From a virus (lineage: Duplodnaviria > Caudoviricetes), in IMG/VR virus record IMGVR_UViG_3300011415_000001, positions 1 to 62,379 of that record: 62,379 bases of DNA; one strand, written 5' to 3'. The translations under genes and the position numbers were made by a program. This document shows, piece by piece, positions 1 to 62,379 of the stretch; positions within the stretch are counted from its first letter, which is position 1, and each line of letters opens with the position of its first letter. The notes under the pieces are model-generated. The model ran no database searches and had not been told where the DNA came from. It was given only the letters and a program-made list of their open reading frames with translations.

Positions 1-123
1 CTCCACATCCGCGCGCCACATCCACGCCATTTTCGTTGTGCGGTCGCGGTACGTCGCAACCGCGTAGGCCCCTATTAGGTTGGCGATCGTGCGATCGCCG
101 CTAGGCTCATGCGGCGTGTGAAC
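1..123. repeat. Terminal direct repeat, left copy (circular-assembly overlap)
   Basis: 1-123 (ctccacatcc...gtgtgaac) is identical to 62257-62379 and lies inside the recT reading frame, so it is most likely assembly overlap rather than a packaging repeat. Confidence 0.95.
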
Positions 124-576
124 GATGCGCTCTTCGGAGCCGCGAATTAGCTCGCAGCCGTCCCACTTCCACACCACATCGGCCGTAATCTTGGCCACCT
201 GCCCGGATCGCAGCGCGAGCTTGATTACGCCGCGGTAGCCGATCTGTGCCTGGGCCTTCTTCGTCTTGTGCCAGTTGCCTTTTGCGTCCTTCGTTGACTC
301 GGCGTATGGCACCAGATACGCCTCGCCGAGAGCGCCATCGAGCGCGAGATCCCAGCCAGCCACGTCCTTGATTGCAAGAACGACCGATAGAGGATCACAC
401 TCCACAAGCGCCGGGGTTTTGATGTAGGTCTGGAAGGCCGTGGCGATGAAGCGTACGAGCTTTTTCTCGTCTTCGCGGCTCGTCTCCAGGCCGAGCAGCG
501 AGCGCAGCATCGATTTGTTTTTTTCGTCGCGCAACAGGGAGCCCACGGTGGTCGTGGTTTGAACGGCGGTCGTCAT
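1..576 (-). CDS. recT: RecT-family single-strand annealing protein, N-terminal part (continues across the junction to 61810)
   Basis: Manual translation from ATG 576: MTTAVQTTT...LVECDPLSVV...LGEAYLVPY...AQAQIGYRGVIKLALRSG; reads in frame into the 61810-62286 ORF (SPWITDPGAMAITKVV); adjacent to an exonuclease gene. Confidence 0.9.
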   Translation of the reverse strand, partial: MTTAVQTTTTVGSLLRDEKNKSMLRSLLGLETSREDEKKLVRFIATAFQTYIKTPALVECDPLSVVLAIKDVAGWDLALDGALGEAYLVPYAESTKDAKGNWHKTKKAQAQIGYRGVIKLALRSGQVAKITADVVWKWDGCELIRGSEERIVHTPHEPSGDRTIANLIGAYAVATYRDRTTKMAWMWRADVE

Positions 577-578
577 GG

Positions 579-1385
579 TCATTCGTCTCCAGGCCCGGTG
601 TTCATGGAGATCGACACGCGCGCGCGAGCACCGAACACGCAGCGGTCGTAGTAGCCACAGAACTTCGTCGAGCACCACCACGAGCCAGGCATTGCCGGCA
701 TGAAGTTTCCAGACGCGAGCGCTAGCTCGAACCGTCGTATCCGCTCCATGAGTGGCGCGTAGGTCGTCACCGGGCCGGCAGACATCATGGCGCTCTTGGG
801 CGTCTTGTTTTTCAGCAATACGTCCAGCGCGATCCCCGCCGGCTTCGCGCCGTCCGCAGATTCCGCCAACAGTGAGTAGAGCTGTAGCTGAATGGATCCG
901 GCGAGCTCGTCGCTGGTTGGCGATTTCTTCGCCGTCTTGCAGTCATGGATCACACGATCGTGTGTCTGCAAGTCCAGTGTGCCCTCGATCTCGTGCTCGA
1001 GACCCGGAATCGCGACACGGAGTTTTCGCTCTACATGCAGGGGCTCCAGCTTCGGCGTTACCTCGCGGCTGTGAAGCCTGGCGAGCGATACGGCTTGATC
1101 CTTCCCTGTCCCTGCGTTCTCGCCATCGTCGTAGATGACCCGCTCTTCCTCGGCCAGGCGCCGATCGAAGTCCGTCGCCGCCGCGTCAACTACGTCGCCC
1201 TCTGGCAGCGGTGCGCCAGTGTCGCGCTTGCGTACGAGGTCCAGCTCGCGCGCAGCGTGAACGCTACTCCCCACGAGCAGGGCAATGCCTGGAGGAGCTC
1301 TCTCGCCCTCCACGTAGCGCCAGCGCACCTGTTCCATGCACTTTGCGCCCATCGTGAGCATCGAGGCGTGAATTGCGGTGTTCAT
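579..1385 (-). CDS. PD-(D/E)XK exonuclease (RecB/Cas4-like, PDDEXK_1), RecT partner
   Basis: Start MNTAIHAS at 1385 overlapping the HNH stop; GTLDL...IHDCKT core, QLQLY motif, N-terminal Cys plus C-terminal CSTKFCGYYDRC (Fe-S staple). Confidence 0.85.
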   Translation of the reverse strand: MNTAIHASMLTMGAKCMEQVRWRYVEGERAPPGIALLVGSSVHAARELDLVRKRDTGAPLPEGDVVDAAATDFDRRLAEEERVIYDDGENAGTGKDQAVSLARLHSREVTPKLEPLHVERKLRVAIPGLEHEIEGTLDLQTHDRVIHDCKTAKKSPTSDELAGSIQLQLYSLLAESADGAKPAGIALDVLLKNKTPKSAMMSAGPVTTYAPLMERIRRFELALASGNFMPAMPGSWWCSTKFCGYYDRCVFGARARVSISMNTGPGDE

Positions 1386-1801
1386 GACGCGAGCGCCTCC
1401 TTTCGCGCGGCACGCTGACGGCGCCGCATGCTGCTGTACGCCGCGCGGCACGGCTCGCACCGGCACTTGCCCGCCATGTAGCGGGTCGGCGTGCCGTGCT
1501 TCAGCATGCGCTCGCGGCTCTCGCGGCCGGTCTTCGCGTGGTGACACGCGCGGCAAAGGACTTGGCACTTCTCAAGCTCCGCGTCTCGGCGCTCCTGCGA
1601 CCAAGACCAGACGCAATGATGAACCTTCGTCGCCGGATCGATGTGATCGACTTCGAGGCGCTCCGAAGAGCCGCACTTCACGCACTGGGGATGCTCATCG
1701 AGCCACGCCTTGCGGCGCTTGGCCATCCACTTACGCTGGAACTCGCGCAGGTACGCGCGGCGCTCCTCTTTCCTGTCGGGGCGTTCGGTTGTGGTCTTCA
1801 T
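1382..1801 (-). CDS. HNH endonuclease
   Basis: CVKC...LEVDHIDP...CQVLCRACHHAKT, followed by HGT...CRCEPCR. Confidence 0.85.
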   Translation of the reverse strand: MKTTTERPDRKEERRAYLREFQRKWMAKRRKAWLDEHPQCVKCGSSERLEVDHIDPATKVHHCVWSWSQERRDAELEKCQVLCRACHHAKTGRESRERMLKHGTPTRYMAGKCRCEPCRAAYSSMRRRQRAARKEALAS

Positions 1802-1808
1802 GCCCTGA

Positions 1809-1838
1809 ATCCTAGACCGCTCACCGTTGCAACGTCAA
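1809..1838 (-). promoter_or_regulatory. Leftward sigma70-like promoter, probably leaderless
   Basis: TTGACG (1838-1833), N18, TAGGAT (1814-1809), 7 nt, then ATG of HNH; perfect palindrome CGTTGCAACG at 1825-1834 overlaps the -35. Confidence 0.65.
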
Positions 1839-1864
1839 GCGCCCACATCCGAAACCGCTCCCGC

Positions 1865-1893
1865 TTGACAAGTCGAGCACACGGCCCCACGAT
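1865..1893 (+). promoter_or_regulatory. Rightward sigma70-like promoter, probably leaderless
   Basis: TTGACA (1865-1870), N17, CACGAT (1888-1893), ATG at 1902 with no Shine-Dalgarno. Confidence 0.7.
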
Positions 1894-1901
1894 GCCGGGC
1901 A

Positions 1902-2114
1902 ATGGGAAAGCAAGCAAGGAAGAAACTCAAGGCCGCCGTGGAGCTCGGGCGGCGGGGGGGGCTCAAGGGCGGTCCGGCTAGGGCGAAAGCTCTCTCTGCC
2001 GAGCAGCGGAGCTCCATGGCCCGTGAGGCATCGAGAGCGCGCTGGCGTAAGGTCCGCAAGGAAGCCAAGTTACGCGAATCGGAAAAGAATGCGTGCGTGA
2101 CCGGACAGGAATAG
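1902..2114 (+). CDS. Small basic putative DNA-binding regulator (GRRGGLKGG-ARA motif)
   Basis: AAVELGRRGGLKGGPARAKALSAEQRSSMAREASRARW; first gene after the divergent promoters. Confidence 0.7.
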   Translation: MGKQARKKLKAAVELGRRGGLKGGPARAKALSAEQRSSMAREASRARWRKVRKEAKLRESEKNACVTGQE

Positions 2115-2129
2115 CCGTAAGTTGTGGGC

Positions 2130-2315
2130 ATGGAAAACACCTCTTCCTCCCCTCGCCCCCGCGAGGACGCCTACGCCCGTTCGATCGGCGCTGACCTCGA
2201 CGATGGCCGCTACGTGATCGGCTTCGGCCTGATCGCTCTGGCTGGCCTGTTCTCCCTTCTCGCCATCGCGGCGCTTGCGAGAGCGGTTGTCGCGGCGATC
2301 GGAGGTGCGGCGTGA
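2130..2315 (+). CDS. Small membrane protein
   Basis: Hydrophobic YVIGFGLIALAGLFSLLAIAAL; GTGA coupling to the next gene. Confidence 0.6.
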   Translation: MENTSSSPRPREDAYARSIGADLDDGRYVIGFGLIALAGLFSLLAIAALARAVVAAIGGAA

Positions 2316-2683
2316 GCGAGCACACTCCTGGTCCGTGGCGCTGGTCGCAGATCACCGACGAGATCCCGTACAACCTGCGCGTCGAATCGGCCGACGGCGT
2401 GCGCATCGCCGAGGTCGAGTTGCAGCCCGACGAGAAGCCGCACTCCACTCAGGGGCCGGCCAACGCCGCGCTGATCGCCGCCGCGCCCGATCTGCTCGCG
2501 GCGCTGGCTCGCATGGTCGCAATGCACGAGAAGCGCGAAGACGACGAGCTCTACGTCGGGATCATCGAAGGCTACGAAGGCGAGGAGCTCCGCACGTCTG
2601 CGCAGTATCTCGAGGACGTGGTCTACGGTCCGGCCCGCGACGCTCTCGCCCGCGCTCGCGGAGAGGCGGTGCCCCGTGGCTAA
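2312..2683 (+). CDS. Phage hypothetical protein (HTPGPW...ANAALIAAAPDLL family)
   Basis: Common phage motif pair; coupled start and stop. Confidence 0.75.
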   Translation: MSEHTPGPWRWSQITDEIPYNLRVESADGVRIAEVELQPDEKPHSTQGPANAALIAAAPDLLAALARMVAMHEKREDDELYVGIIEGYEGEELRTSAQYLEDVVYGPARDALARARGEAVPRG

Positions 2684-2990
2684 TCCCTCTCCTGTCACCG
2701 ACAAGCTCGCCGTCCTGCGCGAAATCGAGCAATGGCTTGATGGCATTCGCACCGAGACCGACCGCGCGCGCTTCGAGCGTCGGTGGAACACGTTGCAGGA
2801 CGAGGCTGCGTGGCATCGCTACCAGCTATCCCTCGTGCTCGAGGAGATCCGGCCGCTGATCGAGGCGGCGAAGGAGCCGGAGGCGGAAATCGAGCACGAG
2901 ACCGGATGCTCGTGGCACTACTCCCCGCCGGAAGACAAGCGCTGCACTTGCGGTGTGCGCGAGCGCGTGGAGGCGGGCCGTGCCGACTGA
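2676..2990 (+). CDS. Hypothetical protein with HxxxC...CxC motif
   Basis: ORF track; overlaps neighbours. Confidence 0.6.
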   Translation: MANPSPVTDKLAVLREIEQWLDGIRTETDRARFERRWNTLQDEAAWHRYQLSLVLEEIRPLIEAAKEPEAEIEHETGCSWHYSPPEDKRCTCGVRERVEAGRAD

Positions 2991-3171
2991 CGAAGCCATC
3001 CTCCGCCGCATCGAGGTCCTCGCGTGCGAGGCCGCCGTTGCCTCCCTCGCGGATCCGACCGAGACGAAGCGGGCTATCAAGTTCGCGATGTGCACGCTCG
3101 CCGCGGAGCTGACCGCGGAGGCGAAGCTCGAGGTATCCAGGCTGTCGATGATCGCGAGGGCGCACGAATGA
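2980..3171 (+). CDS. Hypothetical protein
   Basis: GTG 2980 after GGAGG; ATGA coupling downstream. Confidence 0.55.
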   Translation: MPTDEAILRRIEVLACEAAVASLADPTETKRAIKFAMCTLAAELTAEAKLEVSRLSMIARAHE

Positions 3172-3407
3172 GCGCGGGCGAAGACACCGATCCCGTCATC
3201 GTTCCTCCGGACGTCAAAAAGGCGATCGAGTTGGTCCGCTCCTCTGGGCTGACCAACATGCTCGATCGTGCGACCGTCGCGATTCTTGCCGAAGGCTTCG
3301 GCTTCAACGACGCGGCCTACTGGATCCGCGCGAATCGTGATGCCTACGGGCGCGGGTTCGTCAACGGCTATGTGGCCGCGCCCGCATCGAAGCAAGGGGG
3401 CGCCTGA
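3168..3407 (+). CDS. DUF5049-like protein
   Basis: IELVRSSGLTNMLD...AEGFGF...Y pattern; start MSAGED at 3168. Confidence 0.6.
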   Translation: MSAGEDTDPVIVPPDVKKAIELVRSSGLTNMLDRATVAILAEGFGFNDAAYWIRANRDAYGRGFVNGYVAAPASKQGGA

Positions 3408-3697
3408 TGCCGCGCGCCACGAACTGCCCCGACTGCCGCGGCCCGCTCGAGGGTGCTGGCTACTGCAACGCGTGCGGTCAAGCCGACTTCGGCACCTGCG
3501 ATCGGTGCCACGAGTCCGCCTCGATCAGCGATATCAAGGGGCTGAACACCTGCGAGCGCTGCGAGCGCGAGGTCTGCGAGGCGTGCGTGAGCGATGATCG
3601 AGCGCTTTGCCGCGTCTGCGTGCGGCTGCGCGGGTGCGGGCGCGAGTGCGAACCGATGCGGCGCGAGGTGCTGAGGCTGGAGGATGTGAGGCGATGA
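3407..3697 (+). CDS. Cys-rich multi-zinc-finger protein
   Basis: Seven CxxC-like pairs. Confidence 0.65.
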   Translation: MPRATNCPDCRGPLEGAGYCNACGQADFGTCDRCHESASISDIKGLNTCERCEREVCEACVSDDRALCRVCVRLRGCGRECEPMRREVLRLEDVRR

Positions 3698-3915
3698 GCG
3701 CGCTGGACGTGAAGGAGATTCGGCGTCAGGCCGAGATCGTTGTGCGGCTGAACTACAACATTCCCGGCCCGGTCGGCCGCACAGCCGTGGTTTGCCTCGC
3801 CCTTCTCGACGCGATCGAGGAGCAGGTGCCCGATGGCGTGCTGTATCCGAGTGAGTCGAAGCGAATCCTAGACCGCGCCTCCGAACTTCTCGAACAGCGC
3901 GGAGCGAAGCCGTGA
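3694..3915 (+). CDS. Hypothetical protein
   Basis: MSALDVKEIRR; ATGA and GTGA coupling. Confidence 0.6.
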   Translation: MSALDVKEIRRQAEIVVRLNYNIPGPVGRTAVVCLALLDAIEEQVPDGVLYPSESKRILDRASELLEQRGAKP

Positions 3916-4006
3916 AGTCCGACGTCGCCATGATCTGCGAGCACTGCGGCTCGGAGGACGTCGTGCGGCGCTCGGCGTACCTCCGAAGCGCGCGCGAGGC
4001 CGGCGC

Positions 4007-4231
4007 ATGAAGGCCATTCGCATGACTCCGGCCGAAGCCGTCGCCGCGATCCGCGTTGTGAAGACTCGGCGCGAGGCGATCCCGGTCTACCAGGCGCGCA
4101 TGGAGACCTGGAGCTCCGTCGGCGAGGACTGGCGCGCGCTGAACGGCGCGATCATCGATCGATGGTCCGTCTCGGCGCTCATCTGGATCAAGGCGCAGGC
4201 GTGGAAGAAGTACGAGGGGCCGAAGCCGTGA
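4007..4231 (+). CDS. Hypothetical protein
   Basis: Coupled ORF (IIDRWSVSALIWIK). Confidence 0.6.
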   Translation: MKAIRMTPAEAVAAIRVVKTRREAIPVYQARMETWSSVGEDWRALNGAIIDRWSVSALIWIKAQAWKKYEGPKP

Positions 4232-4854
4232 GGCCCGATCTCGAAGGCGTCACCTGCCATCCGCTCTCGTGGCCCCAGCTCTGGCCACGTGCGAAGCGGC
4301 GCGAGCGCTCGCGGTTCGGGCAGCGCAGCATGGACAAGTCGTCTCGCGCCGTCCTCGCCGAGCTTGGCCGGATGGGCGTGCCGGACTTCCAGGTCATCAT
4401 CTCGACGAACGTGGAGCTCCGGCGGGACGGCCTGCCGTACTCGAACCAGAAGACGCCGAGCGACCCAGGGGCGGCGGTCTACTTCAAGCTCAAGGGCGAG
4501 CCGAAGGTCCTCGCCTGCGATCGCTGGGACCTCCCAGAGCACAACCTCTGGGCGATCGCGAAGCACATCGAAGCGCTGCGCGGTCAGGATCGCTGGGGCG
4601 TCGGCACGCTCGCGCAGGCGTTCCAGGGGTACACGGCACTCCCCGCCGTCGGCGACGCGAACCAGCCGCCCTGGTGGAAGCGCCTCGGCCTCTCCGGTCC
4701 GACACATGACGAGGAAACGATCCGGCGGGCCTACCGCGATCGCGCACTCACCGCGCACCCCGACAAGGGCGGGACCCAAGAGGGTTTCGCCGCGCTATCG
4801 AGCGCCCACGAGGAAGGGCTCGCGTACGCGCGGAATGGAGTTGCCCGTGGCTAA
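4228..4854 (+). CDS. Phage J-domain protein
   Basis: WPQLWPR...ISTNVELRRDGLPY...DPGAAVYF...ACDRW...RWGVG, then a C-terminal J domain with HPDKGG. Confidence 0.85.
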   Translation: MRPDLEGVTCHPLSWPQLWPRAKRRERSRFGQRSMDKSSRAVLAELGRMGVPDFQVIISTNVELRRDGLPYSNQKTPSDPGAAVYFKLKGEPKVLACDRWDLPEHNLWAIAKHIEALRGQDRWGVGTLAQAFQGYTALPAVGDANQPPWWKRLGLSGPTHDEETIRRAYRDRALTAHPDKGGTQEGFAALSSAHEEGLAYARNGVARG

Positions 4855-5056
4855 CCGCCTCGACTTCGAGATCCCGCCCGACGCGGAGGAGTCTCGGTGC
4901 CGCTCGTGCGGGGCGCCGATCGTGTGGATCGTGACGACGGCCGGCAGACGCATGCCGCTCGATCTAGCGTCGGTCGAGGAGCGCGAGGGAAAGAGGTATG
5001 CCGAGAGCCATTTCGTCGCCTGCCCGCAGAGGCGGGAGTGGAGGAGGTCGAAGTGA
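4847..5056 (+). CDS. Zinc-finger protein (CxxC...HxxxC)
   Basis: CRSCGAPIVW...MPLD...SHFVACP. Confidence 0.7.
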   Translation: MANRLDFEIPPDAEESRCRSCGAPIVWIVTTAGRRMPLDLASVEEREGKRYAESHFVACPQRREWRRSK

Positions 5057-5316
5057 AGGCCCGTCAGCTCCCGCGTCCCAATCGGCTCCGCCCCGAGCCC
5101 GTCCCGAGCAACGCGAAGCCGGCCAAGTGTCGGCGATGCGGGGCCGCGATTGTCTACGTGCACGGCCGACGCGGGATCCATCACGTTCTCGATCTGCGCA
5201 CGGCGGAGTGGAAGGCTCCGGACGGCGCGCCGCGATGGGCGACGCATGTCCGATTTGCCGAGCCGCACATCCCGCTCTGCGGCGTCGAGGTCGAGAGGAG
5301 GCGCTATGTCGACTGA
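5053..5316 (+). CDS. Zinc-finger protein, paralog of the previous gene
   Basis: CRRCGAAIVY...VLD...PHIPLC. Confidence 0.65.
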   Translation: MKARQLPRPNRLRPEPVPSNAKPAKCRRCGAAIVYVHGRRGIHHVLDLRTAEWKAPDGAPRWATHVRFAEPHIPLCGVEVERRRYVD

Positions 5317-6322
5317 GGCCCCTCTTCCCCCCGCCGCGCTGACGCCGGAGAGGATCGCGGAGATTCGGGCAGATGCGATGGAGAACCCGTCGCGGATTAC
5401 CGGCAAAGAAATTGTCGCGCTCTGCGACGCCCTCACCGCCAGCCGCCGCGAGCGGGAGGAGGCGCGACGGTTCGGCGAGATGGCGGCAGCGAAGTACAAC
5501 GAGCTGCTGGAGCGCGGGAAGGAACTGCGCTGCGCGTTCTGCGACGAGCTGTACCCGCCCGGCACGCCGCCGACGCAGCACGAGGCGCTGACTGCGCACG
5601 TCCGAATCTGCCAGAAGCATCCGATGCGGGATGTGGAGCGCGATGCTCGCCGATGCCGTGCGGAGTGCGACAACATGGAGACGGCATGGAGATATGTGAA
5701 CGTGCTGCTCGAAGAAGCTGTATCGAAACGCGACGCCGCCCGCGCCGATCTCGCCCAGGCCCTCGCTGCCAGCGCGCTCTACAAGGACTCGCGTGACAAG
5801 GCCCGCGCGGCACTAGTCGATCTCATGCACGCCATTCTCGGATGCGACGGTTATCCGTGCCGCGTCGAAAGCGATCCCGTCAGATACGCGCCGGAGGCGC
5901 TGGAACACGTCAAAGCCGAGCAGCGCAATCGCAACCTCAATCTGGATGAACTGGAAGAGGCCCGCGCGGCGCTCGCTGAGGCCAACGAATCAGCCGCACG
6001 CCGCACTCCCGAGATCGTTGCTGAGCGAGACGGGGCGCTGGCGCGGCTGAATAGCCGGCTCATCGAGGCGCAGTACGAGTACCTCGCCATGCCGGATGGC
6101 TCAACCGGGCGACGGACATGGAAGGAAGCGTGCATCGCAGCGCGCGAAGGTCGCGATGAGGCGCAAGCGGCGCTCGCTTCGGCCCGGGGCGCGGCGATTG
6201 AGGAGTGCTTCCTGGTCGCGCGTCGTCAGCGCGTCTTCATGCAAGACAAGGCGTGGCGAAAGTGTGTAGACAGCATCTGCCACGAGATCCGCGAGCTCGC
6301 GGCAAGGGCGGCGCGGCCGTGA
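5306..6322 (+). CDS. Coiled-coil protein with a CxxC...HxxxC finger
   Basis: Start MSTEAP after GAGGAGG; CAFC...HVRIC; heptad-rich. Confidence 0.7.
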   Translation: MSTEAPLPPAALTPERIAEIRADAMENPSRITGKEIVALCDALTASRREREEARRFGEMAAAKYNELLERGKELRCAFCDELYPPGTPPTQHEALTAHVRICQKHPMRDVERDARRCRAECDNMETAWRYVNVLLEEAVSKRDAARADLAQALAASALYKDSRDKARAALVDLMHAILGCDGYPCRVESDPVRYAPEALEHVKAEQRNRNLNLDELEEARAALAEANESAARRTPEIVAERDGALARLNSRLIEAQYEYLAMPDGSTGRRTWKEACIAAREGRDEAQAALASARGAAIEECFLVARRQRVFMQDKAWRKCVDSICHEIRELAARAARP

Positions 6323-6531
6323 ACGCTGACTGCCCGATCTGTAAGCAACCGAACGAGATCACGTCTGGCGTGGAAGGACCGTTCCCGTGGTGACTGGGGT
6401 ACTACTGCGCCCGGTGCGGGTACGGATGGGCCTCGAACACGAATACGGAGCTAGGAGAAGGAGCGGATCTGTGGTTGGAGATGATCGGAGAGACACGCGA
6501 GAGCCTACTGGCAAAACTGGAGCCCCAATGA
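6319..6531 (+). pseudogene. Zinc-ribbon gene interrupted by an in-frame TGA (6391-6393); pseudogene or readthrough
   Basis: CPIC...PFPW*LGYYCARC...; the full-length frame is coupled at both ends (GTGA 6319, ATGA 6528). Confidence 0.6.
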
Positions 6532-6674
6532 CCGCCCCGCCCTGCGATCAATGCGGCGATCTGCCCGCAATGTACGTGTGCCGGAGTTGTGAGGCCGCTA
6601 CCTGCGAGAACTGCCAGGTTGGTAACGGCGCGCGGTGCTTCGCCTGCGAGGGGAACGACGATGACGACGAGTAA
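6528..6674 (+). CDS. Small B-box-like Cys-rich protein
   Basis: CDQC..CRSC..CENC..CFAC. Confidence 0.6.
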   Translation: MTAPPCDQCGDLPAMYVCRSCEAATCENCQVGNGARCFACEGNDDDDE

Positions 6675-6737
6675 CACCCCGCCCGCGCCGCTGCCGTGCC
6701 CGAACATCGATGCCGCGCTCGCGCCGAAAGGCCAGCT

Positions 6738-6953
6738 ATGAGCGAGTCCCTAGGCGATGCGTATCCGAAGGAACAGGCGCGACTTCGTGAGTGCCTCGGC
6801 CGCTACCAAGAGTTGCGCAGCATGCCTGGCGTAAACGTCTCCTTCGCCCTCGCGGCAATCGAGGACGTACTGCGCCGCGCGGACGAAGCTGCAATCAGTG
6901 GCGACCTGCCGGCGATGATCCGGCTCTACCAGGAGATGCAGGGCTGTGAGTGA
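6738..6953 (+). CDS. Phage hypothetical protein
   Basis: MSESLGDAYPKEQARLRE...GDLPAMIRLYQEM. Confidence 0.7.
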   Translation: MSESLGDAYPKEQARLRECLGRYQELRSMPGVNVSFALAAIEDVLRRADEAAISGDLPAMIRLYQEMQGCE

Positions 6954-7230
6954 TCCCATGACCGCCGATCGCGCTGCGCCGTTGCCGTGCCCGTTCTGTG
7001 GCGGCCCTTCCGAACCCCGCGACGATGGGCACGTAGGTTGCGCGAGCCGGCGTTGTCACTTCGCATTCGTGTCGCTCAAGCCGGCAATCTGGAACACCCG
7101 CCCCGCCGAGACGAAGCTGCGCGAGCGCGTGGCGAAGTTGGAGAAGGAACTGGAATCAACACGTCGCGCGGAGAGCGCGGCAAGGGCGCGACAGCAAGAG
7201 CGCGCAGGGAGCTGGGACGATGACGACTAG
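6946..7230 (+). CDS. Lar-like (restriction alleviation) zinc-binding protein
   Basis: LPCPFCGG...C...C...WNTR pattern. Confidence 0.6.
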   Translation: MSDPMTADRAAPLPCPFCGGPSEPRDDGHVGCASRRCHFAFVSLKPAIWNTRPAETKLRERVAKLEKELESTRRAESAARARQQERAGSWDDDD

Positions 7231-7543
7231 CCCTCCGCTGTCGGAGCGGGCGAGAGCATGGCTCTTCTCGTCGGCAACTCCAGATCCAGAAAGTGCGCCC
7301 ATGCTCATCTCCGAGCTGCTTGCGCGCGTCGAGGGGTTGGAGCGGCTCATCCGCGAGCACCGCGACGCGCAGAATCAGGAGCGGTGCTTCGAGATCGACC
7401 GACTCCTCTACGCCGATGCCCTCCCGGGCGAGCCGCTTCCGGATCCGCCGGCCGATGCTTCCAACCCGGAGAAGTGGCACGCTGGCTGCGAGGTCTACAG
7501 GCTGTCGCAACTGCCAAAAAGAGGTGCGGAGGTTGGTCCATGA
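7220..7543 (+). CDS. Hypothetical protein
   Basis: IREHRD...RC..D..LY..LP...GC pattern; coupled ORF. Confidence 0.6.
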   Translation: MTTSPPLSERARAWLFSSATPDPESAPMLISELLARVEGLERLIREHRDAQNQERCFEIDRLLYADALPGEPLPDPPADASNPEKWHAGCEVYRLSQLPKRGAEVGP

Positions 7544-7815
7544 CGAGAGCCGAATGCGATTGGTGCGGCTACTACACCGACCTGCAGGAGTACCCCGGAA
7601 GATTTCCCAAGCCAACCGAGCCCGTTAGCTTGTGCTCGTTCTGCGCCAACACGATAGCCGCCGAGGACGCTGGGCGCGGCGCGGAGGCGTACTTCACGAC
7701 CCGGCTCGCTCGCCACTGCTGCGCGCTCGCGAATGCGATCGTGGACGCACTCGGAGGCGACCGCTCGAAGATGTTCCCGGACGAACCGCCGCCGCCTGAG
7801 GAGCCCGCCCCGTGA
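7540..7815 (+). CDS. Zinc-binding hypothetical protein
   Basis: CDWC...CSFC. Confidence 0.6.
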   Translation: MTRAECDWCGYYTDLQEYPGRFPKPTEPVSLCSFCANTIAAEDAGRGAEAYFTTRLARHCCALANAIVDALGGDRSKMFPDEPPPPEEPAP

Positions 7816-7882
7816 CCCTGTCCGCCCAGCAGCGCCGCTCTATCGTCGCGTGGGCTCGCGAGCAGGGGCTCGGAGGATGCGC

Positions 7883-8461
7883 GTGAGCACGGACTGGATC
7901 GCCATGGGCGACGAAGCGGCAAAGCCAGCGCGAAGCACCCGTCCTCTCAGGGAGCGCCTGCCGTGGATCCCGTGCTCAGAGGGCGAGCTCGAATGCTGCA
8001 ACTGCGGGAACTTCTGGGGCGGGAAGATGGCTCCGTGTGGCATCCACGCCTACTGCTCGCTCTGCCGCGGACGGGGCCGCGACGACGATCACGACTGCGC
8101 GGAGCACGACGAGCCGTCCGCCGTGTTCCATCGCATGGACCGCGACTGTCGCGAGTGCGGACAGCGCCATCTCGATTGGGAGCGGTGCGCGGCGATCTGG
8201 AACGAGCGCGCGAAGGACACGCCTGAGGAGCAGGAAGAGGAATGGGACCGCTGGATCGCGCGCATCGAAGAGGGCTACGAGAAAGCGCATGAAGGCATCG
8301 ACGACTGGGCGCGCGCGCTCGAGCTACTGAAAGAACTACGCGCCGAGGTCGCACGGCTGCGCGCGGAACTCGCCAAGCGAGAGACCGAACTAGCTCGCGC
8401 GCCCTTCGCGTGCGAGGACACAGGTGGTGATACCGGAGGAGTGGGATGGAAACCGCAGTAG
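7883..8461 (+). CDS. Cys/His-rich protein with a C-terminal coiled coil
   Basis: GTG 7883; CCNC, CSLC, CREC. Confidence 0.55.
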   Translation: MSTDWIAMGDEAAKPARSTRPLRERLPWIPCSEGELECCNCGNFWGGKMAPCGIHAYCSLCRGRGRDDDHDCAEHDEPSAVFHRMDRDCRECGQRHLDWERCAAIWNERAKDTPEEQEEEWDRWIARIEEGYEKAHEGIDDWARALELLKELRAEVARLRAELAKRETELARAPFACEDTGGDTGGVGWKPQ

Positions 8462-9738
8462 CAACGTATGAACCGTCGATCGACGAGCTGATTGCGCAGA
8501 GCCTTCTGCCGCGAGTACCTTGGCCGTCGCGGCGCACCAAAGGGACGATCACAGTCACCGACTACAACGGCCTTCAAGCCGCGATCGACGCCGCGCACGG
8601 AGGCGACATCATCCGGCTCGTCGGGAAGAAGTTCGCCGGCTTCAAGATCAAGAAGGCATGGGGATTCAAACTCACCGAGAGCTGGATTCCGCCCGATCGC
8701 TCGGTGCAGGTCGTGTGCATCGTGAACGGCAACCCAGACGGCACGCAGCCGATCATCGAAGGCTTCGCCGTCTGGCAGATGAACAACGGCACGGAGCTCT
8801 GGTGCGTCGACCTCGGCATCAAGCCGGCCGAATGGCAGGAGGAGAACAACGACGGCGCGCTCGAGTGGGTCTCCGGCCCGTACTGCTTCGGCGGTCCAAT
8901 CACTGGCATGCCAGGATCTCTGCGCTTCAAGAACTGCACGCTGTACGACGCGGAGAAGTCGAAGAGCTACGGCGGGAGCGGCCTCAAGGCCGGGTGCCGA
9001 ACGACGCGGATGGGTCTTCACTTCGAGGGCTGTCGATCTGCTGATGGCGCGATCGCTCAGGAGCAGTGGATCTACCCCGACAACTGCGCGTTCTTCATCC
9101 AAGATGGATGCGACTGGGGTCCTTGCGGTCGGTCCCACTACCAGACGGGCACGCGGAACTTCTACCAGATGCCCGACAGGTTCCTCGGCATCCTCGTGCA
9201 GAACTCGAAGTTCCGCGACGGCTTCTGTGGGAGCGCGAACGCGGGCTCGAACACGGTCTACGGATACCCGGGACTCGTGGTCATGCGAAATAACCTGATC
9301 CAAAGCAACGGGTGGGACGGGCTCGTCTGGGACCCGGAGCTGAAGAAGATGGTGCAGAAGCACATCGATCCAACGGCCGGCGTCGTCGTGTGGCGCGCGT
9401 ACAACGAAGGCGGAGCGAAGCTTGACGCTGATGGCTTCGCGACCTCGATACTCGTGATCGACAACGTGAAGGTCTCGATCGGGCCTGGAGGACTCGACGC
9501 GTGCACGTTCGAGTGGATCAACCGCGCGCACATCCGTGGCCTCGACACCACCGGAAGCGCGAACGGCGCGCACCACGTCAACAACCCGGGGCAGTACAAC
9601 ACGCACGGCATCGCGAATCTGCGGCTGTACGGCCCGCCGTTCCCCCCGATCCGGACGCACATCGGCGACTCCACGTCGAAGCAGTGGCACACATGGACAC
9701 AGGAGGAGCTGCTCGCGGCTACGAAGGTTTCCGCCTGA
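8446..9738 (+). CDS. Right-handed beta-helix (pectin-lyase-like) protein, 430 aa
   Basis: N-cap LQAAIDAAHGGDIIRL; strand repeats LRFKNC, LHFEGC, ILVQNS, VVMRNN, LVIDNV; strong RBS GGAGGAG. Confidence 0.65.
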   Translation: METAVATYEPSIDELIAQSLLPRVPWPSRRTKGTITVTDYNGLQAAIDAAHGGDIIRLVGKKFAGFKIKKAWGFKLTESWIPPDRSVQVVCIVNGNPDGTQPIIEGFAVWQMNNGTELWCVDLGIKPAEWQEENNDGALEWVSGPYCFGGPITGMPGSLRFKNCTLYDAEKSKSYGGSGLKAGCRTTRMGLHFEGCRSADGAIAQEQWIYPDNCAFFIQDGCDWGPCGRSHYQTGTRNFYQMPDRFLGILVQNSKFRDGFCGSANAGSNTVYGYPGLVVMRNNLIQSNGWDGLVWDPELKKMVQKHIDPTAGVVVWRAYNEGGAKLDADGFATSILVIDNVKVSIGPGGLDACTFEWINRAHIRGLDTTGSANGAHHVNNPGQYNTHGIANLRLYGPPFPPIRTHIGDSTSKQWHTWTQEELLAATKVSA

Positions 9739-9839
9739 CACCGCCCACGGACGGCTCGGCCGCACCCCGAGTGTGTAGCTCGCGCGATGGTCGACAAACG
9801 GACCGGGCCGGCCGTGACTAACCAAAGACGAGGAGGCAG

Positions 9840-10040
9840 ATGAGTATCAAGAGCAAGTACGTCACGTGCGAAGTCCAAACCGCCCTCGGAAACCGAGCGA
9901 TCAAGAGAGCGAGGCGCGTGCGACTCATCGACGCTGAAGGCTACGTGATCGCCGAGCTCGACCTCGAGCAGGCGCCGCACGTTGCCGAGGCGCAGCCGCC
10001 GAAGGCGAAGGCCAAGAAGAAGGCGAGGAAGTCCAGATGA
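9840..10040 (+). CDS. Small basic protein
   Basis: RBS GAGGAGG; Lys-rich tail. Confidence 0.65.
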   Translation: MSIKSKYVTCEVQTALGNRAIKRARRVRLIDAEGYVIAELDLEQAPHVAEAQPPKAKAKKKARKSR

Positions 10041-10552
10041 CCACGACCAAGACGCGCCGCAAGCCCCGCTCCCAGTCCGAGATCGCAACCGAGAGGAAGT
10101 CGAAGGCGCTCGAGCGCGCAGGAACCGCCGTGCTAGACGGCAAGCCCGCGAAGGCGAAGAGGATCGCCGCGGCGCAGAAGAAGCGCGAGACGAAGAAGCC
10201 GAGTCCGAGGCAGGCCGCTGAGGTGCTCGGAGAAGCGCACGCGCTCGAGCAGCAGATCACCGCGCTCGACCTGAAAATCGATGGCTACAAGGAGGCGTAC
10301 AAGCAAGCGAAGTCGCAGCGCGAGGCACTGCTGAACAGGCTGCGCGGCGAGGTGCGCGACATGGGGCAGGGGCGGCTGCCGTTCGGCGTGAACGCGAAGG
10401 CGGACCCGGCCCAGACGAAACCCGCGAAGCGTGACACGAAGGAGACCGCCCCTGCGACAGAGCCGGAGAAGGACTCGGCGGACGCGCCGAAAGACGTCCC
10501 GTTCGCGCCAGTTGATGAGACGGAGAAGGGGCTCGAGGAGGTTACGAGTTGA
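10037..10552 (+). CDS. Lys-rich coiled-coil protein, putative DNA-binding, with QGRLPF motif
   Basis: Basic N-terminus, central coiled coil, acidic tail. Confidence 0.65.
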   Translation: MTTTKTRRKPRSQSEIATERKSKALERAGTAVLDGKPAKAKRIAAAQKKRETKKPSPRQAAEVLGEAHALEQQITALDLKIDGYKEAYKQAKSQREALLNRLRGEVRDMGQGRLPFGVNAKADPAQTKPAKRDTKETAPATEPEKDSADAPKDVPFAPVDETEKGLEEVTS

Positions 10553-10866
10553 GCGACACGCAGCGCGAAGTCCCGCATGTAGAGGGCCTGAAAGAGTGGG
10601 CCGAGCTCGCAGAAAACTACGCGCGGGCTTGTGCGCACCTAGCCAAGATCCACTCGGCACTTCGCGTGGTGGCCGCCGCATTCGACATCAATATCGACGG
10701 ACCTTGGGCAACCGACATGCTGGAGAGACGCGCGCGCAAGGTCATGGAAAACAACGAACGCATGTGGCGGCAACTGAAGAAGGCGAAGGAGCTCATCGAA
10801 TCCGTGGAGTGGGACGCCGAGGACAATCCGAAAGCACAGGCGTGGCTGTCCGAGAATCCCACCTGA
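10549..10866 (+). CDS. Hypothetical protein
   Basis: TTGA coupling; helical. Confidence 0.6.
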   Translation: MSDTQREVPHVEGLKEWAELAENYARACAHLAKIHSALRVVAAAFDINIDGPWATDMLERRARKVMENNERMWRQLKKAKELIESVEWDAEDNPKAQAWLSENPT

Positions 10867-10990
10867 CAGACGACCACCGCCCGCCACTCCGGCGAGCGGC
10901 GAAAGGAACCTCCACGGCCCGAGTCCAGCGCGACCGACCGAAGTGCGGTAGCCTGAATCGGCCCCGAGGCCCCCCTGACGAGATGCTGCA

Positions 10991-11269
10991 GTGACCTTCC
11001 CCGCCCGCGGTCGCCCTGCCGACGACTGGCCTGGTATCCCCGGTGCGAACTGGGGGATGGGCTCTCGCGTCATCGCGCGCGGGTGGACGATCATCGTCTA
11101 CGGCACGGTGGTTGGAGCGACTCCGGGAGGGCCCGAGAGCTGGACCATCAACGTGCGCCCGCACGAGAGCGAGGCAATCGGCGGCGACGGGAGGCGGAGA
11201 CAGCATCGCCACTCGCTCCCAATGTCATTCGAGCCGAGCGAGATCGAGCTGGATACGGAGGCGCGGTGA
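10991..11269 (+). CDS. Hypothetical protein (SH3-like)
   Basis: GSRV...YGTVVG...; GTGA coupling downstream. Confidence 0.5.
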   Translation: MTFPARGRPADDWPGIPGANWGMGSRVIARGWTIIVYGTVVGATPGGPESWTINVRPHESEAIGGDGRRRQHRHSLPMSFEPSEIELDTEAR

Positions 11270-11526
11270 ACAGAACCGAGACGGCTTTCCTTGTTGCGCT
11301 AGTGGTCGGTGTGCTGACTGTTATCTTCTTTGGCGTGAGGCACGAAATGCGCAACATGCGTTGCCTTCGAGAGTGCGAGCTCGAGTTCGTTGAGCGTCGC
11401 TACGATCCGCCGGAGAACGAACGCGCGCAGAGATTCTCTCTGATCTTCCGATGCCACCGGCACGAGCGGCGACTCGTTCAGTACGTTCCGGAGAGCGAGT
11501 GGAATAAGCGAGTGGAGGCCGAATGA
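11266..11526 (+). CDS. Membrane-anchored hypothetical protein
   Basis: N-terminal TM AFLVALVVGVLTVIFFGV. Confidence 0.55.
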   Translation: MNRTETAFLVALVVGVLTVIFFGVRHEMRNMRCLRECELEFVERRYDPPENERAQRFSLIFRCHRHERRLVQYVPESEWNKRVEAE

Positions 11527-11900
11527 GCATCTGGAAATGGATCGCACGATGGTGGCGGCGCCCGGCCCTGTTCGATCAGGAGTTGCGGGCGCTGAGCGCC
11601 GCGAACCACGCCCTGCGAAACGAGCTCGCGAAAGCGCGGGCTGAGCGCGAGGCAATCCGCCGCGAGGCCGAGAAGCTCATCGCTGGCGCGCTAGAGACGC
11701 CGAGCTCCGTCGTCGCAGCCGAGGGAATCCGTCTCGCGCGCTCCGAGGCCGACGACCTCCGCTGCGAGATCGAGAAGCTGCGCGGCATCCTCGCCGATCT
11801 GCTCCAGATGGACGGAAGCGACCTCGCAGAGCTCACGCTCGAGGAGATCGCGGCGATGGTGATCGAGTGGCGGAAGGCGAAGTCGGAAGAGAAGCCGTAG
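11523..11900 (+). CDS. Coiled-coil hypothetical protein, last gene of the rightward arm
   Basis: ATGA coupling; heptads. Confidence 0.65.
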   Translation: MSIWKWIARWWRRPALFDQELRALSAANHALRNELAKARAEREAIRREAEKLIAGALETPSSVVAAEGIRLARSEADDLRCEIEKLRGILADLLQMDGSDLAELTLEEIAAMVIEWRKAKSEEKP

Positions 11901-11907
11901 ACGACTC

Positions 11908-11942
11908 GGCCCCCGCTCGACTTTGAATCGGGCGAGGGCCTT
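11908..11942. terminator. Hairpin where the two arms converge (probable terminator)
   Basis: GGCCCCCGCTCGA/TCGGGCGAGGGCC inverted repeat between convergent stops at 11900 and 11967; U-tract weak. Confidence 0.55.
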
Positions 11943-11966
11943 GGTGAATCGTGGCGGCGGCGACGG

Positions 11967-12248
11967 TCAGACGAACGTCCGCGCCCCGCCCCGGTACTGA
12001 GCGACCCGGGTATCTCCGGGCTTCGCCGTGTACCCCTCGAGCTCGACGCGATAGGGCTTGGCCGCCGCGGTCTTCCCCTTCGTCGCCGCCAAGATCACGT
12101 TGCGGATCTTGCCGTCAGCGGCCGAGAGCGATGCGGCTACGGCGCTCGCATCGGCCTCGGCCGCGAAGTGATCGGACTCGGATGCGAGCTCGGCCGCCGC
12201 TTCTCGACGGGCTTCTGCGCGCTCCGATGCTGTTTCCTTGTGCTCCAT
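11967..12248 (-). CDS. Hypothetical protein
   Basis: RBS AGAGGA; last gene of the late arm. Confidence 0.65.
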   Translation of the reverse strand: MEHKETASERAEARREAAAELASESDHFAAEADASAVAASLSAADGKIRNVILAATKGKTAAAKPYRVELEGYTAKPGDTRVAQYRGGARTFV

Positions 12249-12257
12249 GGTGTTCCT

Positions 12258-12314
12258 CTACGGGCGCGGCTTCGGCGCCGGTTTCGGTTCAGGCTTGGGC
12301 TTGGGCTTGGGCAT
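12258..12314 (-). CDS. 18-aa Pro/Lys micropeptide MPKPKPKPEPKPAPKPRP
   Basis: GGAG 6 nt before the ATG; fills the gap between two genes; below the ORF-track cutoff. Confidence 0.5.
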   Translation of the reverse strand: MPKPKPKPEPKPAPKPRP

Positions 12315-12332
12315 GTGGACTCCGGTTGACGA

Positions 12333-12587
12333 TCAGGCGAACGGGCCAGGCATCGGCACATCGGTCGGGGGCGGCGGGAACGGGCTGTCGGCATTGGCGC
12401 CGATCGCCTTGAGGTTCGTAGAGAACGCGGCGAGACGCGCGAGCACGTTCTCGGTCTGCGCGCCGTTCAGGCCATCCGTCGCCGTCTTGTTGATGTCGTC
12501 GATGAGCTTCTGGACCGACGCGGCCAAAGTGTTCGTGGTCGCGTCCATGTCGTCGAGAATGGTTCCAACGTCGTCGTACTTTGTCAT
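12333..12587 (-). CDS. Small helical protein with a Pro-rich tail
   Basis: ATGA coupling; similar to the C-half of 12584-12925. Confidence 0.7.
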   Translation of the reverse strand: MTKYDDVGTILDDMDATTNTLAASVQKLIDDINKTATDGLNGAQTENVLARLAAFSTNLKAIGANADSPFPPPPTDVPMPGPFA

Positions 12588-12925
12588 GGGGAATCTTCTT
12601 CGGTTTCGGGTTTCAGCTTGCCGATCGCATCGAGCCGCGTGGCAATACCGCGCAACCGCTCGATCTGCTCAGTGCTAACTTGACCTGCCTGATCTGCCGT
12701 GATCGCGGCGATCTGCGCGCCAAGCTCGGTGGTCTCCGAGTCGATCTTCGCCATCTCGGTACGGTGCGCACGCACGACGACCTCGGTGAGCCTGTCCAGC
12801 TTATCCAAGACGCGCTCCGAGCTGTTGTCATCGATGGACTTGAGCGCGCGCAGCGTCAGTGCCTGCAAGAGATTGGATATCTCCGGATGGAGGCATTTCG
12901 GGATCACGTCGGAGTCCTGGTGCAT
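12584..12925 (-). CDS. Helical/coiled-coil protein
   Basis: ORF track; coupled to the next gene. Confidence 0.65.
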   Translation of the reverse strand: MHQDSDVIPKCLHPEISNLLQALTLRALKSIDDNSSERVLDKLDRLTEVVVRAHRTEMAKIDSETTELGAQIAAITADQAGQVSTEQIERLRGIATRLDAIGKLKPETEEDSP

Positions 12926-12992
12926 CGCAGTCGGCCTTTCGCAACTACCACTCTAGCCCTCGACCTGTAGCGTTCCGAGCCCCTAGATATAC

Positions 12993-13364
12993 CTACCCTT
13001 GGGGCGCGAAGGTGAGTCCCAGGGCCGCGATTTCCTCGCTGGTGAGCAAGGCCCGTACGGCCGGCTCGGTCCACGCGGGCAGCGGCTCGCCGAGTCCGAC
13101 CGTCACGTCGAGGTCGGCGTCGCGGTCGATCACCCGCACGGCATCGGTCGCCGCGACGAGCGGGCGCGTGAGCCGGAGCTGCCCGTCCGAGTCGACCTGG
13201 TAGATCCCGGCCTCGCCCGTGCCGTGGACGATGATGAGCGTTCGCGTGCCGTCTGTGGCAACGACTCCATTGCCGTTGACGTGGCCCTTCGCCACAAGCC
13301 CAAGCCCGCCATCGCTCGCGCACGCGGCGAGCACCAGGGCGGCGATTACAAGTGCGTTTCTCAT
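12993..13364 (-). CDS. Lipoprotein (o-spanin-like position)
   Basis: Signal peptide with lipobox MRNALVIAALVLAA-C. Confidence 0.7.
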   Translation of the reverse strand: MRNALVIAALVLAACASDGGLGLVAKGHVNGNGVVATDGTRTLIIVHGTGEAGIYQVDSDGQLRLTRPLVAATDAVRVIDRDADLDVTVGLGEPLPAWTEPAVRALLTSEEIAALGLTFAPQG

Positions 13365-13582
13365 GCTGTTCTCTCCCTCTCACCCGCGGCGACGATGGCC
13401 GCTTCCTTCTGTTTCGATCTGTTGAAGTTGTAGCTGACGTTCGTGGCTGCCACCGCGAACATGGCGCAGCACTGCACGCGCCAGTCGTCGGACTGAAACG
13501 CGAGCAGCACCCACGCCGCATCGACAGCGATCCCGCGACCGAACTCGGTCTCCTTGTAGCCAGGCCTCACCTTGTCAGCCAT
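13361..13582 (-). CDS. Small putative 2-TM holin-like protein
   Basis: PGYKETEF, two moderately hydrophobic segments, then YNFNRSKQK. Confidence 0.55.
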   Translation of the reverse strand: MADKVRPGYKETEFGRGIAVDAAWVLLAFQSDDWRVQCCAMFAVAATNVSYNFNRSKQKEAAIVAAGERERTA

Positions 13583-13589
13583 AGAGGTA

Positions 13590-13712
13590 GCGACGCGCGC
13601 CGGACCTTCTGTGGCGAGCGAACATCGCTCGTGCGCCGCGGCAGCCCATAGGCTCGTTCCAAGAAGGACCGACGACCTGCCGAAGCACAGAAATCCACCC
13701 AGCGCGCGCCGC
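13590..13712 (-). ncRNA. Candidate structured RNA element (multibranch) upstream of the holin-like gene
   Basis: Long closing stem GCGGCGCGCGCUGG..GGAUUUCUGUG / CACAGAAGGUCCGGCGCGCGUCGC enclosing several hairpins. Confidence 0.4.
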
Positions 13713-13718
13713 CATGCG

Positions 13719-14531
13719 TTACTTCTTCATCGCTCCGAGGTCGGCGATCGGCTGTCCGGTGTCGTCCCACACGTTGCCGACGCGCAAGAGCTGATCCGCG
13801 GAGCAGTCCGTTTCGAGCAGCTTGTACTGGTAGTCCCGGCCGAATCGGTTGTAACTTAGCGAGCAGTGGGTCGGCGGCCCCTTGCCCTTGTCCGTGAAGT
13901 ACACGCAGTAGCCGCCGCCGTTGAGCCAGCAGTACTCGACGCTCACGTAGCTGATCGGGCCGTCGCCTGTTTGGATGATCAGCGCCGCGTTCGACCGGAA
14001 CGTCCCGCCGCCGCCGGCCGCCGCATACGCCGCGTAACCGGGCGTCCCGGGCGCGGGCATGTTGATGTTGCAGCGGAAGTACCGCGAGTGTGATCCGAGT
14101 CGCTGCTGCACACCGTCGGCGTGGGCATCCACTGCCATGCCGAGATGGTGGAAGTAACAGAACTCGGCGAGCGCGCCACCAGACTGGTCTTTGAACGCGT
14201 CCGCGCCGCAGTGGTGGATCTCGACGCGCTTCAAGTGCGCCGGTGACTGCGCGTAAATTCCCGCGCTCGACGCGTTCCTGACCCGCCCGTGCGCCGTAGA
14301 GAACTCCTCGACGCCCGGCTTGACGTGGATCCCGTATGCTCCACCCTTCGCGTCGAGCTCGTAGTCCTCGATGGTGACGTCGTGAGCTTCGACGACGATC
14401 TGACCGTCGATCTTCACGGCCGAAAGCCTCGTGCCATCCTTCGTGATCGTCATGCTGTCCATCGGCTTGAGCACGACTCCGGCGCGCGGGCCGGTGTTCT
14501 TCTCTGTCGGTCGCCTGTCGGTGATTGTCAT
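13719..14531 (-). CDS. Right-handed beta-helix protein in the lysis cluster
   Basis: PTEKNTGP start motif; ITKDG, VTIEDY, HADGVQ, CWLNGGGY, YNRFGR. Confidence 0.75.
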   Translation of the reverse strand: MTITDRRPTEKNTGPRAGVVLKPMDSMTITKDGTRLSAVKIDGQIVVEAHDVTIEDYELDAKGGAYGIHVKPGVEEFSTAHGRVRNASSAGIYAQSPAHLKRVEIHHCGADAFKDQSGGALAEFCYFHHLGMAVDAHADGVQQRLGSHSRYFRCNINMPAPGTPGYAAYAAAGGGGTFRSNAALIIQTGDGPISYVSVEYCWLNGGGYCVYFTDKGKGPPTHCSLSYNRFGRDYQYKLLETDCSADQLLRVGNVWDDTGQPIADLGAMKK

Positions 14532-14911
14532 CTATCGCATTCCTCACAGTTGTGGGTGGCGCAGTAGCTTGCGACGGCCGCATCGAGGGCCGCTTGCGAC
14601 GGCGCGCAGAACTTGACGTGGTAGGGAACGCCGCCGGCCGTGGTGCAATCGCTTTCCCAGCAAAAGTCCGCGTCCGTCATCGGTTGTCCGCCGAAAACGT
14701 GGCGCTCGGCGCGAACGACGAGGTCTGGGAACGACTCGCCGGGGCGCGAGATGAACTCGAAGTGCGTTTCTCGGTAGTCGTACTCGATCGTGTGGACGTC
14801 GTGGACCATGGCTCCGAGCTCCTGTATGGCTAGGTTCTGTCGACGCAGCGCGATGCCGAAGGCGATCAGCGCGCCCACGAAGAAGCAGATCAGTACGACG
14901 TGCCATTTCAT
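14528..14911 (-). CDS. N-terminally membrane-anchored protein with a Cys-rich C-terminus
   Basis: TM VVLICFFVGALIAFGIAL; six Cys in the C-terminal half. Confidence 0.65.
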   Translation of the reverse strand: MKWHVVLICFFVGALIAFGIALRRQNLAIQELGAMVHDVHTIEYDYRETHFEFISRPGESFPDLVVRAERHVFGGQPMTDADFCWESDCTTAGGVPYHVKFCAPSQAALDAAVASYCATHNCEECDR

Positions 14912-14925
14912 GGGCGAGCACTACC

Positions 14926-15297
14926 CTACCTCCCGATGAAGAGCGGAGTATCCGGATACTTCTGGCGCAGGTGGTCCACCCAGAGCAGAAAGGGCTCCAG
15001 CCGCACCTTGTTCGTATCGAGGTCCTTGATGCTCGCGTTGATGTCGCTGAGCTGCTTCTCCATTCGTTCCGCGGAGACTTCCTGTTGGCGCCGCAGCTCG
15101 GCCGCGTCCGTGCGCTGCGTCTCCCGTGTCGACTGGAGCTCGGCGACGAGCGAGGAGATGTCAGAGCGCACACTCCCCATGTAGATCACGAGCATGGCGA
15201 GGAATGGCGCGAGCGCTCCGACCGCGGCGAAGACGTGGCCGACCTTGACCCGATTGTTCGGACCGATCTCGACCACGGACTCCTTGTCCTGCGTCAT
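14926..15297 (-). CDS. 1-TM plus coiled-coil protein (holin/i-spanin-like)
   Basis: TM VFAAVGALAPFLAMLVIYM followed by heptads. Confidence 0.65.
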   Translation of the reverse strand: MTQDKESVVEIGPNNRVKVGHVFAAVGALAPFLAMLVIYMGSVRSDISSLVAELQSTRETQRTDAAELRRQQEVSAERMEKQLSDINASIKDLDTNKVRLEPFLLWVDHLRQKYPDTPLFIGR

Positions 15298-15319
15298 GCA
15301 CCAATCCCCGCGTCGGGCG

Positions 15320-15469
15320 CTACTGCCCCTTCGGCAACTGCTGCACGAGCATGTAGACGCAGATCAGAAGCACCGGAATGCACCATCCCCACGGGTACGT
15401 GGCCTGCTTGACCGCCGCCAGAATCGTGCAGATGAAGGCGGCAATCGCGAGAATGATTAGAACGGTCAT
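15320..15469 (-). CDS. Small 2-TM membrane protein
   Basis: MTVLIILAIAAFICTILAAV...WCIPVLLICVYMLV; RBS AGGAG. Confidence 0.6.
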   Translation of the reverse strand: MTVLIILAIAAFICTILAAVKQATYPWGWCIPVLLICVYMLVQQLPKGQ

Positions 15470-15516
15470 GTTCTTGGCTCCTATTTCTCCCTGTCCGAGT
15501 CCTGGTCGTTCCATTC

Positions 15517-15876
15517 CTATGCCCGGTCATCCAGGCGTTCGTTGCCGCGAGGCGTTCTCGGCCCGAGGTCGCCGATCCGCGCGTGATTGGTGCGCCCGAA
15601 GTAGAACCCGACGACGAGAAAGAACGCGGACTCCAAGAGCAGGCTCTTGCTTCTGTCGTCGGATGCCTTGGAGAACCACTGCACGAAGACGTAGATGATA
15701 TTCGCCGCGACCACGCCGATCGCGATGGATGCCTGGGTCATCTCCCAGACCATGTTCAGCTTTCGCTGTCCCGCGGTGCGGAGGTCCTGTTCGCTCGTCG
15801 TAGTGGGCGGAACGGACGGCTGCGCCGGGGCGGCGGCATCCGCGTTGACCGTGGTGTTCGCTTTGTTCTCGACCAT
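15517..15876 (-). CDS. 2-TM holin-like protein
   Basis: Two TMs ending FFLVVGFYFGR, a holin-like C-terminal motif. Confidence 0.6.
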   Translation of the reverse strand: MVENKANTTVNADAAAPAQPSVPPTTTSEQDLRTAGQRKLNMVWEMTQASIAIGVVAANIIYVFVQWFSKASDDRSKSLLLESAFFLVVGFYFGRTNHARIGDLGPRTPRGNERLDDRA

Positions 15877-15992
15877 CACGCAACCCCACTCCATGCCGGC
15901 ACAAGGCGCCGCATTCCACCCCGAATCCCTAGCCCACAGCCGAGTAGGGTAGAATCGCCCTCCCCGTCCAATGCCATCCCAGGAGCGATCAA

Positions 15993-16727
15993 GTGAACTT
16001 CCGAACCGCCTCTCTCGTCACCGCCCTCGTCGCATCTCTCGTCGCGAACCTGCGCTCGCCGGCCCCACAGATCGGCGGGGACGTTCGCGAGTTTCTCTCG
16101 CACGTGCGCATGGTCGACATGCCGGACGGCTACGGGGGAATGGTCCGCACCGTGCGCATCGAAGGGCTGAACGTGCAGATCGTCAACGGCCTCGGGCGCA
16201 CCGAGGGAGTGAACGCGAGCGGGAATCTGATCATCGGCTACGCCGAGAACCCGCTGAACAATCCGCCGATGCGCGTTGGCTCGCACAACTTGATCGTCGG
16301 GCCGGGACACAACTACGGGCCGGCCGCGTACGGAGGCGTCATCTTCGGCGTCGAGAACACGCTGCTTGGCCCTTCCGGCTCGGTCACGGGCGGGCACCTG
16401 AATCGGGCGGCATGCCACTACTCCTCGATCACTGGCGGCAGCGAGAACGCCACGGCCGCGAACGGCGCCGTCGTGAGCGGCGGGCACGGCAACACAGCAA
16501 TCGGCGGGGACACGTGGGTCGGCGGCGGCGAACACAATGTCGCGGCCGGCGCTAGCTCCGCAATCGTTGGCGGAGCGAACAACCGCGCGGACGGCCCCCT
16601 CTCCACGGTCAGTGGAGGAACTGCGAATGACGCCACCGGCTCCGGTTCTAGCGTAAGTGGTGGCTTCAACCGCAGCGCGATCAGCTTCGATGACTGGGTC
16701 GCCGGATCGCTCTTCGAGGATCAGTGA
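15993..16727 (+). CDS. Secreted protein with SxSGGxxNxAxG beta-roll repeats (inverted moron)
   Basis: Signal-peptide-like N-terminus; NVQIVNGLG...GNLIIGY...GSHNLIVG; about 7 tandem 14-aa repeats; RBS AGGAG. Confidence 0.75.
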   Translation: MNFRTASLVTALVASLVANLRSPAPQIGGDVREFLSHVRMVDMPDGYGGMVRTVRIEGLNVQIVNGLGRTEGVNASGNLIIGYAENPLNNPPMRVGSHNLIVGPGHNYGPAAYGGVIFGVENTLLGPSGSVTGGHLNRAACHYSSITGGSENATAANGAVVSGGHGNTAIGGDTWVGGGEHNVAAGASSAIVGGANNRADGPLSTVSGGTANDATGSGSSVSGGFNRSAISFDDWVAGSLFEDQ

Positions 16728-16738
16728 GCGGAGTTTCA

Positions 16739-17440
16739 TCAGCGGGAGAACTGCACGTAGAAGTCGATTGCCGACGTCTCGGCCGTGTGCACCCAGAGCG
16801 TCGGCGGATCTCCCGCGTCCCACTCGTAGTACACGGGGAAACCGAGAACGGCGTGCAGGCCGCCATCCGCGGCGGTCGAGCTCGGGGATGCGCGCAGCAG
16901 TTTCGTGGGCGTGGCAGCCACGCTTTCCACGTTCGGATTGATGATCCAGAGCTGTGTTGCGCCCTGTGGGATCAGCACGTCAGGATCAGCTCCGGCCGCG
17001 AGCGTCGCCCCGGCCCACGAGGCATTCGACAAGTCATCCGCAACCTGGATGAGATTCCCATCGGCGCCGCCGCGGCGGGCTGTAGCCGTCATGACGCCCG
17101 CCACATTGGAGCCAACGACGTCCTCGTTTCGCCTGGTCGAGAGCGAGAACGTGGTTAGTCCGGCGGTCTGGTTCAGGGCATCCTTTGTGTTCGTCCCCAT
17201 CGCCGTCACGTCCGCCCCGATCTTGATCTGGTTCGGGATGCTGTTCGTGATCGTGTCCTTGTACGTGTAGACCCGCGTGCCGCTCGGGCCGATGACCGTC
17301 ATGGTCTGCCCGTCCGTCGGCAGTCCGGTGAACGTCAGATCGCGCGCGGCAGCCGCCCCAGCGGAGGCAGGACCGATCTTTTTCGGCCCCGTGTTGATCA
17401 CGGTGTAATTGTCGATCGCGGGCCTCGAGATCCTGACCAT
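16739..17440 (-). CDS. Probable virion structural/decoration protein
   Basis: Insert LTFTGLPTDGQTMTV...IKIGA...TATARRGGADGN...LAAGAD resembles a beta domain common in phage tail proteins. Confidence 0.6.
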   Translation of the reverse strand: MVRISRPAIDNYTVINTGPKKIGPASAGAAAARDLTFTGLPTDGQTMTVIGPSGTRVYTYKDTITNSIPNQIKIGADVTAMGTNTKDALNQTAGLTTFSLSTRRNEDVVGSNVAGVMTATARRGGADGNLIQVADDLSNASWAGATLAAGADPDVLIPQGATQLWIINPNVESVAATPTKLLRASPSSTAADGGLHAVLGFPVYYEWDAGDPPTLWVHTAETSAIDFYVQFSR

Positions 17441-18675
17441 CAGAAGGCCTCCGCGTTGTTGAAAGCAATCGCGTTGTAGTCGGCAGGGTCCTTGTTCTCG
17501 TCGTGGTCAGCAATGCACCCGGAACGCAGGACCGAGCCGGACGAATCGGTGATGAGCTCGTTGTTGTACTCGCCCGTGCTTCCGTTCCACTTCCGCGCAC
17601 CGATGCGACAGTTTCGGATCCGGTTGTTGATGACACTGCTCGGGAGCGTCGTGCCCCACTGGAATGTCGTATTGCCACCGAGGACCCAGCAGCTACGGAT
17701 GAGGAAGTTCTCGATCAGTCCATGATCCGGCGTGCCGTCTATCTGGAAGCAGGCGTTGTATCCGTACCCAGCCGGCTTAGCCGAGTAGGCCAGATTGAAG
17801 AAGCAGCGATAGGCGTCGAAGTTGCGCAGGATCCACGCGCTCTGCTTCTGCGTGGCGTCGCCGTGGACGCCGCTCTGGTACTGCCCGTTCGCGCCGATTT
17901 TTTCGATGTAGCAGGACTCAAGGCGGATACCCCGGCCGTTCAGCGTCAGGAAGTCCGCGCCAACGTCATGGATATGGCAACGCAGGAAATAGACGTCTTT
18001 GAAGTAATCGCCGTAGTTCAGGAACACCTCGTACGAGAGCGAGAAGTGCCCGAGTGCGCCATCGTTTCCAAGCTCGCAGTCGATGAAGGCGAGACCGCTC
18101 CTACCGTTGTCGAGCTTGACGCTGTAGTCGCCGGAGACCGTGCGCTTGAACCAACAGTGATCGAGCGTGACGTCGTCCGCCTTGATCGTGGTCTGTCCGT
18201 CGAAGATCAGACCGTAGTAGGTGCCGGACGAAGTAATGTTGCCGGTCCAGGTCTGCGTGGCAAACCCATGGTGCCCTGTGTTCGTTGCGCTCGGCTTCTC
18301 GGCCGCTCGCTCGCACGTGAGCGTATGCACGTTCGTCACGCCTATGTTCGTGTACCCGTTGTCGACGAGCGTGATGACATAGGTTTCGCTCGTGTCGAGG
18401 TTCTCGTTCACGAGGATCGGAACGGAGAACGTCGTGGCACCGGCCTGGACGATGAACTCGTTACTGGCGTCGAGGTCGCGGATAATCCAGTCGAAGTCGT
18501 AGCGCCCCGTCCCGCCGGTCGAGACGCGAATGGGGAACGCCGTGGTCGCGGCCGGCGTGATGGTCCCGGTGACCTCTGTGTAGAGCCCGACGTCATCCTT
18601 GATTGTCGCCGCTGCGGACGAGAATGCGATCGTGGGCGTCGGCGTGATCTTGGTCGGCCAGATCGGTAGAGCCAT
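17440..18675 (-). CDS. Calx-beta/Ig-like domain plus right-handed beta-helix (putative tailspike depolymerase)
   Basis: PTIAFSSAA...AGATTFSVPILVN...ETYVITL, then PSATNTG, VTLDHC, HGDATQ, CWVLGG. Confidence 0.7.
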   Translation of the reverse strand: MALPIWPTKITPTPTIAFSSAAATIKDDVGLYTEVTGTITPAATTAFPIRVSTGGTGRYDFDWIIRDLDASNEFIVQAGATTFSVPILVNENLDTSETYVITLVDNGYTNIGVTNVHTLTCERAAEKPSATNTGHHGFATQTWTGNITSSGTYYGLIFDGQTTIKADDVTLDHCWFKRTVSGDYSVKLDNGRSGLAFIDCELGNDGALGHFSLSYEVFLNYGDYFKDVYFLRCHIHDVGADFLTLNGRGIRLESCYIEKIGANGQYQSGVHGDATQKQSAWILRNFDAYRCFFNLAYSAKPAGYGYNACFQIDGTPDHGLIENFLIRSCWVLGGNTTFQWGTTLPSSVINNRIRNCRIGARKWNGSTGEYNNELITDSSGSVLRSGCIADHDENKDPADYNAIAFNNAEAF

Positions 18676-18679
18676 CGCA

Positions 18680-18922
18680 TCAGCCTCCCGCGCCCGTCAG
18701 CGCATCGAGCAGGGCAATCAGTGCGTCCGCGGCGATCGGCACGGATGACGTGGATCCGCGCGTGATCGTCGCCACCGTGGACCAAGACGGTTCGCCGACG
18801 CCGTCCGTCCCGGCCTTCTCGATCACGTAGCCAGTTCCATCGGACTTGACGAGCAGGCGGTGATTCGTGATCGCCACGCCCGCGGTCACAGAGTAATTCT
18901 GAACGAGTGCGGCTTGGGGCAT
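18680..18922 (-). CDS. Small hypothetical protein, possibly structural
   Basis: Start overlaps the sulfatase stop (TGATG). Confidence 0.6.
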   Translation of the reverse strand: MPQAALVQNYSVTAGVAITNHRLLVKSDGTGYVIEKAGTDGVGEPSWSTVATITRGSTSSVPIAADALIALLDALTGAGG

Positions 18923-20694
18923 CAGGCGAACTCCGCGAGAAGGGCGTCCATGTCGGCGCGAACGATCGCGAGCTGACCCGAGAAGTTCGAGTCGGCGATG
19001 ATGTTCGTCTGCTGGTCCCAGTCGGACGATGCGGGTGAGCCGGCCGATGTGCCGATCCGGTAGAACTCCTCGGTCGTCAGCTTCGTCGTCGAGCTGTAGA
19101 TGCGGAGCAGCGAGTAGAGCCCAGCGGCATTTCCCGTGTACCCGTCGCCCGAGCGGATGTAGCGGTGGAACGCGCGCTCGCGGCGCACCTCGGATGCGAG
19201 AAGCCCCTGGCTATCGACGTCGTCGGGATCGCCGTTCGGCTTGAAGTACTCGACGAGGCAGTGTTTCTTCGTGTGCGCGTCGATCCCGTGGTTCGAGTTC
19301 TGCAGCGCGGGCAGGATCGACGTGCCATCCGTTGGCTGCGAGCCGCCCACCTGCGAATAGGGCACGTGCATGATGTTCCGGAACGTCTCGAAGAGATCGA
19401 CGTGGATGTCGACCGGGATCGGCGACGTGCGCGGGAGCGTGCCGGCGCAGGCGGGGCCCTGCACCCAGAGCGGAACCCACGAGCCGAGGTTGTAGACCGT
19501 GCCTTTCGACTTGTCGACGAGGTTCCCGAAGTCGCCGATCGTCGGGTTTCCGACGTCATCGTACAGTGCCTTGACGCCTTTCAGGATGCCGATCTCCGTC
19601 CCGTTGTCGGAGGTGACGAAGATGTTCGTCCGCGACTTGATCGAGGCGGTGATCCCGTTCACGAGGTTGCCGAATTCGACGTCGACTGCCTCGCGCATCG
19701 AGCCGTAGTACGCCCACGCCTGGACGGCGGAGTTCGCGTGCCCGTACTGGTTCGTGTAGACCGAGCGGACCGTGTAGCCAGCGAGCGCGGCATCGTGAAA
19801 TGGCGCGTGTGGCAGGTTGAATGCGACGACACAGACCCAGGGCTGGTTCGCCGGATCGTTCATCCATTCGAGAGCCTTCTGGACCTTCACCTTGTCGAGG
19901 TACTGCGCGGCGCCGTTGTAGAGCGTCGAGGCCGCGTCCCCCTTCGCGCGCGCGTAGTACCCGCCGTTGTTTCCCTGCGCGGTCGCGACGCCGTAGCTAC
20001 CGTACGGGCTCACTCCGTTGTAGGGCTGCGGCTTCGTGCCGGCGTTCTTGAGAATCGCCCACCAATGGGTCCACTTGCCGACGCTGTCGAGGTGCGACCA
20101 TCCGGATGCTGGGATCGCTGTGCCGCCCGGAGTCGTCGTGTTCTCGACCGTGTTCAGCGGATCGACCGTCGCATCTGTTCCACCCCAGAGATCGAGGTGC
20201 CACTTGCCGAAGAAGCCCGACTGGTAGCCCGCCGCCGCCGCGATCTCGGCCAAGACGTACTCACGCCGCTGGACATAGCCGGCCGCCCCCGGGGCCGCGA
20301 CGTCGACGCCGAACTCGCCGAGCGCGTTGCCGACCCCGCCGACACCACGGTCGAGAGCGATGATCGAGCCTACGCCTGTGCGCGATGCGTAGCGGCCCGA
20401 GTACATGCCCGCACGCGTCGGCGAGCAAACTGGGTTTGAGCGCGCCTGATAGAACTGGACGGTCGCGCCGTTGTGGAACGCATCGAGATTCGGCGTGTTC
20501 GCGTAGACGCCCTTGTTGAAGAGATCCGTCTCGGTCCCGACGTAGCCTTCCGCTCCGAAGATCGAGTCGTATTTCCGGCACTGATCGACGCCCATGTCGT
20601 CGAAGTAGCAGAGCAGGATGTTGTCTTTGCGCTGTTCGATATCGACCGTCACCTTGACGCTCGGAGTCGCGGCGTTCGTGCTGACTTCGACCAT
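18922..20694 (-). CDS. Type I (formylglycine-dependent) sulfatase
   Basis: NILLCYFDDMG, TPNLD, CSPTRAGMYSGRY (CxPxR), FFGKWHL, PHAPF, SDNG, KSKGTVY..GSWVPL; no signal peptide. Confidence 0.92.
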   Translation of the reverse strand: MVEVSTNAATPSVKVTVDIEQRKDNILLCYFDDMGVDQCRKYDSIFGAEGYVGTETDLFNKGVYANTPNLDAFHNGATVQFYQARSNPVCSPTRAGMYSGRYASRTGVGSIIALDRGVGGVGNALGEFGVDVAAPGAAGYVQRREYVLAEIAAAAGYQSGFFGKWHLDLWGGTDATVDPLNTVENTTTPGGTAIPASGWSHLDSVGKWTHWWAILKNAGTKPQPYNGVSPYGSYGVATAQGNNGGYYARAKGDAASTLYNGAAQYLDKVKVQKALEWMNDPANQPWVCVVAFNLPHAPFHDAALAGYTVRSVYTNQYGHANSAVQAWAYYGSMREAVDVEFGNLVNGITASIKSRTNIFVTSDNGTEIGILKGVKALYDDVGNPTIGDFGNLVDKSKGTVYNLGSWVPLWVQGPACAGTLPRTSPIPVDIHVDLFETFRNIMHVPYSQVGGSQPTDGTSILPALQNSNHGIDAHTKKHCLVEYFKPNGDPDDVDSQGLLASEVRRERAFHRYIRSGDGYTGNAAGLYSLLRIYSSTTKLTTEEFYRIGTSAGSPASSDWDQQTNIIADSNFSGQLAIVRADMDALLAEFA

Positions 20695-20697
20695 GGA

Positions 20698-21153
20698 CTA
20701 GATGCCCCTCGTGACCTGGGTGTTCACATCGAAGTTTCCTTCGACGAGCGCGAGGATGTAGTCCTTCGCGACCGTGATCTTGCCGACGCCCACCATGTCC
20801 CAGACGCCCGATGGAATCGCTGGAGTGGCGCCCTGAGTCTTCAGACCGGTCTCGGCCGCGGAGATCGTGAGGACCACTCGGCCAAGGGTCGCCGGCTGGG
20901 TAATCGTGACGCCTGTCCCGGGGAAAACGGCGCCCGCCACAGAGGGGTCCTTGCAATCGAAGAGCGGCGGGTCGGCCGACGCGATCGTCTGCCGGAACAT
21001 CGCGCGCATCCCCTGGGCGAGCGCGTTCGTCACGGGATCGAAGGGTGAGAGGTCGATCGGATCGCCCGCGGCATCGACCATGTCGATGGTGATCGTGAAC
21101 GTGGTGTAGGCGACGATCGCGCGCGTGCCCGTCAGGTTGAGCGATCCCGGCAT
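20698..21153 (-). CDS. BppU-like baseplate/fibre adaptor
   Basis: TFTITIDMVDAAGDPIDLS...G.VVLTISAAET...VWDM...LVEGNFDVNTQVTR. Confidence 0.65.
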   Translation of the reverse strand: MPGSLNLTGTRAIVAYTTFTITIDMVDAAGDPIDLSPFDPVTNALAQGMRAMFRQTIASADPPLFDCKDPSVAGAVFPGTGVTITQPATLGRVVLTISAAETGLKTQGATPAIPSGVWDMVGVGKITVAKDYILALVEGNFDVNTQVTRGI

Positions 21154-21218
21154 CGACTACGAATCCCTCCCCGGTCGAGCCTCGCCGAGCGATGGGCCCG
21201 CGAGCGAGCCCGGGCCCC

Positions 21219-21241
21219 GATGTTTACCGTCGTGGATGGCG
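21219..21241. promoter_or_regulatory. 23-bp motif, copy 1 (GATGTTTACCGTCGTGGATGGCG)
   Basis: 21/23 identical to 45756-45778; both copies intergenic and upstream of late structural units. Confidence 0.6.
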
Positions 21242-21243
21242 GT

Positions 21244-22323
21244 CTAGGCGTTCGAGAGCCCGACGATCAGGATGCTCGTGCCTGCGGCCACGGTCGCCAC
21301 GGTCGCCGCGCCAGAGCGAATCTGGCCGGTCAGCTTGTACTTGTAAGAGGCACCCGGCGAGGCGAGGAAAAAGCCGTTGACCGTGTTGCGATCGAGGCTC
21401 GTGTTGCTCGCATCGACGCAGCATTCCTTGCGGCTCCCCGTGAGCACTGCGAAGGTCCCCGTATTCGGATCCTGGGTGATCTCGACGCTCACCTGAGCCT
21501 GCCCGCTGACAGTCGCGTTCAGTTGGACCGAGTAGAAAACGAGCATCGCCACCTGTGCATTCGCGACGGTGATCACGTTCGAGGCGAGCGAGAACGTGCT
21601 CGAAGCTAGGACCGTCGTGCCGAGGAGGAGGTCCGTGTCCGATCCTGAGGCGAGCGTGACCGCGCCGCCGTAGTACATGGCGTAGTGGACGCCGAGGCCT
21701 GTGATCAGGTTCGCGATCGACTGGAGCGCAGTCAGCTCAGCGATGTCCGCTCCGGCACCGACCGATCCGAGGAAGCGATTCGCCGCCGCGACGTTCTGGA
21801 GCTTCCCGTATGGGATCGCGTCGTTTGCGAATGCCGTCGATGAGAGCTGAGCTCCGCCGTTCGAGTTCGAGTGGTCGTGGTTCGCGTTCGAGAAGCTGCC
21901 GATGATCGGCGTCGATAGTGTCTTCGCGCTCAGTGTCTCAGGGCGCGTCAGAGTGGCAATCCTGTAGCGCGTCGCCCCGGGCGTGATGAAGAAGTCGGTG
22001 CCATCGAACTCGATCGCCCCGGCCTCGGGAGTCGTGAGGCTCGTTCCGGACGCGAACTTGAGCGGCGCCTCACCGGCACCGGCGGACCCTGCCCGAAGAG
22101 ATATCTTCTTGTTCGAAAGGTCCTGCGAATCGCCTGTGCCAACGATGGCGCCTGAAACTCCGTGTGTCGACGTGTCCGCTTCGTGACTGGCAAGGTTCGC
22201 AACGCCAGTGACGAGCGCCGCGTCGACTTCCTCGAGAACGCTCTGCACGTCGCGTTGGTTGAACGCAGTCCCAGTCTTATCGAAAGGGACGGTTTTCGAA
22301 TCAATGTTGCGTTCGCCACTCAT
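21244..22323 (-). CDS. Tail fibre protein
   Basis: Start MSGERN at 22323; fibre motifs QDLSNKK, EAGAIEFDG, ETLSAKTL, HDHS; beta-rich C1q-like C-terminus. Confidence 0.7.
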   Translation of the reverse strand: MSGERNIDSKTVPFDKTGTAFNQRDVQSVLEEVDAALVTGVANLASHEADTSTHGVSGAIVGTGDSQDLSNKKISLRAGSAGAGEAPLKFASGTSLTTPEAGAIEFDGTDFFITPGATRYRIATLTRPETLSAKTLSTPIIGSFSNANHDHSNSNGGAQLSSTAFANDAIPYGKLQNVAAANRFLGSVGAGADIAELTALQSIANLITGLGVHYAMYYGGAVTLASGSDTDLLLGTTVLASSTFSLASNVITVANAQVAMLVFYSVQLNATVSGQAQVSVEITQDPNTGTFAVLTGSRKECCVDASNTSLDRNTVNGFFLASPGASYKYKLTGQIRSGAATVATVAAGTSILIVGLSNA

Positions 22324-22745
22324 AGCGCTGCCTGCGTCGTGCGCAGGATCCATCCGGTGACCGAGAGGTACTTGGCCGTCGCCGTCGACGTGTCCGCGTA
22401 GGCTGCGACCGTCCAGGTCGTCGCCGCCGTGAAGCGCAGTCGTTCGCCGGCGAGGATCCATACCCAGCTCTTCTCTGGCACCTGGTACTTGACGACCGCG
22501 GCATCGATGTCCGTCGTACCAGTCGTCGTCGCCGGACTGATCGAGACGACTACGTCGTGCCGGTTGACGTCGTTGTTCCAGACCTTCAACCAGATGGTAT
22601 CGAGCTGGTCTGCCGTTGCATCGACGAGGTGGAGTGGCGTCACGTCCGAGGCAATCGTGTAGTCGTTCACGATCTGAATCGGGCGGCCGTTCGTGGCGAA
22701 CGATAGATCGTCAGCCCATACAAGGTCCTGGGGAACCGCTGTCAT
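22320..22745 (-). CDS. Small virion structural protein
   Basis: Beta-rich; coupled between the tail-tip and fibre genes. Confidence 0.6.
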   Translation of the reverse strand: MTAVPQDLVWADDLSFATNGRPIQIVNDYTIASDVTPLHLVDATADQLDTIWLKVWNNDVNRHDVVVSISPATTTGTTDIDAAVVKYQVPEKSWVWILAGERLRFTAATTWTVAAYADTSTATAKYLSVTGWILRTTQAAL

Positions 22746-25700
22746 GCGTACACCTCACCTCGGAGGAAAGTATCGTAGGTCGATCGGCGCGTGAGAGCCG
22801 TGCGTCGTTGGCGCACACGCGTACGGAAACTGTGGATCTTCACCTGGTAGGACGTGTTCGGCCGCGTGACGACGAGTCGGAACTGCGCGGCGGCGATGCT
22901 TACAAGGCCCGGGCGGAAGTCGAGCCATGCGCTCCAGTCTCCCGCCGCTCCGCTCGTGTTCACTCTCACCTGAATCGTGATCGTGCAGTTTGCGATCTCG
23001 CCGGGCAGGAGATGCGTCGGTCCCTCCCACGTCCACCGTAGGTTCTTCTCGTCTCCCCAGCCAAACTCCGCCATGTCCCAGGTCAGCGGGTGGACTTGCT
23101 CGGCGACGACTGCCGCCTCGAGAAAGCTCTCGCGCGGGAGCTGCGTCGCGATCGTCGCGGGGTTGTCGGGATCGCCGATCGTGTAGGTGGCCGTCAGCGC
23201 GGAGCCGGCGAACTCGAGGTAGCCACTCGTCACCTGCAGGTCTGTCACGAACGGATCGCCCGCGGGCGGAACGGCCTGCACCCAGCCGGTGCCGAACGCC
23301 TCCCATGCCTGATCGTTCCAGCGTTGCGAGTGTGCGACTGGGTGCACCGGAGGGGTCGGAGAGAAGGAGAGCGTGACCGCCTCGCTGTACTGCCCGATCT
23401 CGTTTCTGCACCGGAAATAGAGCGTGGGGCTACCGACCGTCGCACCCGACCAATCGCGCGTCGGGCCGAAGGAGAGCGCGCCGCGCTCGGAGAGGAAGAC
23501 GACCGGCGCGAGGATCCAGCCTCCGCGCCGGCACTCCACGCGGTTCCCCTCTTGTCCGGCCGGAAGCGTCCAGGTGTAGACCACCTTGTCGTCGACCATG
23601 TTGGCCGCGAGGTTCGCGGGCGCACCCGGGTAGGCGCCGATGCCGATGAAGGTGTGCCGGCGCTTGGGGCAAGCGATCGGATCGAGGCGCTTGCCAGCGT
23701 GCGATCGCGTCTGGAGCGCGATGAAGAGCCGGTCGCCCGTCTCGACCTCCTGTACCGGGAACTCGGCCTCGGTCGCTGTCCCGTCGATCGCGTAGACCTG
23801 CCTCCAGGTCTGCCCGTCCTTCGAGAGGAAGATCGCGGTCGCGCCGACGTGGGTGAGCGTCGAAAGCTCGTGACTCCAGGAGACGCGGAGCATGGGGGTG
23901 AAGACGCCGCTCCGGTTCCTCACGAGGAAGTCGTCGACGCTCGTGATCGTTGGTTCAAGGGGCAGGATGTCGACGAGCCCGCCGGTTCCTCCGCCGCCCA
24001 CCGTGAGAAGCGTGTCCTGTGTCAGCTCATCGAGCTCGTCGTCGTAGATGATGTCGAGGTACTCGACGAACTCGATCGCGCGCGACTTGTCATCCTCAAG
24101 CGTGATCCGCCCGATCTCGACGTCCAGGTGCTCGCCTTCGACGCAGAGGATGAAGGGCGTCCCCTTCGGGATCGGGTCCGGCGGCTCGTCGCCGGTCACC
24201 ATGTAGATCGAATCGCCTGCGAGGTGCGGACCGACCCCAGTCGTCGGCTCGTGCACGCGCGGCGCGTTGAACGAGTCCGTAGCCTTATCCCACCAGTAGA
24301 GGATGTAGACCTTCGTCCCGTCGATATGGAAGTCACGGTCGGAAACCAGTTGATCCGCCCCCGGCGCATCCGTGAGCGCGCGGCCAGAGACCATTTCGGC
24401 ATAGCGCCGCCCACCCGATTCGACGAGCGTGCGCGGCAGAATGTCGTGGGCGAGCCGGACCACGTCGCCGGGCTCGAAGTGCAGCGCCTCCGGGCCAAGC
24501 CGGAACGAGCCGTGGCGCACGAGGTCCTGGTACATGTTCGTCTGGAAGAGCCCCGCGCGAATAACTTGCCCGCGACTCGTGACGAATGGCATGAACGTGT
24601 GCTCGCGCCGGAGGCTCTCGATCCCCTGATCGTTCCCGACCGATCGATGCACCGCGTCCGCGGTCGAACGCTCGTAGTCGAGCTCGCGGTCGAGGAACCC
24701 AATCTCGAGCGCGTTCGGCGAGCTTTTGCCACCGCGGTATCCGATCTTGAACGAGCCCTTGCCAAGCGAGCCCATGCCTATCGGTGCGAGCGGCGTGCGC
24801 GGGCGCGCGAATTTGAACCGGAGCTTACGGCCATCTCGGATCGGGACGGCTCGGCCCACCTTGGCGGCCTCGATCAGCGCGTCCCACGCCGGCATCTGCG
24901 CATCGAACGCGCCGTTGAACTCGAAGCGCCGCTCGCCGCCTGTCGAGAGCCCAGTCGTTGCCGACCCGAAAACCGTGTCATGCCGCTGCCCGCTCGTCCA
25001 GGGATCGCCATCGGTGAGGAGTCGATCCCAGTAGACCTCGACGATCCAGACGTTACCGAGATTGACGGCCCCGTGCGTGCCGCCGTACATGATCTGCTTG
25101 ATCTCGTAGCCGCCTGAGGTGTTGGAGCCGAACTCGCCCTGATTGATCTCGGGGTTCGCGCCGACCTGCTGGACGCCGTGGAAGCGGACGAAGTCGCCGA
25201 CCTTCCAGTCCGAGGGCGGAGAAACCGTCTGCGGAGAGATGTCGAAGACGATCCAAAGGGATCCGCGCGTGTCGCCGTCGTCGTCCTGCGTGTCGTTGAA
25301 GTAGTAGAGGACTTCCCACTCGCCTCCGATGTCCGGTCCGATCTGGGCCGTGCCGTCGTACACGACCTCATCGCAGTAGTCGGCCCACGCCGCATGCTCC
25401 TCGAGGTCGATGTCTTTGAGCGCGTAGTAGCGGCCGAGGCCGTAGCGCTTGTTCGTCGCGATGTCGAGCGCGACCCATGCCGGATTCGCCGACCAGGCGT
25501 AGTGAAAGGTCGGGAACTCGGTCGAGTCGCGGTTCCAGATGGGAACGACCATGCCCTGTACTTCGCATGTGATGCGCGGGATCGTCGTGTTCAGCGCCTT
25601 CGAGGCCGGGATCTTGAGCGCGAGCAGCGGCTCGTTCGGGTAGGAAAGCAGCTCGTCCAGGATCGAGAAGGCGATGCCCCATTTCGCGTCATCTTGGACG

Positions 25701-27658
25701 AGGTTGTGCGTGGAGTCTGGGTTCACGCGCACGCAGTCCACGCGATAGCGCGCTCGTTTGAGCGTGCCCGATTCCCCAGAGAGGATGTGACCCGCAGCGG
25801 TTCCCGCGGTCGCGCCATTCACGAGCGTCGCGTCGCCCATCCAATGGCCGCTCGTGAGCTGTTGGCGGCCGTCGATGTCCCACGTCCACCAGCTTCGGAG
25901 CTCTGTTCCGATCGTGCCGTAGACGCCCGCGCCGTTCGAGTAGCGCTGGCGGATCTCGGTCGCCGAAATCTCGCGATGGAAGAGGAGCGTATCGTCCATC
26001 TGCCCGTCGAAGTTGTAGGTCGCGAGCGAGACTGCGTTCCGCCCCCAGTAGTGCGTCGAGGCGCCCCACACGAGAGGCACCGGCGCGATGTGGTGCCGCA
26101 CCGCCTCGCCGTTCCAGTAGAGCTCGACCTGCTCGTTCGTCCCGCTCGCGTCCTTTTGGAAGGTGAGCGCGATGTAGTTCCAGGTCCCGACGACGATCGT
26201 CATTTCGTAGTCGGCGTAGATGTAATCGGTCGTATCCGATGTTCCGACCTGCAATCGGGCGGCAGCGACAAACGTGAACTGCGACTGGAGGAAGTTGAAC
26301 GACGAGCGCAGGCAGAGCGACACGCCTCGGCGGTCGGTGTTGGTGTAGTTGCCGAAGAGGTGAATGGTCTCACCGGCCGCCGCCGGTGTCGGGAGCGACT
26401 CGGGGAAGAACCAGCACTCGATCGTGAGCACGTCGACGGAGTCGGTCACGGCGAATGGGAAGGAGCCGTTCCGTGCCGCAGTCGCATGCTGATTCGCGCC
26501 GCCCGAGTTCTCGACGTCGAGAGCTTTGCCGAGCGCGGGCGGCACGTAGTTCGCCTTGTCGAAGAAGCGGATGGTGTGGTCGACCTCGAGCGCGCCGCGC
26601 TGCACGATCCCCGTCAGGATCAGCGGCGGCAGTCGCACGTAGCCGTCTCCGAGCGGACCCCCCGTCGTGATCGGCACGCCACCGGAGTCGAGCTCGATGT
26701 AGCGCGGCTGGAAGTAGAAGTTCGTGCCGATCAGGTCCCCGTCCGATTCGGCGCGGAAGAGGCCGGACTCGCATCGCAGGCGAATCACCGCGCCATCGAA
26801 CTCCTCCGCGAACGAGAACGAGACCTTGTAGAGGTCGAAGGTCGAATCCCCCGCGGTCGTAAAAAAATCCGCGAAGTTCGCGCTGCCCGGCAACCCACCG
26901 TAGGCGAAGCCCGAGTTGTCCGCCTGGATCGTCGTCGCCGCGCCGAGCACCTGCTCGACCGAGAACGCGGTCTGGATCTCGTGGAACTCCTCGATGGGCT
27001 CCTGCTCATTGGTGCCCATGCGCACCTGAGCCTCGATGCCCGGGTAGTTCTCGCCCTGATTGTCCTCGACCTTGATGCCGGTCGGGAGGTCGCCGTTCGC
27101 GACCGAAAGCCATTTCGTCGAGTCGCTCGTGCGCGATCCGATGGCGTAGACGGGCCCCTCGCCGAAGGAGATCAGCGTGTAGAGGACGGTGTCGGGCGGG
27201 ATGTTCCGGACGCGCGTGAACTCGGAGATGACCGTCCCGCCGACGCGCACCTTGCCGTAGATCACGGCGATCGGCAGGCCCTCGGAGCGGATGTTCGAGA
27301 TGCCCGAGAAGCCGTAGGTCGGTGAATCCTCGTCGCTTCGGCTCTTCGGCGGACCCGGCGGCGGGAAGAGGAGCATGATCGCGAGCGAGACCGCGGCGGA
27401 GACGAGCACGCCTGCGAGCACGGTGGCGAGCGTGACGCCCGTGAAGTCGCGCGGGCGCACGACGAAGGCGAACCAATCGCCGTCGACCACTGGGGAGTAG
27501 AGGTTCGATGGCGAGCCGTTGCGCCAGACGCCGATGTCGGATGGATCGATTCCTTGCGGCAGGAGGTCGAGCGCTTGCCGTGCGCGGCCCGCCTCCTCCA
27601 CGATGGTCTCCCGCTTCGCCGGTTCGAACGGGTTTCGGATGATGAGCACGCGGATCAC
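22742..27658 (-). CDS. Central tail-tip protein (lambda gpI/J-like, TipJ) with an inserted LamG domain, 1638 aa
   Basis: True start GTG 27658 (IIRNPF); SPTYGF...GLPIAVIYGKVRVGG; YPNEPLLALKI; WSANPAW...NKRYGLG; EPGDVVRLAHD; Fn3-like C-terminus. Confidence 0.88.
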   Translation of the reverse strand: MIRVLIIRNPFEPAKRETIVEEAGRARQALDLLPQGIDPSDIGVWRNGSPSNLYSPVVDGDWFAFVVRPRDFTGVTLATVLAGVLVSAAVSLAIMLLFPPPGPPKSRSDEDSPTYGFSGISNIRSEGLPIAVIYGKVRVGGTVISEFTRVRNIPPDTVLYTLISFGEGPVYAIGSRTSDSTKWLSVANGDLPTGIKVEDNQGENYPGIEAQVRMGTNEQEPIEEFHEIQTAFSVEQVLGAATTIQADNSGFAYGGLPGSANFADFFTTAGDSTFDLYKVSFSFAEEFDGAVIRLRCESGLFRAESDGDLIGTNFYFQPRYIELDSGGVPITTGGPLGDGYVRLPPLILTGIVQRGALEVDHTIRFFDKANYVPPALGKALDVENSGGANQHATAARNGSFPFAVTDSVDVLTIECWFFPESLPTPAAAGETIHLFGNYTNTDRRGVSLCLRSSFNFLQSQFTFVAAARLQVGTSDTTDYIYADYEMTIVVGTWNYIALTFQKDASGTNEQVELYWNGEAVRHHIAPVPLVWGASTHYWGRNAVSLATYNFDGQMDDTLLFHREISATEIRQRYSNGAGVYGTIGTELRSWWTWDIDGRQQLTSGHWMGDATLVNGATAGTAAGHILSGESGTLKRARYRVDCVRVNPDSTHNLVQDDAKWGIAFSILDELLSYPNEPLLALKIPASKALNTTIPRITCEVQGMVVPIWNRDSTEFPTFHYAWSANPAWVALDIATNKRYGLGRYYALKDIDLEEHAAWADYCDEVVYDGTAQIGPDIGGEWEVLYYFNDTQDDDGDTRGSLWIVFDISPQTVSPPSDWKVGDFVRFHGVQQVGANPEINQGEFGSNTSGGYEIKQIMYGGTHGAVNLGNVWIVEVYWDRLLTDGDPWTSGQRHDTVFGSATTGLSTGGERRFEFNGAFDAQMPAWDALIEAAKVGRAVPIRDGRKLRFKFARPRTPLAPIGMGSLGKGSFKIGYRGGKSSPNALEIGFLDRELDYERSTADAVHRSVGNDQGIESLRREHTFMPFVTSRGQVIRAGLFQTNMYQDLVRHGSFRLGPEALHFEPGDVVRLAHDILPRTLVESGGRRYAEMVSGRALTDAPGADQLVSDRDFHIDGTKVYILYWWDKATDSFNAPRVHEPTTGVGPHLAGDSIYMVTGDEPPDPIPKGTPFILCVEGEHLDVEIGRITLEDDKSRAIEFVEYLDIIYDDELDELTQDTLLTVGGGGTGGLVDILPLEPTITSVDDFLVRNRSGVFTPMLRVSWSHELSTLTHVGATAIFLSKDGQTWRQVYAIDGTATEAEFPVQEVETGDRLFIALQTRSHAGKRLDPIACPKRRHTFIGIGAYPGAPANLAANMVDDKVVYTWTLPAGQEGNRVECRRGGWILAPVVFLSERGALSFGPTRDWSGATVGSPTLYFRCRNEIGQYSEAVTLSFSPTPPVHPVAHSQRWNDQAWEAFGTGWVQAVPPAGDPFVTDLQVTSGYLEFAGSALTATYTIGDPDNPATIATQLPRESFLEAAVVAEQVHPLTWDMAEFGWGDEKNLRWTWEGPTHLLPGEIANCTITIQVRVNTSGAAGDWSAWLDFRPGLVSIAAAQFRLVVTRPNTSYQVKIHSFRTRVRQRRTALTRRSTYDTFLRGEVYA

Positions 27659-28089
27659 TGACCACCCCCCAAGAGCACGGGTATGGTCGAGGCGAGGCGC
27701 GCCGCATGGGTCAGCCGGTAGACCCCGACGATCCCCTGGACACGGCGCACGGGCAGCGAGTGGACCCCGTGCTCCTTCGTCGATGTGAGGACCAGGCGGT
27801 TCCGCTCGTCGACGAGGCAGGAGACGTGGTAGCCGCGCTCGCCGTGGGAGAGGATCACGTCGAGGAGCTCCGAGGCGATGACGCTGGAGGCCCCCAGGAA
27901 GCGCCAGGGCGAGGGCAGCTCGGTCTCTGCCGTCCACTCGCGCGGCATGTCGGCCGGTGCGAGGACGTGGCCCCCGCGCGCGTAGGCGATCTTGAGCGCC
28001 CCGACGCAGTCGAGGCCGGTCGCGCTGTCCTCCCCGCCCTCGGCCCACTTGATCTCGAGGAGGTCCCGGTAGTCGATGGCGCGATTCAT
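27655..28089 (-). CDS. Tail-tip NlpC/P60-like protein (gpK-like)
   Basis: W.EGG...GLDCVG...HV; position between the L and J homologs. Confidence 0.75.
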   Translation of the reverse strand: MNRAIDYRDLLEIKWAEGGEDSATGLDCVGALKIAYARGGHVLAPADMPREWTAETELPSPWRFLGASSVIASELLDVILSHGERGYHVSCLVDERNRLVLTSTKEHGVHSLPVRRVQGIVGVYRLTHAARLASTIPVLLGGGQ

Positions 28090-28775
28090 CGCCGGCCGAT
28101 CCTTCCAGCCGGCGGGATTCCGGGCTTGCCCCCAAAGCGCTTGGGATGCTGCCTCACGAGCCCGCGCGCGACCTCGTCGTCTCCCCTCGCCCGGCAGTCC
28201 TCGAGCGTGAAGCCGCAGGTCGTGAAGGCCCCGCCCACGCCGAGGATGTACCCGCACTCGGGCGAGCCGAAGGGTGCCCAACGGCAGTGGCGCTTGGTGT
28301 GCACGTAGGGTGGGAAATTCGTCTTCGCGAGGTTGTAGGCCCCGAGCGAGAAGGTCGCGACGAGCGGGGTCATCGAGGCCGAGACCACCTCGAGATCGAT
28401 CCGGAACGTGCCCTCGGTGTTCTCCGGATCGAGCGCCGAGATCACGCGGATGATGGCGGGCTGCCCAATGAATCCGCCCGCCGCTTCCAGTCGCGGCGCG
28501 AGCTCGAGCGAGAGGTTCGCGACGTTGACCTCGATCGTCGGGATGTCGCCGCTCCCAGACTCGATGATCCCGGAGTGTGTGATCGGCGCGGGGTAGTAGG
28601 CGATCGGGGCACCCGCCGAGTTGACGCCGTGGTAGACGCGCTCGTTCGCCTTCGCGTACCGGAACCGCTGGGGCGGATCGTCGGTGGTCTGGATCTCGTA
28701 GAGGAAGATCAGGGGCCACTCGGACTCCATCTGATTCTTGTGCTCGGTCAGCACGTCGCTGAGAGTCTTCGGCAT
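28086..28775 (-). CDS. Tail-tip protein L-like
   Basis: C-terminal CRW...ECGY...CGFTLEDC...RFGG.PG four-Cys motif as in lambda gpL. Confidence 0.8.
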   Translation of the reverse strand: MPKTLSDVLTEHKNQMESEWPLIFLYEIQTTDDPPQRFRYAKANERVYHGVNSAGAPIAYYPAPITHSGIIESGSGDIPTIEVNVANLSLELAPRLEAAGGFIGQPAIIRVISALDPENTEGTFRIDLEVVSASMTPLVATFSLGAYNLAKTNFPPYVHTKRHCRWAPFGSPECGYILGVGGAFTTCGFTLEDCRARGDDEVARGLVRQHPKRFGGKPGIPPAGRIGRR

Positions 28776-28778
28776 GGC

Positions 28779-31700
28779 CTAGTAGTCGTGGAGCTCCTCG
28801 AGCTCGAAGGCAAAACTCTCGACGAGCGGCGCGAGCAAGGCCGAACGAAACCGCGTGTTCTGAAACTTCACGGTGAGCGTCTCGACCGGAATCTTGAGCG
28901 GCACCGTCCACGAGAATGGGACCTCCGTACCGCGGTGCTCATCGACGAACGTCTGGAGCGTCTGGCGCTCCGTTGTGGTCACCCCCTGCGCTTGCACGCG
29001 CCACGCGCGGCGGCCCTTCCGGTACTTCATGAACACTTTCGGCGCGCCCGCCTCGTGATCGAAGCGCTCGCGCTCGTACCCTTTGATCTCCTCGACGGGC
29101 CACGAGAGGTTGCAGGTGAGCGTCCCGGTCGCGCCGTAGCGCTCGCTCTTCAACGCGACGCTCGCCTGGTCGTCGTTCCCGATGTCCGGCGGATCCGATG
29201 CCGGAAGCTCGGCCCAGGTGTCGAAGTACGCGAGCTCCCCCGCGGCCGTCGCACTCTGGAAGAAGAAGAAGCCCTCCCCAAGTCCCTGCGTTTGCGCGAC
29301 CGAGCGGCCATCGACGAGCCAGCCGGCGACGACCTCGATGCCCGATTCGAGCACGTCGTTCACGGTCGGCGTGACGATGATTCCGTTCACGATCGCGCGG
29401 AGCCCGGGAAGCCCGCCGGCCGAGAAGTTCAAGACCTCGCAGTCGAAAGTGAAGAGCGTTCCCAGAGCCAACCCGAACGCCGCGAGATCAACCGAGGCGA
29501 GCAAGGTTGGTACGGTCGACACTCCCGTCTGCGAGGGGTCCAGGTGGTAGTACTCCATCGTCCAGGTCGGACCGGACGTGTAGAGCACCTTGAAGAGATA
29601 GCCGCCCTTGCGCCGGTGCAGGTCGCCTTGCAGCTCGATCGACGTGCCGGGCGAATAGTTCACCGTGGCGCGCAGCACGATTCCCATGTGTCGCTGAATC
29701 GCTGTGTTTCCACTCGCCGGCGTGATCTCCATCGAGCGGTGCTGATTCACGTTCCGCGCGACGCGCTGGCGGATGTAGTAGCCGTACTTCTGGCCCGAGC
29801 CGATCGTGATCGTCTGCCCCACTTCCACGCGCGAGGCATTCGCCACGAGCTGCCCGTAGTGGTCGAGCGTGTCCTGCGGCGATTGCATGCCGTGCAGGTC
29901 GCCAGCCCAATCGCACATGAGCGAACGGGCCTCCGCGATCGGCACGATGTCCGTCTTGCCCCTGCACGTTCTGCGCTCCCAGCGCTGGAAGAGATCGCGC
30001 AGGCGCACGAAGCCTGCCGAGACGTCGTAGAGCTCGAACCTGTCGACCGGAACGTAGGTCGTCTTCGTGCTCTCGAGGCGCGAGCTCTGCGTTCCGAAAC
30101 CCCAGCGCCCCACCTGCGTGATCGCAGATCCAGAGCCGTCGATGATATTGAAAACCTGGACGTCCGTGTACGTGACTTGGCCGCCCGCCGCCGACTTGAT
30201 CGTGAACCAGCACTGAATCGATGGGGTCACCGCGCCCGTGATCCGCATCCGCATCTTCATCGGCTCGCGCTGACCGAGGAATCCGGGCTGTGGAGGGAGA
30301 TTCGCGGAGATGAGGACCGTTATCGTCCCAGAGTTCAGGCGCAAGAGAAAGAGCTTGTGCCCGAGCCCCGCAGCGTTGACGTGCAGAAACATGTAGCAGG
30401 AGATGTCCCGCCAGTACTCGTCTGCCATGTCGTCGCCGGTCGCGACGAGGGTGCCGTCGCGGATGCGGCCCATGACGCATACGTAGCGCGTCGAGCTCGT
30501 GGTGAGCTGGCCGCCGAATGGACGCTTGATCCGCGGAGCGAGGGTGATCTCTGCGTCAGCAACATCCGAAAGCAACCGGAACGCGCCGCAACACAACGCC
30601 TCTGTCTGCCCCGATGCAGTCGCGTCCTTGCTGTATGTCGCCCCTCCGCCCGTGGGCGCCGATGGATCATGGATGTAGCCGTCGTGCAATGTTCCCCACT
30701 GAAAGTCCACGGCGTAGCCGGTCACCGCATCCACGGCCGAGGATGGGCGCAGCCGCATGTAGAGGCTTGGGGCCGTGCCGTAGGGGAGTCCTTCCGCGAA
30801 CGTGTCGTAGCTCGGGAGGATCTGGTTCCCGTCGTCGATCGTCTCCGTGGGCCGATTGAAGAGGACGACGAGAGCCGCCTGCGAGAGCCGGCAGTTTCCG
30901 CCCGAGACTTCGATGCGCGCGCCGCTCTCGAGGAGGTTGATCTCGGTCACGAGCCAGGCGGCAGCGGTCGCCGGATTCACCGCCCAGCGCCGGCAGATCA
31001 GTTGATAGGCCACGCCAGAGAGCGATCCGGTATCCCCGCCGCTGAAGTAGTCGGTGCCGCCGATGCGACAGAACTGGTCGATCTTGACCTGGTTCGAACC
31101 GGTGCCGTCGCGCACGCCGTAGACGGTCATCGCGTCACGCACGCTTACCGCGTAGAGCGGCAGGTCACCCCAGAGCCACGATTCCTTGTCGAGATCGAGC
31201 GACTCGGTCAGGTAGTCGGCGTCCCCGTTGAACTGCTCTTCGTCGATCAGGAGGTTGTGATCGCCGCCGGCCGAGCCCGTCCACTGGAGGTAATTTCCCT
31301 GCTGCGTCGGGAAGAGCGTCGCGATCAGCGGGTTTCCCGACGTGTCGGAAAGCAGATCACCCGCGACGAAACCGCTCGCCCCCTGCAAGCAATAGAACTC
31401 GTCGAAGTCGGCATCGAGATTGTGCAGGCGGATCCGGTTCGCGTCCGGATTCGTCGTGTTCCCACGCGTGTCGACGTTCGTCCTGATAAGCCCGGGATCG
31501 TCCACCCCGTTCACGCGCACGCGCAGGAGCCCAAGCGTGTCGTGAATGTAGACCGCGACCTCGATCTGGTAGACGGCGCCCGCGACGAGAAGCGGGCCGG
31601 TCGCGTCCCACGGACCGCCGCCGCTGACGCCCGTCTTCACGCGCAAGACGCCGGTCGTCGTGTAATAAAGGCCGAGCTGCTCGGAGGATCCTGAGTTGAA

Positions 31701-31973
31701 CGCGAGCACCAGGCGCTCGGTCCCGATCGAGTTCGGCCGGACGATCACGTGCGCGATCAGCGTTTCCTTCGGGCCCGCGAGCGTGAGCAGGAGCTCGTTC
31801 GGATTCCGAATCGCGCGCTGAGAGTTGCGCAGGCCATTGACGATCGAGCCGATAATGCCTGACCACACGTAGCCGGCGACGGCCGAGGCCGAGCTATTCT
31901 CCCGGAGCTTCCCGACGTCCCCGGCGGGGAAGTGATCCCAGGACGTGTAGGTGAGGATCCCCGAGATCGACAC
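28779..31973 (-). CDS. Extended distal-tail protein: about 950-aa beta-rich N-terminus plus C-terminal gpM-like domain
   Basis: Follows the TMP; C-terminus RRAWRV...LQTFVDEHRGTEVPFSWTVP...VKF...FELEEL. Confidence 0.7.
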   Translation of the reverse strand: MSISGILTYTSWDHFPAGDVGKLRENSSASAVAGYVWSGIIGSIVNGLRNSQRAIRNPNELLLTLAGPKETLIAHVIVRPNSIGTERLVLAFNSGSSEQLGLYYTTTGVLRVKTGVSGGGPWDATGPLLVAGAVYQIEVAVYIHDTLGLLRVRVNGVDDPGLIRTNVDTRGNTTNPDANRIRLHNLDADFDEFYCLQGASGFVAGDLLSDTSGNPLIATLFPTQQGNYLQWTGSAGGDHNLLIDEEQFNGDADYLTESLDLDKESWLWGDLPLYAVSVRDAMTVYGVRDGTGSNQVKIDQFCRIGGTDYFSGGDTGSLSGVAYQLICRRWAVNPATAAAWLVTEINLLESGARIEVSGGNCRLSQAALVVLFNRPTETIDDGNQILPSYDTFAEGLPYGTAPSLYMRLRPSSAVDAVTGYAVDFQWGTLHDGYIHDPSAPTGGGATYSKDATASGQTEALCCGAFRLLSDVADAEITLAPRIKRPFGGQLTTSSTRYVCVMGRIRDGTLVATGDDMADEYWRDISCYMFLHVNAAGLGHKLFLLRLNSGTITVLISANLPPQPGFLGQREPMKMRMRITGAVTPSIQCWFTIKSAAGGQVTYTDVQVFNIIDGSGSAITQVGRWGFGTQSSRLESTKTTYVPVDRFELYDVSAGFVRLRDLFQRWERRTCRGKTDIVPIAEARSLMCDWAGDLHGMQSPQDTLDHYGQLVANASRVEVGQTITIGSGQKYGYYIRQRVARNVNQHRSMEITPASGNTAIQRHMGIVLRATVNYSPGTSIELQGDLHRRKGGYLFKVLYTSGPTWTMEYYHLDPSQTGVSTVPTLLASVDLAAFGLALGTLFTFDCEVLNFSAGGLPGLRAIVNGIIVTPTVNDVLESGIEVVAGWLVDGRSVAQTQGLGEGFFFFQSATAAGELAYFDTWAELPASDPPDIGNDDQASVALKSERYGATGTLTCNLSWPVEEIKGYERERFDHEAGAPKVFMKYRKGRRAWRVQAQGVTTTERQTLQTFVDEHRGTEVPFSWTVPLKIPVETLTVKFQNTRFRSALLAPLVESFAFELEELHDY

Positions 31974-31976
31974 GGC

Positions 31977-34900
31977 TCACCGCTTCCACTTCCGGATCGC
32001 TTCGACCGATGCGCGGCGCGTGCCGTTCGAGACGGAGACGAAGATCGCGTCCTCGATCTCGCGCGCGTGGGAGAGAATCACATCCGCCGCAGTCCGCGGA
32101 TCGAGGCTTCCCACGTTGAGCGTGACCGGCGCCTGCACGCTCATGCCGCTCTGACCGCGCTGGCTCTCGCCCACGAGCTTGACCGGGATCTTCCTGTCTC
32201 CGCCGAGAGGCACGAACGCCTCGGCCTGGGTGCGGCCGTGCCTGCCGAAGACCGCGACCTGTGGCGTGTCGGCGATGCCGCCCATGTCGTAGCTGCGGAC
32301 GGGGATCGCGGTACGCGCGAGGCTTTCAGCGAAGGCTCGCGGGATCTGCGAGCGCCCGATCATTGGGGCGTAGACCGTGCCGCCGCGCTCGGCCTGGCGC
32401 GTTGTCACGCCCGTGATTCCACCCGCACCGCCGCCGCCGCCTCCACCGCCCCCTCCGCCACCGAATGCGCCGGATACTGCGTTCAGCAGCGCCCACTTGA
32501 TGATGAGCTTCGTCAGCTCGCGCAGGATCGACTCGGCCCAGCGGTCGAAGTCGCGCTCGCTCGATGCCAGCGTGCTCGCGAGGCTGTCGATCCCACCGCG
32601 GATGAGGCCGATCGAGTCGGCCGCGGCCTCGGCGCCGAGAGCGCCCGCTTTGAACTGGCGCGACATCTCCTCGAAGTTCGCCTCGAAGCTCTTGCCGAAG
32701 TCGTCGCCCTCGGTGAGAGCCTGGAGCTCTCTTCGCCGCGCGATCTTCCCCGCGTCGATCTCGGCCTGAATGCGCAGCCGGTCGGTGACCTTCTCGATGA
32801 GCTCGAGCTCTGCTCGGAGTTGCTCCTGCGTGATCTCTCCAGCCGCCTCTGCCTCGCGCGCCGCATGCGTCCAGTCGGCCGCGAGGTTCTGCACTTCGAG
32901 ACGCGCGCGCGCCATCTCATCGAGCTCGGCGGCGAAAGCCTGCATGCGCAGGTCGTGCCCCTGCTCGCGCGCCTTGCGGTCCTCCTCCGCCTGGAACTCG
33001 CGGAGCCGCGCCTCGATCTCGGCGCGCCGCATGAGTTCCTGGCTCACCTCGGAGATCGCCAGACGCTCGGCCTGATACTGCTCCTGGCTCAGCTTCCCGG
33101 AGGCGAAGGCCGCGTCCGCCGCATCTTGCCACGCGGCCGAGATGTCGAGGACTTCCTGGCGCAGCGCCGCGGCTTCGTCGATCTCGGAGCGAATGGCTTC
33201 GATTCGCTTCTGGCTTTCGGCGTCGCCCGCGAATTCCTTCGGTCGCAGCTCGTCAAGCCGTCGACGTAGCTCGGTCACGAAGTCGGGTATTCCCTGACCG
33301 CGCTCGCGCGCCGCCCCTTCGGCCAGATCGAGGAGCTTCGCGTACTTCTCGATCTCGCGTTCCAATAGGTCGGGCTCTAGCGCCCCTGACAGCTCCTCGA
33401 CGTTGTCCTTGAGGACGAGGAACACCTTCCCCATCTGGTCGAGCGAATCTGTGGTGAGCAGGGTCCCGGCGCGTAAAGCTTCGAGATCGCGCTTGATGCG
33501 GAAGGCGAGGACGTCCTCTGTGAATTGGAGCGCGGCCTCAACGTCTCGCGACGCCTTCGGAAGCTCATTTCCGGTCTTGTCCCGAACACTCTCTTGGAGC
33601 TCTTTTAGCTGTTCACGCAGGAACTTGACGTTATTCCCGAAGCGCTTGAAGGCTTCGTCCCCCGGGCCGAGGCTGTTGACGGCGGAGATGATGAAGCCGC
33701 CCATATCCTTGAAGGCAAGCGCGAGCTCGTTCGTGGCTTTCGCGTAGTCCTCGGAAAGGTTCTGGCTGCGCTCGATCTGTTTGTCGGTCTCGCCCGCGCT
33801 GTTCGCGATCTCCACGAGCGATTTCCCGAACTGCCCGTAGCGCGTCGTCGTGAGCTCCGTCGCACCGGTGAGCGCGCCGAAGGAGGAGAAGAGATCGGAG
33901 AGCGCCTGGCGATTCCCCTGCGCGCCACTGTGGATCTTCTCGAGCACGCCCGCGAAGCCGAGGCCCTTGATGTTCTCCTGGTCGAGCTCGAGGCCGAGCG
34001 CTTTCGCTGCTTCGCGCGCCTGGTCTGTTGGATTGGCGAGCGTGGACATGATGCCCTGGAGCTCGCCGAAGACTTGGCGCGTGGGGAGCCCGGCCGCTTG
34101 CAGGGTCGCGAGTGCCGCCGCGATCTCCTCGAACTCGAAGCCCATCTGCCTGGCGGGCACGAGGAGCTTGGCGAGGAGGCCCGTGAACTCGGGGAGCTCC
34201 GCCTCCGAGAGCCGCGTCAGGACGGTCAACATGTCCGCCATGCGCGGGACCGTCTCGTCGTTGATCTCCTGGCCGAGGCCGTCGAGCGCCGTCGCGATCG
34301 CGGTAACCCCTCCCTCGGTCTCGCCGAACGTCGCGCGCGCGAGCCGTGCGCCGCCATCGAGAAGCGCCATCGCCTTCGTGGCGTCGCCGGCCGTCTCCTT
34401 CAGCGCGACGAATGCGCCGCGCCCGACCTGCTGCGCACCACGCCCGAGCTTCGAGGAGAGCGCGTCGATCTTATCGCTGATCTCCTCGATCGAGCCTGCG
34501 GCACCCTCGGAGGTCGACGAGATCCGCGCGAGCTGTTGGTCGAAGGCAAGGAAATCGCGCGTGCCCTTGGTGACGATCGCGAGCGCGGAGCCGAAGCCCG
34601 CGAGCGCCGCGATCTGAGGAGCGAGCCGGTTCCCAAAGGCGAGGAGCGAGCCGCCCATGCCCTTGATGCCGCCGTCCACCTTCCCCGCCTCGAGCGAGAC
34701 GACGCCGAGCGTCCGCCCGTAGTCGGCGGTCCCACCCTTCGCGGCCCGGAAGTCCTCGGCGTTCCGCCCGACCGCCTGTCCCGCCGCGTAGAGCCCAAGG
34801 CCGAGCGTGTCGAGCGACGCATCGACCGCCTGGAAGCCCTCGACCGCCTGGCTCGTGCCCGCCTGGACGGCCTGCCCAGTCGCATAGGACTGGAGCCCGA

Positions 34901-35204
34901 GCGAGCGCATGGAGTCGTCGAAGTCCGCGACCGCTCCGGCCCCACCCACCGCGACATCGAAGGCGCCAAGCGTCGAGCGGAACTCCTTCGTCTGGCGCTC
35001 CGCCCCCTGGATCGCGGTCGTCGCCTCCTGCATCGACCGCGTGATGTCCTTGCCGAGGCCGAGGAAGGCGGCGTCCATCGCCTTCGCGTTCGTGACCGTC
35101 TGGAGCTCGACCTTCGAGAGCTCGCGGCCGAAGCCCACGAGGGCCGGGCTCGCGAGGTCCTCGAGCTTCAGGATCGCACTCAGGACGGCGTCGTCAGCCG
35201 CCAC
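31977..35204 (-). CDS. Tape measure protein, 1075 aa
   Basis: LKLEDLASPAL N-terminus, TP901-like core, helical, GGIADTPQVAVFG...EAFVPL C-terminus. Confidence 0.9.
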   Translation of the reverse strand: MAADDAVLSAILKLEDLASPALVGFGRELSKVELQTVTNAKAMDAAFLGLGKDITRSMQEATTAIQGAERQTKEFRSTLGAFDVAVGGAGAVADFDDSMRSLGLQSYATGQAVQAGTSQAVEGFQAVDASLDTLGLGLYAAGQAVGRNAEDFRAAKGGTADYGRTLGVVSLEAGKVDGGIKGMGGSLLAFGNRLAPQIAALAGFGSALAIVTKGTRDFLAFDQQLARISSTSEGAAGSIEEISDKIDALSSKLGRGAQQVGRGAFVALKETAGDATKAMALLDGGARLARATFGETEGGVTAIATALDGLGQEINDETVPRMADMLTVLTRLSEAELPEFTGLLAKLLVPARQMGFEFEEIAAALATLQAAGLPTRQVFGELQGIMSTLANPTDQAREAAKALGLELDQENIKGLGFAGVLEKIHSGAQGNRQALSDLFSSFGALTGATELTTTRYGQFGKSLVEIANSAGETDKQIERSQNLSEDYAKATNELALAFKDMGGFIISAVNSLGPGDEAFKRFGNNVKFLREQLKELQESVRDKTGNELPKASRDVEAALQFTEDVLAFRIKRDLEALRAGTLLTTDSLDQMGKVFLVLKDNVEELSGALEPDLLEREIEKYAKLLDLAEGAARERGQGIPDFVTELRRRLDELRPKEFAGDAESQKRIEAIRSEIDEAAALRQEVLDISAAWQDAADAAFASGKLSQEQYQAERLAISEVSQELMRRAEIEARLREFQAEEDRKAREQGHDLRMQAFAAELDEMARARLEVQNLAADWTHAAREAEAAGEITQEQLRAELELIEKVTDRLRIQAEIDAGKIARRRELQALTEGDDFGKSFEANFEEMSRQFKAGALGAEAAADSIGLIRGGIDSLASTLASSERDFDRWAESILRELTKLIIKWALLNAVSGAFGGGGGGGGGGGGAGGITGVTTRQAERGGTVYAPMIGRSQIPRAFAESLARTAIPVRSYDMGGIADTPQVAVFGRHGRTQAEAFVPLGGDRKIPVKLVGESQRGQSGMSVQAPVTLNVGSLDPRTAADVILSHAREIEDAIFVSVSNGTRRASVEAIRKWKR

Positions 35205-35640
35205 GGCTCTCCTCCTCGTCGTGCTCGGCTGCGGCGAGCTCGTTCTCGAGCGCGTTGACGAACCAGAGGAACGACGGATCCTGATCGGTCCAAGTGCCCG
35301 GCGCCGGCAGAAAACCCTTCTTCAGCCAGCCGTACGCGCGCAGGGCAGCGCTGATCTCCGGCGACTGAAACGAGCTCGGGCAGCGGAGCATGAGCTTTCG
35401 CCCGTTGCCCTCGCATGCTGTGCAGGGCGAGCAGCCCTCAAGCCGCGAGCCGTTGCAGGTCGGACAGGTGATCGCGTAGCGTGGCTCAGACGCCGGAGCG
35501 TCGCAGCCGTACTTCTTCCGCACCTTCGCGATCGAGGGATCAAGATTCGGGCACGAGCCGGCGCTCCGCCCCCCGCACAGCTCAGGGCAGGCGGGGAGTC
35601 CCTCGGTCACGATGCCGCGGGCGACGGCGCGGATTTTTCC
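35194..35640 (-). CDS. Tail assembly chaperone GT extension (-1 frameshift product)
   Basis: -1 frame from slippery GGAAAAA: GKIRAVARG...LPAPGTWTDQDP; ends overlapping the TMP start. Confidence 0.75.
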   Translation of the reverse strand, partial: GKIRAVARGIVTEGLPACPELCGGRSAGSCPNLDPSIAKVRKKYGCDAPASEPRYAITCPTCNGSRLEGCSPCTACEGNGRKLMLRCPSSFQSPEISAALRAYGWLKKGFLPAPGTWTDQDPSFLWFVNALENELAAAEHDEEESRGG

Positions 35641-36002
35641 ACGTCCGATTCCTCCACTCCGTCTGAGAGCGCGGCGACTCCGAGTTCGGCCATCTGCCCC
35701 CACGAGAGGCGATCGAAGAACGCTTCGTCTCCATCGAACACGATCGCGGCTCCGGTGCTGTCGCGCAGCGGGTGATCCTTGTCCACTGCGACAAGATGCG
35801 CCTGCACAACCGCGAGGATGCGGGCATGGCGTCTTCGCTCTGCTCCGGCTCCACGATGCTCGTCGATGTCGTCGAAGATCGGGGCCTCGACATTCTTGGG
35901 CGGACGCTGCAAGTAGAACCACGTCTGCTCCTCCTCGGGCCGTTTGCGATCCTCGCGCAGCACGTACTTTCGCCGTCGTCTGGGATCGAGGGCGATCGCC
36001 AT
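35607..36002 (-). CDS. Tail assembly chaperone G
   Basis: Between tail tube and TMP; ends with the slippery site (VEKS). Confidence 0.8.
   Translation of the reverse strand: MAIALDPRRRRKYVLREDRKRPEEEQTWFYLQRPPKNVEAPIFDDIDEHRGAGAERRRHARILAVVQAHLVAVDKDHPLRDSTGAAIVFDGDEAFFDRLSWGQMAELGVAALSDGVEESDVEKSAPSPAAS
35634..35640 (-). other. Programmed -1 frameshift slippery site G GAA AAA
   Basis: Heptamer near the 3' end of chaperone G with an open -1 frame. Confidence 0.75.
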
Positions 36003-36016
36003 GTGTCAAGCTCCTA

Positions 36017-37510
36017 TCAGGGTGCGTCGATGTAGTAGGTGAGGACGATCTCGTTCTCGCCGCCGATCGAGGTCAGGGTATTGGAGGCGCCGAGCAGGTT
36101 GCCGAGCTCGCCGCCCGTGCAGATGAAGGGCATCTCGTCGGTCATGATCCCGTTGCGCTCGCCGCGATCGCCGCCCGAGAACTGGATGCCCGGCATCGTG
36201 AACTTGAAGCGGTTCGCGTCGACGGAGCCGACCGTCGCGCGCAGGCGCGAGATCGTCCCGTTCACGAACTTCTTCCGGTAGTTGACCGGGGTGTCGACAG
36301 TGAGTGTCGCCTCGGGATCGAATGTTCCCGAGCCCGCGCGCGTGGTCCCGGTGAACGCCTCGACGGCACCACCGGCAACGCCCGCGTGGATTCGGAGCTG
36401 AGGATCGTTGCCGAGATTGAAGGTGATTTTGCCGAGCTCCGGCTCGATCTCGCCGGTCGTCCCGTTGACCGTCTCGTCCGCAAAGCCCATAGCGGAATCC
36501 TCGAAGATCGGCGGCAGGCCGAACTGGTAGAGGATGCCCGTGAGCATCGTCGCGTCTTCGACGCCGGTCGCCTTGTCCATGATCCCGACGCCCGTGAAGG
36601 TCATCATCACGGGGCGATTCGCGAGCGCCTCGAACTCCCAGTTTCCGCGGAATCCGCGGATCGTCGTCGCCGTGCCGTCTTCGTAGAGGCGGAGCGAAGC
36701 GGTCGGCCAGATGAAAAAGGCTTCGCCGCTCGAGCCGCCGACGACTTCGGTGCCGGCCACGAGGTCGAGTCGCGAGAGCGTCTCGCCGTTCGTGAACGTG
36801 CCGCGAATCGGCTTGTAGAAGATCGTGGTGTCGGTCGCCACGACGGCCTTCCAGACCACGCCGCGCGCGTTGCTCGTGTTGCCCTTGAACGCGACGCCGA
36901 CGCCCCAGCCGCCGGTAGCCGAGGCGATCGTGATCTGTTTCACGACCTCCTTCCATGGATACCAGGAGTAGGCTCGCGCCGCGGTGCGCACGGACGGCGT
37001 CGCCGTCGCGCCGGTTGACCCACCAGTGAGCAGACCCGTCGCGTTCAGCGTTCCAGTGACGGGCTCGAGCAGGATCGAGGTCGCGCCGGTGAACGTGTCG
37101 TGCATGACGCGCGCCGTCGCGGACGACACAGCCTGGGTCACAAGTTCCCCATGCCGGAACGGCCCGCCGGTGATGGCGCCGATCGTCAGCTCGTCATTGA
37201 GTGGCCCGCGGCGCATTCCGCACGAGCGCAGGATGAGGTCCCACGCCGGGAGAGCCGTTGAGTCGACGATGCGCGTCCCACGCATCTCGGTCTTGAAACT
37301 CACGCGCCCCGTGACGAGCCCCGCCGCGTCCGCCGTCTTCGTCAGCGAGTCGTAGACGAAGTTCCGGACGATCATGTCGACGTTCGGACCGATCTTCGGG
37401 TCCTCGATGAGGAGCGTCGCGTTCGCGCCCGAGCCGATGCCGGCCGCCAGAGATCCGGCGGTCACTTCCTCGGCGATCACGAGCTGTTTGCGTTTGACTG
37501 TCAGCGGCAT
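36017..37510 (-). CDS. Major tail tube protein with an inserted tandem beta domain
   Basis: GRVSFKTEMRG...PAWDLILRSCG; G.W.F.A..N.P.M.FT..G; TFNLGN; G.R.GSGTFDPE; GERNGI. Confidence 0.82.
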   Translation of the reverse strand: MPLTVKRKQLVIAEEVTAGSLAAGIGSGANATLLIEDPKIGPNVDMIVRNFVYDSLTKTADAAGLVTGRVSFKTEMRGTRIVDSTALPAWDLILRSCGMRRGPLNDELTIGAITGGPFRHGELVTQAVSSATARVMHDTFTGATSILLEPVTGTLNATGLLTGGSTGATATPSVRTAARAYSWYPWKEVVKQITIASATGGWGVGVAFKGNTSNARGVVWKAVVATDTTIFYKPIRGTFTNGETLSRLDLVAGTEVVGGSSGEAFFIWPTASLRLYEDGTATTIRGFRGNWEFEALANRPVMMTFTGVGIMDKATGVEDATMLTGILYQFGLPPIFEDSAMGFADETVNGTTGEIEPELGKITFNLGNDPQLRIHAGVAGGAVEAFTGTTRAGSGTFDPEATLTVDTPVNYRKKFVNGTISRLRATVGSVDANRFKFTMPGIQFSGGDRGERNGIMTDEMPFICTGGELGNLLGASNTLTSIGGENEIVLTYYIDAP

Positions 37511-37520
37511 GGGTCTCTCC

Positions 37521-38000
37521 TCACGTCACCACGCTGGGATTGTCGTGGACATGTCGGTACTCGATCCGGTACTGCGCTCGGCAGATTGCGAGTGGCTGAG
37601 TCGTCTCTGCCTCGAAGACTTCCTGACTCGTGGCCGTCAGATAGGCGGCGAGCCCGTTCAGTTGCTTGTCCTGCTCGAAGCGCTGAGTGATGTCCGCGAG
37701 AAGCCAGCGGAGCTCGTTCTTCCAGGTCGTCGAGCCCGTCATCGTACGGAGGCCCGCCACGATCGAGAGCATCAGCGAATGACGAATCATCCCGGTCGTG
37801 TCGTCGAGCACCTGGTCGGACTCGGGGATCACGAGGGCAAAGGGCCCCGTCACGCTCCCAAGTGAGATCGCCGCGCCGTCGTAGACGCGCACCTCGCGGA
37901 GCGTATGGTGGTAGCCCGTGCCGTTGATGTCCGTCAGATCCGAGCGGACCTGATCGATCACACGCACCCCAACCGGTTCGCCGTCGTCGGGGTAGGCCAC
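37521..38000 (-). CDS. Tail terminator-like protein
   Basis: L..I...GYH..., D.QLNGLA, YRIEYRH...NP; position before the tube gene. Confidence 0.7.
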   Translation of the reverse strand: MAYPDDGEPVGVRVIDQVRSDLTDINGTGYHHTLREVRVYDGAAISLGSVTGPFALVIPESDQVLDDTTGMIRHSLMLSIVAGLRTMTGSTTWKNELRWLLADITQRFEQDKQLNGLAAYLTATSQEVFEAETTQPLAICRAQYRIEYRHVHDNPSVVT

Positions 38001-38351
38001 CTAGAGCGCCTCCTCGAGCTCGCACGAGACCTGGTATTGATCGCGGTGCGCGCGGTGAAAGGTGATCGAGGGCGGACCGACGAAGCGCACCTCGAATGCG
38101 GCGCTCCCGTCGATCGGCGTCCAGTCCATGCGCAAGACGCCGCCGAGAGACTCGTCCCAGAGCTCTCGGATCTGGAAGACCTCGGCGTCGGTCGCCTCCG
38201 GCCAGCGCAACGGAATGCGGCGCGTCGGCCGCTCGTAGATTTCCCGCGCGTCGACGAAACCCGAGGCGGAGTCCGACTGCAGCGCAGCCCGGTCGCTGTC
38301 GGTCTGGAGCGCGTACTTGAGGCCGTCCACAACGAAGGCGATTGCGGCCAC
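38001..38351 (-). CDS. Stand-alone gpM/Dit-like protein
   Basis: RPTRRIPLRW...IRELWDESLGGVLRMDWTP...VRF...QVSCELEEAL; parallels the C-terminus of 28779-31973. Confidence 0.6.
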   Translation of the reverse strand: MAAIAFVVDGLKYALQTDSDRAALQSDSASGFVDAREIYERPTRRIPLRWPEATDAEVFQIRELWDESLGGVLRMDWTPIDGSAAFEVRFVGPPSITFHRAHRDQYQVSCELEEAL

Positions 38352-39043
38352 TAGAACGCCTGGCCTTTCCCACTCGCGCGCGATTGCTGAGCTGCGCGCA
38401 CGGTGCGGATCGCTTTCGCGACCGAGGCCCGGAGCTCCTTCGCGCGCTCGGGCGCGCTCTGCTTCACGAGGTCGCGGAATCCGAGGCGCGGCTTCAGGCG
38501 CACGCTCGCCTTGAGGGCCCAGAGGTTCAGCACTTCCTTCCCAAAGAGGGGATTGAGCGGCTTGTAGCGGATGATCGGGACGCCGTGCATGACCTGGATC
38601 CAGACCCGATCGGGCTGTTGCTCGAAGAGCGCCTTCGCGGATGGGAAGCGCGGCACGCCCGCGGCCGTCAGGTTGTCCGGCAGAGGCAGTGTCAGGAACC
38701 GCTTCTTCGCGCGGATGACTCCGCCGTGCTCGTGGATCTTGATCCGACGCGCGGTCTCGGCATCGCCGACGTAGAGCGTCAGGCGCAGCCCCGCGATCGT
38801 GCTCGCCTTGGCGTTCTCGTAGCCGACGGTCGCGCGCAGTCCGCCCGAGCGCGACTTGAGGAGGTTCTCCGAGAGGTTCCGGTAGAAGGGCGGCCCGCCG
38901 ACCGGCGCCTTGAATCGATCGAACATCTTGCGCCGGTAGCTCTCGCCGATCCGGCCCATGCCGAAGCGCAGCTCCTTCGCCGCCTCGCGCGGGAAGCGGC
39001 GGATGAGGTCGGTCGCGCCCTTCGTGTCCCAGCGCAGGCTCAC
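38351..39043 (-). CDS. Neck/virion morphogenesis protein (HK97 gp10-like)
   Basis: GTG 39043; LKSRSGGLR...IHEHGGVIRAKKRFLTLPL...SVRLKPR. Confidence 0.7.
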   Translation of the reverse strand: MSLRWDTKGATDLIRRFPREAAKELRFGMGRIGESYRRKMFDRFKAPVGGPPFYRNLSENLLKSRSGGLRATVGYENAKASTIAGLRLTLYVGDAETARRIKIHEHGGVIRAKKRFLTLPLPDNLTAAGVPRFPSAKALFEQQPDRVWIQVMHGVPIIRYKPLNPLFGKEVLNLWALKASVRLKPRLGFRDLVKQSAPERAKELRASVAKAIRTVRAAQQSRASGKGQAF

Positions 39044-39648
39044 GCGGCCCTCCGATGCTGGGCGAGCACGTTCTCGACTTCCTTCAGGAGCCCGTACTGG
39101 CCCTCGAAGGATGTTCCGCCGCCCATCGGGACCGTGACGTTCCCGCCGAGCATGCCGCGGCGCTGCAAGAGGTAGATCACCTGTCGGTCCGCGGCGCCCG
39201 CGAGATCGGGCCAGGCCGTGATCAGGTTCGCCACCGTGGTGCCGAGACCGCCCGTGTACTTCACCCGGACGTAGCCCGGATCCGCGCGCGTCTCGAAGAG
39301 CAAGCGCAGCCACCCCGCAGCTTTGTTCAGGATGAAGCTCTGGGTGGTGATGAGCGAGAGCCCCGTCCCGGTGTCGGCCCCGTAGTCCACTGTGAACGTG
39401 GCCGCCCCGTCGATCGGCTTCGCATCGAGCGAGACGATCTTCGCGAAACGGCGCACCTCGTAGAGTTCCGTGCGCTCGACGCGCAGCGCGTGCAGCCCGA
39501 GGAATCGCACGAAGCGCGCCGACACGTCGCCGATCAGCGTCGCGATCAGGGCATCCAGATCGCCCGTGTCGATTGAAGGCGTGTAGAGCGCCTTCACTCG
39601 CTCGAGCGTCGTGAAGTCCTGGACCGAGAGCTGACCGTCGAGGTTCAT
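39040..39648 (-). CDS. Head-tail connector (adaptor)
   Basis: TTLERVK...D.LI..LI...S...VRVKYTGG...P.DL..A. Confidence 0.75.
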   Translation of the reverse strand: MNLDGQLSVQDFTTLERVKALYTPSIDTGDLDALIATLIGDVSARFVRFLGLHALRVERTELYEVRRFAKIVSLDAKPIDGAATFTVDYGADTGTGLSLITTQSFILNKAAGWLRLLFETRADPGYVRVKYTGGLGTTVANLITAWPDLAGAADRQVIYLLQRRGMLGGNVTVPMGGGTSFEGQYGLLKEVENVLAQHRRAA

Positions 39649-39866
39649 GCGGGCGCGACCACGCAATGCCCGGCAAAGGCCGGATTGTTCACGAGCTCGC
39701 CCGGCACCTCGTCTCCCTGCGAGTAGCTCTTGCCCTCGTGCAGGACGTGATCGCCTGCGCAGATGACGTAGCGCGCGGCGGGCTTTCGCACAGCGGGAAT
39801 CGGCGCCTTCACCGGCTCGCGGTGCACGCCTTCCTCGCGCGTCTGGTAGTCCTTCGGATTCTCCAT
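39645..39866 (-). CDS. Small head-associated protein
   Basis: HEGKSYSQGDEV motif typical of post-capsid genes. Confidence 0.6.
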   Translation of the reverse strand: MENPKDYQTREEGVHREPVKAPIPAVRKPAARYVICAGDHVLHEGKSYSQGDEVPGELVNNPAFAGHCVVAPA

Positions 39867-39868
39867 GC

Positions 39869-40288
39869 TCAACCTCGCGTCGCCTTCGGTAGGGTTTTCG
39901 GATCGACGCCGAGCCTCTCGGCCTTCGCCGTCGCGTTCGCCGCCTCGCGCGCGGGCTTTTCCTTTTCGCGCACGTCGTACTCGCGGATCTTCACCTTCAT
40001 GGATGCGTGCATCCGCAGGCTGAGGATGGCCACGGGCTTTCGGCCCTGCACTTCCGCCGCCTTCGCCGCCAGATCCTCCAGTCGCGTGAGCTCGGCTTCG
40101 TCGATCTCGGCCACGAGATGCGGCGTCAGCTCGACGATCCTCGCGAGCAGGGGGTGCGTCGCGTCCACGACTTCTCCGCCGCGCGCCCACAGGTGTTGGT
40201 TGTTTTCGGTGGGGACGCCTGGGAACACGAGCGCGCGCCCGGGCTTGACCCGGTAGAGCTTGCGCGCTTTGAGCTCTTGCTGTGCCAT
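39869..40288 (-). CDS. Hypothetical protein
   Basis: ORF track; RBS GAGG. Confidence 0.65.
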   Translation of the reverse strand: MAQQELKARKLYRVKPGRALVFPGVPTENNQHLWARGGEVVDATHPLLARIVELTPHLVAEIDEAELTRLEDLAAKAAEVQGRKPVAILSLRMHASMKVKIREYDVREKEKPAREAANATAKAERLGVDPKTLPKATRG

Positions 40289-40320
40289 CGCTTTGGTGCC
40301 TCGAAGCTGGAAAGAGGTTT

Positions 40321-40362
40321 AAGAAGTGGCGGGCCGTCGAGGGGTGCGCCCGGCGGCCCGCC
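40321..40362 (-). terminator. Intrinsic terminator after the capsid and decoration genes
   Basis: GGCGGGCCGCCG...CGACGGCCCGCC stem followed by ACTTCTT. Confidence 0.6.
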
Positions 40363-40384
40363 GGAATCACAGTTCAGAAGGGAA

Positions 40385-40849
40385 TCACTTCACGTCGAAC
40401 GCCAGAGCGACCACGTCGCCGGTGCCCGGGTTGAACAGGGCCGGAGTGAACGCGACCGTGTTCTTCGGGTTGTCGGGAATGACGCTCGCCCCGCAGGTGA
40501 ACGTTCCGCCGGTGCCGCCCGTGATCGAGATTTTCACGAAACGACCGGCGACAAGGGCGGAGCACTTGACGTGTCCGACCTTGAAGAGGTTGTCATCGCC
40601 GGTCGCGAAGGTGATCGTCGTTCCCGGGACGGCCGTGTAAGTGCCGGCCGCGGTCGCCGATTCCTTGACGACGAGCGTTGCCGTGCCCGAAGTCGCGGCG
40701 TTGACTCCGCCGTTGAATTCGAGCGTGAAGCCCTCCCAACCCTTCGTGTCGATGGCGTCGGAGAGGACTTCGGTGTCAGCGCCAACAGCTTGCGTGGTGA
40801 TCGCACGCGTGGGCGGCATGACTCGGGGGTCGACAGCAGTACCAACCAT
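40385..40849 (-). CDS. Capsid decoration/cement protein
   Basis: AIDTKGWE...LVVKES...YTAV...RFVKI; directly after the MCP. Confidence 0.7.
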   Translation of the reverse strand: MVGTAVDPRVMPPTRAITTQAVGADTEVLSDAIDTKGWEGFTLEFNGGVNAATSGTATLVVKESATAAGTYTAVPGTTITFATGDDNLFKVGHVKCSALVAGRFVKISITGGTGGTFTCGASVIPDNPKNTVAFTPALFNPGTGDVVALAFDVK

Positions 40850-40867
40850 GTGTTTGCTCCTTCCGCG

Positions 40868-42154
40868 TTAGAACGCGCTGAGGTCCTGGCCCGTGATGAC
40901 GCAGAAGGCGTTGGGCTGGAACACGCCGACGTCCATGTCGAGATAGGCGACGATGTGCGTCTGGCGCTTCTGCAAGGCGTCGTTCGCCACGTTGGACGCT
41001 TCGAGCATCATCGTCCCGAAGGTCGCGATGATCGATTGCCCGAAGTCTCCGAAGATCGTCTCCGCTTCCGTGCCGCTCGCGAGCAAGCTCGTCTGCACGT
41101 ACGGGTAGCCGAGGATCGTCTTCTGGTTCGCCTCGCCGATGATGTGGCGGTTGAACTCGCCGTGATCGGCGCTCGTCGCCTCGCTGCGAAGCCCGCGGAG
41201 CCAGCGAATCAGCTTGACGCACGTCGCCCACTTCGCGTTCGTCATCACCACGTCGTCGGTGACGAGAGCTTCCTCGACCTTGAGGAGAGCCAGGTATTGC
41301 GCGTAGACCTGCGCGTTCGTGACCGCGGCGCTGTTGCCGGCCTGGTTGTAGATGCCGAGCGGCTGGTCGTCGATGCCGGTGCCCTTGAGGTAGTACCGGT
41401 TCATCTGGATGGCGATCTCGCGCGCCATCATGTTTCGCAGGATGTTCTCCGCGCCCTGCCCGTAGGTGAAGAAGCGCCGGGACACCTTCGAGAACACTCC
41501 GACCACGTGGGGCCGAAGGCTCATCATTCCGAAGGTGGGTTCCGTCTCGGCGAGCGCTTCGTTCTCCTGCGCTCCACCCGCGGTGACGGTCGTCAGCTCA
41601 CGTGGAATCTCGATCGGGAAGGTCGAGAAGTTCTCCTGCTGCGCGCCGAGCTGCGAAGAAACGAGCTGGGGGCGCAGGAGCGGGATGAAGCGCTCCGTCA
41701 GAACCGCGCCCGGGACGAGGAACGCGCCACCGGCACCGGTGTCCGTCTCGTTTGCCGCGCGCGCTTCGTACTCGGTGTTCTTGTGGCCGGGAGCCTGCGC
41801 CATCTGGCGCGACATCTCCCACTCCATCGACGCATCGAAGGCGCGACCGTCGAAGGTCCCCTTCGTGCGCCCGGCGAGGAGCGAGGTGTAGACGTCCATG
41901 AACGAGAACTCTTTCCCGTCCGGCCGCTTTGCCTCGTCCGAGCCGGGCAACATGAACTTCGCGTTGCCCGCCTCGATCGCGTCCGTGCGCTTCTTCAGGT
42001 CGTCGAGACCCGCGCGCAGCTCGACCATCGCGTCATCGACGGTGACCATTCCAGCCCGCACGGCGGCCGTCAATCGCGCGTGCAACTGCTCCTCGAGCTC
42101 TTTGCGCTTTGCCTCGGTGGAGACCGGCGGCGCGCCATTGGCAAGTTTCACCAT
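40868..42154 (-). CDS. Major capsid protein, HK97 fold
   Basis: Start MVKLANG at 42154; GGAFLVP, KVSRRF, GTG..QPLGI, ILGYP, IFGDF, D.GV..P.AF. Confidence 0.92.
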   Translation of the reverse strand: MVKLANGAPPVSTEAKRKELEEQLHARLTAAVRAGMVTVDDAMVELRAGLDDLKKRTDAIEAGNAKFMLPGSDEAKRPDGKEFSFMDVYTSLLAGRTKGTFDGRAFDASMEWEMSRQMAQAPGHKNTEYEARAANETDTGAGGAFLVPGAVLTERFIPLLRPQLVSSQLGAQQENFSTFPIEIPRELTTVTAGGAQENEALAETEPTFGMMSLRPHVVGVFSKVSRRFFTYGQGAENILRNMMAREIAIQMNRYYLKGTGIDDQPLGIYNQAGNSAAVTNAQVYAQYLALLKVEEALVTDDVVMTNAKWATCVKLIRWLRGLRSEATSADHGEFNRHIIGEANQKTILGYPYVQTSLLASGTEAETIFGDFGQSIIATFGTMMLEASNVANDALQKRQTHIVAYLDMDVGVFQPNAFCVITGQDLSAF

Positions 42155-42155
42155 G

Positions 42156-43355
42156 TCAGGTTCCTTCTCCCTCGTTCGCAGTCGCCGATGGCGTGAGCGC
42201 GAGCGTCGCGTCCAGGTCTTCGGGGGTGCATCCGAGATACTCGGCGTAGAGGTCAACGAGACCTCCGCCGCGCTCCTCTTCCTCGGGGTCCGGCGCCTCA
42301 TCGGCGCTCGTGTTCTCATCGCGTGCGTCGGAGAGCACGGCCTCAACCGCGTCAAGCGTCGCTCGCACCGCGCTCATCTCCGCTTCGAGCTCGGCAATGC
42401 GCGCTTCGAGCGCTGCCTCGCGTTCGGTTTCCGCCATATCCTCGCTCCTCTCCAGCACTCCAGACGCCACGATCTGCGGCGCGTTGACGTGCTCGGCGCC
42501 CGACCTGAGCGTCCACGAGATCGCCGCTACGTCATTCGGGACCGTTCCGCTCGCGGTCACTTCCGCCGGCACCGCGCGCAGCTCATCGCCGACGAGCTCG
42601 AACGCGAATGGAAGGCCGGGGACTGGAACGACCGTCTTCGTGGGCACGCCGTAGACTCTCCCGCGCAATTCGTCCGCGAGTTCGCGGCGGAATTCGCCAG
42701 ATTCGATGCCGCGCATGAGCCGCGCATTGAACTCGGCGTAGCGCTGCGCGTTCGCGTCGGGGTCCATCCCGATCGGGACTGACGAGCCTTCGACGAGCAT
42801 GCATTCCTCAAAGACGCTCGACATCTCGCCGAGCTGAAACTTCTTCTTCTCCGCCTCCGTCTTTGGGAGCCGCGAAGCCTTGATGCGGAACCCGACGGAG
42901 AATCCCGGCATGAAGTTGCCAGCGACCATGGCATGGATGCCGTCGTTCCACTCGTTCATCCCGAGCGGGGTGAACTCGGCGTCGCCTGTCAGCGCGTTGA
43001 ATCGGCCGACCTTCGCGCTCTTGTCGAGATTGCCGATGCGGCCGAGCCAGGGCTTGATCTCATCGAGATTGTGTGCCCAGAGGAACGGACGTCCGCGCTG
43101 TTCAAACTCGGAGAAGTCCCATCCGGACTGGATGATGACGTCTTTGAAGTGGCCGACGCCCTTCTCGACGCTCATGACGTATGAGATGACGCGATCGCCG
43201 GCCCCGATCTCCCGCACTTTGCCGCTCTCGCGTCGCCAGATGATCTCCTGGTCGGCAAGAATCGCGGCGCGCTCCTCAACCGGCACGGCCGCGAGTTCCT
43301 CGAGCGTCAACAGATCGTTCGCCCACTTGCGGGCGATCTCGCGCAGTTCTGTCAC
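42156..43355 (-). CDS. Prohead protease (HK97-type) with a scaffold-like C-terminus
   Basis: DVIIQSGWD...FLWAHN...FSVGF...LVEGSSVPIGMDP. Confidence 0.85.
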   Translation of the reverse strand: MTELREIARKWANDLLTLEELAAVPVEERAAILADQEIIWRRESGKVREIGAGDRVISYVMSVEKGVGHFKDVIIQSGWDFSEFEQRGRPFLWAHNLDEIKPWLGRIGNLDKSAKVGRFNALTGDAEFTPLGMNEWNDGIHAMVAGNFMPGFSVGFRIKASRLPKTEAEKKKFQLGEMSSVFEECMLVEGSSVPIGMDPDANAQRYAEFNARLMRGIESGEFRRELADELRGRVYGVPTKTVVPVPGLPFAFELVGDELRAVPAEVTASGTVPNDVAAISWTLRSGAEHVNAPQIVASGVLERSEDMAETEREAALEARIAELEAEMSAVRATLDAVEAVLSDARDENTSADEAPDPEEEERGGGLVDLYAEYLGCTPEDLDATLALTPSATANEGEGT

Positions 43356-45703
43356 GAGTGAACCTCCTCGAACTCAGCGGCGAGCGCTCCGCAGCGACAG
43401 CCGATGCTTTCCTCTGGCGGCGCGTTCGGATCCATCGGCCAACGCACGTTCGGCGCGAACTCCTGACCGAGCGGGACGATCATTCCGTTCCTGGCCTGAT
43501 GCGCGAGGCGCGTAGCGTCGTCGTCCTCGGCGACCCACTCGATCATGGACACGCCCGAGTCCTTCATCTGATCGACGGCGCCGTTCTGCCGCGCCCAGTT
43601 CGTCTCGGTGCGAGCGATCATCATCGCCCGCTGTTCCTTCGTCGCGAACGCCTTCGCGAGCTTGCCCTCGAGCTCGGGCAGGTTGCGGCGGAGCAGCTCG
43701 CGCAGCGAAGCCTCTGGGCCTGCATCGCCTGCGAAGACGCGCAGGATGGTTGTGCGAACTTGCTGCGCGAGCGTGCTCGTTACTCCCTCGGCAAGCTCTG
43801 CGACGTGGGCCGCGAGCTTCTCGAGAATGCGCGGTGACGTGATGTCGAGCAGCGCCTTCCCGATGTCCTGTGCCGCGCGCTCGGCCCCGTCCTTGTAGAT
43901 CGCGCGCATGCGCCCACCGGTGAGCGAGCGCATCGATCGCGCCCAGCGCTCGAGCGCCTGGTCGAGGAGCTTGATGTCTTCGACGGTGAGCTTGTCGCCC
44001 TTGGAGACGATGACGTCGAGCATGGGCGAGGCGCGCGTGAGCACGCCGTCCTCGGAGCGTCGGCCCGCGGCGATGGCGCGCAGGTGTGCGATCTCGGCGG
44101 CCCCGAAGCGCCGGAACCAACCGGCGAGGCGCTCCCGAATCTTCTCGTCGCCCTCCTTCGTGACCGCTCGGCGCGCACGCGCGGAGAGCAGAGCTCGGCG
44201 GGAAAGGGCAGGGACGGGAAGAGTTCTCGCGGGCTTCCCGTCCCCGTCGCCTCCGGCCTCCAAAGCCGGATCCTCTTCCTCGTCCTCTCCATCGTCCGGG
44301 GCCAAGTCACCAGGTCCCGGAATCTCTTCCTCGGTCTCCACCCGCGAGAATGCGGGCGAGATCAGCTTGACACTCCCGAGCTCCGGCAGGTCCGTGTCGG
44401 TCCCCTGCAGGTGCATCGCCTCGTCGAAGGAGACGCCGATGCCGAGCGCGGAGGTGCGAGCCGCTTTCTCCATCTGCTCGCCGCGAATCTCCTTCAGCGC
44501 CGAGATGTGCGAGGCGTCGAATGCGGGCCAGCCCTCCCATGCCGCATCGCTCGAGGCGAGCCGCGCGAGCAAGCGGTTCCGCACCACGTCGCAGACGTTG
44601 CGGCCGAAAGCGAGCACTCCGTTGACCCCACCCCAGTGCTCGCGGTGCGCCGTCGAGACGTTGTTGTAGGTCGCCGAGTCGTAGACCCCGACCACGGGCC
44701 CGGGCACGCCGAAGATCGCGAGGATCGTGTCGCGCCCGTTCTCGAGGAGCGTCGAGTAGTCGGCGACGTCGATGGTCGAGGGCTTCGGTGTCACCTTCGC
44801 CGTCGAGTCGAGCAGCGTGTAGCGCCCCGCGTTCTGCGATTCGGACTCCTCGTCGAGCACGAGCTTTCGGCGCTCGAGCTCGTCCGCCGCAACGCGCTCC
44901 TGGTAGGTGATCCAGCATCCCGGGTCGCCCCCGTGCTGGAGCGATGCGTCGAGGAAGCGCTCCGCCTGGTACATGAGCGCCGCGGTCGCAAAGGCGCTCT
45001 CGCCGTCGCCGACGCCGTGCAGGAGGTTCTTCGGGTCGTGATCGAGGAACGAGACGACCGAGTGCGCGGGGAACTCGATCTGCGCGCCGGCCTTGCCCTT
45101 GTAGCGGTAGGCGATGGGGAAGCCGAGGTCGTTTGTCTTCACCTCGACGGCCGAGCCGCGCACGATGATGAGAATCTCCGGCGCTTCGGTGAGGCGGAGG
45201 AGCTCGGGGTTGCCGGCGAGCGGCTTCCCGTTCCGCTTGGCGAGGAACCAATAGCATTCCCCGTCGAGGCAAAAGAACTTGACGTGGCACTGCCAGAGCT
45301 CGGCCTGCGTCAGGAGCGGATTCGGGTTCGCGAGCAGGCGCAGCAGCGGGTGGTTCGCGATCGGCTGCGCGTCCTTGTCGGTCGCGGAATCTCGGTCGTA
45401 GACGACGAGCGGGAGCTGGGAGAGCCCGCCCGCCTTTGCCTTGACCGCGATCCGGACCCAGGGGTTCTCCGCGTAGACGTCGGTGAGCTGCTCGCCGCCG
45501 GTTGATGGCGAGATCGAGAAGCCGAGGCCCTGGATTACGTCCTGTCCGCTCGAGCGCAGGTTGAGCCCGGGGATCTGCGAGCGACGCGCCGGAGAAGGGC
45601 CGATCTCGGAGACGGAGTAGCTCCCGCCGACGAGCTCGCGCTGTTTCCTTTCCGCTCGAGCCGACCACTCACGGTCGTGCCCGTTGACTTTGGCCTCCAC
45701 CAT
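43352..45703 (-). CDS. Portal protein fused to a Mu gpF-like minor head domain
   Basis: HPLLRLLANPNP...GECYW...IFGVPGPVVG; C-terminal RAMMIARTET...W...TR..H...G.F...CRC. Confidence 0.88.
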   Translation of the reverse strand: MVEAKVNGHDREWSARAERKQRELVGGSYSVSEIGPSPARRSQIPGLNLRSSGQDVIQGLGFSISPSTGGEQLTDVYAENPWVRIAVKAKAGGLSQLPLVVYDRDSATDKDAQPIANHPLLRLLANPNPLLTQAELWQCHVKFFCLDGECYWFLAKRNGKPLAGNPELLRLTEAPEILIIVRGSAVEVKTNDLGFPIAYRYKGKAGAQIEFPAHSVVSFLDHDPKNLLHGVGDGESAFATAALMYQAERFLDASLQHGGDPGCWITYQERVAADELERRKLVLDEESESQNAGRYTLLDSTAKVTPKPSTIDVADYSTLLENGRDTILAIFGVPGPVVGVYDSATYNNVSTAHREHWGGVNGVLAFGRNVCDVVRNRLLARLASSDAAWEGWPAFDASHISALKEIRGEQMEKAARTSALGIGVSFDEAMHLQGTDTDLPELGSVKLISPAFSRVETEEEIPGPGDLAPDDGEDEEEDPALEAGGDGDGKPARTLPVPALSRRALLSARARRAVTKEGDEKIRERLAGWFRRFGAAEIAHLRAIAAGRRSEDGVLTRASPMLDVIVSKGDKLTVEDIKLLDQALERWARSMRSLTGGRMRAIYKDGAERAAQDIGKALLDITSPRILEKLAAHVAELAEGVTSTLAQQVRTTILRVFAGDAGPEASLRELLRRNLPELEGKLAKAFATKEQRAMMIARTETNWARQNGAVDQMKDSGVSMIEWVAEDDDATRLAHQARNGMIVPLGQEFAPNVRWPMDPNAPPEESIGCRCGALAAEFEEVHS

Positions 45704-45755
45704 GGGCAGGCTTCGGTCTAGAATTGAGCGCGCGTCGAGGGGTAGCGTTTGGGGG

Positions 45756-45778
45756 GATGTTTACCACCGTGGATGGCG
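45756..45778. promoter_or_regulatory. 23-bp motif, copy 2 (GATGTTTACCACCGTGGATGGCG)
   Basis: Between the divergent portal and RHH-like genes; matches 21219-21241. Confidence 0.6.
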
Positions 45779-45782
45779 TCAC

Positions 45783-46058
45783 TTGAGCGAGTCGGAGTGG
45801 TCCGGTCGGGAGCGAAACGGGCGTTTCCAGCGCGGGCATGCGAAGCTTCCGGGCGCCGCCTCGTTCCCGGTCGGTCATCCCTGGTTCGGCCCGCCGCGCC
45901 TCGGTGCAAAGCGACTGCGCGCGACCTACGGGATCTGCCTCTCGATGACGCAAGCTGAGCTCGTACAGGCCCGCGCGCGCGCTGAGGGGATGACGATCTC
46001 GGCCTGGTTTCGGAAGCTCGCAGAGCGTGAGATCGTAATGAGAGCGAGGAAGAGCTGA
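45783..46058 (+). CDS. Putative ribbon-helix-helix regulator
   Basis: Likely TTG start at 45783; GRFQRGH motif; ICLS..QAELVQARARAEGMTISAWFRKL. Confidence 0.55.
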   Translation: MSESEWSGRERNGRFQRGHAKLPGAASFPVGHPWFGPPRLGAKRLRATYGICLSMTQAELVQARARAEGMTISAWFRKLAEREIVMRARKS

Positions 46059-46612
46059 TGCCCTACACGAACCTGGCCGCGACGGATCGGATCTCGGACA
46101 CGCGGGCGGTGCTGAACGGGGTGAGCACGAGGACCGACACTCTCGACTTCGTGAGGCATTGCGATTCCGCGGCTGGCACGGCGCCGGTTCTCGTCGAAGA
46201 CGGACTCGCGCTGATCGAGGAGTTCGCCCTCTCTGATCGCGTCTACTGCCTCTGGCGTATTCCGCCCGAGATCGATCGCACGGTGAATGCGACGCTCACG
46301 CTCGACCTATGCACGCGCGGTGCCGAGGCGTCGAAGAATTGCAGCTTCGACCTCGCCATTCTCTCGATGAACTCGTCGGGCAACACTGCGATCGGAGCCG
46401 CAACGGGCACGGTTCAGATCGTGAACAGCGCGCTCCCGACTTCGAATGACGTGATCTGGAAAGCGACGGTGAGCGTCCCGGTCGCGACCTACTTCACGTC
46501 CGCGACGATCGAGGCGCTGTCGATCAGGATCACGCGCGTGGCCGCGGCTGCGGATCCGACTGCGGCGGTGGGGGTGATGGGAGTGGCGATCACGTTCGGC
46601 GTGGTGAGGTAG
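46058..46612 (+). CDS. Short fibre/receptor-binding-like jelly-roll protein, inverted orientation
   Basis: N-terminal TD.ISD.R.VLN; WRIPP.ID...IRITRVAA..D...MGVAITF. Confidence 0.55.
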   Translation: MPYTNLAATDRISDTRAVLNGVSTRTDTLDFVRHCDSAAGTAPVLVEDGLALIEEFALSDRVYCLWRIPPEIDRTVNATLTLDLCTRGAEASKNCSFDLAILSMNSSGNTAIGAATGTVQIVNSALPTSNDVIWKATVSVPVATYFTSATIEALSIRITRVAAAADPTAAVGVMGVAITFGVVR

Positions 46613-46780
46613 CGCGATGGGCTTCTCCTGCATGCCGAGCGCGCAGTCGATCATGGAACTCAACGTCGCTATTCCGTTCGTCGTCTATCGTGGCCCAACG
46701 ACCCAACCGTCTCGACGACTGCACGGCGGGCGCCATCGATCGCGACAGAGCCGAGTAGCTCTCAGGCGGGATTACGCGCG

Positions 46781-48514
46781 CTAATCAAACGCCGCCCCGC
46801 TCTGTCTCGCCCCGCGCAACCGCCTGCGCCGCCTCTTGACCGCCGAGAGGATGGCTGGTCCTCCATGTAGCATCCGGCTCGGCGCCCGCGTCTCGCGCAG
46901 GGCCAGCACGTCGGCGTCGGCGTGGTCAGGCGAGCGCCCATGCCGCGCGATGATGTCTTCCTTGGGCTCGAGGAGGATGAGCGGCCCGTCCTTCCCGATC
47001 TCGCGATCGAAGCGCGCCCACTGGAGCTGGTCCCACGAGCGAGCGAAGCGCTTGGGGATCATGGCCATCCCCTCCTGCAAGAGCCGGCGCGCGGCCCAGT
47101 ACATCTCGGCCCGCGCGTTCTTCGCCCGCTGCATCCCAACGACGCCGAGCCACTGACCGGACGGGCCCGCCCCGAAGTTCACGCGATCGGCGTAGAAGCC
47201 CTGTTGCGCGAGCCGGTCGCAGACGCCGACCATTCCCGAGTCGTCGACGCTCACGCGTTCGCCCGGGATCGGCGAGCCGTCCCAGCGATCGGGGAAGAGC
47301 TCGTGCAGGTCCTCTCCCCAGCGCACGGCGAAGGCGATGATCAGGCCCGCCACGGTCATCAACGCCTCGGCGTCGTCTCTGTCGCCGCGGTGCTCGTACT
47401 CCTCGATCTTCTCGCCGTCGAAGAACAGGGACAGGATCGTCGGGTCGTGCGTCGCGCCGACGTCGACGCCGACGCGCGGCCCAAGCTGGGGTCTCCGGAA
47501 GATCGCGAGCGCGCCTTCGAGGATCGTCCGCGTGATCACGCTGCGCGAAGTCGAGCCCGCCGAGAACTGGCCGAGCCAGTCCGAGAGGAACAGCGGATCC
47601 GTCTTCTCGTAGAGCCGATCAGCCTCCTCTTTCGACTCAGAGGAGATGATGTACTCGGGCACCTTGTAGAAGGCGCGATCGACGGGTAGCGGGTCCTCGT
47701 GCGTCGCCTCTGGAAACGCGCTGATTTTGATCTTGTGGTACTTGGAGCCTGGCTTGAACACGTGCACGAACTCGTGGTCATCGTCGAGCCCGAGCATTGG
47801 GTTTCCCTGCATCAGGCAGTAGGCGTTGCGCCTGAGGAACATCCCGCGCAGCACACGGAATACTTCCTGGTCCTCGATCCCCTGCGCCTCGTCGATTAGC
47901 ACGAGCAGGCGGATCGCCGAGTCCAGCTCCTCGAGCGTATGCGCGATCGCGGCAGCGGGATCGTCTGAATCGGGGTCCTCCGGCATGACGATGCCAGAGT
48001 GGTAGCCGCGCAGCCGGTTCGCGTTCTTGCTCGGGATCGCGACCGCGTAGTGCTCGGGATCCAGGCGCAGCGAGAGAACAGTCTCCTCGCCTGCAAGCGG
48101 GATCCTGGCGCCAGCCTTCGCGCCCAGGACATGCGACCACACGACGTCCCGCGCGTGCTCTAGCGTCGTGGAGAGCGCAAGCACGCGGCTCGGTGCCGTG
48201 TAGAAGAACGTCGGGATGATCGCCCGCGCCGAGGTGTAGGTCTTCGTCGATGACCGGCAGCCACGGACGGCGACGAAGCGATGCCTGAACAAGGCCTCGA
48301 TCGTGTAGCGCTGTGCTTCCCAGAGAGCGATTCGCCCCGTCTTCGGGTGCGAGAGTCCGAGGACGTCGCGGGCGAAGTCGAGCTCGCGGCCCTGATACTC
48401 CGGAAACCATGGAGAGGCGCGGCCAACTGTCGCGTTGCCGAAGGTCGCAGGGTGCACCTTGCCCACGGCGCACATCGCGTCGGCGATCATTTCTAGGCTC
48501 GGGTCGAGCAGCAC
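46781..48514 (-). CDS. terL: Terminase large subunit
   Basis: Q motif WEAQ, variant Walker A, VLIDEAQG, GNP, GVDVG..D, N.RAEMYW, GRSPDHADA. Confidence 0.9.
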   Translation of the reverse strand: MLLDPSLEMIADAMCAVGKVHPATFGNATVGRASPWFPEYQGRELDFARDVLGLSHPKTGRIALWEAQRYTIEALFRHRFVAVRGCRSSTKTYTSARAIIPTFFYTAPSRVLALSTTLEHARDVVWSHVLGAKAGARIPLAGEETVLSLRLDPEHYAVAIPSKNANRLRGYHSGIVMPEDPDSDDPAAAIAHTLEELDSAIRLLVLIDEAQGIEDQEVFRVLRGMFLRRNAYCLMQGNPMLGLDDDHEFVHVFKPGSKYHKIKISAFPEATHEDPLPVDRAFYKVPEYIISSESKEEADRLYEKTDPLFLSDWLGQFSAGSTSRSVITRTILEGALAIFRRPQLGPRVGVDVGATHDPTILSLFFDGEKIEEYEHRGDRDDAEALMTVAGLIIAFAVRWGEDLHELFPDRWDGSPIPGERVSVDDSGMVGVCDRLAQQGFYADRVNFGAGPSGQWLGVVGMQRAKNARAEMYWAARRLLQEGMAMIPKRFARSWDQLQWARFDREIGKDGPLILLEPKEDIIARHGRSPDHADADVLALRETRAPSRMLHGGPAILSAVKRRRRRLRGARQSGAAFD

Positions 48515-48530
48515 GCCAGGATCTTAGACC

Positions 48531-49214
48531 TTACGGCAGAGCTTCGGCGGCCACGACGCCCCGCACCGCAAGCCTCCCGCCCATCACCTCGGTATCGAGC
48601 CGCGAAAGCACCCGGGAAGAGACCTCCGGCGCCGTCTCCGCCCGCAGGATATCGAAGATCGCGCGCACGAAGACCTCGGCCTGTTGCCTGTTCAGCACGT
48701 TCGCGCCGCGCAGCATCGTGTCGAGCGTCTCGCTCACCGCCCGATGCAGGCGTTCCGTGCGATCGAGCAGGATCGCATACGCCTTGTCCTCGTCGGCACC
48801 TTTCGCTAGATGGCTCTGCAGGAGCATCATCGCGCGCTGGCGTGCGTCCATTTCGGCCGTGGCGTCGGTTGCTTCCGCGAAGAGTTCGCGCGCGCGCTTG
48901 CGCCACTCAGGGGAATCACCCTGGTCGAGACGCTTCGCCGCCTCGCGCATCGCGACCTCGAAGACGGCGACGGTGCGGCGCAGGTTCAGGAGTTCGTCGT
49001 CGTCAGCGGCCTCCGCGATCGCCTTGCCGCGCGAGCCGAAGCACTGAGCCCACTTGGAGTAGCGGCCGGTCTTCCATGCCGGGTTCGCCGGACCCGAGAG
49101 CGACTTGCCGCCGTGGAAGCGGCAACGCCGCGCGCCTGGCACCGGAGACTTCCGGCATTTGCCACCGCTACGCGTCTTCGCTCCGCAGTTCTCCATGGAC
49201 CGGCCCGCAACCAT
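48531..49214 (-). CDS. terS: Terminase small subunit with an HGGxSTG-like domain
   Basis: CGAKTRSG..C...RCRFHGGKS...N..KTGRYS; directly upstream of terL. Confidence 0.7.
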   Translation of the reverse strand: MVAGRSMENCGAKTRSGGKCRKSPVPGARRCRFHGGKSLSGPANPAWKTGRYSKWAQCFGSRGKAIAEAADDDELLNLRRTVAVFEVAMREAAKRLDQGDSPEWRKRARELFAEATDATAEMDARQRAMMLLQSHLAKGADEDKAYAILLDRTERLHRAVSETLDTMLRGANVLNRQQAEVFVRAIFDILRAETAPEVSSRVLSRLDTEVMGGRLAVRGVVAAEALP

Positions 49215-49226
49215 GGGCCGCTCACG

Positions 49227-49475
49227 TCACGGCGCCTGCACCGTCGAATCTTGGAGCTCCCCTGCGCGCGCGGTCACTTCGTCGAGCTCCGCTTTCAGCC
49301 GCTCATTCTCCTCCGTCGCAGCCGCGAGCTCCGCGCTCATCTCGGAGCAGAGCGACTCGGCCGCCTGCAGCGCGAGCTTGAGGTGCTGGAGTTGCGGCTC
49401 GACCGCGCTGATCGCGGCGCTGAGCGCGCTTCGGACTTCGTGGGCTACTCTCTGATCGTGGGCGTGGTCACTCAT
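49227..49475 (-). CDS. Coiled-coil hypothetical protein
   Basis: ORF track. Confidence 0.55.
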   Translation of the reverse strand: MSDHAHDQRVAHEVRSALSAAISAVEPQLQHLKLALQAAESLCSEMSAELAAATEENERLKAELDEVTARAGELQDSTVQAP

Positions 49476-49845
49476 GGTTTTCTCGTGTCACCGACTTCAT
49501 GTCGTCAAGTAGCTCGGCGAGCGCCGCCGGAGCCGGACCATCGAGCCCGCGTGTCGCGAGATCCTTAGTCGCTTCCATGCGCTCACGCATCACGCGCGCC
49601 TGCTTCGCCGGATCCTGCTCCTGTGTGATCTCCCAGACGATGGCGCGCAGCTCGTTCCAGCTCGCGACCGGGAAGCCGAGGAACTTCTGCTGCGTTGCTG
49701 GCGCATCCATGAGAAAGATCCATCCGGAGCCGCCACACTCGCTGCATCTGCGCAGCACCAACACATCCGCGCTGTCCCTCGGATCGTTCTCAATCTTGAT
49801 TGATCCGGCCCCATCACAGCACGGGCACTTGTGGGGCGTGGTCAT
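49468..49845 (-). CDS. CxxCxGxG zinc-finger protein
   Basis: CPCCDGAG...CSECGGSG. Confidence 0.6.
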   Translation of the reverse strand: MTTPHKCPCCDGAGSIKIENDPRDSADVLVLRRCSECGGSGWIFLMDAPATQQKFLGFPVASWNELRAIVWEITQEQDPAKQARVMRERMEATKDLATRGLDGPAPAALAELLDDMKSVTRENHE

Positions 49846-50024
49846 GATTCGACTTCTTCCTGTGCGAAGAGAGCGAAGCGAACCATCGCCTCGGAATCGA
49901 ATTCCAGACCGCCGCGCAGTGCTAGGTCCACGGCGACGAGCGCGGGGTTATCGTTGCCGACATCGATCTCCGGATGGTGCTCGGCAAACCAGCGCCGCCC
50001 AGCCTCGTAGGGATCGGTGCTCAT
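49842..50024 (-). CDS. Hypothetical protein
   Basis: Coupled ORF. Confidence 0.55.
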   Translation of the reverse strand: MSTDPYEAGRRWFAEHHPEIDVGNDNPALVAVDLALRGGLEFDSEAMVRFALFAQEEVES

Positions 50025-50251
50025 GCCGGCACCGTCCAGTACGGATGTCCGCCGGCCTGCTCGTAGGCGAGCTGTGCTGATTCGCGGATGAAAGAGAGGC
50101 GCTCTAGGCGTTGCTCGCGCGTCAGATCGTCCCAGTCGTCTTGCAGGTCATGCGCTGCGACCGCGGCGCGCACGACGAAGCCGCGCGTACGCCGATCGAT
50201 CTTTCGCTCGGTGAGCGAGCGCGCGCTTAGCGGGTAGTGGCGGGCGGTCAT
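50021..50251 (-). CDS. Hypothetical protein
   Basis: Coupled ORF. Confidence 0.55.
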   Translation of the reverse strand: MTARHYPLSARSLTERKIDRRTRGFVVRAAVAAHDLQDDWDDLTREQRLERLSFIRESAQLAYEQAGGHPYWTVPA

Positions 50252-50529
50252 CGTTCTCCCCCCAGGATCTCGCGGTCGAGCTTCTCGGCCTGAGCGCGGC
50301 CGAAGTCGCGGAAAAACACCGACTCGGCGTCATCGCGCAACGGGTAGCCGCAGATCACGATGGGCGCGTCCAGGCCGCCCGGATGGATGAAGGAGTCCTC
50401 GACGCCCCAACGCGGCGGTTGGCGCTGGAACGGGATGCAGATGGTGGTCGACGGCGCCTCCGCCTTCTTCTTCCTCCACGGCAGCGCGAGCGCGGCGAGG
50501 GAGGCGAGGATCGAGCGGCGCGTCAGCAT
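50248..50529 (-). CDS. Small protein with a twin-arginine-like N-terminus
   Basis: MLTRRSILASLAALALP. Confidence 0.6.
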   Translation of the reverse strand: MLTRRSILASLAALALPWRKKKAEAPSTTICIPFQRQPPRWGVEDSFIHPGGLDAPIVICGYPLRDDAESVFFRDFGRAQAEKLDREILGGER

Positions 50530-50545
50530 GGGGGTTCCTCCAGAG

Positions 50546-50914
50546 TCACGCGAGCGCGCTCCACTTCCCCCGCCTGTCGTACTGTTCTACCCGAATTGCG
50601 CCGCTGGCGTCGGCCACGCAGCGGACGCGCGGACTCGACACGCGAGATATGTCACACGGAGCGAAGTGGGACTCATCGACTTGGTGTATGACGAAGCCCC
50701 TCCGGACGTGGTCGTACGAGACGGAGTAGTAACAGCCGAATCGCACACGCCCCGTGCTCGGTGTATCGCTGAGCCCCGGACCTGGTTCGCGAATTGCGAG
50801 CAACCCAGGCCCGCGAGCAATCACCTCCGGCGAAGCCTTTGGTTTTCGCATCAGCGCCCCGACGAACGGCAGTCCTGCGAGCGCGCCCAAGATCGATCTT
50901 CGCGTGAGGCTCAT
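50546..50914 (-). CDS. Small protein with a twin-arginine-like N-terminus
   Basis: MSLTRRSILGALAGLPFVGAL; ATG 50914. Confidence 0.6.
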   Translation of the reverse strand: MSLTRRSILGALAGLPFVGALMRKPKASPEVIARGPGLLAIREPGPGLSDTPSTGRVRFGCYYSVSYDHVRRGFVIHQVDESHFAPCDISRVSSPRVRCVADASGAIRVEQYDRRGKWSALA

Positions 50915-51054
50915 TGCTTGGGCCGCGCGCCGTTGAACTTGTACGCGATCAGCGCCATTGCCTGACCGAAGCCGCGGAGGTTCTCCGCGAGGCTGGCGAT
51001 GACCTTCGTCATTCTCTCGGCCGCCTCGCACAGCTTGCCTTTCGATTCGCTCAC
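50911..51054 (-). CDS. Small hypothetical protein
   Basis: GTG 51054; coupled at both ends. Confidence 0.45.
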   Translation of the reverse strand: MSESKGKLCEAAERMTKVIASLAENLRGFGQAMALIAYKFNGARPKQ

Positions 51055-51266
51055 CGCTTCGATTCCTCCAGCATGAGATGCAGGCGCACCAGTTCGTCGA
51101 CATTCCACACGGTCTCTCCGTTCTCAACGTGCACGCAGCGCCGCATCTGCTCGACGAGCTCGGGGTGCTCGCGCGTAGCGCGAACGCCGGCCACAAGCAG
51201 CGCGAGGTTCGCGACGAGGTAGAGGCCAGCAAGCGCGGTGAGGAGGGAGCGGCGGGTCAGACGCAC
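51051..51266 (-). CDS. Small protein with a twin-arginine-like N-terminus
   Basis: MRLTRRSLLTALAGLYLVANLALLVAG; GTG 51266. Confidence 0.55.
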   Translation of the reverse strand: MRLTRRSLLTALAGLYLVANLALLVAGVRATREHPELVEQMRRCVHVENGETVWNVDELVRLHLMLEESKR

Positions 51267-51568
51267 GGACGATGCCCCTCGATCTCGAGTAACCGTTGCG
51301 CACGGGTCTCGTCCCACATCGCTGGGAATAGCTCGAGCAGGATTGCGCGGCAGTCGTTGTGCAGCTTCGGAATGAAATCGGCGTAGTGTTCGCTGTTGGT
51401 CTCGCACACCGCATCCGACTCGTCGGTCTCGATCGCGTAGTAGCTATTGCGCGGGGACTCTTCGCACCGGTCCCATGTGTCGCTGTTGTAGAGCATCACC
51501 AGCGCGCGGGCCTTCGCCTCGATCTTCGCTACGCGCTCGGCGATCGCTTTCGGGTCCTCGCTCACCAC
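51257..51568 (-). CDS. Ead/Ea22-like hypothetical protein
   Basis: IEAKA...W...ADFIPKLHN...ILLEL. Confidence 0.5.
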   Translation of the reverse strand: MVSEDPKAIAERVAKIEAKARALVMLYNSDTWDRCEESPRNSYYAIETDESDAVCETNSEHYADFIPKLHNDCRAILLELFPAMWDETRAQRLLEIEGHRPCV

Positions 51569-51795
51569 TGGATCTCCTCGAACAGCGACGCGGCAGCCTC
51601 CGCGGTGACGAAGTAGTGAAGCTGCCCGGTCGCTACATCGTGCGTGGTGGAGTGTCCGTCAGCGTAGCGCCGCGTGATCTCCTGCCGGTCGTACTCGATG
51701 CCGAGCTCCAAGCAGAGAAACTCCTCGCGGGTGATCACGCCATGGACGAACGCCTCGAAGCGCTCGTGCATCGGCATGGGGCGTTCGCTGTTCAC
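51562..51795 (-). CDS. Hypothetical protein
   Basis: GTG 51795; coupled. Confidence 0.5.
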   Translation of the reverse strand: MNSERPMPMHERFEAFVHGVITREEFLCLELGIEYDRQEITRRYADGHSTTHDVATGQLHYFVTAEAAASLFEEIQW

Positions 51796-52142
51796 GCGAT
51801 CACCCTCAGCACGCGGCGCGCACACTCCCACGGATCGCGCACGAGATCCCACTCGCGCACTTGGCCGACGTAGCGCATGGTCGCGCCCGATGCCATGAAC
51901 GACCACGCCGGCTTTCGCCGCGCCGAGAACGGATCGGGATGCCGCCCACCCCAGCGCATGCGGACCCCGGCGGCGCGAAGCGCCCAGCGGAATTCGAACT
52001 TACAGCGCCGCAGTGAGAAGCCGAGCTTGCGATCGACGATCGGCGCGGGCTCGCCGAGACGCGACTTGTAGAAGCCGTGCAGCTCGGGATCGAGCGTCGC
52101 GTAGTGGTCCCAGCTCTCGTAGCGGTCCAGCACCGGCTTCAC
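51792..52142 (-). CDS. Hypothetical protein
   Basis: GTG 52142 after GGAGAGG. Confidence 0.5.
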   Translation of the reverse strand: MKPVLDRYESWDHYATLDPELHGFYKSRLGEPAPIVDRKLGFSLRRCKFEFRWALRAAGVRMRWGGRHPDPFSARRKPAWSFMASGATMRYVGQVREWDLVRDPWECARRVLRVIA

Positions 52143-52188
52143 GGCCTCTCCTGTACTCCCCGCGCCCCGTGCCTGCAAGCCCTGGCCC

Positions 52189-52446
52189 TCACTCGACCAC
52201 CAAGACCGTCCAACGCGCGCCGCACACGCCGCAGCATCGGTACTCGAGAGCCCACCACCGTCCGGCGAATAGTCGGTCGCGGACGATCCTGGCAGGCATT
52301 GACTTCCTCCGGCACGGGCCGCACTCCCTGGCCACCGCGTCCGAAAGGCGTATGTCCGGGACCACGGCACGGAGCAGGTTGCCGTGGCGGTCCCAGTAGA
52401 GGACGCCCCCGAGCTTCTCCTCCACGATCTCGGGCGGCCAGGTCAT
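52189..52446 (-). CDS. Zinc-ribbon protein
   Basis: CGPC...CGVC. Confidence 0.55.
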   Translation of the reverse strand: MTWPPEIVEEKLGGVLYWDRHGNLLRAVVPDIRLSDAVARECGPCRRKSMPARIVRDRLFAGRWWALEYRCCGVCGARWTVLVVE

Positions 52447-52540
52447 CGACGTGGGTCCTCCTCCGAATCCCAGATCACCGCGCCGAGCCGATCGAGCGAG
52501 ATGGCGAGGGGGTAGGTCATGGGGTGGGTGACGAGAGGGG

Positions 52541-52867
52541 TCAGTGCAAGGCGTCCCACGTTCCCAGTAGCGTGAGCGTGTGCACGAGCTGATCGAGGCC
52601 GATCACAGCGAACGCCCAGTGGATCTCCTTGGCCGCGAAGAGTCGAGACGTGGCGCGACTCGTGAAGTAGTCCGTGACGAGATGCGCGACGCCGTTGCAG
52701 ACGGCCCAGAGCGGACCGAGAACCAGGAGCGCCGCGGTGTATACGCCGATGTGGACGAGCAGCGGCTTCCATGCCTTGCTCTTGTTCTGCGCCATCCAGT
52801 CGGACTGGAGTAGGAAGTCGGCGACGTAGTGCACCGCGAGGATAAGAGCGATCGTGCCGTAGCTCAT
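52541..52867 (-). CDS. DUF3307-family membrane protein
   Basis: HYVADFLLQ..WMA..K...H...Y...H...D...GLDQLVH. Confidence 0.8.
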   Translation of the reverse strand: MSYGTIALILAVHYVADFLLQSDWMAQNKSKAWKPLLVHIGVYTAALLVLGPLWAVCNGVAHLVTDYFTSRATSRLFAAKEIHWAFAVIGLDQLVHTLTLLGTWDALH

Positions 52868-53127
52868 GCTGTGTCGCCTTTCGCCTCCGCCCTCTCACGC
52901 GCCCACCGCGCGAGCGCGATCTGCCTTTGCTTCTCCCGTCGCTCCGGCGTCCACGCGAGGCTCTTCGCGCTCGGAGGCTTCGGGAGCGTCTTCGATTGCA
53001 GCGCGGGCGCAGGCTTCGGAGTCGAGCGCTCCGCCTTGCACACGGCGCAGTAGCCGAGGTGGTCCAGGTCCGCGAGCGTGTGGCCGCAGCGCAGGATGCC
53101 GGCGGGGAGGATCGGGAGGCGGGTCAT
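52864..53127 (-). CDS. Small basic protein
   Basis: CGH...CAVC; WTPERREKQRQIALARW echoes the C-terminal helix of 1902-2114. Confidence 0.55.
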   Translation of the reverse strand: MTRLPILPAGILRCGHTLADLDHLGYCAVCKAERSTPKPAPALQSKTLPKPPSAKSLAWTPERREKQRQIALARWARERAEAKGDTA

Positions 53128-53681
53128 CTGGTCTTCGCCTTCGCTCGCTCCTGTGTGACGTAGCGCACTCCGGCCGCGCCAGTTCGCACTCGCAGCTCTG
53201 TTAGACAGCCCTTGAATCGCTTCAGCGTGAAGACACCTACCCGCTTCAGGGACTTGAGCAGTCGAGCCGCCGCCTCCGTGTCGAGCGCTCCGTCCCAAAC
53301 CTCTGTCACGTTCACGGCCGCGACATAACCAAGGAGCTTAGAGACCGTGGCCGCGGCTTGAATGTCGGACTCTGCCGGGTCGATCGAGTGAACGATCAAG
53401 CCAATCTTGTCTGGACGGTCCGCGTCCGGGTACATGCTGAATCGGTCCACTTCGGGAACGGCACATCTCCACGCGCAGTAGAACGCGCTGCACTGCTTGG
53501 GCCTTGCCTGGTAGATCGCGCATCCAGTCTCGCACTCGTGTTTGCAGCTTTCGTAGGGGCCTTTCTGGATTTCTCCGTCGCGGACTCCAAGGGCCGTGCA
53601 GCACGCTCGGCAATCACCGCAAGCGCGTCCAGGAAATCCCTGTGCGTGGAGATCGAGGAATCGGTCCGGCTCGGTGCTCAT
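53124..53681 (-). CDS. YkgJ-like (CxxCxxCC) Fe-S/zinc protein
   Basis: CGDCRACC...CKH...GCAIY..RP.QC..FYCAW...RPD..G. Confidence 0.75.
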   Translation of the reverse strand: MSTEPDRFLDLHAQGFPGRACGDCRACCTALGVRDGEIQKGPYESCKHECETGCAIYQARPKQCSAFYCAWRCAVPEVDRFSMYPDADRPDKIGLIVHSIDPAESDIQAAATVSKLLGYVAAVNVTEVWDGALDTEAAARLLKSLKRVGVFTLKRFKGCLTELRVRTGAAGVRYVTQERAKAKTR

Positions 53682-54286
53682 CCCGCCCGCCGCCTCCCGC
53701 GGAACACGACGCAGCGCGATCGCTCTCGATCCAAATCCGGCATCATCCCAATCTCGGCTAGCACGCGCTTTGCCACCGGCTCGACGTTCTCCCGCCAGCG
53801 CTGGCAGATCCTCGATTCCGTGAGCCCGACGCGATCTCCGATCTCGCCTAGAGAATAGCCCTCGACGCGCATTCGCAGGATCACCCGGTCGACATCGCGC
53901 GTTAGGAGCGACGCCACGCGATCGAGGGTGTCGCTCGGCTCGGGATCGTTGACGGGTCGATCCACTGTCTCGAGCTCGGAGTCGGCGTCCATGTCGCACT
54001 CGAGCGCCATTCTGCCGACGCGCTGGCCGTGCTTCCCGAACTGCCGGCGGTGCTCGTCGATGACAGCGCGCCTCACCGCCTGAGCGGCCGATCGCATCAT
54101 GTGCCGCTCGTCGTTCCAGGCGAGACCCGCGCGCGAGAAGAGAAGCAGCGCGAGGTAGCCCGTCGAAACGGCCTCGTCCCAGCCGATCTTCGCCGCCATG
54201 CGCTCGCGGGCGAGCCGGAAGACGATCGGCGCGCACTTCGAGATGATCTCGAGCTCGGGGGTGGGGCTGCACGGAGGGACGGTCAT
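53678..54286 (-). CDS. Phage sigma-70-family RNA polymerase sigma factor
   Basis: Region 2 (DEAVSTGYLAL...RAVIDEHR) and region 4 HTH (YSLGEIGDRVGLTESRICQ). Confidence 0.8.
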   Translation of the reverse strand: MTVPPCSPTPELEIISKCAPIVFRLARERMAAKIGWDEAVSTGYLALLLFSRAGLAWNDERHMMRSAAQAVRRAVIDEHRRQFGKHGQRVGRMALECDMDADSELETVDRPVNDPEPSDTLDRVASLLTRDVDRVILRMRVEGYSLGEIGDRVGLTESRICQRWRENVEPVAKRVLAEIGMMPDLDRERSRCVVFRGRRRAG

Positions 54287-55041
54287 GGGAACGCGAGCAC
54301 CTCCTGCGCAAGACGCTTCGCTGCGATCTCGCAGTAATGCTCGTCTTGCTCGATTCCGATCGCCCTGAGTCCGAGGTCTTTTGCCGCGCGAAGCGTGGTG
54401 CCGGACCCCATGAATGGGTCGAGGACGAGCCCACCCTTCGGCACAATCGCGAGTAGGTCGCGCATGATCTCGACCGGCTTCTCCGCGATGTGCTCGCGCT
54501 CGGACGGCGGCGGCGGGTTGGCCTGAAAGAAGCCTGGAAACGCGACGGGACCTACGTGTTCAAGCGATCGCGGACCATTCGTGCCCCACACAACGTACTC
54601 ACATGCGTTCGCCCAGCGGCTTTGCGTGGGACGCGCCGACGGCTTGTGCCACGGAACGACTCCTCGGTAGACGAAGCCGCCAGATTGGAGTCCCCCGATC
54701 GTCACGGCGAGTTGCCGCCAGTCGGTGAACAGCGCGACGATTCCGCCTGGCTCGATCGAGCGCATCGCCTGCCCGAGCCACACGGAGACCCAGAACCAGT
54801 AGCCGTACGCGTCGCGGGTGTCGCCCGAGAATGCAGGAAGATCGTTTCCAGTGACGCTTGAGGTTCTGACGTACTTCGTATGCACGTCCTGCACCCGGTC
54901 GCCGCGCATCATTCCGCCGGTGCTGTAGGGAGGATCGGTGATGAGCGCGTGAACGCTTCCGTCGACGATGGTGCGCAGCATGTCGAGAGCCTCGCCGTGG
55001 TAGATCGTGATCCCCCCGCGCTCGTAGTACGGCGCCGTCAT
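54283..55041 (-). CDS. DNA N6-A/N4-C methyltransferase A
   Basis: TDPPY...H.AEKP...VLDPFMGSGTT. Confidence 0.9.
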   Translation of the reverse strand: MTAPYYERGGITIYHGEALDMLRTIVDGSVHALITDPPYSTGGMMRGDRVQDVHTKYVRTSSVTGNDLPAFSGDTRDAYGYWFWVSVWLGQAMRSIEPGGIVALFTDWRQLAVTIGGLQSGGFVYRGVVPWHKPSARPTQSRWANACEYVVWGTNGPRSLEHVGPVAFPGFFQANPPPPSEREHIAEKPVEIMRDLLAIVPKGGLVLDPFMGSGTTLRAAKDLGLRAIGIEQDEHYCEIAAKRLAQEVLAFP

Positions 55042-55568
55042 CCGGCGGTCCTCGGCATCTCGCCAAGCATGCCTTGGAAGTCGACGAGTTCCGGGCCTCC
55101 GTTTCCGCTCACGATCTCGCGCGCCCGCTGCCCTTCGTGGCGCGCCGCGCCCGCGGCGAGGTTCGTCTCGTAAGCGGCAATCCAGCGCGCGCGGTTTGCT
55201 ACCAGGTCGTCGAGCATCCACGTCGCGCTCATCTCCTCGAAGCCGCCCATCTGCTCCGTGGCGCGCCGGGCCGCATCGTGGCACCAAGGCTCGGCTGATC
55301 GCGAGAGCCACTTGCGGCGCATGTTCTCCCAGGCTTCGTACGCAGTCGGAACGTCCTCGCGATTCTGCGCGTGGCAGCGGATCTCCGCGACGGTCGGCGG
55401 AAACTTGCTCGTGCGGATGTGGTGAGCCGCGGCCTTGAGGATCTGCCCGGGATCGAGATCGCCCATCGTGAGCAACCACGCCTCGATCGTGTCCTCGGTC
55501 GGCTTCCAGGTCGGGTACGACGCGGCGAGAAGCGCAACGGCCCTCGCGACGGCTTCGGCTGTGGTCAC
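55038..55568 (-). CDS. Replicative helicase loader/inhibitor (G39P-like)
   Basis: LAASYP...W...L.D...HI.TSKFPPTVAEI...EAWE. Confidence 0.7.
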   Translation of the reverse strand: MTTAEAVARAVALLAASYPTWKPTEDTIEAWLLTMGDLDPGQILKAAAHHIRTSKFPPTVAEIRCHAQNREDVPTAYEAWENMRRKWLSRSAEPWCHDAARRATEQMGGFEEMSATWMLDDLVANRARWIAAYETNLAAGAARHEGQRAREIVSGNGGPELVDFQGMLGEMPRTAG

Positions 55569-56392
55569 TAGAAAGTCCCCCGCTGCTGCTGTTTCGCGAC
55601 GAATGCCCGCACGGCCCCGATGCCGGTCGGCTCTGGATCGAACGTCCGCTGGTGCCCGTTCTGGCGTGCTCTGACGAGATCGAATCGGAGCGCAGGGAAT
55701 CCCGCCTCGATCGACTGGTCGACCGCGGCCTCCCAGAGGTCCGGGTCCTCGGCCGCGCGCTTGAGCTGGGCCTTCCAGCCCGCGAGCGTCAGCGGCTTGT
55801 GCAGGGCCTTGCGGTGCTCGGCGTACCGATCGACCGCGGCACCGAGGCGTTCCACCAGCGCGGGGTAGAGCTCGAAGAGTAGAGCCTTCGGGTCGACCGC
55901 TTGGGCGCGCTTGCGCGCGCGCGGCACCGAAGGTGCCTCTGTAGCCGTAGGCGTGGTGGTAGGAGAAGAAGAAGACGAAGAGGTAGGAGAAGAGGTACTG
56001 CCGCGGCATGTGCTACGGCTCTGCCCCGGCATATGCCCCGGCAATGCCGTTGCATCTGCCCCGGCATTCCATCGATCGTCGGCTTTCTTCTTCTGGGAGC
56101 GTCGCGTGTCCAGCGCGCGCTCGCGCTCGGAGTGCATCCTCGCGTTCTGCCAGCCGCCGCCGACGCGCTCGAACTTGGCGGCCAGGAGGCGCGCCCAGAG
56201 CTCACGGAATCGATCGATCGGAACCGCAGCGATTCGGGCCATGTGCTCGAGATCGTCCGGCACCGCGCCGTACTGGGCCTGATAGACGCACAGCGACCAG
56301 TACGCCCCGCGCTCCTCGCCCGTCCACGACGCGACGGCGGAAGCCCAGAGGTCGATGAGGAACGAGATTCGCGCCGGCCCCGGCCCGCTCAT
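55568..56392 (-). CDS. DUF1376/YdaU-type replication initiator
   Basis: EERGAY..L...Q...G.VPDD...ARIA...W.NARM..ER; low-complexity linker; C-terminal helical domain. Confidence 0.8.
   Translation of the reverse strand: MSGPGPARISFLIDLWASAVASWTGEERGAYWSLCVYQAQYGAVPDDLEHMARIAAVPIDRFRELWARLLAAKFERVGGGWQNARMHSERERALDTRRSQKKKADDRWNAGADATALPGHMPGQSRSTCRGSTSSPTSSSSSSPTTTPTATEAPSVPRARKRAQAVDPKALLFELYPALVERLGAAVDRYAEHRKALHKPLTLAGWKAQLKRAAEDPDLWEAAVDQSIEAGFPALRFDLVRARQNGHQRTFDPEPTGIGAVRAFVAKQQQRGTF
55960..56066. repeat. Putative replication origin: six 10-bp iterons plus a purine-skewed tract
   Basis: TGCCNNGGCA-like units at 55999, 56011, 56022, 56034, 56045, 56057 (spacing 12/11/12/11/12) next to an A/G-rich run at 55960-55995. 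Confidence 0.7.
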
Positions 56393-56482
56393 CGAAACGA
56401 CCTCCCCGCGGCGCCCCTCGGCGCTCTCCAGATCCTCCCTCTCATGCTCTCCTCCTCTCCGACCTCCCCGGTCAGGACTCGG

Positions 56483-57175
56483 TCACGGATCTCCCATCGG
56501 GCTGCGAGTCACGGTGTTCGGTGTGGCGGCTCCTTCGAAGTCGAAGACTTCCTGCGCGAGTCGCTTTGCCGCGATCTCGCAGTACCGCTCCTCGATCTCG
56601 ATGCCGATGGCGCGGCGGCCGAGGTCCTTCGCGGCGCGGAGGGTTGTGCCGGAGCCCATGAAGGGGTCGAGGATGAGCTGCGCATCAGGCACGAATCCGA
56701 TGCACCAGCGAATTAGCCCTATTGGCTTCTCGGTCGGGTGCGCCTTGACTGATTCGGCGTTCGCACCATAAGCCTCGATGCGAGACTTCCGGTATACGCG
56801 CACGGTCCCCGGCCAGTTCGTCCATGCCAACTCGGCGTCGGACCCGGAGAACTGCTGCACCTTGTCCCAGACAAGCCACTGCCGCGACGGTGGAAGTCCG
56901 AAGTAGTTGCCGCCCCAAATGCACGCTAGCGGGGCCGCGTAAAGAACGAGCGCGAGCGTATCAGCGCCGGGCGGCGCATCATCCCACGTCTCGCCCTTAC
57001 CCCACAGGCGGCTCGATCCATTCCGGCCGACCATTTCTCCGTGTGCCCACTTCGACCCAATCCCATACGGCGGATCGGTAACCACCACATCCGCGCGAAT
57101 CTCGGGCAGGATCTCGCGGCAATCGCCGTGGTAGATCGTGATCCCCGCGTGCTCGTAGTACGGCGTCGGCGTCAC
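56483..57175 (-). CDS. DNA N6-A/N4-C methyltransferase B
   Basis: GTG 57175; HGDC, TDPPYG, IWGGNYF, ELAWT, HPTEKP, ILDPFMGSGTT. Confidence 0.9.
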   Translation of the reverse strand: MTPTPYYEHAGITIYHGDCREILPEIRADVVVTDPPYGIGSKWAHGEMVGRNGSSRLWGKGETWDDAPPGADTLALVLYAAPLACIWGGNYFGLPPSRQWLVWDKVQQFSGSDAELAWTNWPGTVRVYRKSRIEAYGANAESVKAHPTEKPIGLIRWCIGFVPDAQLILDPFMGSGTTLRAAKDLGRRAIGIEIEERYCEIAAKRLAQEVFDFEGAATPNTVTRSPMGDP

Positions 57176-57738
57176 CGCACCGCCCTCCCGTAGATCAGCG
57201 ACCTCCACCTGGTCTTCGGTGAGGCGTTCGAGGTCGCCGCCGGCGCGTACCCATCCGCGACGCAAAGGCCTGCACGCGACGCGGCCTGCATGACAGCGCC
57301 GACGGCTCGTCGGTCAGTGCCCTCCGGCATGTCGATCGGCACGTCCTCCGCGAGGAAGAACTCGAAGCTCTGGCAGTGCTCGCGGACCGCCTCCAGCGCG
57401 GACGCCTTCCATCCCGGGTCGATCTTCGAGGCGCGTGATGCTGCCCTCTCTGCGCCTTCGTGGCCGCGGTCGCGAGCATCCGCAACGGTCAGGCCCGGGG
57501 CTGCGGTCTGCGCTCTCTCAAGGGCGCCAAGCATCCTTGCCTCGCCTTCCTCCACGGCCTCAGGCGGTTGCAGCGCCCAGCACTCCTTGCCGTGGTGGAA
57601 GCCAGGCTTCGGGCACTCGTCGCAGCGACCGTTGACGTTCGGCTTCTGCGTGGCGTCGTCTCGGTACACGTCGTCCTCGTCGCGAGCGAGGTCGGCGTCG
57701 CGGAAGAGCAAGCCGTCGGAGGGGCGCTTGCGTCTCAT
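57172..57738 (-). CDS. Hypothetical protein, winged-helix-like C-terminus
   Basis: ATG 57738; RAVGAVM..A...G......W.S. Confidence 0.55.
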   Translation of the reverse strand: MRRKRPSDGLLFRDADLARDEDDVYRDDATQKPNVNGRCDECPKPGFHHGKECWALQPPEAVEEGEARMLGALERAQTAAPGLTVADARDRGHEGAERAASRASKIDPGWKASALEAVREHCQSFEFFLAEDVPIDMPEGTDRRAVGAVMQAASRAGLCVADGYAPAATSNASPKTRWRSLIYGRAVR

Positions 57739-58097
57739 GGGATGCCCCACAGCGCGCGGCGCACGGCGGAGAGCGTGGACGCGTCGATGGGCGTCTCGCG
57801 TACAACGCGGGCGGACGCGCACGCGAAGGAGAGGCCGGGCAGGTCACAGTCCGGGTCAGGTTCGAGCTCGCCAACCGGGAGCACCTCGTAGATCGACGCG
57901 GTTCGGTGGCCGGCGGCGAAGATCAGGGCACCCTCGCGCTGCGCTACGACGTAGACGCGATCCGTTCGGTGGACGCGCCGGGCCTTTGCGCGGAGCTTCT
58001 TCAGCCCGACGTCCGAGCATGAGACCGCGCCCGTCGCGCTCGGCGGAAGGATCTCCGACAGGCCAGACGGGCCGCCGTGCCAGTAGGTGACGCTCAC
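57735..58097 (-). CDS. Arr-like ADP-ribosyltransferase
   Basis: YWHGG...ILPP...VYV...A..FA...IYEVLPVGELEPDPD. Confidence 0.65.
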   Translation of the reverse strand: MSVTYWHGGPSGLSEILPPSATGAVSCSDVGLKKLRAKARRVHRTDRVYVVAQREGALIFAAGHRTASIYEVLPVGELEPDPDCDLPGLSFACASARVVRETPIDASTLSAVRRALWGIP

Positions 58098-58351
58098 GCG
58101 CTCTCCCTCACTCGCTTCGAACGGCAGCGCGGGCAAACCCTCAGCTTCACGCCAAGGAACGGGCCGCGCCCACAAGACTCGCAGACCCACTTCGTGATCG
58201 GCGACGGATGCTCTGGATCGCTCCAGCCGCGCGGTTCCGCGTGATTCGCGGCGAGCTCGCGCTGGAACTCCAGCATCTCCTCTTGCTGCCTTCTCGCCGC
58301 CTTCACGAGCGCGCGGCGGCGGAGCCAGTGGCGGATGGATGCGAAGATCAC
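58094..58351 (-). CDS. Zinc-ribbon protein
   Basis: CESC...CPRC. Confidence 0.55.
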   Translation of the reverse strand: MIFASIRHWLRRRALVKAARRQQEEMLEFQRELAANHAEPRGWSDPEHPSPITKWVCESCGRGPFLGVKLRVCPRCRSKRVRESA

Positions 58352-58989
58352 GGATTCGTCCTCCGGAACTCCACGACCCAGACCCAAGGGTTGCTCGCCC
58401 ACGGGGCGCGCTTGCCATTGATCGAATCCCAAGCCAGCGCAAACTGTGTTTGCAGTGTCGGAGCTGTGCCGTGCCGTGCGAAACGGCCGCGCACGTCGGC
58501 CAATCCTTCCGCGCGGATATCCTCTGTGCTGATCCCCTGCAATCGCTCGACGCGCACGGAGACGATCTCGAGCTCGATGCGCGAGAAACTCCGATGCATG
58601 TGGATTGCCGGATGCCACCGACCGTCGTCGGGCTTGGCTCCCTCGGCCTCCGACGCGCGGTACACGATCCCGCCCTCGAACGGCCCCCACGTCTCGCGCA
58701 CCCACAGCCGGTCGCCCGGTGAACCGTACGGACAGCCAGGCCCGGGATCCTGTCCGATCGGAACCCGAGAGCGAGGCCATGTCGCCGCGTAAAGATGTGG
58801 CTCGTTCCGCGAATCGTCGTGCAGCCAGAACAGGTTGTCCCACTGATCGCGGTGCGGGTTGGGATGCACCCACTCGGGCAACTTCACGACGCGCCGGGTT
58901 TGCGTTTTCCTCCCGTCGAGGATCGCGCGGACCATCGCCGCGCTGAACAGAATCGGACGCTCCCGCGCTGTGTTCGCAGCCCCGCTCAA
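58348..58989 (-). CDS. ASCH/PUA-like phage protein
   Basis: ERPILF..MVRAILDGRKTQTRR, CPYG.PGDRLWVRET, VRVERLQ, NPWVWVVEF. Confidence 0.8.
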   Translation of the reverse strand: MSGAANTARERPILFSAAMVRAILDGRKTQTRRVVKLPEWVHPNPHRDQWDNLFWLHDDSRNEPHLYAATWPRSRVPIGQDPGPGCPYGSPGDRLWVRETWGPFEGGIVYRASEAEGAKPDDGRWHPAIHMHRSFSRIELEIVSVRVERLQGISTEDIRAEGLADVRGRFARHGTAPTLQTQFALAWDSINGKRAPWASNPWVWVVEFRRTNP

Positions 58990-59243
58990 GCCTCAGCCCT
59001 CCTCTCCCGCATCCAGACTCGCACCAGCGGCCCGATCACCTTCGCCGTATCCCAGCCGATCGTGAGATGATCGGATCGGTCGCGCTTGCAGAGGACGTGC
59101 ACGCCGCCTCCAGGATCGCGAAGGCGGAGCGCCTCGTAGATCCCCTTGGTGGGCTCGCGCGTCCACGCGAAACGCTCGCAGAGCCAGGCGGCGAACTCGT
59201 CAGCCTTGCTCGCGTGGAGGAGATCGCGGCTGCGGGCGGTCAC
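58986..59243 (-). CDS. Hypothetical protein
   Basis: R.LLH.SK..EF..WL motif; coupled. Confidence 0.6.
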   Translation of the reverse strand: MTARSRDLLHASKADEFAAWLCERFAWTREPTKGIYEALRLRDPGGGVHVLCKRDRSDHLTIGWDTAKVIGPLVRVWMRERRAEA

Positions 59244-59566
59244 GGGGCGGGCTCCCGCAATCGCTCAAGCATGCGACCGCACCGCTCCACGAGCTCGTCG
59301 AAGCCACCATCGTCCAGGCGCGAGGCTGCCTCGCAGCACTCGTAGCACCATCGGTATTGGTGCCAGCAGTTGCCGTACATCGCGGAAACGATTCGGACGT
59401 GATCTCCCGACACGGTCGGCTCTCCGCAGTTGTGGCAGCGCCTCGCCGATCGACGGCCGACGACGATCCGATCCTCGATCACGCGATCGAAGCCATCCTT
59501 GTCGCCATCGAACGGCCACCATTGCAGGGAGCGCCGTTGCTGATCGATCGAGAGCCGTTGGCTCAC
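59240..59566 (-). CDS. Zinc-binding hypothetical protein
   Basis: CHNC...CYECC. Confidence 0.6.
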   Translation of the reverse strand: MSQRLSIDQQRRSLQWWPFDGDKDGFDRVIEDRIVVGRRSARRCHNCGEPTVSGDHVRIVSAMYGNCWHQYRWCYECCEAASRLDDGGFDELVERCGRMLERLREPAP

Positions 59567-59638
59567 GCCCTCCTCCTAATCCAGCGGTCACGGTCGGGCG
59601 GAACTCGCGCGAGCCTCGTCTTGCGCTGGAGCGGGGCG

Positions 59639-59986
59639 CTACGCATGGCCGGCATCTCCGGCTACCTCCGCCTGGAGAATCGAGCGGTGCTCGTCGGTCA
59701 GAATCGGAATGCCATTCTCGGCCCGCCGTGTATAGAAAAGCCGACCCTCCGGCGGGATGTTGCCCTCGTCGTCGAAGCGACCGAAGAAGATCTGTCCGTC
59801 CTGCTCGCCGCCCCAGACCTCCGCAACCGCAAGCCGGCCCCCACCCTCGCCATGCTGCGTCGCGAGCAGGATCAGCTCGCAGTCTCGAAGCCGCTGGAGT
59901 TCAGCACGTGCCCCGGCTGTCCCGAGCGGATCGCCGATCATGCGATCGAGCGCTCCAAGGGCTTCCTCGATGTACTTCGATGTCAC
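59639..59986 (-). CDS. Hypothetical protein
   Basis: ORF track; RBS GGAGG. Confidence 0.55.
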   Translation of the reverse strand: MTSKYIEEALGALDRMIGDPLGTAGARAELQRLRDCELILLATQHGEGGGRLAVAEVWGGEQDGQIFFGRFDDEGNIPPEGRLFYTRRAENGIPILTDEHRSILQAEVAGDAGHA

Positions 59987-59988
59987 GG

Positions 59989-60276
59989 CTACGCCCCTCC
60001 CCTCGTCCCCACCGGATCGGACAAGAGCCCCGCCTCTTTGCGAGCACGCGCGACGAGAGCCTCGACGGTCTCGACCGATGCCGAGGTCCGAAAATAGCCG
60101 CGCTCGACTGTCACCTCTGCGCCTTCACCAGAGCCGAGCGGGCGCACGCCTCGGTACTCCTCGAGCCGGAACATGATCGCCTGCTCCGGATCGCCAGCGG
60201 AGGGCAGGCGCAGCCAGGGATCCACCGCACTCGGGCGCGGGACCCACTTCAATTCGGGCTTGATCGTCATCGTCAT
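59989..60276 (-). CDS. Hypothetical protein
   Basis: ATG 60276 coupled to the rusA stop. Confidence 0.55.
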   Translation of the reverse strand: MTMTIKPELKWVPRPSAVDPWLRLPSAGDPEQAIMFRLEEYRGVRPLGSGEGAEVTVERGYFRTSASVETVEALVARARKEAGLLSDPVGTRGGA

Positions 60277-60698
60277 TCCTCGATCGCCGATACGCGAATC
60301 GTCGCGCCCGGCTTCTCGTCGTACCGCTTCTCCACGACTTGAATCACCACCTGCGCGTCGTCGCGCCACACGCCCGCTTCCGTGAGCGAGTCCTCGGTGC
60401 AGCGCGCCAGCTTCGAGCTGTCCGGCCGCGTCGTCGGGTAGCGCGGCGCGCTCGCACGAAGCCCCTTCTTGCCGTAGTGGCCCTTCGGCCTCGGCATGCG
60501 GAACTCGATCGAAAGGTGCAGAGGCCCGTCCAGAGCCGGCCTCGCACCAAGCACGAGACGGGCCTCCGCGATGACTCGATCTTTCCAGGGGCGGGCCTTG
60601 GGATTGTCGTCGGTGACGATGATCCGTTCGCCGCGCTTGAACGCGCGCTTGCTGCCCCCCGGCTGGGGAATCCCAGGAACTTCGATCGTGAGCGTCAC
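60273..60698 (-). CDS. rusA: RusA-family Holliday junction resolvase
   Basis: PQPGGSKR...F.MPRPK.H...RPDSSKLAR..EDSL...WRDDAQVV...KRY. Confidence 0.88.
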   Translation of the reverse strand: MTLTIEVPGIPQPGGSKRAFKRGERIIVTDDNPKARPWKDRVIAEARLVLGARPALDGPLHLSIEFRMPRPKGHYGKKGLRASAPRYPTTRPDSSKLARCTEDSLTEAGVWRDDAQVVIQVVEKRYDEKPGATIRVSAIEE

Positions 60699-61807
60699 GC
60701 CTCGACCGCCTCTTTCAGCGCGTCCAGGACGAGCTCTTGCACCGCGTCCGCGAGCCCGCCGAACTGCGGGTCCTCGCTCACCGCGTTGAGCGCGCAGACC
60801 ATCGACGGCGCCGCGTCCCGCACGCGCTTCTCCGCCGCGTCGGCGCGCTCTTGCGCTTGGCGGATCTCTTCGCGTTCCGCTTCCTTCGCGCGATCGAGTG
60901 CGGCCTGCGCGTCCGCGATCCGCTTCGCCTCGGCGGCCCGCGCCACGTCGGCGAGACGGTCCTTCTCCTTTCGCTCGGCGTCGGCCTTGGCGTCCGCCTC
61001 CGCTCGCGCGGCTTTCGCCTTCGCTTCCTCGGCGTCCAGCGCCTCGCGCTTCCTCCGGAGCTCCTCGCGTTCGCCATCGAGCCTCATCTGGTCGGCCTTG
61101 CGCTTCTCCTCCGCCTTGCGCTCGCTCTCGGCCCGCTCGGCTGCGAGACGTTCGCGCTCGACCTTCGCCGCCGCTTCCTGCTCGGCCTTCTGGCGCGCGA
61201 GTTCCGCGCGTTCGGCCGCGACCTTCGCCGCCTCCTCGTCGGCCTTGATCCGCTCAAGGAGCAGTTGCCGGCACGCCGACAGCTCTCGAGCGCGAACCCC
61301 GGCGGCCTCCTCCACGAACTCGGCGAAGGTCTCGTCGAAGCGTAGAGCGTCGAGCGCGAAGATCGCCTCCTCGAGCTCCTGTCTCGTGCTACTTCGGCTC
61401 GACACCCCCACGAGGCAGGCGAGGTTGATCGCCCGACGAATGCCGGCGACGCGCTCCTCTTCGAGCTTCTCCTTTCGCGCTTCCTCGGCCGTGATCTGCG
61501 CATGGATCGGCTCGCGGAGAACCTGGATCTGCTCCGCTATTTTCCGCTTCACGCCGTCGATGAGCTGGCAGCGCCGTAGGGCAGGTTCCTTGATCGCTTT
61601 GTGTACGGCATCGAGCTTCCCGTTCAGCCTCGAGAGCGCCATGCGCGCCTCGCGCGCTTCGCGTTCCTGCTCGACGATCGTGCAGTCGTAGACCTTGCCC
61701 CTGTACTTCTCGCGCAGCTCGGCGAGCCCCGCTTCGATCGGGTCGTACTCGACGAGATGCCCGTCGGCCCTCGCCGTGACTTCGACTTCCTGGATGTTGT
61801 CAGACAT
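60695..61807 (-). CDS. Long coiled-coil protein in the recombination module
   Basis: Heptad/EAR-rich; directly downstream of recT. Confidence 0.7.
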   Translation of the reverse strand: MSDNIQEVEVTARADGHLVEYDPIEAGLAELREKYRGKVYDCTIVEQEREAREARMALSRLNGKLDAVHKAIKEPALRRCQLIDGVKRKIAEQIQVLREPIHAQITAEEARKEKLEEERVAGIRRAINLACLVGVSSRSSTRQELEEAIFALDALRFDETFAEFVEEAAGVRARELSACRQLLLERIKADEEAAKVAAERAELARQKAEQEAAAKVERERLAAERAESERKAEEKRKADQMRLDGEREELRRKREALDAEEAKAKAARAEADAKADAERKEKDRLADVARAAEAKRIADAQAALDRAKEAEREEIRQAQERADAAEKRVRDAAPSMVCALNAVSEDPQFGGLADAVQELVLDALKEAVEA

Positions 61808-61809
61808 GG

Positions 61810-62379
61810 CTACCCCCTCATCCCCGGCTCAGGTTCCAGCTCGCCACCGGGCGCGAGCTCGTTGATTGGTTCCTGTCGCTTCACGGCGGCTCGACCAGAA
61901 CTGAGCTTGCCACCACCAAGCGGATCGCTGGCGGCCTTCACCGTGGCCCCGGAAATGTCCGGCTCGGCAGCCTCCAACTCGATGGCGGGCTCCGGTACGG
62001 CCATGGCGAGCATCGAGTCGAGTGCGTCCGATGTTTGCACGTCCTCAGCTACAACCTCGCGCGGCTCCTCGTTTATACCCTCGTCCATATCAATCGAGTG
62101 GAGCGCCCGCAGATCCCGCGTGGAAAGCTCGAGCTGCTTCCCCAACCGATGCACCACTTTGGTAATGGCCATGGCTCCAGGGTCCGTTATCCACGGCGAC
62201 TTGTCGTTGCCATACTTGATCGCGCTCTGATAGCTCTTGGACCTGTCGCGCGATCGCTCCACATCCGCGCGCCACATCCACGCCATTTTCGTTGTGCGGT
62301 CGCGGTACGTCGCAACCGCGTAGGCCCCTATTAGGTTGGCGATCGTGCGATCGCCGCTAGGCTCATGCGGCGTGTGAAC
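61810..62379 (-). CDS. recT: RecT, C-terminal part
   Basis: GAYAVA...M...VE..R..SK...SPW..D..AMA.TKV. Confidence 0.88.
   Translation of the reverse strand, partial: VHTPHEPSGDRTIANLIGAYAVATYRDRTTKMAWMWRADVERSRDRSKSYQSAIKYGNDKSPWITDPGAMAITKVVHRLGKQLELSTRDLRALHSIDMDEGINEEPREVVAEDVQTSDALDSMLAMAVPEPAIELEAAEPDISGATVKAASDPLGGGKLSSGRAAVKRQEPINELAPGGELEPEPGMRG
62257..62379. repeat. Terminal direct repeat, right copy
   Basis: Identical to 1-123. Confidence 0.95.

What the first reader, a model, noticed from the sequence alone, without database searches (positions are those of the whole stretch)
12993..15876. Lysis-like cluster with five membrane proteins and a lipoprotein but no recognisable endolysin; a beta-helix protein sits in the endolysin slot
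Seen: two 2-TM proteins, a TM-coiled-coil, a TM Cys-rich protein, the soluble 270-aa beta-helix (13719-14531), a holin-like protein and a lipobox protein. I see no amidase, muramidase or M15/M23 motif anywhere; the only NlpC-like ORF is the tail gpK. Inference: exit may use a polysaccharide lyase/hydrolase against a non-canonical envelope glycan, which would be a new lysin class.
Basis: partly seen in the sequence, partly recalled or inferred. Interest (0 to 1): 0.75.

Follow-up and report, generated by a model that had tools for sequence, protein, structure and literature searches.

The report
Phage exit cassette with beta-helix glycanase
A complete 62-kb phage genome has no recognisable cell-wall-cutting enzyme, and a small sugar-chain-degrading beta-helix enzyme sits beside a widespread, unnamed holin-like membrane protein where that enzyme would normally be; it could be a new kind of phage exit enzyme, but this is not shown.

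Summary
The window is a complete virus record of 62,379 bp. The seven minus-strand genes at 12993-15894 exist as described. Four have hydrophobic TM segments and one has a lipobox. The 73-aa "holin-like" ORF shows no TM segment.

No peptidoglycan hydrolase was found by Pfam on 80 ORFs, PHROGs on 30 ORFs, or six-frame searches with 7 lysin families.

The 270-aa protein folds confidently (pLDDT 96) as a right-handed beta-helix. It belongs to a large uncharacterised family (1130 representatives, motif AHADGxQ). Every cellular member I inspected carries a signal peptide or lipobox; the phage copy does not.

The 125-aa 2-TM protein belongs to an unnamed phage family (78 viral loci). In 50 records, 9 of 14 canonical lysin hits lie within 2 kb of it (expected 1.6). 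Unrelated beta-helix proteins follow it in 3 records. A second contig keeps the order 2-TM, small 2-TM, beta-helix ortholog, lipoprotein.

So the "lysis-like cassette with a beta-helix in the enzyme slot" is supported. That the enzyme is the lysin, or cuts peptidoglycan, is not shown. In the best-resolved comparable cassette (L103) the beta-helix sits beside a canonical SLT lysin. I favour an accessory exit glycanase.

The parts
15517..15894 (-). g28, holin-like 2-TM protein. The ORF is 125 aa; the likely start is at 15876, giving 119 aa. It is the founding member here of an unnamed phage membrane-protein family.
   Evidence: TM 56-74 plus a weaker second hydrophobic stretch and a charged C-terminus. 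There is no significant Pfam or PHROG family. It has 139 clusters of relatives, none named holin and none with a Pfam domain. 78 viral loci carry a homolog. It is 58% identical to the homolog next to the beta-helix ortholog in L039. It is linked to canonical lysins in other phages.
15320..15514 (-). g27, 64-aa protein with two TM segments; a candidate second holin or antiholin.
   Evidence: Two hydrophobic windows, 17-35 and 39-60. A 57-aa 2-TM ORF holds the same position in L039, and small TM ORFs follow the family in 10 loci (cluster 3). No sequence similarity to these was detected.
14926..15297 (-). g26, 123-aa protein with an N-terminal TM followed by a probable coiled coil; shaped like an i-spanin.
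   Evidence: TM 22-40. There are weak coiled-coil Pfam hits, all below cut-off, and a weak PHROG hit to Rz-like spanin, phrog_739, E=0.0025.
14528..14911 (-). g25, 127-aa protein with an N-terminal TM and a 7-Cys domain. Its stop overlaps the start of g24 by 4 bases. Function unknown.
   Evidence: No Pfam or PHROG family. The Atlas gave no usable hit.
13719..14531 (-). g24, 270-aa soluble right-handed beta-helix enzyme without a signal peptide; the probable polysaccharide-degrading enzyme of the cassette.
   Evidence: AlphaFold2 pLDDT 96.4, pTM 0.93, with the beta-helix over residues 17-270. Structural neighbours are an alginate lyase (6kfn), an alginate epimerase/lyase (8ja4), tailspikes and GH87. 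HMMER finds 1130 representatives at E<=1e-3. D111, G131, H137, D139, Q142 and G206 are invariant and K114 nearly so. Pfam Beta_helix scores only E=0.0026, below cut-off.
13361..13582 (-). g23, 73-aa ORF of unknown function. Its stop overlaps the start of g22 by 4 bases. Not supported as a membrane protein.
   Evidence: No hydrophobic window reaches 1.6. No family found.
12993..13364 (-). g22, 123-aa predicted lipoprotein (lipobox LAAC); o-spanin-like by position only.
   Evidence: Signal sequence and lipobox are read from the sequence. No family found. A non-homologous lipobox ORF follows the beta-helix ortholog in L039.
17440..18675 (-). g31, 411-aa protein of the tail-fibre region. Residues from about 118 onward are a paralog of g24, preceded by an extra N-terminal domain.
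   Evidence: BLASTP against g24: 25% identity over 229 columns, E=8e-8. It lies between the sulfatase and the 233-aa ORF, downstream of the gpJ-like gene.
8446..9738 (+). g13, 430-aa third beta-helix protein, without a signal peptide.
   Evidence: Atlas feature score 0.95 to Beta_helix clusters, and TM about 0.7 by structure. Its homolog (28% identity, E=1e-20) lies directly upstream of the 2-TM gene in L039. It is unrelated to the g24 family by hhalign.
18922..20694 (-). 590-aa type I sulfatase in the tail module. It is context for a sulfated glycan on the host surface.
   Evidence: Pfam Sulfatase, E=1e-21. The C-x-P-x-R motif (CSPTR) is invariant among six relatives. A small clade at 37-64% identity is followed by a drop to 28%.

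Best explanation
The genes at 15894-12993 are the phage's exit (lysis) cassette.

Proposed roles:
- g28, probably together with g27, is a holin-type membrane protein.
- g24 is made in the cytoplasm without a signal peptide. It reaches the envelope only when the membrane is breached.
- There it degrades a polysaccharide layer of the host envelope: a capsule, an exopolysaccharide or another non-peptidoglycan glycan, perhaps acidic or sulfated. That layer would otherwise hold back the progeny.
- This makes g24 an accessory exit enzyme in the sense of mycobacteriophage LysB, not a replacement for peptidoglycan cleavage.
- g26 (TM plus coiled coil) and g22 (lipoprotein) may act like spanins.
- The enzyme that cuts peptidoglycan, if the host needs one, remains unidentified.

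Shown: the genes, the fold, the size of the family, the lack of a signal peptide, the linkage of the 2-TM family to lysins, and the conserved gene order in L039.

Inferred: holin function, the substrate, the timing and the role in exit.
For: 1. g28's family is linked to lysis genes.
- 78 viral loci carry a homolog.
- I searched 50 of the 63 non-redundant loci that have at least 1.5 kb downstream. In one search only 49 were searched.
- Whole-record Pfam searches gave: GH24 in 4 of 49, GH19 in 1 of 50, SLT in 4 of 50, M15_4 in 3 of 50, Hydrolase_2 in 2 of 50, Amidase_2 in 0 of 50.
- 9 of these 14 hits lie within 2 kb of the 2-TM gene on the same strand: L076, L059, L080, L103, L077, L088, L061, L065, L067. 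The expectation is 1.56 and the Poisson-binomial P is 1.4e-6.

2. Beta-helix proteins recur in that slot.
- PF13229 hits lie immediately downstream of the 2-TM gene in L103, L070 and L074.
- L074's protein shows no relation to the g24 family by hhalign. The g24 profile finds nothing in any of the 78 loci.

3. Gene order is conserved in a divergent contig.
- L039 has a 2-TM homolog (58% identity), then a 57-aa 2-TM ORF, then the g24 ortholog P0025 (37% identity), then a lipobox ORF.

4. All 22 homologs I inspected begin with a signal-peptide-like or lipobox-like N-terminus, by my reading (21 in genome-collection loci and 1 in viral contig L002).
- g24 and its orthologs P0006 and P0025 lack one and share a C-terminal DLxxxKK tail.
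- The enzyme therefore acts outside the cytoplasm, but the phage form cannot use Sec.

5. g24 starts directly with the beta-helix, at residue 17. Its paralog g31 in the tail region has an extra domain of about 120 aa at the N-terminus.

6. The family is fused to carbohydrate modules in 8 of the 10 long members I scanned: Laminin_G_3, BACON_2, heparinase II/III, CHB_HEX_C and a galactose-binding domain.

7. In L103 the beta-helix sits between the 2-TM gene and an SLT lysin. This fits an accessory role.

8. There is a precedent for a third lysis enzyme aimed at a non-peptidoglycan layer: LysB (PMC6116005, passage read).
Against: - No function was tested. 'Holin' rests on linkage and topology only. 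The family has no name and no Pfam or PHROG membership.
- 5 of the 14 lysin hits are far from the 2-TM gene (L090, L111, L072, L058 and the SLT of L077).
- In 37 of the 50 records none of the six families was found, so the slot is mostly unread.
- The beta-helix proteins of L103 and L070 do carry signal peptides, so holin-dependent release is not general.
- In the window, three genes separate g28 from g24, and a plus-strand ORF (15993-16727) separates the cassette from the tail genes.
- P0006, the closest ortholog, overlaps the end of a gene that resembles a tail fibre to me (recalled, untested).
- A paralog in the tail module (g31), a sulfatase and a third beta-helix suggest that the phage's glycan enzymes may all serve entry.
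- The i-spanin and o-spanin candidates are not adjacent, and the PHROG hit is weak (E=0.0025).
Confidence: 0.45

Rival explanations
1. g24 is itself the endolysin. It would be a beta-helix enzyme that cleaves the host's stress-bearing wall polymer (peptidoglycan or its glycan strands), released by the g28/g27 holin.
For: - No peptidoglycan hydrolase was found anywhere in a complete genome.
- g24 is the only enzyme-like protein in a cassette whose first gene is linked to lysins.
- The same order is kept in L039, with no other enzyme between the 2-TM genes and the lipoprotein.
- The family occurs in Planctomycetota, Actinomycetes, Gammaproteobacteria and Gemmatimonadota, and peptidoglycan is one substrate they all share.
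- 1 of the 10 long members scanned carries PG_binding_1.
Against: - No structural neighbour or 44 is a peptidoglycan hydrolase by its listed title. The listed ones are lyases, epimerases or hydrolases of other polysaccharides, or tailspikes.
- The fusion partners point to environmental polysaccharides.
- In L103 a beta-helix in this slot coexists with an SLT lysin.
- Unrecognised lysins are common in this phage group. Among the 20 records that are at least 90% complete, the six-family tallies were 0, 0, 2, 1, 1 and 0. Absence of a hit is therefore weak evidence.
Confidence: 0.15
2. g24 is a receptor-destroying or matrix-clearing depolymerase with no part in lysis. It would be either a free enzyme released passively at burst, which helps virions diffuse and adsorb, or an enzyme bound non-covalently to the tail next to its paralog g31. 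Its place near membrane-protein genes would be an accident of module order.
For: - The fold matches phage tailspikes and depolymerases as well as anything else.
- A paralog with an N-terminal domain lies in the tail region, beside a sulfatase.
- In viral contig L002 the homolog follows a 1145-aa and a 242-aa ORF, as in a tail module.
- P0006 follows a gene that looks like a tail fibre (recalled resemblance).
- Halos made by free depolymerase are known (PMC6116005, passage).
Against: - g24 has no virion-anchoring domain.
- Its start overlaps the stop of the TM protein gene g25.
- The linkage to the 2-TM family is kept in L039 although the rest of the gene order differs.
- Two or three unrelated beta-helix proteins sit in the same slot in other phages.
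- The homolog in L002 has a signal peptide, so that record says little about virion association.
Confidence: 0.3
3. The cluster is not a lysis cassette. The small membrane proteins and the lipoprotein would be superinfection-exclusion or other accessory (moron) genes, and lysis is encoded elsewhere by unrecognised genes.
For: - None of the seven proteins reaches a curated family threshold.
- The 73-aa ORF is not membrane-like.
- Lipoproteins and small TM proteins are also typical of exclusion systems (general knowledge, recalled).
Against: - The significant linkage of the g28 family to canonical lysins.
- In 10 loci a terminase-like 545-aa ORF lies about 1.9 kb downstream (cluster 4; 'terminase' is my reading of the sequence). 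This is a usual place for lysis genes.
- The cassette is co-directional with, and next to, the late structural genes.
Confidence: 0.1

Closest known systems
Holin-endolysin-spanin lysis cassettes of tailed phages of Gram-negative bacteria (the lambda S-R-Rz/Rz1 type)
   Same: It is a run of small membrane proteins, one soluble enzyme without a signal peptide, a TM plus coiled-coil protein and a lipoprotein. All are co-directional at the end of the structural genes. Homologs of the first gene sit next to GH24, GH19, SLT, M15 and Hydrolase_2 lysins in other phages.
   Different: The enzyme is a beta-helix of an uncharacterised family, not a peptidoglycan hydrolase. The spanin-like genes are separated by three genes instead of being adjacent or nested. 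No member reaches any curated holin, endolysin or spanin family threshold.
Mycobacteriophage LysB (mycolyl-arabinogalactan esterase), an accessory lysis enzyme for a non-peptidoglycan envelope layer
   Same: It is the precedent for an extra lysis-cassette enzyme that removes a host-specific outer layer after the membrane and wall are breached (PMC6116005, passage read).
   Different: LysB is an esterase acting on lipid-glycan ester bonds, which is a different fold and chemistry. LysB phages also carry a recognisable LysA; no such partner is recognised here.
Phage tailspike and capsule depolymerases with a right-handed beta-helix (HK620 TSP, CBA120 TSP2, K1 lyase, Dettilon gp208)
   Same: The fold is the same (Foldseek E 2.6e-4 to 4e-3; VIA Z 18-21 over about 210-227 residues). 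A paralog lies in the tail module.
   Different: g24 is only 270 aa and has no N-terminal particle-binding domain. Sequence identity is 7-13%. Its gene lies among membrane-protein genes, not among tail genes.
Alginate lyase of Paenibacillus sp. FPU-7 (6kfn), alginate epimerase/lyase (8ja4) and mannuronan C5-epimerases AlgE4 and AlgG
   Same: These are the best structural matches: Z 22.5, 22.1, 21.1 and 20.6, with rmsd 2.0-2.8 A over 204-215 residues. They are of similar compact size. An acidic His/Asp motif lies on one rung. From memory, AlgG and AlgE carry a DPHD-type motif; I did not check this here.
   Different: The Z list is flat (Z>=18 for 40 entries), so the ranking does not single out this family. 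Identity is 9-16%. Neither a profile nor a single-sequence search of PDB sequences finds a relative. The motif here is AHADGxQ.

Membership tests
Canonical endolysins (peptidoglycan hydrolase families GH24, GH19, GH25, SLT, Amidase_2, M15, M23, NlpC/P60) | A significant match of g24, or of any ORF of the genome, to a peptidoglycan-hydrolase family | tested here: not met
   Pfam on 80 ORFs found none. Six-frame searches with 7 families at E<=1 gave 0 matches each while the controls rang. PHROGs on 30 ORFs found no endolysin family.
Right-handed parallel beta-helix (pectate-lyase-like) superfamily | The three-dimensional fold: stacked rungs of three beta-sheets | tested here: met
   AlphaFold2 pLDDT 96.4. 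VIA Z up to 22.5 over residues 17-270, with only beta-helix proteins at the top of the list. Foldseek prob 1.00 to tailspikes, GH87 and polysaccharide lyases.
Right-handed parallel beta-helix (pectate-lyase-like) superfamily | Pfam PF13229 Beta_helix above the gathering score | tested here: inconclusive
   E=0.0026, 17.8 bits against a cut-off of 25.9. Some relatives pass it: P0003 and P0036 and P0048.
Phage tailspike / virion depolymerase | An N-terminal particle-binding or adaptor domain before the beta-helix | tested here: not met
   The beta-helix starts at residue 17, and residues 1-16 are without secondary structure and of lower confidence. The paralog g31 does have about 120 extra N-terminal residues.
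Phage tailspike / virion depolymerase | Presence in the virion and trimeric assembly | not testable with these tools
   This needs virion proteomics or a solved oligomer.
Holins (for g28, 15517-15894) | A small protein with at least one TM segment and a charged C-terminus | tested here: met
   119-125 aa. TM 56-74 plus a weaker second hydrophobic stretch. The C-terminus is ...PRTPRGNERLDDRA.
Holins (for g28, 15517-15894) | A gene adjacent to the endolysin gene | tested here: met
   This is met for relatives, not for the window itself. 9 of 14 canonical lysin hits in 50 records lie within 2 kb on the same strand.
Holins (for g28, 15517-15894) | Membership of a described holin family | tested here: not met
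   There is no Pfam or PHROG family at E<=0.01 (best Pfam hit E=0.036). None of the 120 relatives listed (of 139 found) carries a Pfam domain or the name holin.
Holins (for g28, 15517-15894) | Timed lethal permeabilisation of the cytoplasmic membrane | not testable with these tools
   This needs an expression test.
Two-component spanins (g26 as i-spanin, g22 as o-spanin) | i-spanin: an N-terminal TM and a periplasmic coiled coil. o-spanin: a lipobox lipoprotein. | tested here: inconclusive
   The TM and the lipobox are present. The coiled coil rests only on sub-threshold Pfam hits. PHROG Rz-like spanin scores E=0.0025.
Two-component spanins (g26 as i-spanin, g22 as o-spanin) | The two genes adjacent, overlapping or nested | tested here: not met
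   Three genes (g25, g24, g23) lie between them.
Alginate lyase of the 6kfn type / mannuronan C5-epimerases | Sequence membership and the family's catalytic motif | tested here: inconclusive
   Similarity is structural only (Z 20.6-22.5) within a flat list. No PDB sequence matches the profile.

The most novel reading that the evidence does not exclude
Signal-less beta-helix glycan-degrading enzymes may be a recurrent and so far unrecognised class of holin-dependent phage lysis enzymes. They would be coupled to a large, unnamed holin family. In this phage and in the L039 phage, g24 would be the principal lysin. That would imply a host, possibly a planctomycete, whose envelope can be opened by cutting a glycan other than peptidoglycan as it is classically attacked, or by a new chemistry on peptidoglycan itself.
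Probability: 0.15. Interest if true: 0.85.

Novelty: new variant of a known kind. Interest (0 to 1): 0.55.

Why it matters
- If g24 works at exit, it adds a polysaccharide-degrading beta-helix to the short list of non-peptidoglycan lysis enzymes, where LysB is the textbook case. It would also show how phages of poorly studied bacteria cross extra envelope layers.
- The 2-TM family is a useful marker whatever g24 does. It has at least 139 protein clusters and 78 viral loci, with no name anywhere. It flags the lysis region in many uncultivated phages.
- Most of those phages show none of the six canonical lysin families tested, so the genes next to the marker are a pool of candidate new lysins.
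- The g24 family itself has 1130 representatives, an invariant Asp/His/Asp/Gln set and no characterised member. It is a candidate new carbohydrate-active enzyme family.

Tried and rejected
Related genomes and context
- The phage collection gave nothing: megablast with 20 kb and tblastn with g24 found no match.
- The search for related loci in viral contigs found nothing with the capsid protein, P0006, P0025 or the sulfatase used alone.
- The capsid protein searched in 401 Planctomycetota genomes gave 16 matches. The 14 aligning over the capsid domain are distant (25-31% identity) and 2 are short marginal hits. No close prophage was found, so this gives no host evidence.
- L049 shares only the sulfatase with the window.

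- Alignment A1 was too diverse to seed a collection scan, so I used the smaller alignments A2 and A3.

Spanin pairing
- Complex prediction with g26 (residues 41-123) and g22 (residues 16-123) gave the verdict 'no answer', score 0.01. This is not evidence either way.

The protein downstream of the beta-helix in L070 and L074
- The family has conserved Cys27, His126 and Asp142.
- AlphaFold2 with a 3-sequence alignment gave pLDDT 36, which is unusable, so I ran no fold search.
- phmmer against PDB found nothing.
- Its identity as a peptidase is therefore only my reading of the conserved residues.
- A profile of it finds nothing in the window at E<=10.

Other dead ends
- L074's beta-helix has no PDB sequence match.
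- The Atlas gave no usable hit for g25.
- The terminator and promoter scan of 11500-17600 was uninformative: 0 promoters and 9 weak terminator-like sites against 3.5 expected.

Host signal I gave up
- I first took the ECF sigma match (PF07638) as a planctomycete marker.
- I dropped this. The window's match is only 34 bits, and the family rings in 8 of 14 control genomes.

Literature
- Three searches found no paper on lysis by planctomycete phages, on beta-helix enzymes inside lysis cassettes, or on phage sulfatases of this kind. The terms were Planctomycetes/phage/endolysin; lysis cassette/depolymerase/holin/beta-helix; and phage-encoded/sulfatase/Planctomycetes/virus.
- I read only the listings and the starts of abstracts. 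Supplementary files were not consulted.

Full report
WHAT THE WINDOW IS

- The window is one complete virus record of 62,379 bp with direct terminal repeats; CheckV rates it 100% complete. The two ends share 123 bp.
- G+C is 63-69% throughout, and there is no tRNA gene.
- I called genes by third-position G+C.
- Pfam and PHROGs identify these genes, all on the minus strand:
  - large terminase, 46781-48514 (phrog_2)
  - portal with a Mu-F domain, 43352-45703, and HK97-type capsid, 40868-42355
  - head-tail adaptor, 39040-39666
  - tape measure, 31977-35204, a weak (below cut-off) gpL-like hit at 28086-28775, and a 1797-aa gpJ-like protein with a Laminin_G_3 domain
- Also present are two DNA methylases, an ECF-type sigma factor, RusA, a weak (below cut-off) RecT-like hit, a PD-(D/E)XK nuclease and an HNH nuclease.
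- Downstream of gpJ come ORFs of 141, 405 and 151 aa, a 590-aa sulfatase (E=1e-21), then ORFs of 80, 411 and 233 aa.
- A plus-strand ORF (15993-16727) follows, and then the cluster in question.

THE OBSERVATION

- Seven co-directional ORFs fill 15894-12993. I call them g28 to g22, after the numbering of my own gene call.
- Hydropathy supports TM segments in g28, g27, g26 and g25, and a signal sequence with the lipobox LAAC in g22.
- Two gene pairs overlap by four bases: the stop of g25 with the start of g24, and the stop of g23 with the start of g22.
- None of the seven proteins reaches a curated Pfam or PHROG threshold. The best leads are Beta_helix for g24 (E=0.0026) and Rz-like spanin for g26 (E=0.0025).

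IS THERE AN ENDOLYSIN ANYWHERE?

- I scanned 80 ORFs against all of Pfam and 30 ORFs against PHROGs. Neither found a peptidoglycan-hydrolase family.
- Six-frame searches of the whole record with Phage_lysozyme, Amidase_2, SLT, GH25, Peptidase_M15_4, NLPC_P60 and Peptidase_M23 at E<=1 each gave 0 matches. The same searches rang in control genomes.
- This absence is not special to this phage. Among 20 records that are at least 90% complete and carry the same 2-TM family, the tallies for six lysin families were 0, 0, 2, 1, 1 and 0.
- A missing hit is thus weak evidence that no peptidoglycan hydrolase exists.

WHAT g24 IS

Fold
- With a 56-sequence alignment, AlphaFold2 gives pLDDT 96.4 and pTM 0.93.
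- The model is a compact right-handed beta-helix over residues 17-270.

Structural neighbours
- Foldseek and VIA-align place it among an alginate lyase (6kfn, Z 22.5), an alginate epimerase/lyase (8ja4, Z 22.1), AlgE4, AlgG, GH87, GH28, PL6 and PL9 enzymes, and many phage tailspikes and depolymerases.
- The list is flat, so it shows the fold class and not a family.
- PDB sequence searches, with the single protein and with the profile, find nothing.

Family
- A full HMMER search finds 1130 representatives at E<=1e-3 and 370 at E<=1e-10.
- The module is usually the C-terminal 250 residues of a longer protein.
- D111, G131, H137, D139, Q142 and G206 are invariant and K114 nearly so, which gives the motif AHADGxQ.
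- Of 10 long members scanned, 8 carry carbohydrate-related partners (Laminin_G_3, BACON_2, heparinase II/III, CHB_HEX_C, a galactose-binding domain). One carries PG_binding_1 and one a phytase domain.

Taxonomic spread
- In the genome collection, 23 loci encode relatives. Eight are labelled Planctomycetota or Phycisphaerae. The rest are Gammaproteobacteria, a Proteobacteria MAG, Gemmatimonadota, Actinomycetes or unclassified.

Signal peptides
- All 22 homolog ORFs I extracted begin with a signal-peptide-like or lipobox-like N-terminus, by my reading. They are 21 of the 23 genome-collection loci plus the viral-contig locus L002.
- g24 and its closest relatives P0006 (45% identity) and P0025 (39%) have none, and they share a C-terminal DLxxxKK tail.
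- Among 151 top family members, about nine are standalone, start with Met and have no hydrophobic N-terminus.

Other beta-helix proteins in the phage
- g24 has a paralog in the phage: residues from about 118 onward of the 411-aa g31 in the tail-fibre region (25% identity, E=8e-8).
- A third, unrelated beta-helix, g13 (430 aa), lies on the plus strand.

THE KEY NEW EVIDENCE: THE 2-TM FAMILY

A second cassette
- A metagenome contig, L039, carries the g24 ortholog P0025.
- Directly upstream lies a homolog of g28 (58% identity over 110 residues, E=3e-36) and then a 57-aa 2-TM ORF.
- Directly downstream lies an ORF with a lipobox.
- Upstream of all these lies a homolog of g13.
- The cassette order is therefore kept while the rest of the genome is rearranged.

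Spread of the family
- With the two g28 sequences as query, 78 viral contigs were found. Their G+C ranges from 36 to 71%, so the family spans many hosts.
- A protein search found 139 clusters. None has a Pfam domain or is named holin.

Linkage to canonical lysins
- I reduced the 78 loci to 63 non-redundant ones with at least 1.5 kb downstream. I searched the whole records of 50 of them with Pfam lysin families (49).
- 14 hits were found in 12 records. Nine lie within 2 kb of the 2-TM gene on the same strand:
  - GH24 in L076
  - GH19 in L059
  - SLT in L080 and L103
  - M15_4 in L077, L088 and L061
  - Hydrolase_2 in L065 and L067
- Random placement would give 1.56 such hits; P=1.4e-6.
- Five hits are far away: L090, L111, L072, L058 and a tail-type SLT in L077.
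- The family is therefore a lysis-cassette protein, most simply a holin. No function has been tested.

What else sits in the slot
- PF13229 beta-helix proteins lie immediately downstream of the 2-TM gene in L103, L070 and L074.
- L074's protein shows no relation to the g24 family by hhalign, and the g24 profile finds nothing in any of the 78 loci. At least two or three beta-helix lineages have thus been recruited next to this gene.
- The arrangements differ:
  - L103: 2-TM gene, beta-helix with a signal peptide, then an SLT lysin.
  - L070: 2-TM gene, beta-helix with a Tat-like signal (my reading), and further on a 259-aa protein.
  - L074: 2-TM gene, beta-helix-like protein without a signal (its PF13229 match is only E=0.004), a 268-aa homolog of the L070 protein, two small TM proteins, and a 466-aa ORF that I read as a terminase.
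- The 259/268-aa family has conserved Cys, His and Asp. This suggests a thiol peptidase to me, but I could not confirm it. It has no homolog in the window.
- In the best-read case (L103) the beta-helix accompanies a canonical lysin.

HOW IT MOST LIKELY WORKS

- My best reading (0.45) is an exit cassette. g28, with or without g27, opens the cytoplasmic membrane. The signal-less g24 then reaches the envelope and degrades a polysaccharide layer other than peptidoglycan.
- This role is analogous to LysB of mycobacteriophages (PMC6116005, passage read).
- g26 and g22 may serve as spanin analogues, and the peptidoglycan-cutting activity is still unrecognised.
- The sulfatase with an intact CSPTR motif, g31, g13 and the Laminin_G_3 domain of gpJ all point to a host with a thick, possibly sulfated or acidic glycan coat. 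That is an inference.

Rivals
- g24 is itself the lysin (0.15). This remains open because no other enzyme is present in two independent cassettes.
- g24 is an entry or diffusion depolymerase unrelated to lysis (0.30).
- The cluster is not a lysis cassette at all (0.10).

HOST

- The host is unknown. Planctomycetota is a lead only.
- In favour: the best cellular homologs of g24 come from that phylum; the nearest named cellular sulfatases include planctomycete ones at 26-28% identity; and the G+C content fits.
- The ECF sigma match is generic, and no close prophage was found in 401 genomes of the phylum.
- Planctomycetes do have peptidoglycan (PMC4432640 and PMC4432595; I saw only the starts of the abstracts). 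A planctomycete host would therefore not remove the need for a peptidoglycan hydrolase.

VERDICT

The claim of a new lysin class is possible but unproven.
- The clearest new results are three: the unnamed holin-like family as a marker of lysis regions; the recurrent recruitment of beta-helix enzymes next to it; and a large uncharacterised enzyme family with the AHADGxQ motif.
- Novelty: a new variant of a known kind.
- Interest: 0.55.

Noticed in passing
window 18922-20694 (-): A 590-aa type I sulfatase lies inside the tail-fibre module (Pfam Sulfatase, E=1e-21). Its C-x-P-x-R formylglycine motif (CSPTR) is invariant among six relatives. Those relatives form a small clade at 37-64% identity, mostly on contigs of 20-41 kb, followed by a drop to 28% for ordinary cellular sulfatases. 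The viral contig L049 shares only this gene with the window, which suggests a mobile phage sulfatase module.
   Followed up: partly
window 15993-16727 (+): A 244-aa ORF with coding-type GC3 (0.83) lies on the opposite strand, between the tail genes and the cassette. It has a hydrophobic N-terminus like a signal peptide and Gly/Asn/Ala-rich repeats. From memory these resemble adhesin or fibre repeats. No Pfam or PHROG family was found.
   Followed up: no
window 8446-9738 (+): This is a third beta-helix protein (430 aa, no signal peptide) on the plus strand. Its homolog lies directly upstream of the holin-like gene in L039, so it may belong functionally to the same exit or glycan-degrading set.
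   Followed up: partly
L057-L134 (78 viral loci) and window 15517-15894: A widespread family of phage 2-TM proteins of about 100-125 aa has the conserved motifs TSEQDxxTAGQRxLNxxWExTQ and GFYFGRTNH. It has no Pfam, PHROG or source name. In 37 of 50 records none of six canonical lysin families was found, so the genes next to it are a pool of possible unrecognised lysins.
   Followed up: partly
L070 8293-9072, L074 7416-8222, L129 1331-2308: A 259-325-aa family with conserved Cys27, His126 and Asp142 (L074 numbering) lies downstream of the holin-like gene in three distinct phage loci. It may be a thiol peptidase lysin. The structure prediction failed (pLDDT 36) and there is no PDB sequence match.
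   Followed up: partly
L040 902-2461 and 2564-3556; L041: Two tandem genes in a metagenome contig both carry the g24-type module (38% and 37% identity to g24).
   Followed up: no
window 12333-12587 and 12584-12925 (-): Two small acidic ORFs (84 and 113 aa) lie just downstream of the lipoprotein gene and overlap by 4 bases. They look helical or coiled-coil, and to my eye they resemble each other at the C-terminal end. No family was found, and I did not test whether they are paralogs.
   Followed up: no
window 22742-28135 (-): The gpJ-like tail protein is 1797 aa long. It carries a Laminin_G_3 (concanavalin-like lectin/glucanase) domain at residues 568-728 in addition to Phage-tail_3. This is one more carbohydrate-binding element in this phage.
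   Followed up: no

What the first reader, a model, noticed from the sequence alone, without database searches (positions are those of the whole stretch)
16739..21153. Candidate novel system: a virion-module sulfatase paired with a beta-helix depolymerase
Seen: after the tail fibre comes a tightly coupled unit of BppU-like adaptor, 590-aa sulfatase, 80-aa protein, Ig plus beta-helix protein and a structural protein, with its own upstream motif and hairpin. The sulfatase keeps the type I motifs (DD, CSPTR at 20413-20427, GKWH, PH, SDNG, K). It has no signal peptide and begins with a short beta-strand-like segment (MVEVSTNAATPSVKVTVDIE) that could dock on the adaptor. Established: type I sulfatases need Cys-to-formylglycine conversion by FGE or anSME, and I see neither encoded, so a host maturase would be needed. 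Known tailspike enzymes are mostly glycosidases, lyases and esterases. Inference: the virion desulfates and then cleaves a sulfated capsule or EPS, making infectivity dependent on a host post-translational modification.
Basis: partly seen in the sequence, partly recalled or inferred. Interest (0 to 1): 0.92.

Follow-up and report, generated by a model that had tools for sequence, protein, structure and literature searches.

The report
Phage sulfatase beside tail-fibre genes
An uncultured tailed phage carries an apparently working sulfate-removing enzyme and a sugar-chain-cutting enzyme right after its tail genes, which may mean the virus strips a sulfated coat off its host, but nothing yet shows that the enzyme rides on the virus particle.

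Summary
The observation largely holds. The window is a complete 62-kb phage. Downstream of the J-like tail-tip gene lie five minus-strand genes separated by 3, -1, 4 and -1 nt. One is a 590-aa S1 (formylglycine-type) sulfatase with every catalytic motif intact. It has no signal-peptide-like stretch, and the phage encodes no FGE or radical-SAM maturase. The 411-aa neighbour is a Calx-beta domain plus a right-handed beta-helix from a carbohydrate-active family.

The whole block is syntenic in one related contig, where the sulfatase is the best-conserved gene. A complex prediction gave only weak support for binding to the upstream 151-aa protein.

Against the virion reading, the 51%-identical homologue in an unrelated phage sits between a helicase and a primase, with no partner genes. 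"BppU-like adaptor" is only a language-model lead. "Structural protein" and "tail fibre" could not be verified. The hairpin is not exceptional.

Verdict: a real and rare phage sulfatase. Virion attachment is plausible (about 0.4) but unproven. This scan noted a Dit-fused phage sulfatase on other DNA (e1-5911266), which I did not check.

The parts
22742..28135 (-). J-like central tail fibre / host-specificity ORF (context; the upstream boundary of the region)
   Evidence: phrog_31 central tail fiber J at 1e-64; PF13550 Phage-tail_3 at 7e-11; PF13385
21244..22461 (-). Its C-terminal half is 46% identical in L090.
   Evidence: no match in Pfam, PHROGs, PDB or phage records
21219..21240 (-). 22-nt motif shared with the region upstream of the portal gene (45756-45777), followed by a GC-rich 7-bp hairpin
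   Evidence: 2 matches against 0 expected; sequence read; hairpin not exceptional; absent from L090
20698..21153 (-). 151-aa small protein, a candidate tail adaptor (lead only)
   Evidence: 4 relatives at 48-57% identity. ESM Atlas: nearest clusters are 75-100% viral, with LtfC in 26% and BppU_N in 11% of members. The weak complex signal with the sulfatase depends on this chain. AF2 model poor.
18922..20694 (-). 590-aa S1 formylglycine-type sulfatase, no signal peptide
   Evidence: PF00884 at 1e-21; catalytic residues invariant; 42 PDB hits at E<=1e-8, all named sulfatases, the best being the S1_16 kappa-carrageenan sulfatase 9fo1 at 3e-24
20413..20427 (-). CSPTR, the formylglycine target motif (residues 90-94)
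   Evidence: translation; C90, P92, T93 and R94 invariant
18680..18922 (-). 80-aa protein of unknown function; its start overlaps the sulfatase stop by 1 nt
   Evidence: the L090 homologue is 144 aa, and by eye looks like a tandem duplication
17440..18675 (-). 411-aa protein with an N-terminal Calx-beta domain and a right-handed beta-helix (putative glycan-active enzyme); D241, H271, D273, Q276 invariant
16739..17440 (-). 233-aa protein of unknown function; its start overlaps the preceding stop by 1 nt; 31% identical in L090
   Evidence: no match
13719..14531 (-). 270-aa free paralogue of the beta-helix domain, inside the lysis-like cluster
   Evidence: BLASTP against the 411-aa protein: 24% identity, E 3e-7; PF13229 at 0.0026, below the cut-off

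Best explanation
A late-expressed two-enzyme unit that acts on a sulfated surface glycan of the host, probably carried on the tail.

The 590-aa protein is a Cys-type S1 carbohydrate sulfatase. It is made in the cytoplasm without a signal peptide, and a host FGE or anSME would have to convert Cys90 to formylglycine there. In this phage lineage it has gained a conserved extension of about 24 residues at the N-terminus. It is translated together with a 151-aa phage-type small protein, which I take to be its docking partner on the tail tip, and with a Calx-beta/beta-helix glycan-active enzyme.

On contact with a new cell, the sulfatase would remove sulfate esters that block or decorate a capsule, EPS or LPS glycan. 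The beta-helix enzyme would then cut or remodel the chain, giving the J-type tip access to the envelope.

Shown: the enzyme family, intact catalytic residues, absence of a signal peptide and of a maturase, gene order, tight coupling, conserved synteny, and the fold of the beta-helix partner.

Inferred: maturation by the host, the substrate, the order of the two reactions, and above all the presence of these proteins in the virion.
For: - Family and active site.
- The gene lies in the late arm, between the J-like gene and membrane proteins that look like lysis genes.
- Gene spacing is 3, -1, 4 and -1 nt.
- The whole J-to-233-aa block is syntenic in L090. Identities from the tblastn alignments are 64% for the sulfatase against 31-56% for its seven neighbours, so the sulfatase is the best conserved.
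- The N-terminal extension is present and alignable in the 3 window-lineage sequences (the window, P0002, P0003). It is absent from P0005, P0006 and P0007. P0002 is 99.7% identical to the L090 protein.
- The 151-aa protein's nearest Atlas clusters are 75-100% viral. Some members carry LtfC (26%) or BppU_N (11%); these are leads only.
- Complex prediction, with three chains and my own alignments, so unlike the calibration. Median ipSAE was 0.40 (runs 0.39, 0.63, 0.40) and the best of 3 controls was 0.00, including 0.00 when the 151-aa chain was replaced. The verdict was weak support. The mark was reached by 58 of 80 solved complexes and 2 of 110 mismatched pairs. At 0.60 or under it was reached by only 7 of those 80 and by both mismatches that passed. 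The runs agree in at least 35% of contacts, and the partner's pLDDT is at least 89.
- The neighbour is extracellular in type. Calx-beta was confirmed in 3 of 3 N-domain relatives tested. Beta-helix relatives are fused to GH16, to Laminin_G_3 plus BACON_2, and to DUF4962 plus heparinase II/III C-terminal domains.
- The 22-nt motif is shared with the region upstream of the portal gene.
Against: - The 51%-identical homologue (L002, P0005) lies between an SNF2-type helicase and a prim-pol/DUF3987 primase, with DNA methyltransferases nearby.
- None of the 22 other window proteins tested matched in the L002 locus. The 31.7-kb record, estimated 67% complete, has no member of the beta-helix family. 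The sulfatase therefore works without these partners in that phage.
- The sulfatase is the most similar gene the two phages share. The others are a RusA-like gene at 32% and methyltransferase stretches at 28% and 43%. This points to a mobile cargo gene.
- No virion-anchor family was found on the sulfatase or on any neighbour.
- The beta-helix has a free paralogue among the lysis-like genes, which suggests soluble enzymes.
- The complex support is weak by the tool's own calibration, which says such a pass is more often wrong than right unless the guess was likely beforehand.
- The motif is not conserved in L090.
- There is no proteomic, expression or host information.
Confidence: 0.4

Rival explanations
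1. Soluble late enzymes, not virion parts. The sulfatase and the two beta-helix proteins accumulate in the cytoplasm late in infection and are released at lysis. They then degrade the sulfated matrix or capsule around the lysed cell and its neighbours, which helps progeny escape and spread. Free phage depolymerases and receptor-destroying enzymes work this way.
For: There is no signal peptide and the gene lies in the late arm. A free paralogue of the beta-helix sits inside the lysis-like cluster. No anchor domain was found. The L002 homologue stands alone with no N-terminal extension.
Against: The extension specific to the window's lineage is conserved. The gene is tightly coupled to a small phage-type protein. 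There is a weak but control-clean complex signal: 0.40 against 0.00, with the counts given under the best explanation.
Confidence: 0.3
2. An auxiliary metabolic or cargo gene. The phage lineages picked up a cytoplasmic sulfatase horizontally. It frees sulfate or a desulfated sugar from an imported or internal sulfated compound during infection, or it has some other intracellular target. Its place next to the tail genes is then an accident of where the gene inserted.
For: The gene moves between unrelated phages and modules. Seven further IMG/VR contigs carry stand-alone sulfatase ORFs of 418-562 aa; at 21-32% identity they are only distant relatives. All 7 of 7 have an intact C-x-P/A-x-R motif, GKWH and DNG. 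The passages I read describe phage-borne FGE and AslB as auxiliary genes.
Against: The gene is in the late arm and is translationally coupled to four other genes. All five are kept together in L090, with the sulfatase the best conserved. Its neighbour has extracellular-type domains. The best solved relatives are polysaccharide sulfatases.
Confidence: 0.2
3. Not a working sulfatase in this setting. One possibility is that Cys90 stays unmodified and the protein serves as a binding module for sulfated glycans. Another is that it hydrolyses a different ester, such as a phosphate or phosphonate ester, as some members of this fold do.
For: No maturase is encoded. The L002 homologue sits among DNA-metabolism genes. 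NCBIfam gave a faint hit to the phosphoric/sulfuric ester hydrolase PehA (E 0.00056, far below its cut-off).
Against: All catalytic and metal-binding residues are invariant across a family that has diverged to 37% identity. All 42 PDB hits at E<=1e-8 are named sulfatases.
Confidence: 0.1

Closest known systems
Bacterial S1 (formylglycine-dependent) carbohydrate sulfatases. Solved examples are the S1_16 kappa-carrageenan sulfatase (PDB 9fo1) and a GalNAc-6-sulfate sulfatase (PDB 6ust).
   Same: The domain is PF00884. The C-x-P-x-R motif, the metal ligands (DD, DN) and the Lys/His catalytic residues are all present.
   Different: Identity to every cellular homologue listed is 39% or less, and no more than 29% for those covering over half the query. 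There is no signal peptide. A long family-specific insert lies between the GKWH and PH motifs. The gene is encoded by a phage in its late arm, and the same genome has no maturase.
Phage tailspike and tail-fibre depolymerases (right-handed beta-helix glycosidases, lyases and esterases; this class is recalled from general knowledge)
   Same: The position is downstream of the tail-tip gene. The neighbour has a beta-helix fold that gives weak Foldseek matches to a Klebsiella phage K64-1 capsule depolymerase and to phage pectate-lyase-like proteins.
   Different: The chemistry would be sulfate-ester hydrolysis. I found no paper that holds the words sulfatase, depolymerase and tailspike together. 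The beta-helix is short (about 270 aa), follows a Calx-beta domain and has no recognisable tailspike anchor. Whether it forms a trimer was not tested.
BppU N-terminal domain (lactococcal phage TP901-1 baseplate) and T5 LtfC. Their roles as adaptors that hold fibres are recalled, not tested here.
   Same: The size class is similar and the nearest clusters are nearly all viral. Members of those clusters carry PF23926 LtfC (26%) or PF10651 BppU_N (11%).
   Different: There is no sequence match to either Pfam model, no PDB sequence match, and my model was unusable.
Virus-encoded auxiliary genes of organosulfur metabolism (phage FGE and AslB, reported in metagenomic surveys)
   Same: A sulfatase-pathway gene carried by phages and moved between lineages.
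   Different: Here the gene is the sulfatase itself, not its maturase. It sits inside a conserved late block next to the tail genes.

Membership tests
S1 formylglycine-dependent sulfatase | Sulfatase (alkaline-phosphatase-fold) catalytic domain | tested here: met
   PF00884 at 1e-21, 78 bits against a cut-off of 25; 76.5 bits in the six-frame search
S1 formylglycine-dependent sulfatase | C/S-x-P/A-x-R target motif for formylglycine | tested here: met
   CSPTR at residues 90-94. C, P, T and R are invariant in the 6 family members; one member reads CGPTR.
S1 formylglycine-dependent sulfatase | Metal ligands (DD near the N-terminus, DN later) and catalytic Lys/His pairs. The roles of these residues are recalled from the arylsulfatase literature. 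| tested here: met
   D32 D33, K164 H166, H296, D363 N364 and K397 are invariant. The aligned blocks match the motifs of solved sulfatases.
S1 formylglycine-dependent sulfatase | Cys actually converted to formylglycine, and sulfate-ester hydrolysis | not testable with these tools
   The phage has no FGE or radical-SAM gene. The host is unknown.
SulfAtlas S1 subfamily | Assignment to a numbered subfamily | not testable with these tools
   No SulfAtlas models were on hand. The nearest solved proteins are labelled S1_16, S1_15, S1_19 and S1_8, all distant.
Virion-borne tail enzyme (tailspike/depolymerase type) | A recognisable virion-anchor domain, or fusion to a tail protein | tested here: not met
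   No Pfam, PHROG or NCBIfam tail family on the sulfatase or on the 151-, 80-, 411- or 233-aa proteins. The 'longer' length class was not searched.
Virion-borne tail enzyme (tailspike/depolymerase type) | Physical association with a tail component | tested here: inconclusive
   Complex prediction gave weak support: median 0.40, best control 0.00 (full counts are in the For line). Whether the 151-aa partner is itself a tail protein has not been shown.
Virion-borne tail enzyme (tailspike/depolymerase type) | Homologues consistently linked to tail genes | tested here: not met
   Linked in L090, which belongs to the same lineage. Not linked in L002, where the gene lies in the replication module.
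Right-handed beta-helix carbohydrate-active enzymes (for the 411-aa neighbour) | Beta-helix fold and family relatives with CAZyme contexts | tested here: met
   AF2 pLDDT 88.6. 16 of 27 relatives hit PF13229, but the window protein itself hits no family. Relatives are fused to GH16, BACON_2 and heparinase II/III C-terminal domains. Fold matches to solved enzymes are weak.
BppU_N / LtfC adaptor (for the 151-aa protein) | Match to PF10651 or PF23926 | tested here: not met
   No Pfam match even at E<=5. There are only Atlas feature leads, at 11% and 26% member shares.

The most novel reading that the evidence does not exclude
A tail-mounted formylglycine sulfatase. The phage particle would carry a two-step enzyme set: desulfation by the sulfatase, then cleavage by the Calx-beta/beta-helix enzyme. 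Its key residue must be created by the producing host's FGE or anSME. The infectivity of the progeny would then depend on a post-translational modification system of the previous host. This would be a new chemical class of virion-borne receptor-modifying enzyme.
Probability: 0.3. Interest if true: 0.8.

Novelty: new variant of a known kind. Interest (0 to 1): 0.55.

Why it matters
Known phage surface-glycan enzymes are glycosidases, lyases and esterases (recalled from general knowledge). A sulfatase would add sulfate esters to the host decorations that phages remove enzymatically. It would also point to sulfated capsules, EPS or LPS as phage barriers or receptors in environmental bacteria.

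If the enzyme is virion-borne, its need for a host maturase would create an unusual dependency: the quality of each particle would depend on the cell that produced it.

The family is small and divergent. It has six close relatives among 5.8 billion clustered proteins, and identity to any solved sulfatase is low, so it may have a new specificity.

If it is only a cargo gene, it is a modest addition to the list of phage auxiliary genes.

Tried and rejected
The contexts of P0006 (41-kb contig) and P0007 (6.5-Mb contig, signal-peptide-like N-terminus) remain unknown.
- INPHARED phage records: the sulfatase matched only one record, a 290-kb Salmonella contig annotated arylsulfatase (24.9% identity). 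There was no DNA match for nt 16000-24000. The 151-, 411-, 360- and 233-aa proteins had no tblastn match.
- IMG/VR scans with P0001, P0002, P0122 and A3 found nothing. Alignments A2 and A4 were too divergent for the pattern scan.
- The GTDB representative scan, which is limited by its search patterns, found no close homologue. The best was 26% identity at E 2e-22.
- Contexts of the other IMG/VR sulfatase contigs (L003-L009): of 10 neighbour ORFs scanned with Pfam, only a P22-type portal in L003 matched. Of 10 scanned with PHROGs, only two in L008 matched, an internal virion protein and a tail-fibre N-domain. In L008 the sulfatase and its three upstream ORFs start with signal-peptide-like stretches (by eye). 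I therefore read that case as secreted cargo, not as a tail enzyme.
- AF2 model of the 151-aa protein: pLDDT 39, unusable, so no fold search was made.
- PDB sequence searches with the 151-, 360- and 233-aa proteins gave only chance-level hits, with E 0.13 or above.
- Host inference: no tRNA and no tyrosine integrase. The capsid protein matched nothing in 5 genomes that hold distant sulfatase homologues. I stopped there, and the host stays unknown.
- Hairpin: rejected as a notable structure. No sigma-70-like promoter lies in 15500-23000, and the two terminator-like sites are within the number expected by chance.
- Literature. 'phage-encoded sulfatase' gave 0 papers. sulfatase + depolymerase + tailspike gave 0 papers. 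Among the 15 papers listed, none contains the word sulfatase. I read passages only, in these papers:
  - PMC9853417: bacterial sulfatases, with only a hypothesis about enzymes attached to phages.
  - 10.64898/2026.10.24.761521: AslB in huge phages.
  - PMC13581612: FGE-like sensor domains.
  - PMC10232697: phage FGE.
  - PMC11986028 and PMC13477221: the word appears only in their reference lists.
  All other papers were seen as search listings only. Supplementary files were not opened and may list viral sulfatases.

Full report
WHAT THE WINDOW IS. The 62,379-bp window is a whole IMG/VR virus record with direct terminal repeats, estimated 100% complete. GC content is about 65%. The late arm runs on the minus strand:
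- large terminase, 46781-48514
- portal-MuF fusion, 43352-45703
- major capsid, 40868-42355
- tape measure, 31977-35204
- a 1064-aa ORF, 28779-31973
- a gpL-like protein, 28086-28775
- a J-like ORF, 22742-28135 (phrog_31 at 1e-64, PF13550)

No tyrosine integrase and no tRNA were found.

THE OBSERVATION. After the J-like ORF come a 141-aa ORF and a 405-aa ORF, then a 90-nt spacer, then five ORFs at 20698-21153, 18922-20694, 18680-18922, 17440-18675 and 16739-17440. These are spaced by 3, -1, 4 and -1 nt. Four of the five have the high GC3 of real genes in my filter.

Downstream lie a plus-strand ORF and then membrane proteins that look like lysis genes.

The 590-aa protein matches Pfam Sulfatase at 1e-21. 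CSPTR falls exactly at nt 20413-20427. The N-terminus has no hydrophobic stretch; this was read by eye.

The complete phage has no FGE and no radical-SAM gene, and the control genomes rang in both searches.

The 22-nt motif in the spacer recurs upstream of the portal gene, with 2 matches against 0 expected. The hairpin next to it is real, but the spacer folds no better than shuffled sequence. The motif is missing from the syntenic relative.

THE SULFATASE FAMILY. Among 5.8 billion clustered proteins, only six are close: P0002 and P0003 (64%), P0004 and P0005 (51%), P0006 (41%) and P0007 (37%). The next hit falls to E 1.9e-22 and 28% identity.

In the alignment of six sequences, D32 D33, C90, P92, T93, R94, K164, H166, H296, D363 N364 and K397 are invariant. 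These correspond to the metal ligands, the formylglycine site and the catalytic Lys/His residues of S1 sulfatases; those roles are recalled from the literature.

A profile search of the PDB gave 42 hits at E<=1e-8, all named sulfatases. The best were an S1_16 kappa-carrageenan sulfatase (3e-24) and a GalNAc-6-sulfate sulfatase. The nearest solved enzymes are therefore carbohydrate sulfatases, but all are distant.

Pairwise identities sort the family into three groups:
- the window with P0002 and P0003. P0002 is 99.7% identical to the L090 protein.
- P0004 with P0005
- P0006 with P0007

Only the first group has the N-terminal extension of about 24 residues, and it aligns among its three members. 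P0007 begins with a signal-peptide-like stretch. P0005 begins directly at the first core strand.

WHERE THE RELATIVES SIT. L090, a metagenome contig, keeps the whole order: J, 141-aa, 405-aa, 151-aa, sulfatase, small protein, beta-helix protein, 233-aa. Identities are 47, 43, 46, 56, 64, 40, 34 and 31%. The sulfatase is the best-conserved gene of the block. L090 belongs to the same phage lineage, so this shows that the block is maintained. It is not an independent association.

L002 is an IMG/VR contig of 31.7 kb, estimated 67% complete. It carries the 51% homologue between an SNF2-type helicase (phrog_16 at 5e-93) and a prim-pol/DUF3987 primase, with DNA methyltransferases and a RusA-like gene nearby. 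None of the 22 other window proteins tested matches in that locus. The whole record has no member of the beta-helix family and no FGE. Apart from the sulfatase, the two phages share only a RusA-like gene (32%) and methyltransferase stretches (28% and 43%).

The sulfatase has therefore moved between unrelated phage lineages, and in one of them it works without the partners.

Seven further IMG/VR contigs carry stand-alone sulfatase ORFs of 418-562 aa that are only distant relatives. All seven have intact Cys-type motifs. Several of these ORFs have signal-like N-termini. In L008 the gene lies downstream of a tail-fibre N-domain gene, among ORFs that also look secreted.

No GenBank phage record has a homologue.

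THE NEIGHBOURS. The 411-aa protein has no direct family hit. An exhaustive HMMER search found 62 relatives.
- Residues 1-122 recur up to 25 times in giant proteins. Three of three such relatives tested are Calx-beta repeat proteins.
- Residues 120-390 occur as stand-alone proteins of about 300 aa and at the ends of proteins that carry GH16, Laminin_G_3 plus BACON_2, or DUF4962 plus heparinase II/III C-terminal domains.
- Sixteen of 27 aligned relatives hit PF13229.
- The AF2 model (pLDDT 88.6) shows a beta-sandwich followed by a beta-helix. Its N-domain superposes on Calx-beta CBD structures. Its helix gives weak matches to a dextranase, to alginate epimerase/lyases, and to phage depolymerase-like proteins.
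- D241, H271, D273 and Q276 are invariant.
- A 270-aa paralogue without the Calx-beta domain lies in the lysis-like cluster (24% identity, E 3e-7).

The 151-aa protein has four relatives at 48-57% identity and no family hit. My AF2 model was unusable. The ESM Atlas places it next to clusters that are 75-100% viral, some with LtfC (26% of members) or BppU_N (11%).

The 80-, 233- and 405-aa proteins remain unassigned.

THE BINDING TEST. I folded the 151-aa protein, the 80-aa protein and the sulfatase together, scoring the sulfatase.
- The verdict was weak support. Median ipSAE was 0.40 (runs 0.39, 0.63, 0.40).
- The best of three controls was 0.00. That includes 0.00 when only the 151-aa chain was replaced, so the signal depends on that chain.
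- By the tool's calibration, the mark was reached by 58 of 80 solved complexes and 2 of 110 mismatched pairs. At 0.60 or under it was reached by only 7 of the 80 and by both mismatches that passed.
- The runs agree in at least 35% of contacts, and the partner's pLDDT is at least 89.
- The job used three chains and my own shallow alignments, so these counts hold only roughly.

HOW IT MOST LIKELY WORKS. Three things are shown. The gene encodes an intact Cys-type carbohydrate-sulfatase-like enzyme. The enzyme has no export signal and is made from the late arm. It is translationally coupled to a glycan-active beta-helix protein with an extracellular-type Calx-beta domain.

It follows from established sulfatase biochemistry (recalled) that Cys90 must be oxidised by a host FGE or anSME, both of which are cytoplasmic.

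My inference is that the pair acts on a sulfated surface polymer of the host. I put about 0.4 on the enzymes being carried on the tail through the 151-aa protein. I put 0.3 on their being soluble late enzymes released at lysis, 0.2 on a cargo or metabolic role, and 0.1 on a non-catalytic role or a different chemistry.

The extension specific to the window's lineage, the coupling and the weak complex signal favour the tail reading. The L002 context, the free beta-helix paralogue and the lack of any anchor domain favour the alternatives.

COMPARISON AND NOVELTY. The protein meets every sequence-level criterion of the S1 sulfatases that I could test. It does not meet the testable criteria of a tail-borne enzyme: it has no anchor domain, and its homologues are not consistently linked to tail genes.

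I found no paper describing a sulfatase as a phage tail or depolymerase enzyme. The passages I read mention only phage FGE or AslB and bacterial sulfatases.

I did not test it, and it does not count as evidence here. It does show that the idea has come up before on other DNA.

I rate this a new variant of a known kind, phage-encoded enzymes against host surface glycans. Interest is 0.55. The gene and its setting are real and rare, but the striking part of the claim, virion carriage, rests on circumstantial evidence.

Noticed in passing
window 15993-16727 (+): A 244-aa ORF on the opposite strand, inside the late arm, with GC3 0.83. It has a hydrophobic N-terminus and Gly/Asn/Ser-rich repeats that recall adhesin-head or fibre repeats. 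The overlapping minus-strand ORF 15876-16823 is Arg-rich and looks spurious. The only Pfam hit was faint (LbR_Ice_bind, E 0.2).
   Followed up: partly
L090 11586-13064 (-): The syntenic relative carries a second, distantly related sulfatase-family gene on the opposite strand, just past its lysis-like genes. It has a twin-arginine-like signal, and the usual Pro of the formylglycine motif is replaced (it reads C-S-N-F-R). It could be a phage gene or flanking host DNA. The window has no counterpart.
   Followed up: partly
window 13719-14531 (-) and 12993-15894: A free 270-aa beta-helix paralogue sits among TM proteins and a lipoprotein-like ORF that look like lysis genes. I did not search the window for endolysin families.
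   Followed up: partly
P0151 (relative of the 411-aa protein): One relative of the beta-helix domain is fused to DUF4962 and a heparinase II/III-like C-terminal domain. Heparinases act on sulfated or acidic polysaccharides, so this family may deal with such polymers.
   Followed up: no
L008 3128-11521: An unrelated podovirus-like IMG/VR contig has, in order, an internal virion protein, a tail-fibre N-domain gene, three ORFs with signal-peptide-like starts, and an intact Cys-type sulfatase that also has a signal-like start.
   Followed up: partly
window 45756-45777 and 21219-21240 (-): A 22-nt motif occurs only twice in the genome, once upstream of the portal gene and once upstream of the sulfatase block. 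It could be a late promoter or operator. It is not found in L090.
   Followed up: partly
window 22742-28135 (-): The 1797-aa 'J' ORF also matches gpI-like tail-assembly families (phrog_32, phrog_4554) and the tail-protein family phrog_469 near its N-terminus. It may be several genes read as one, or a fusion.
   Followed up: no
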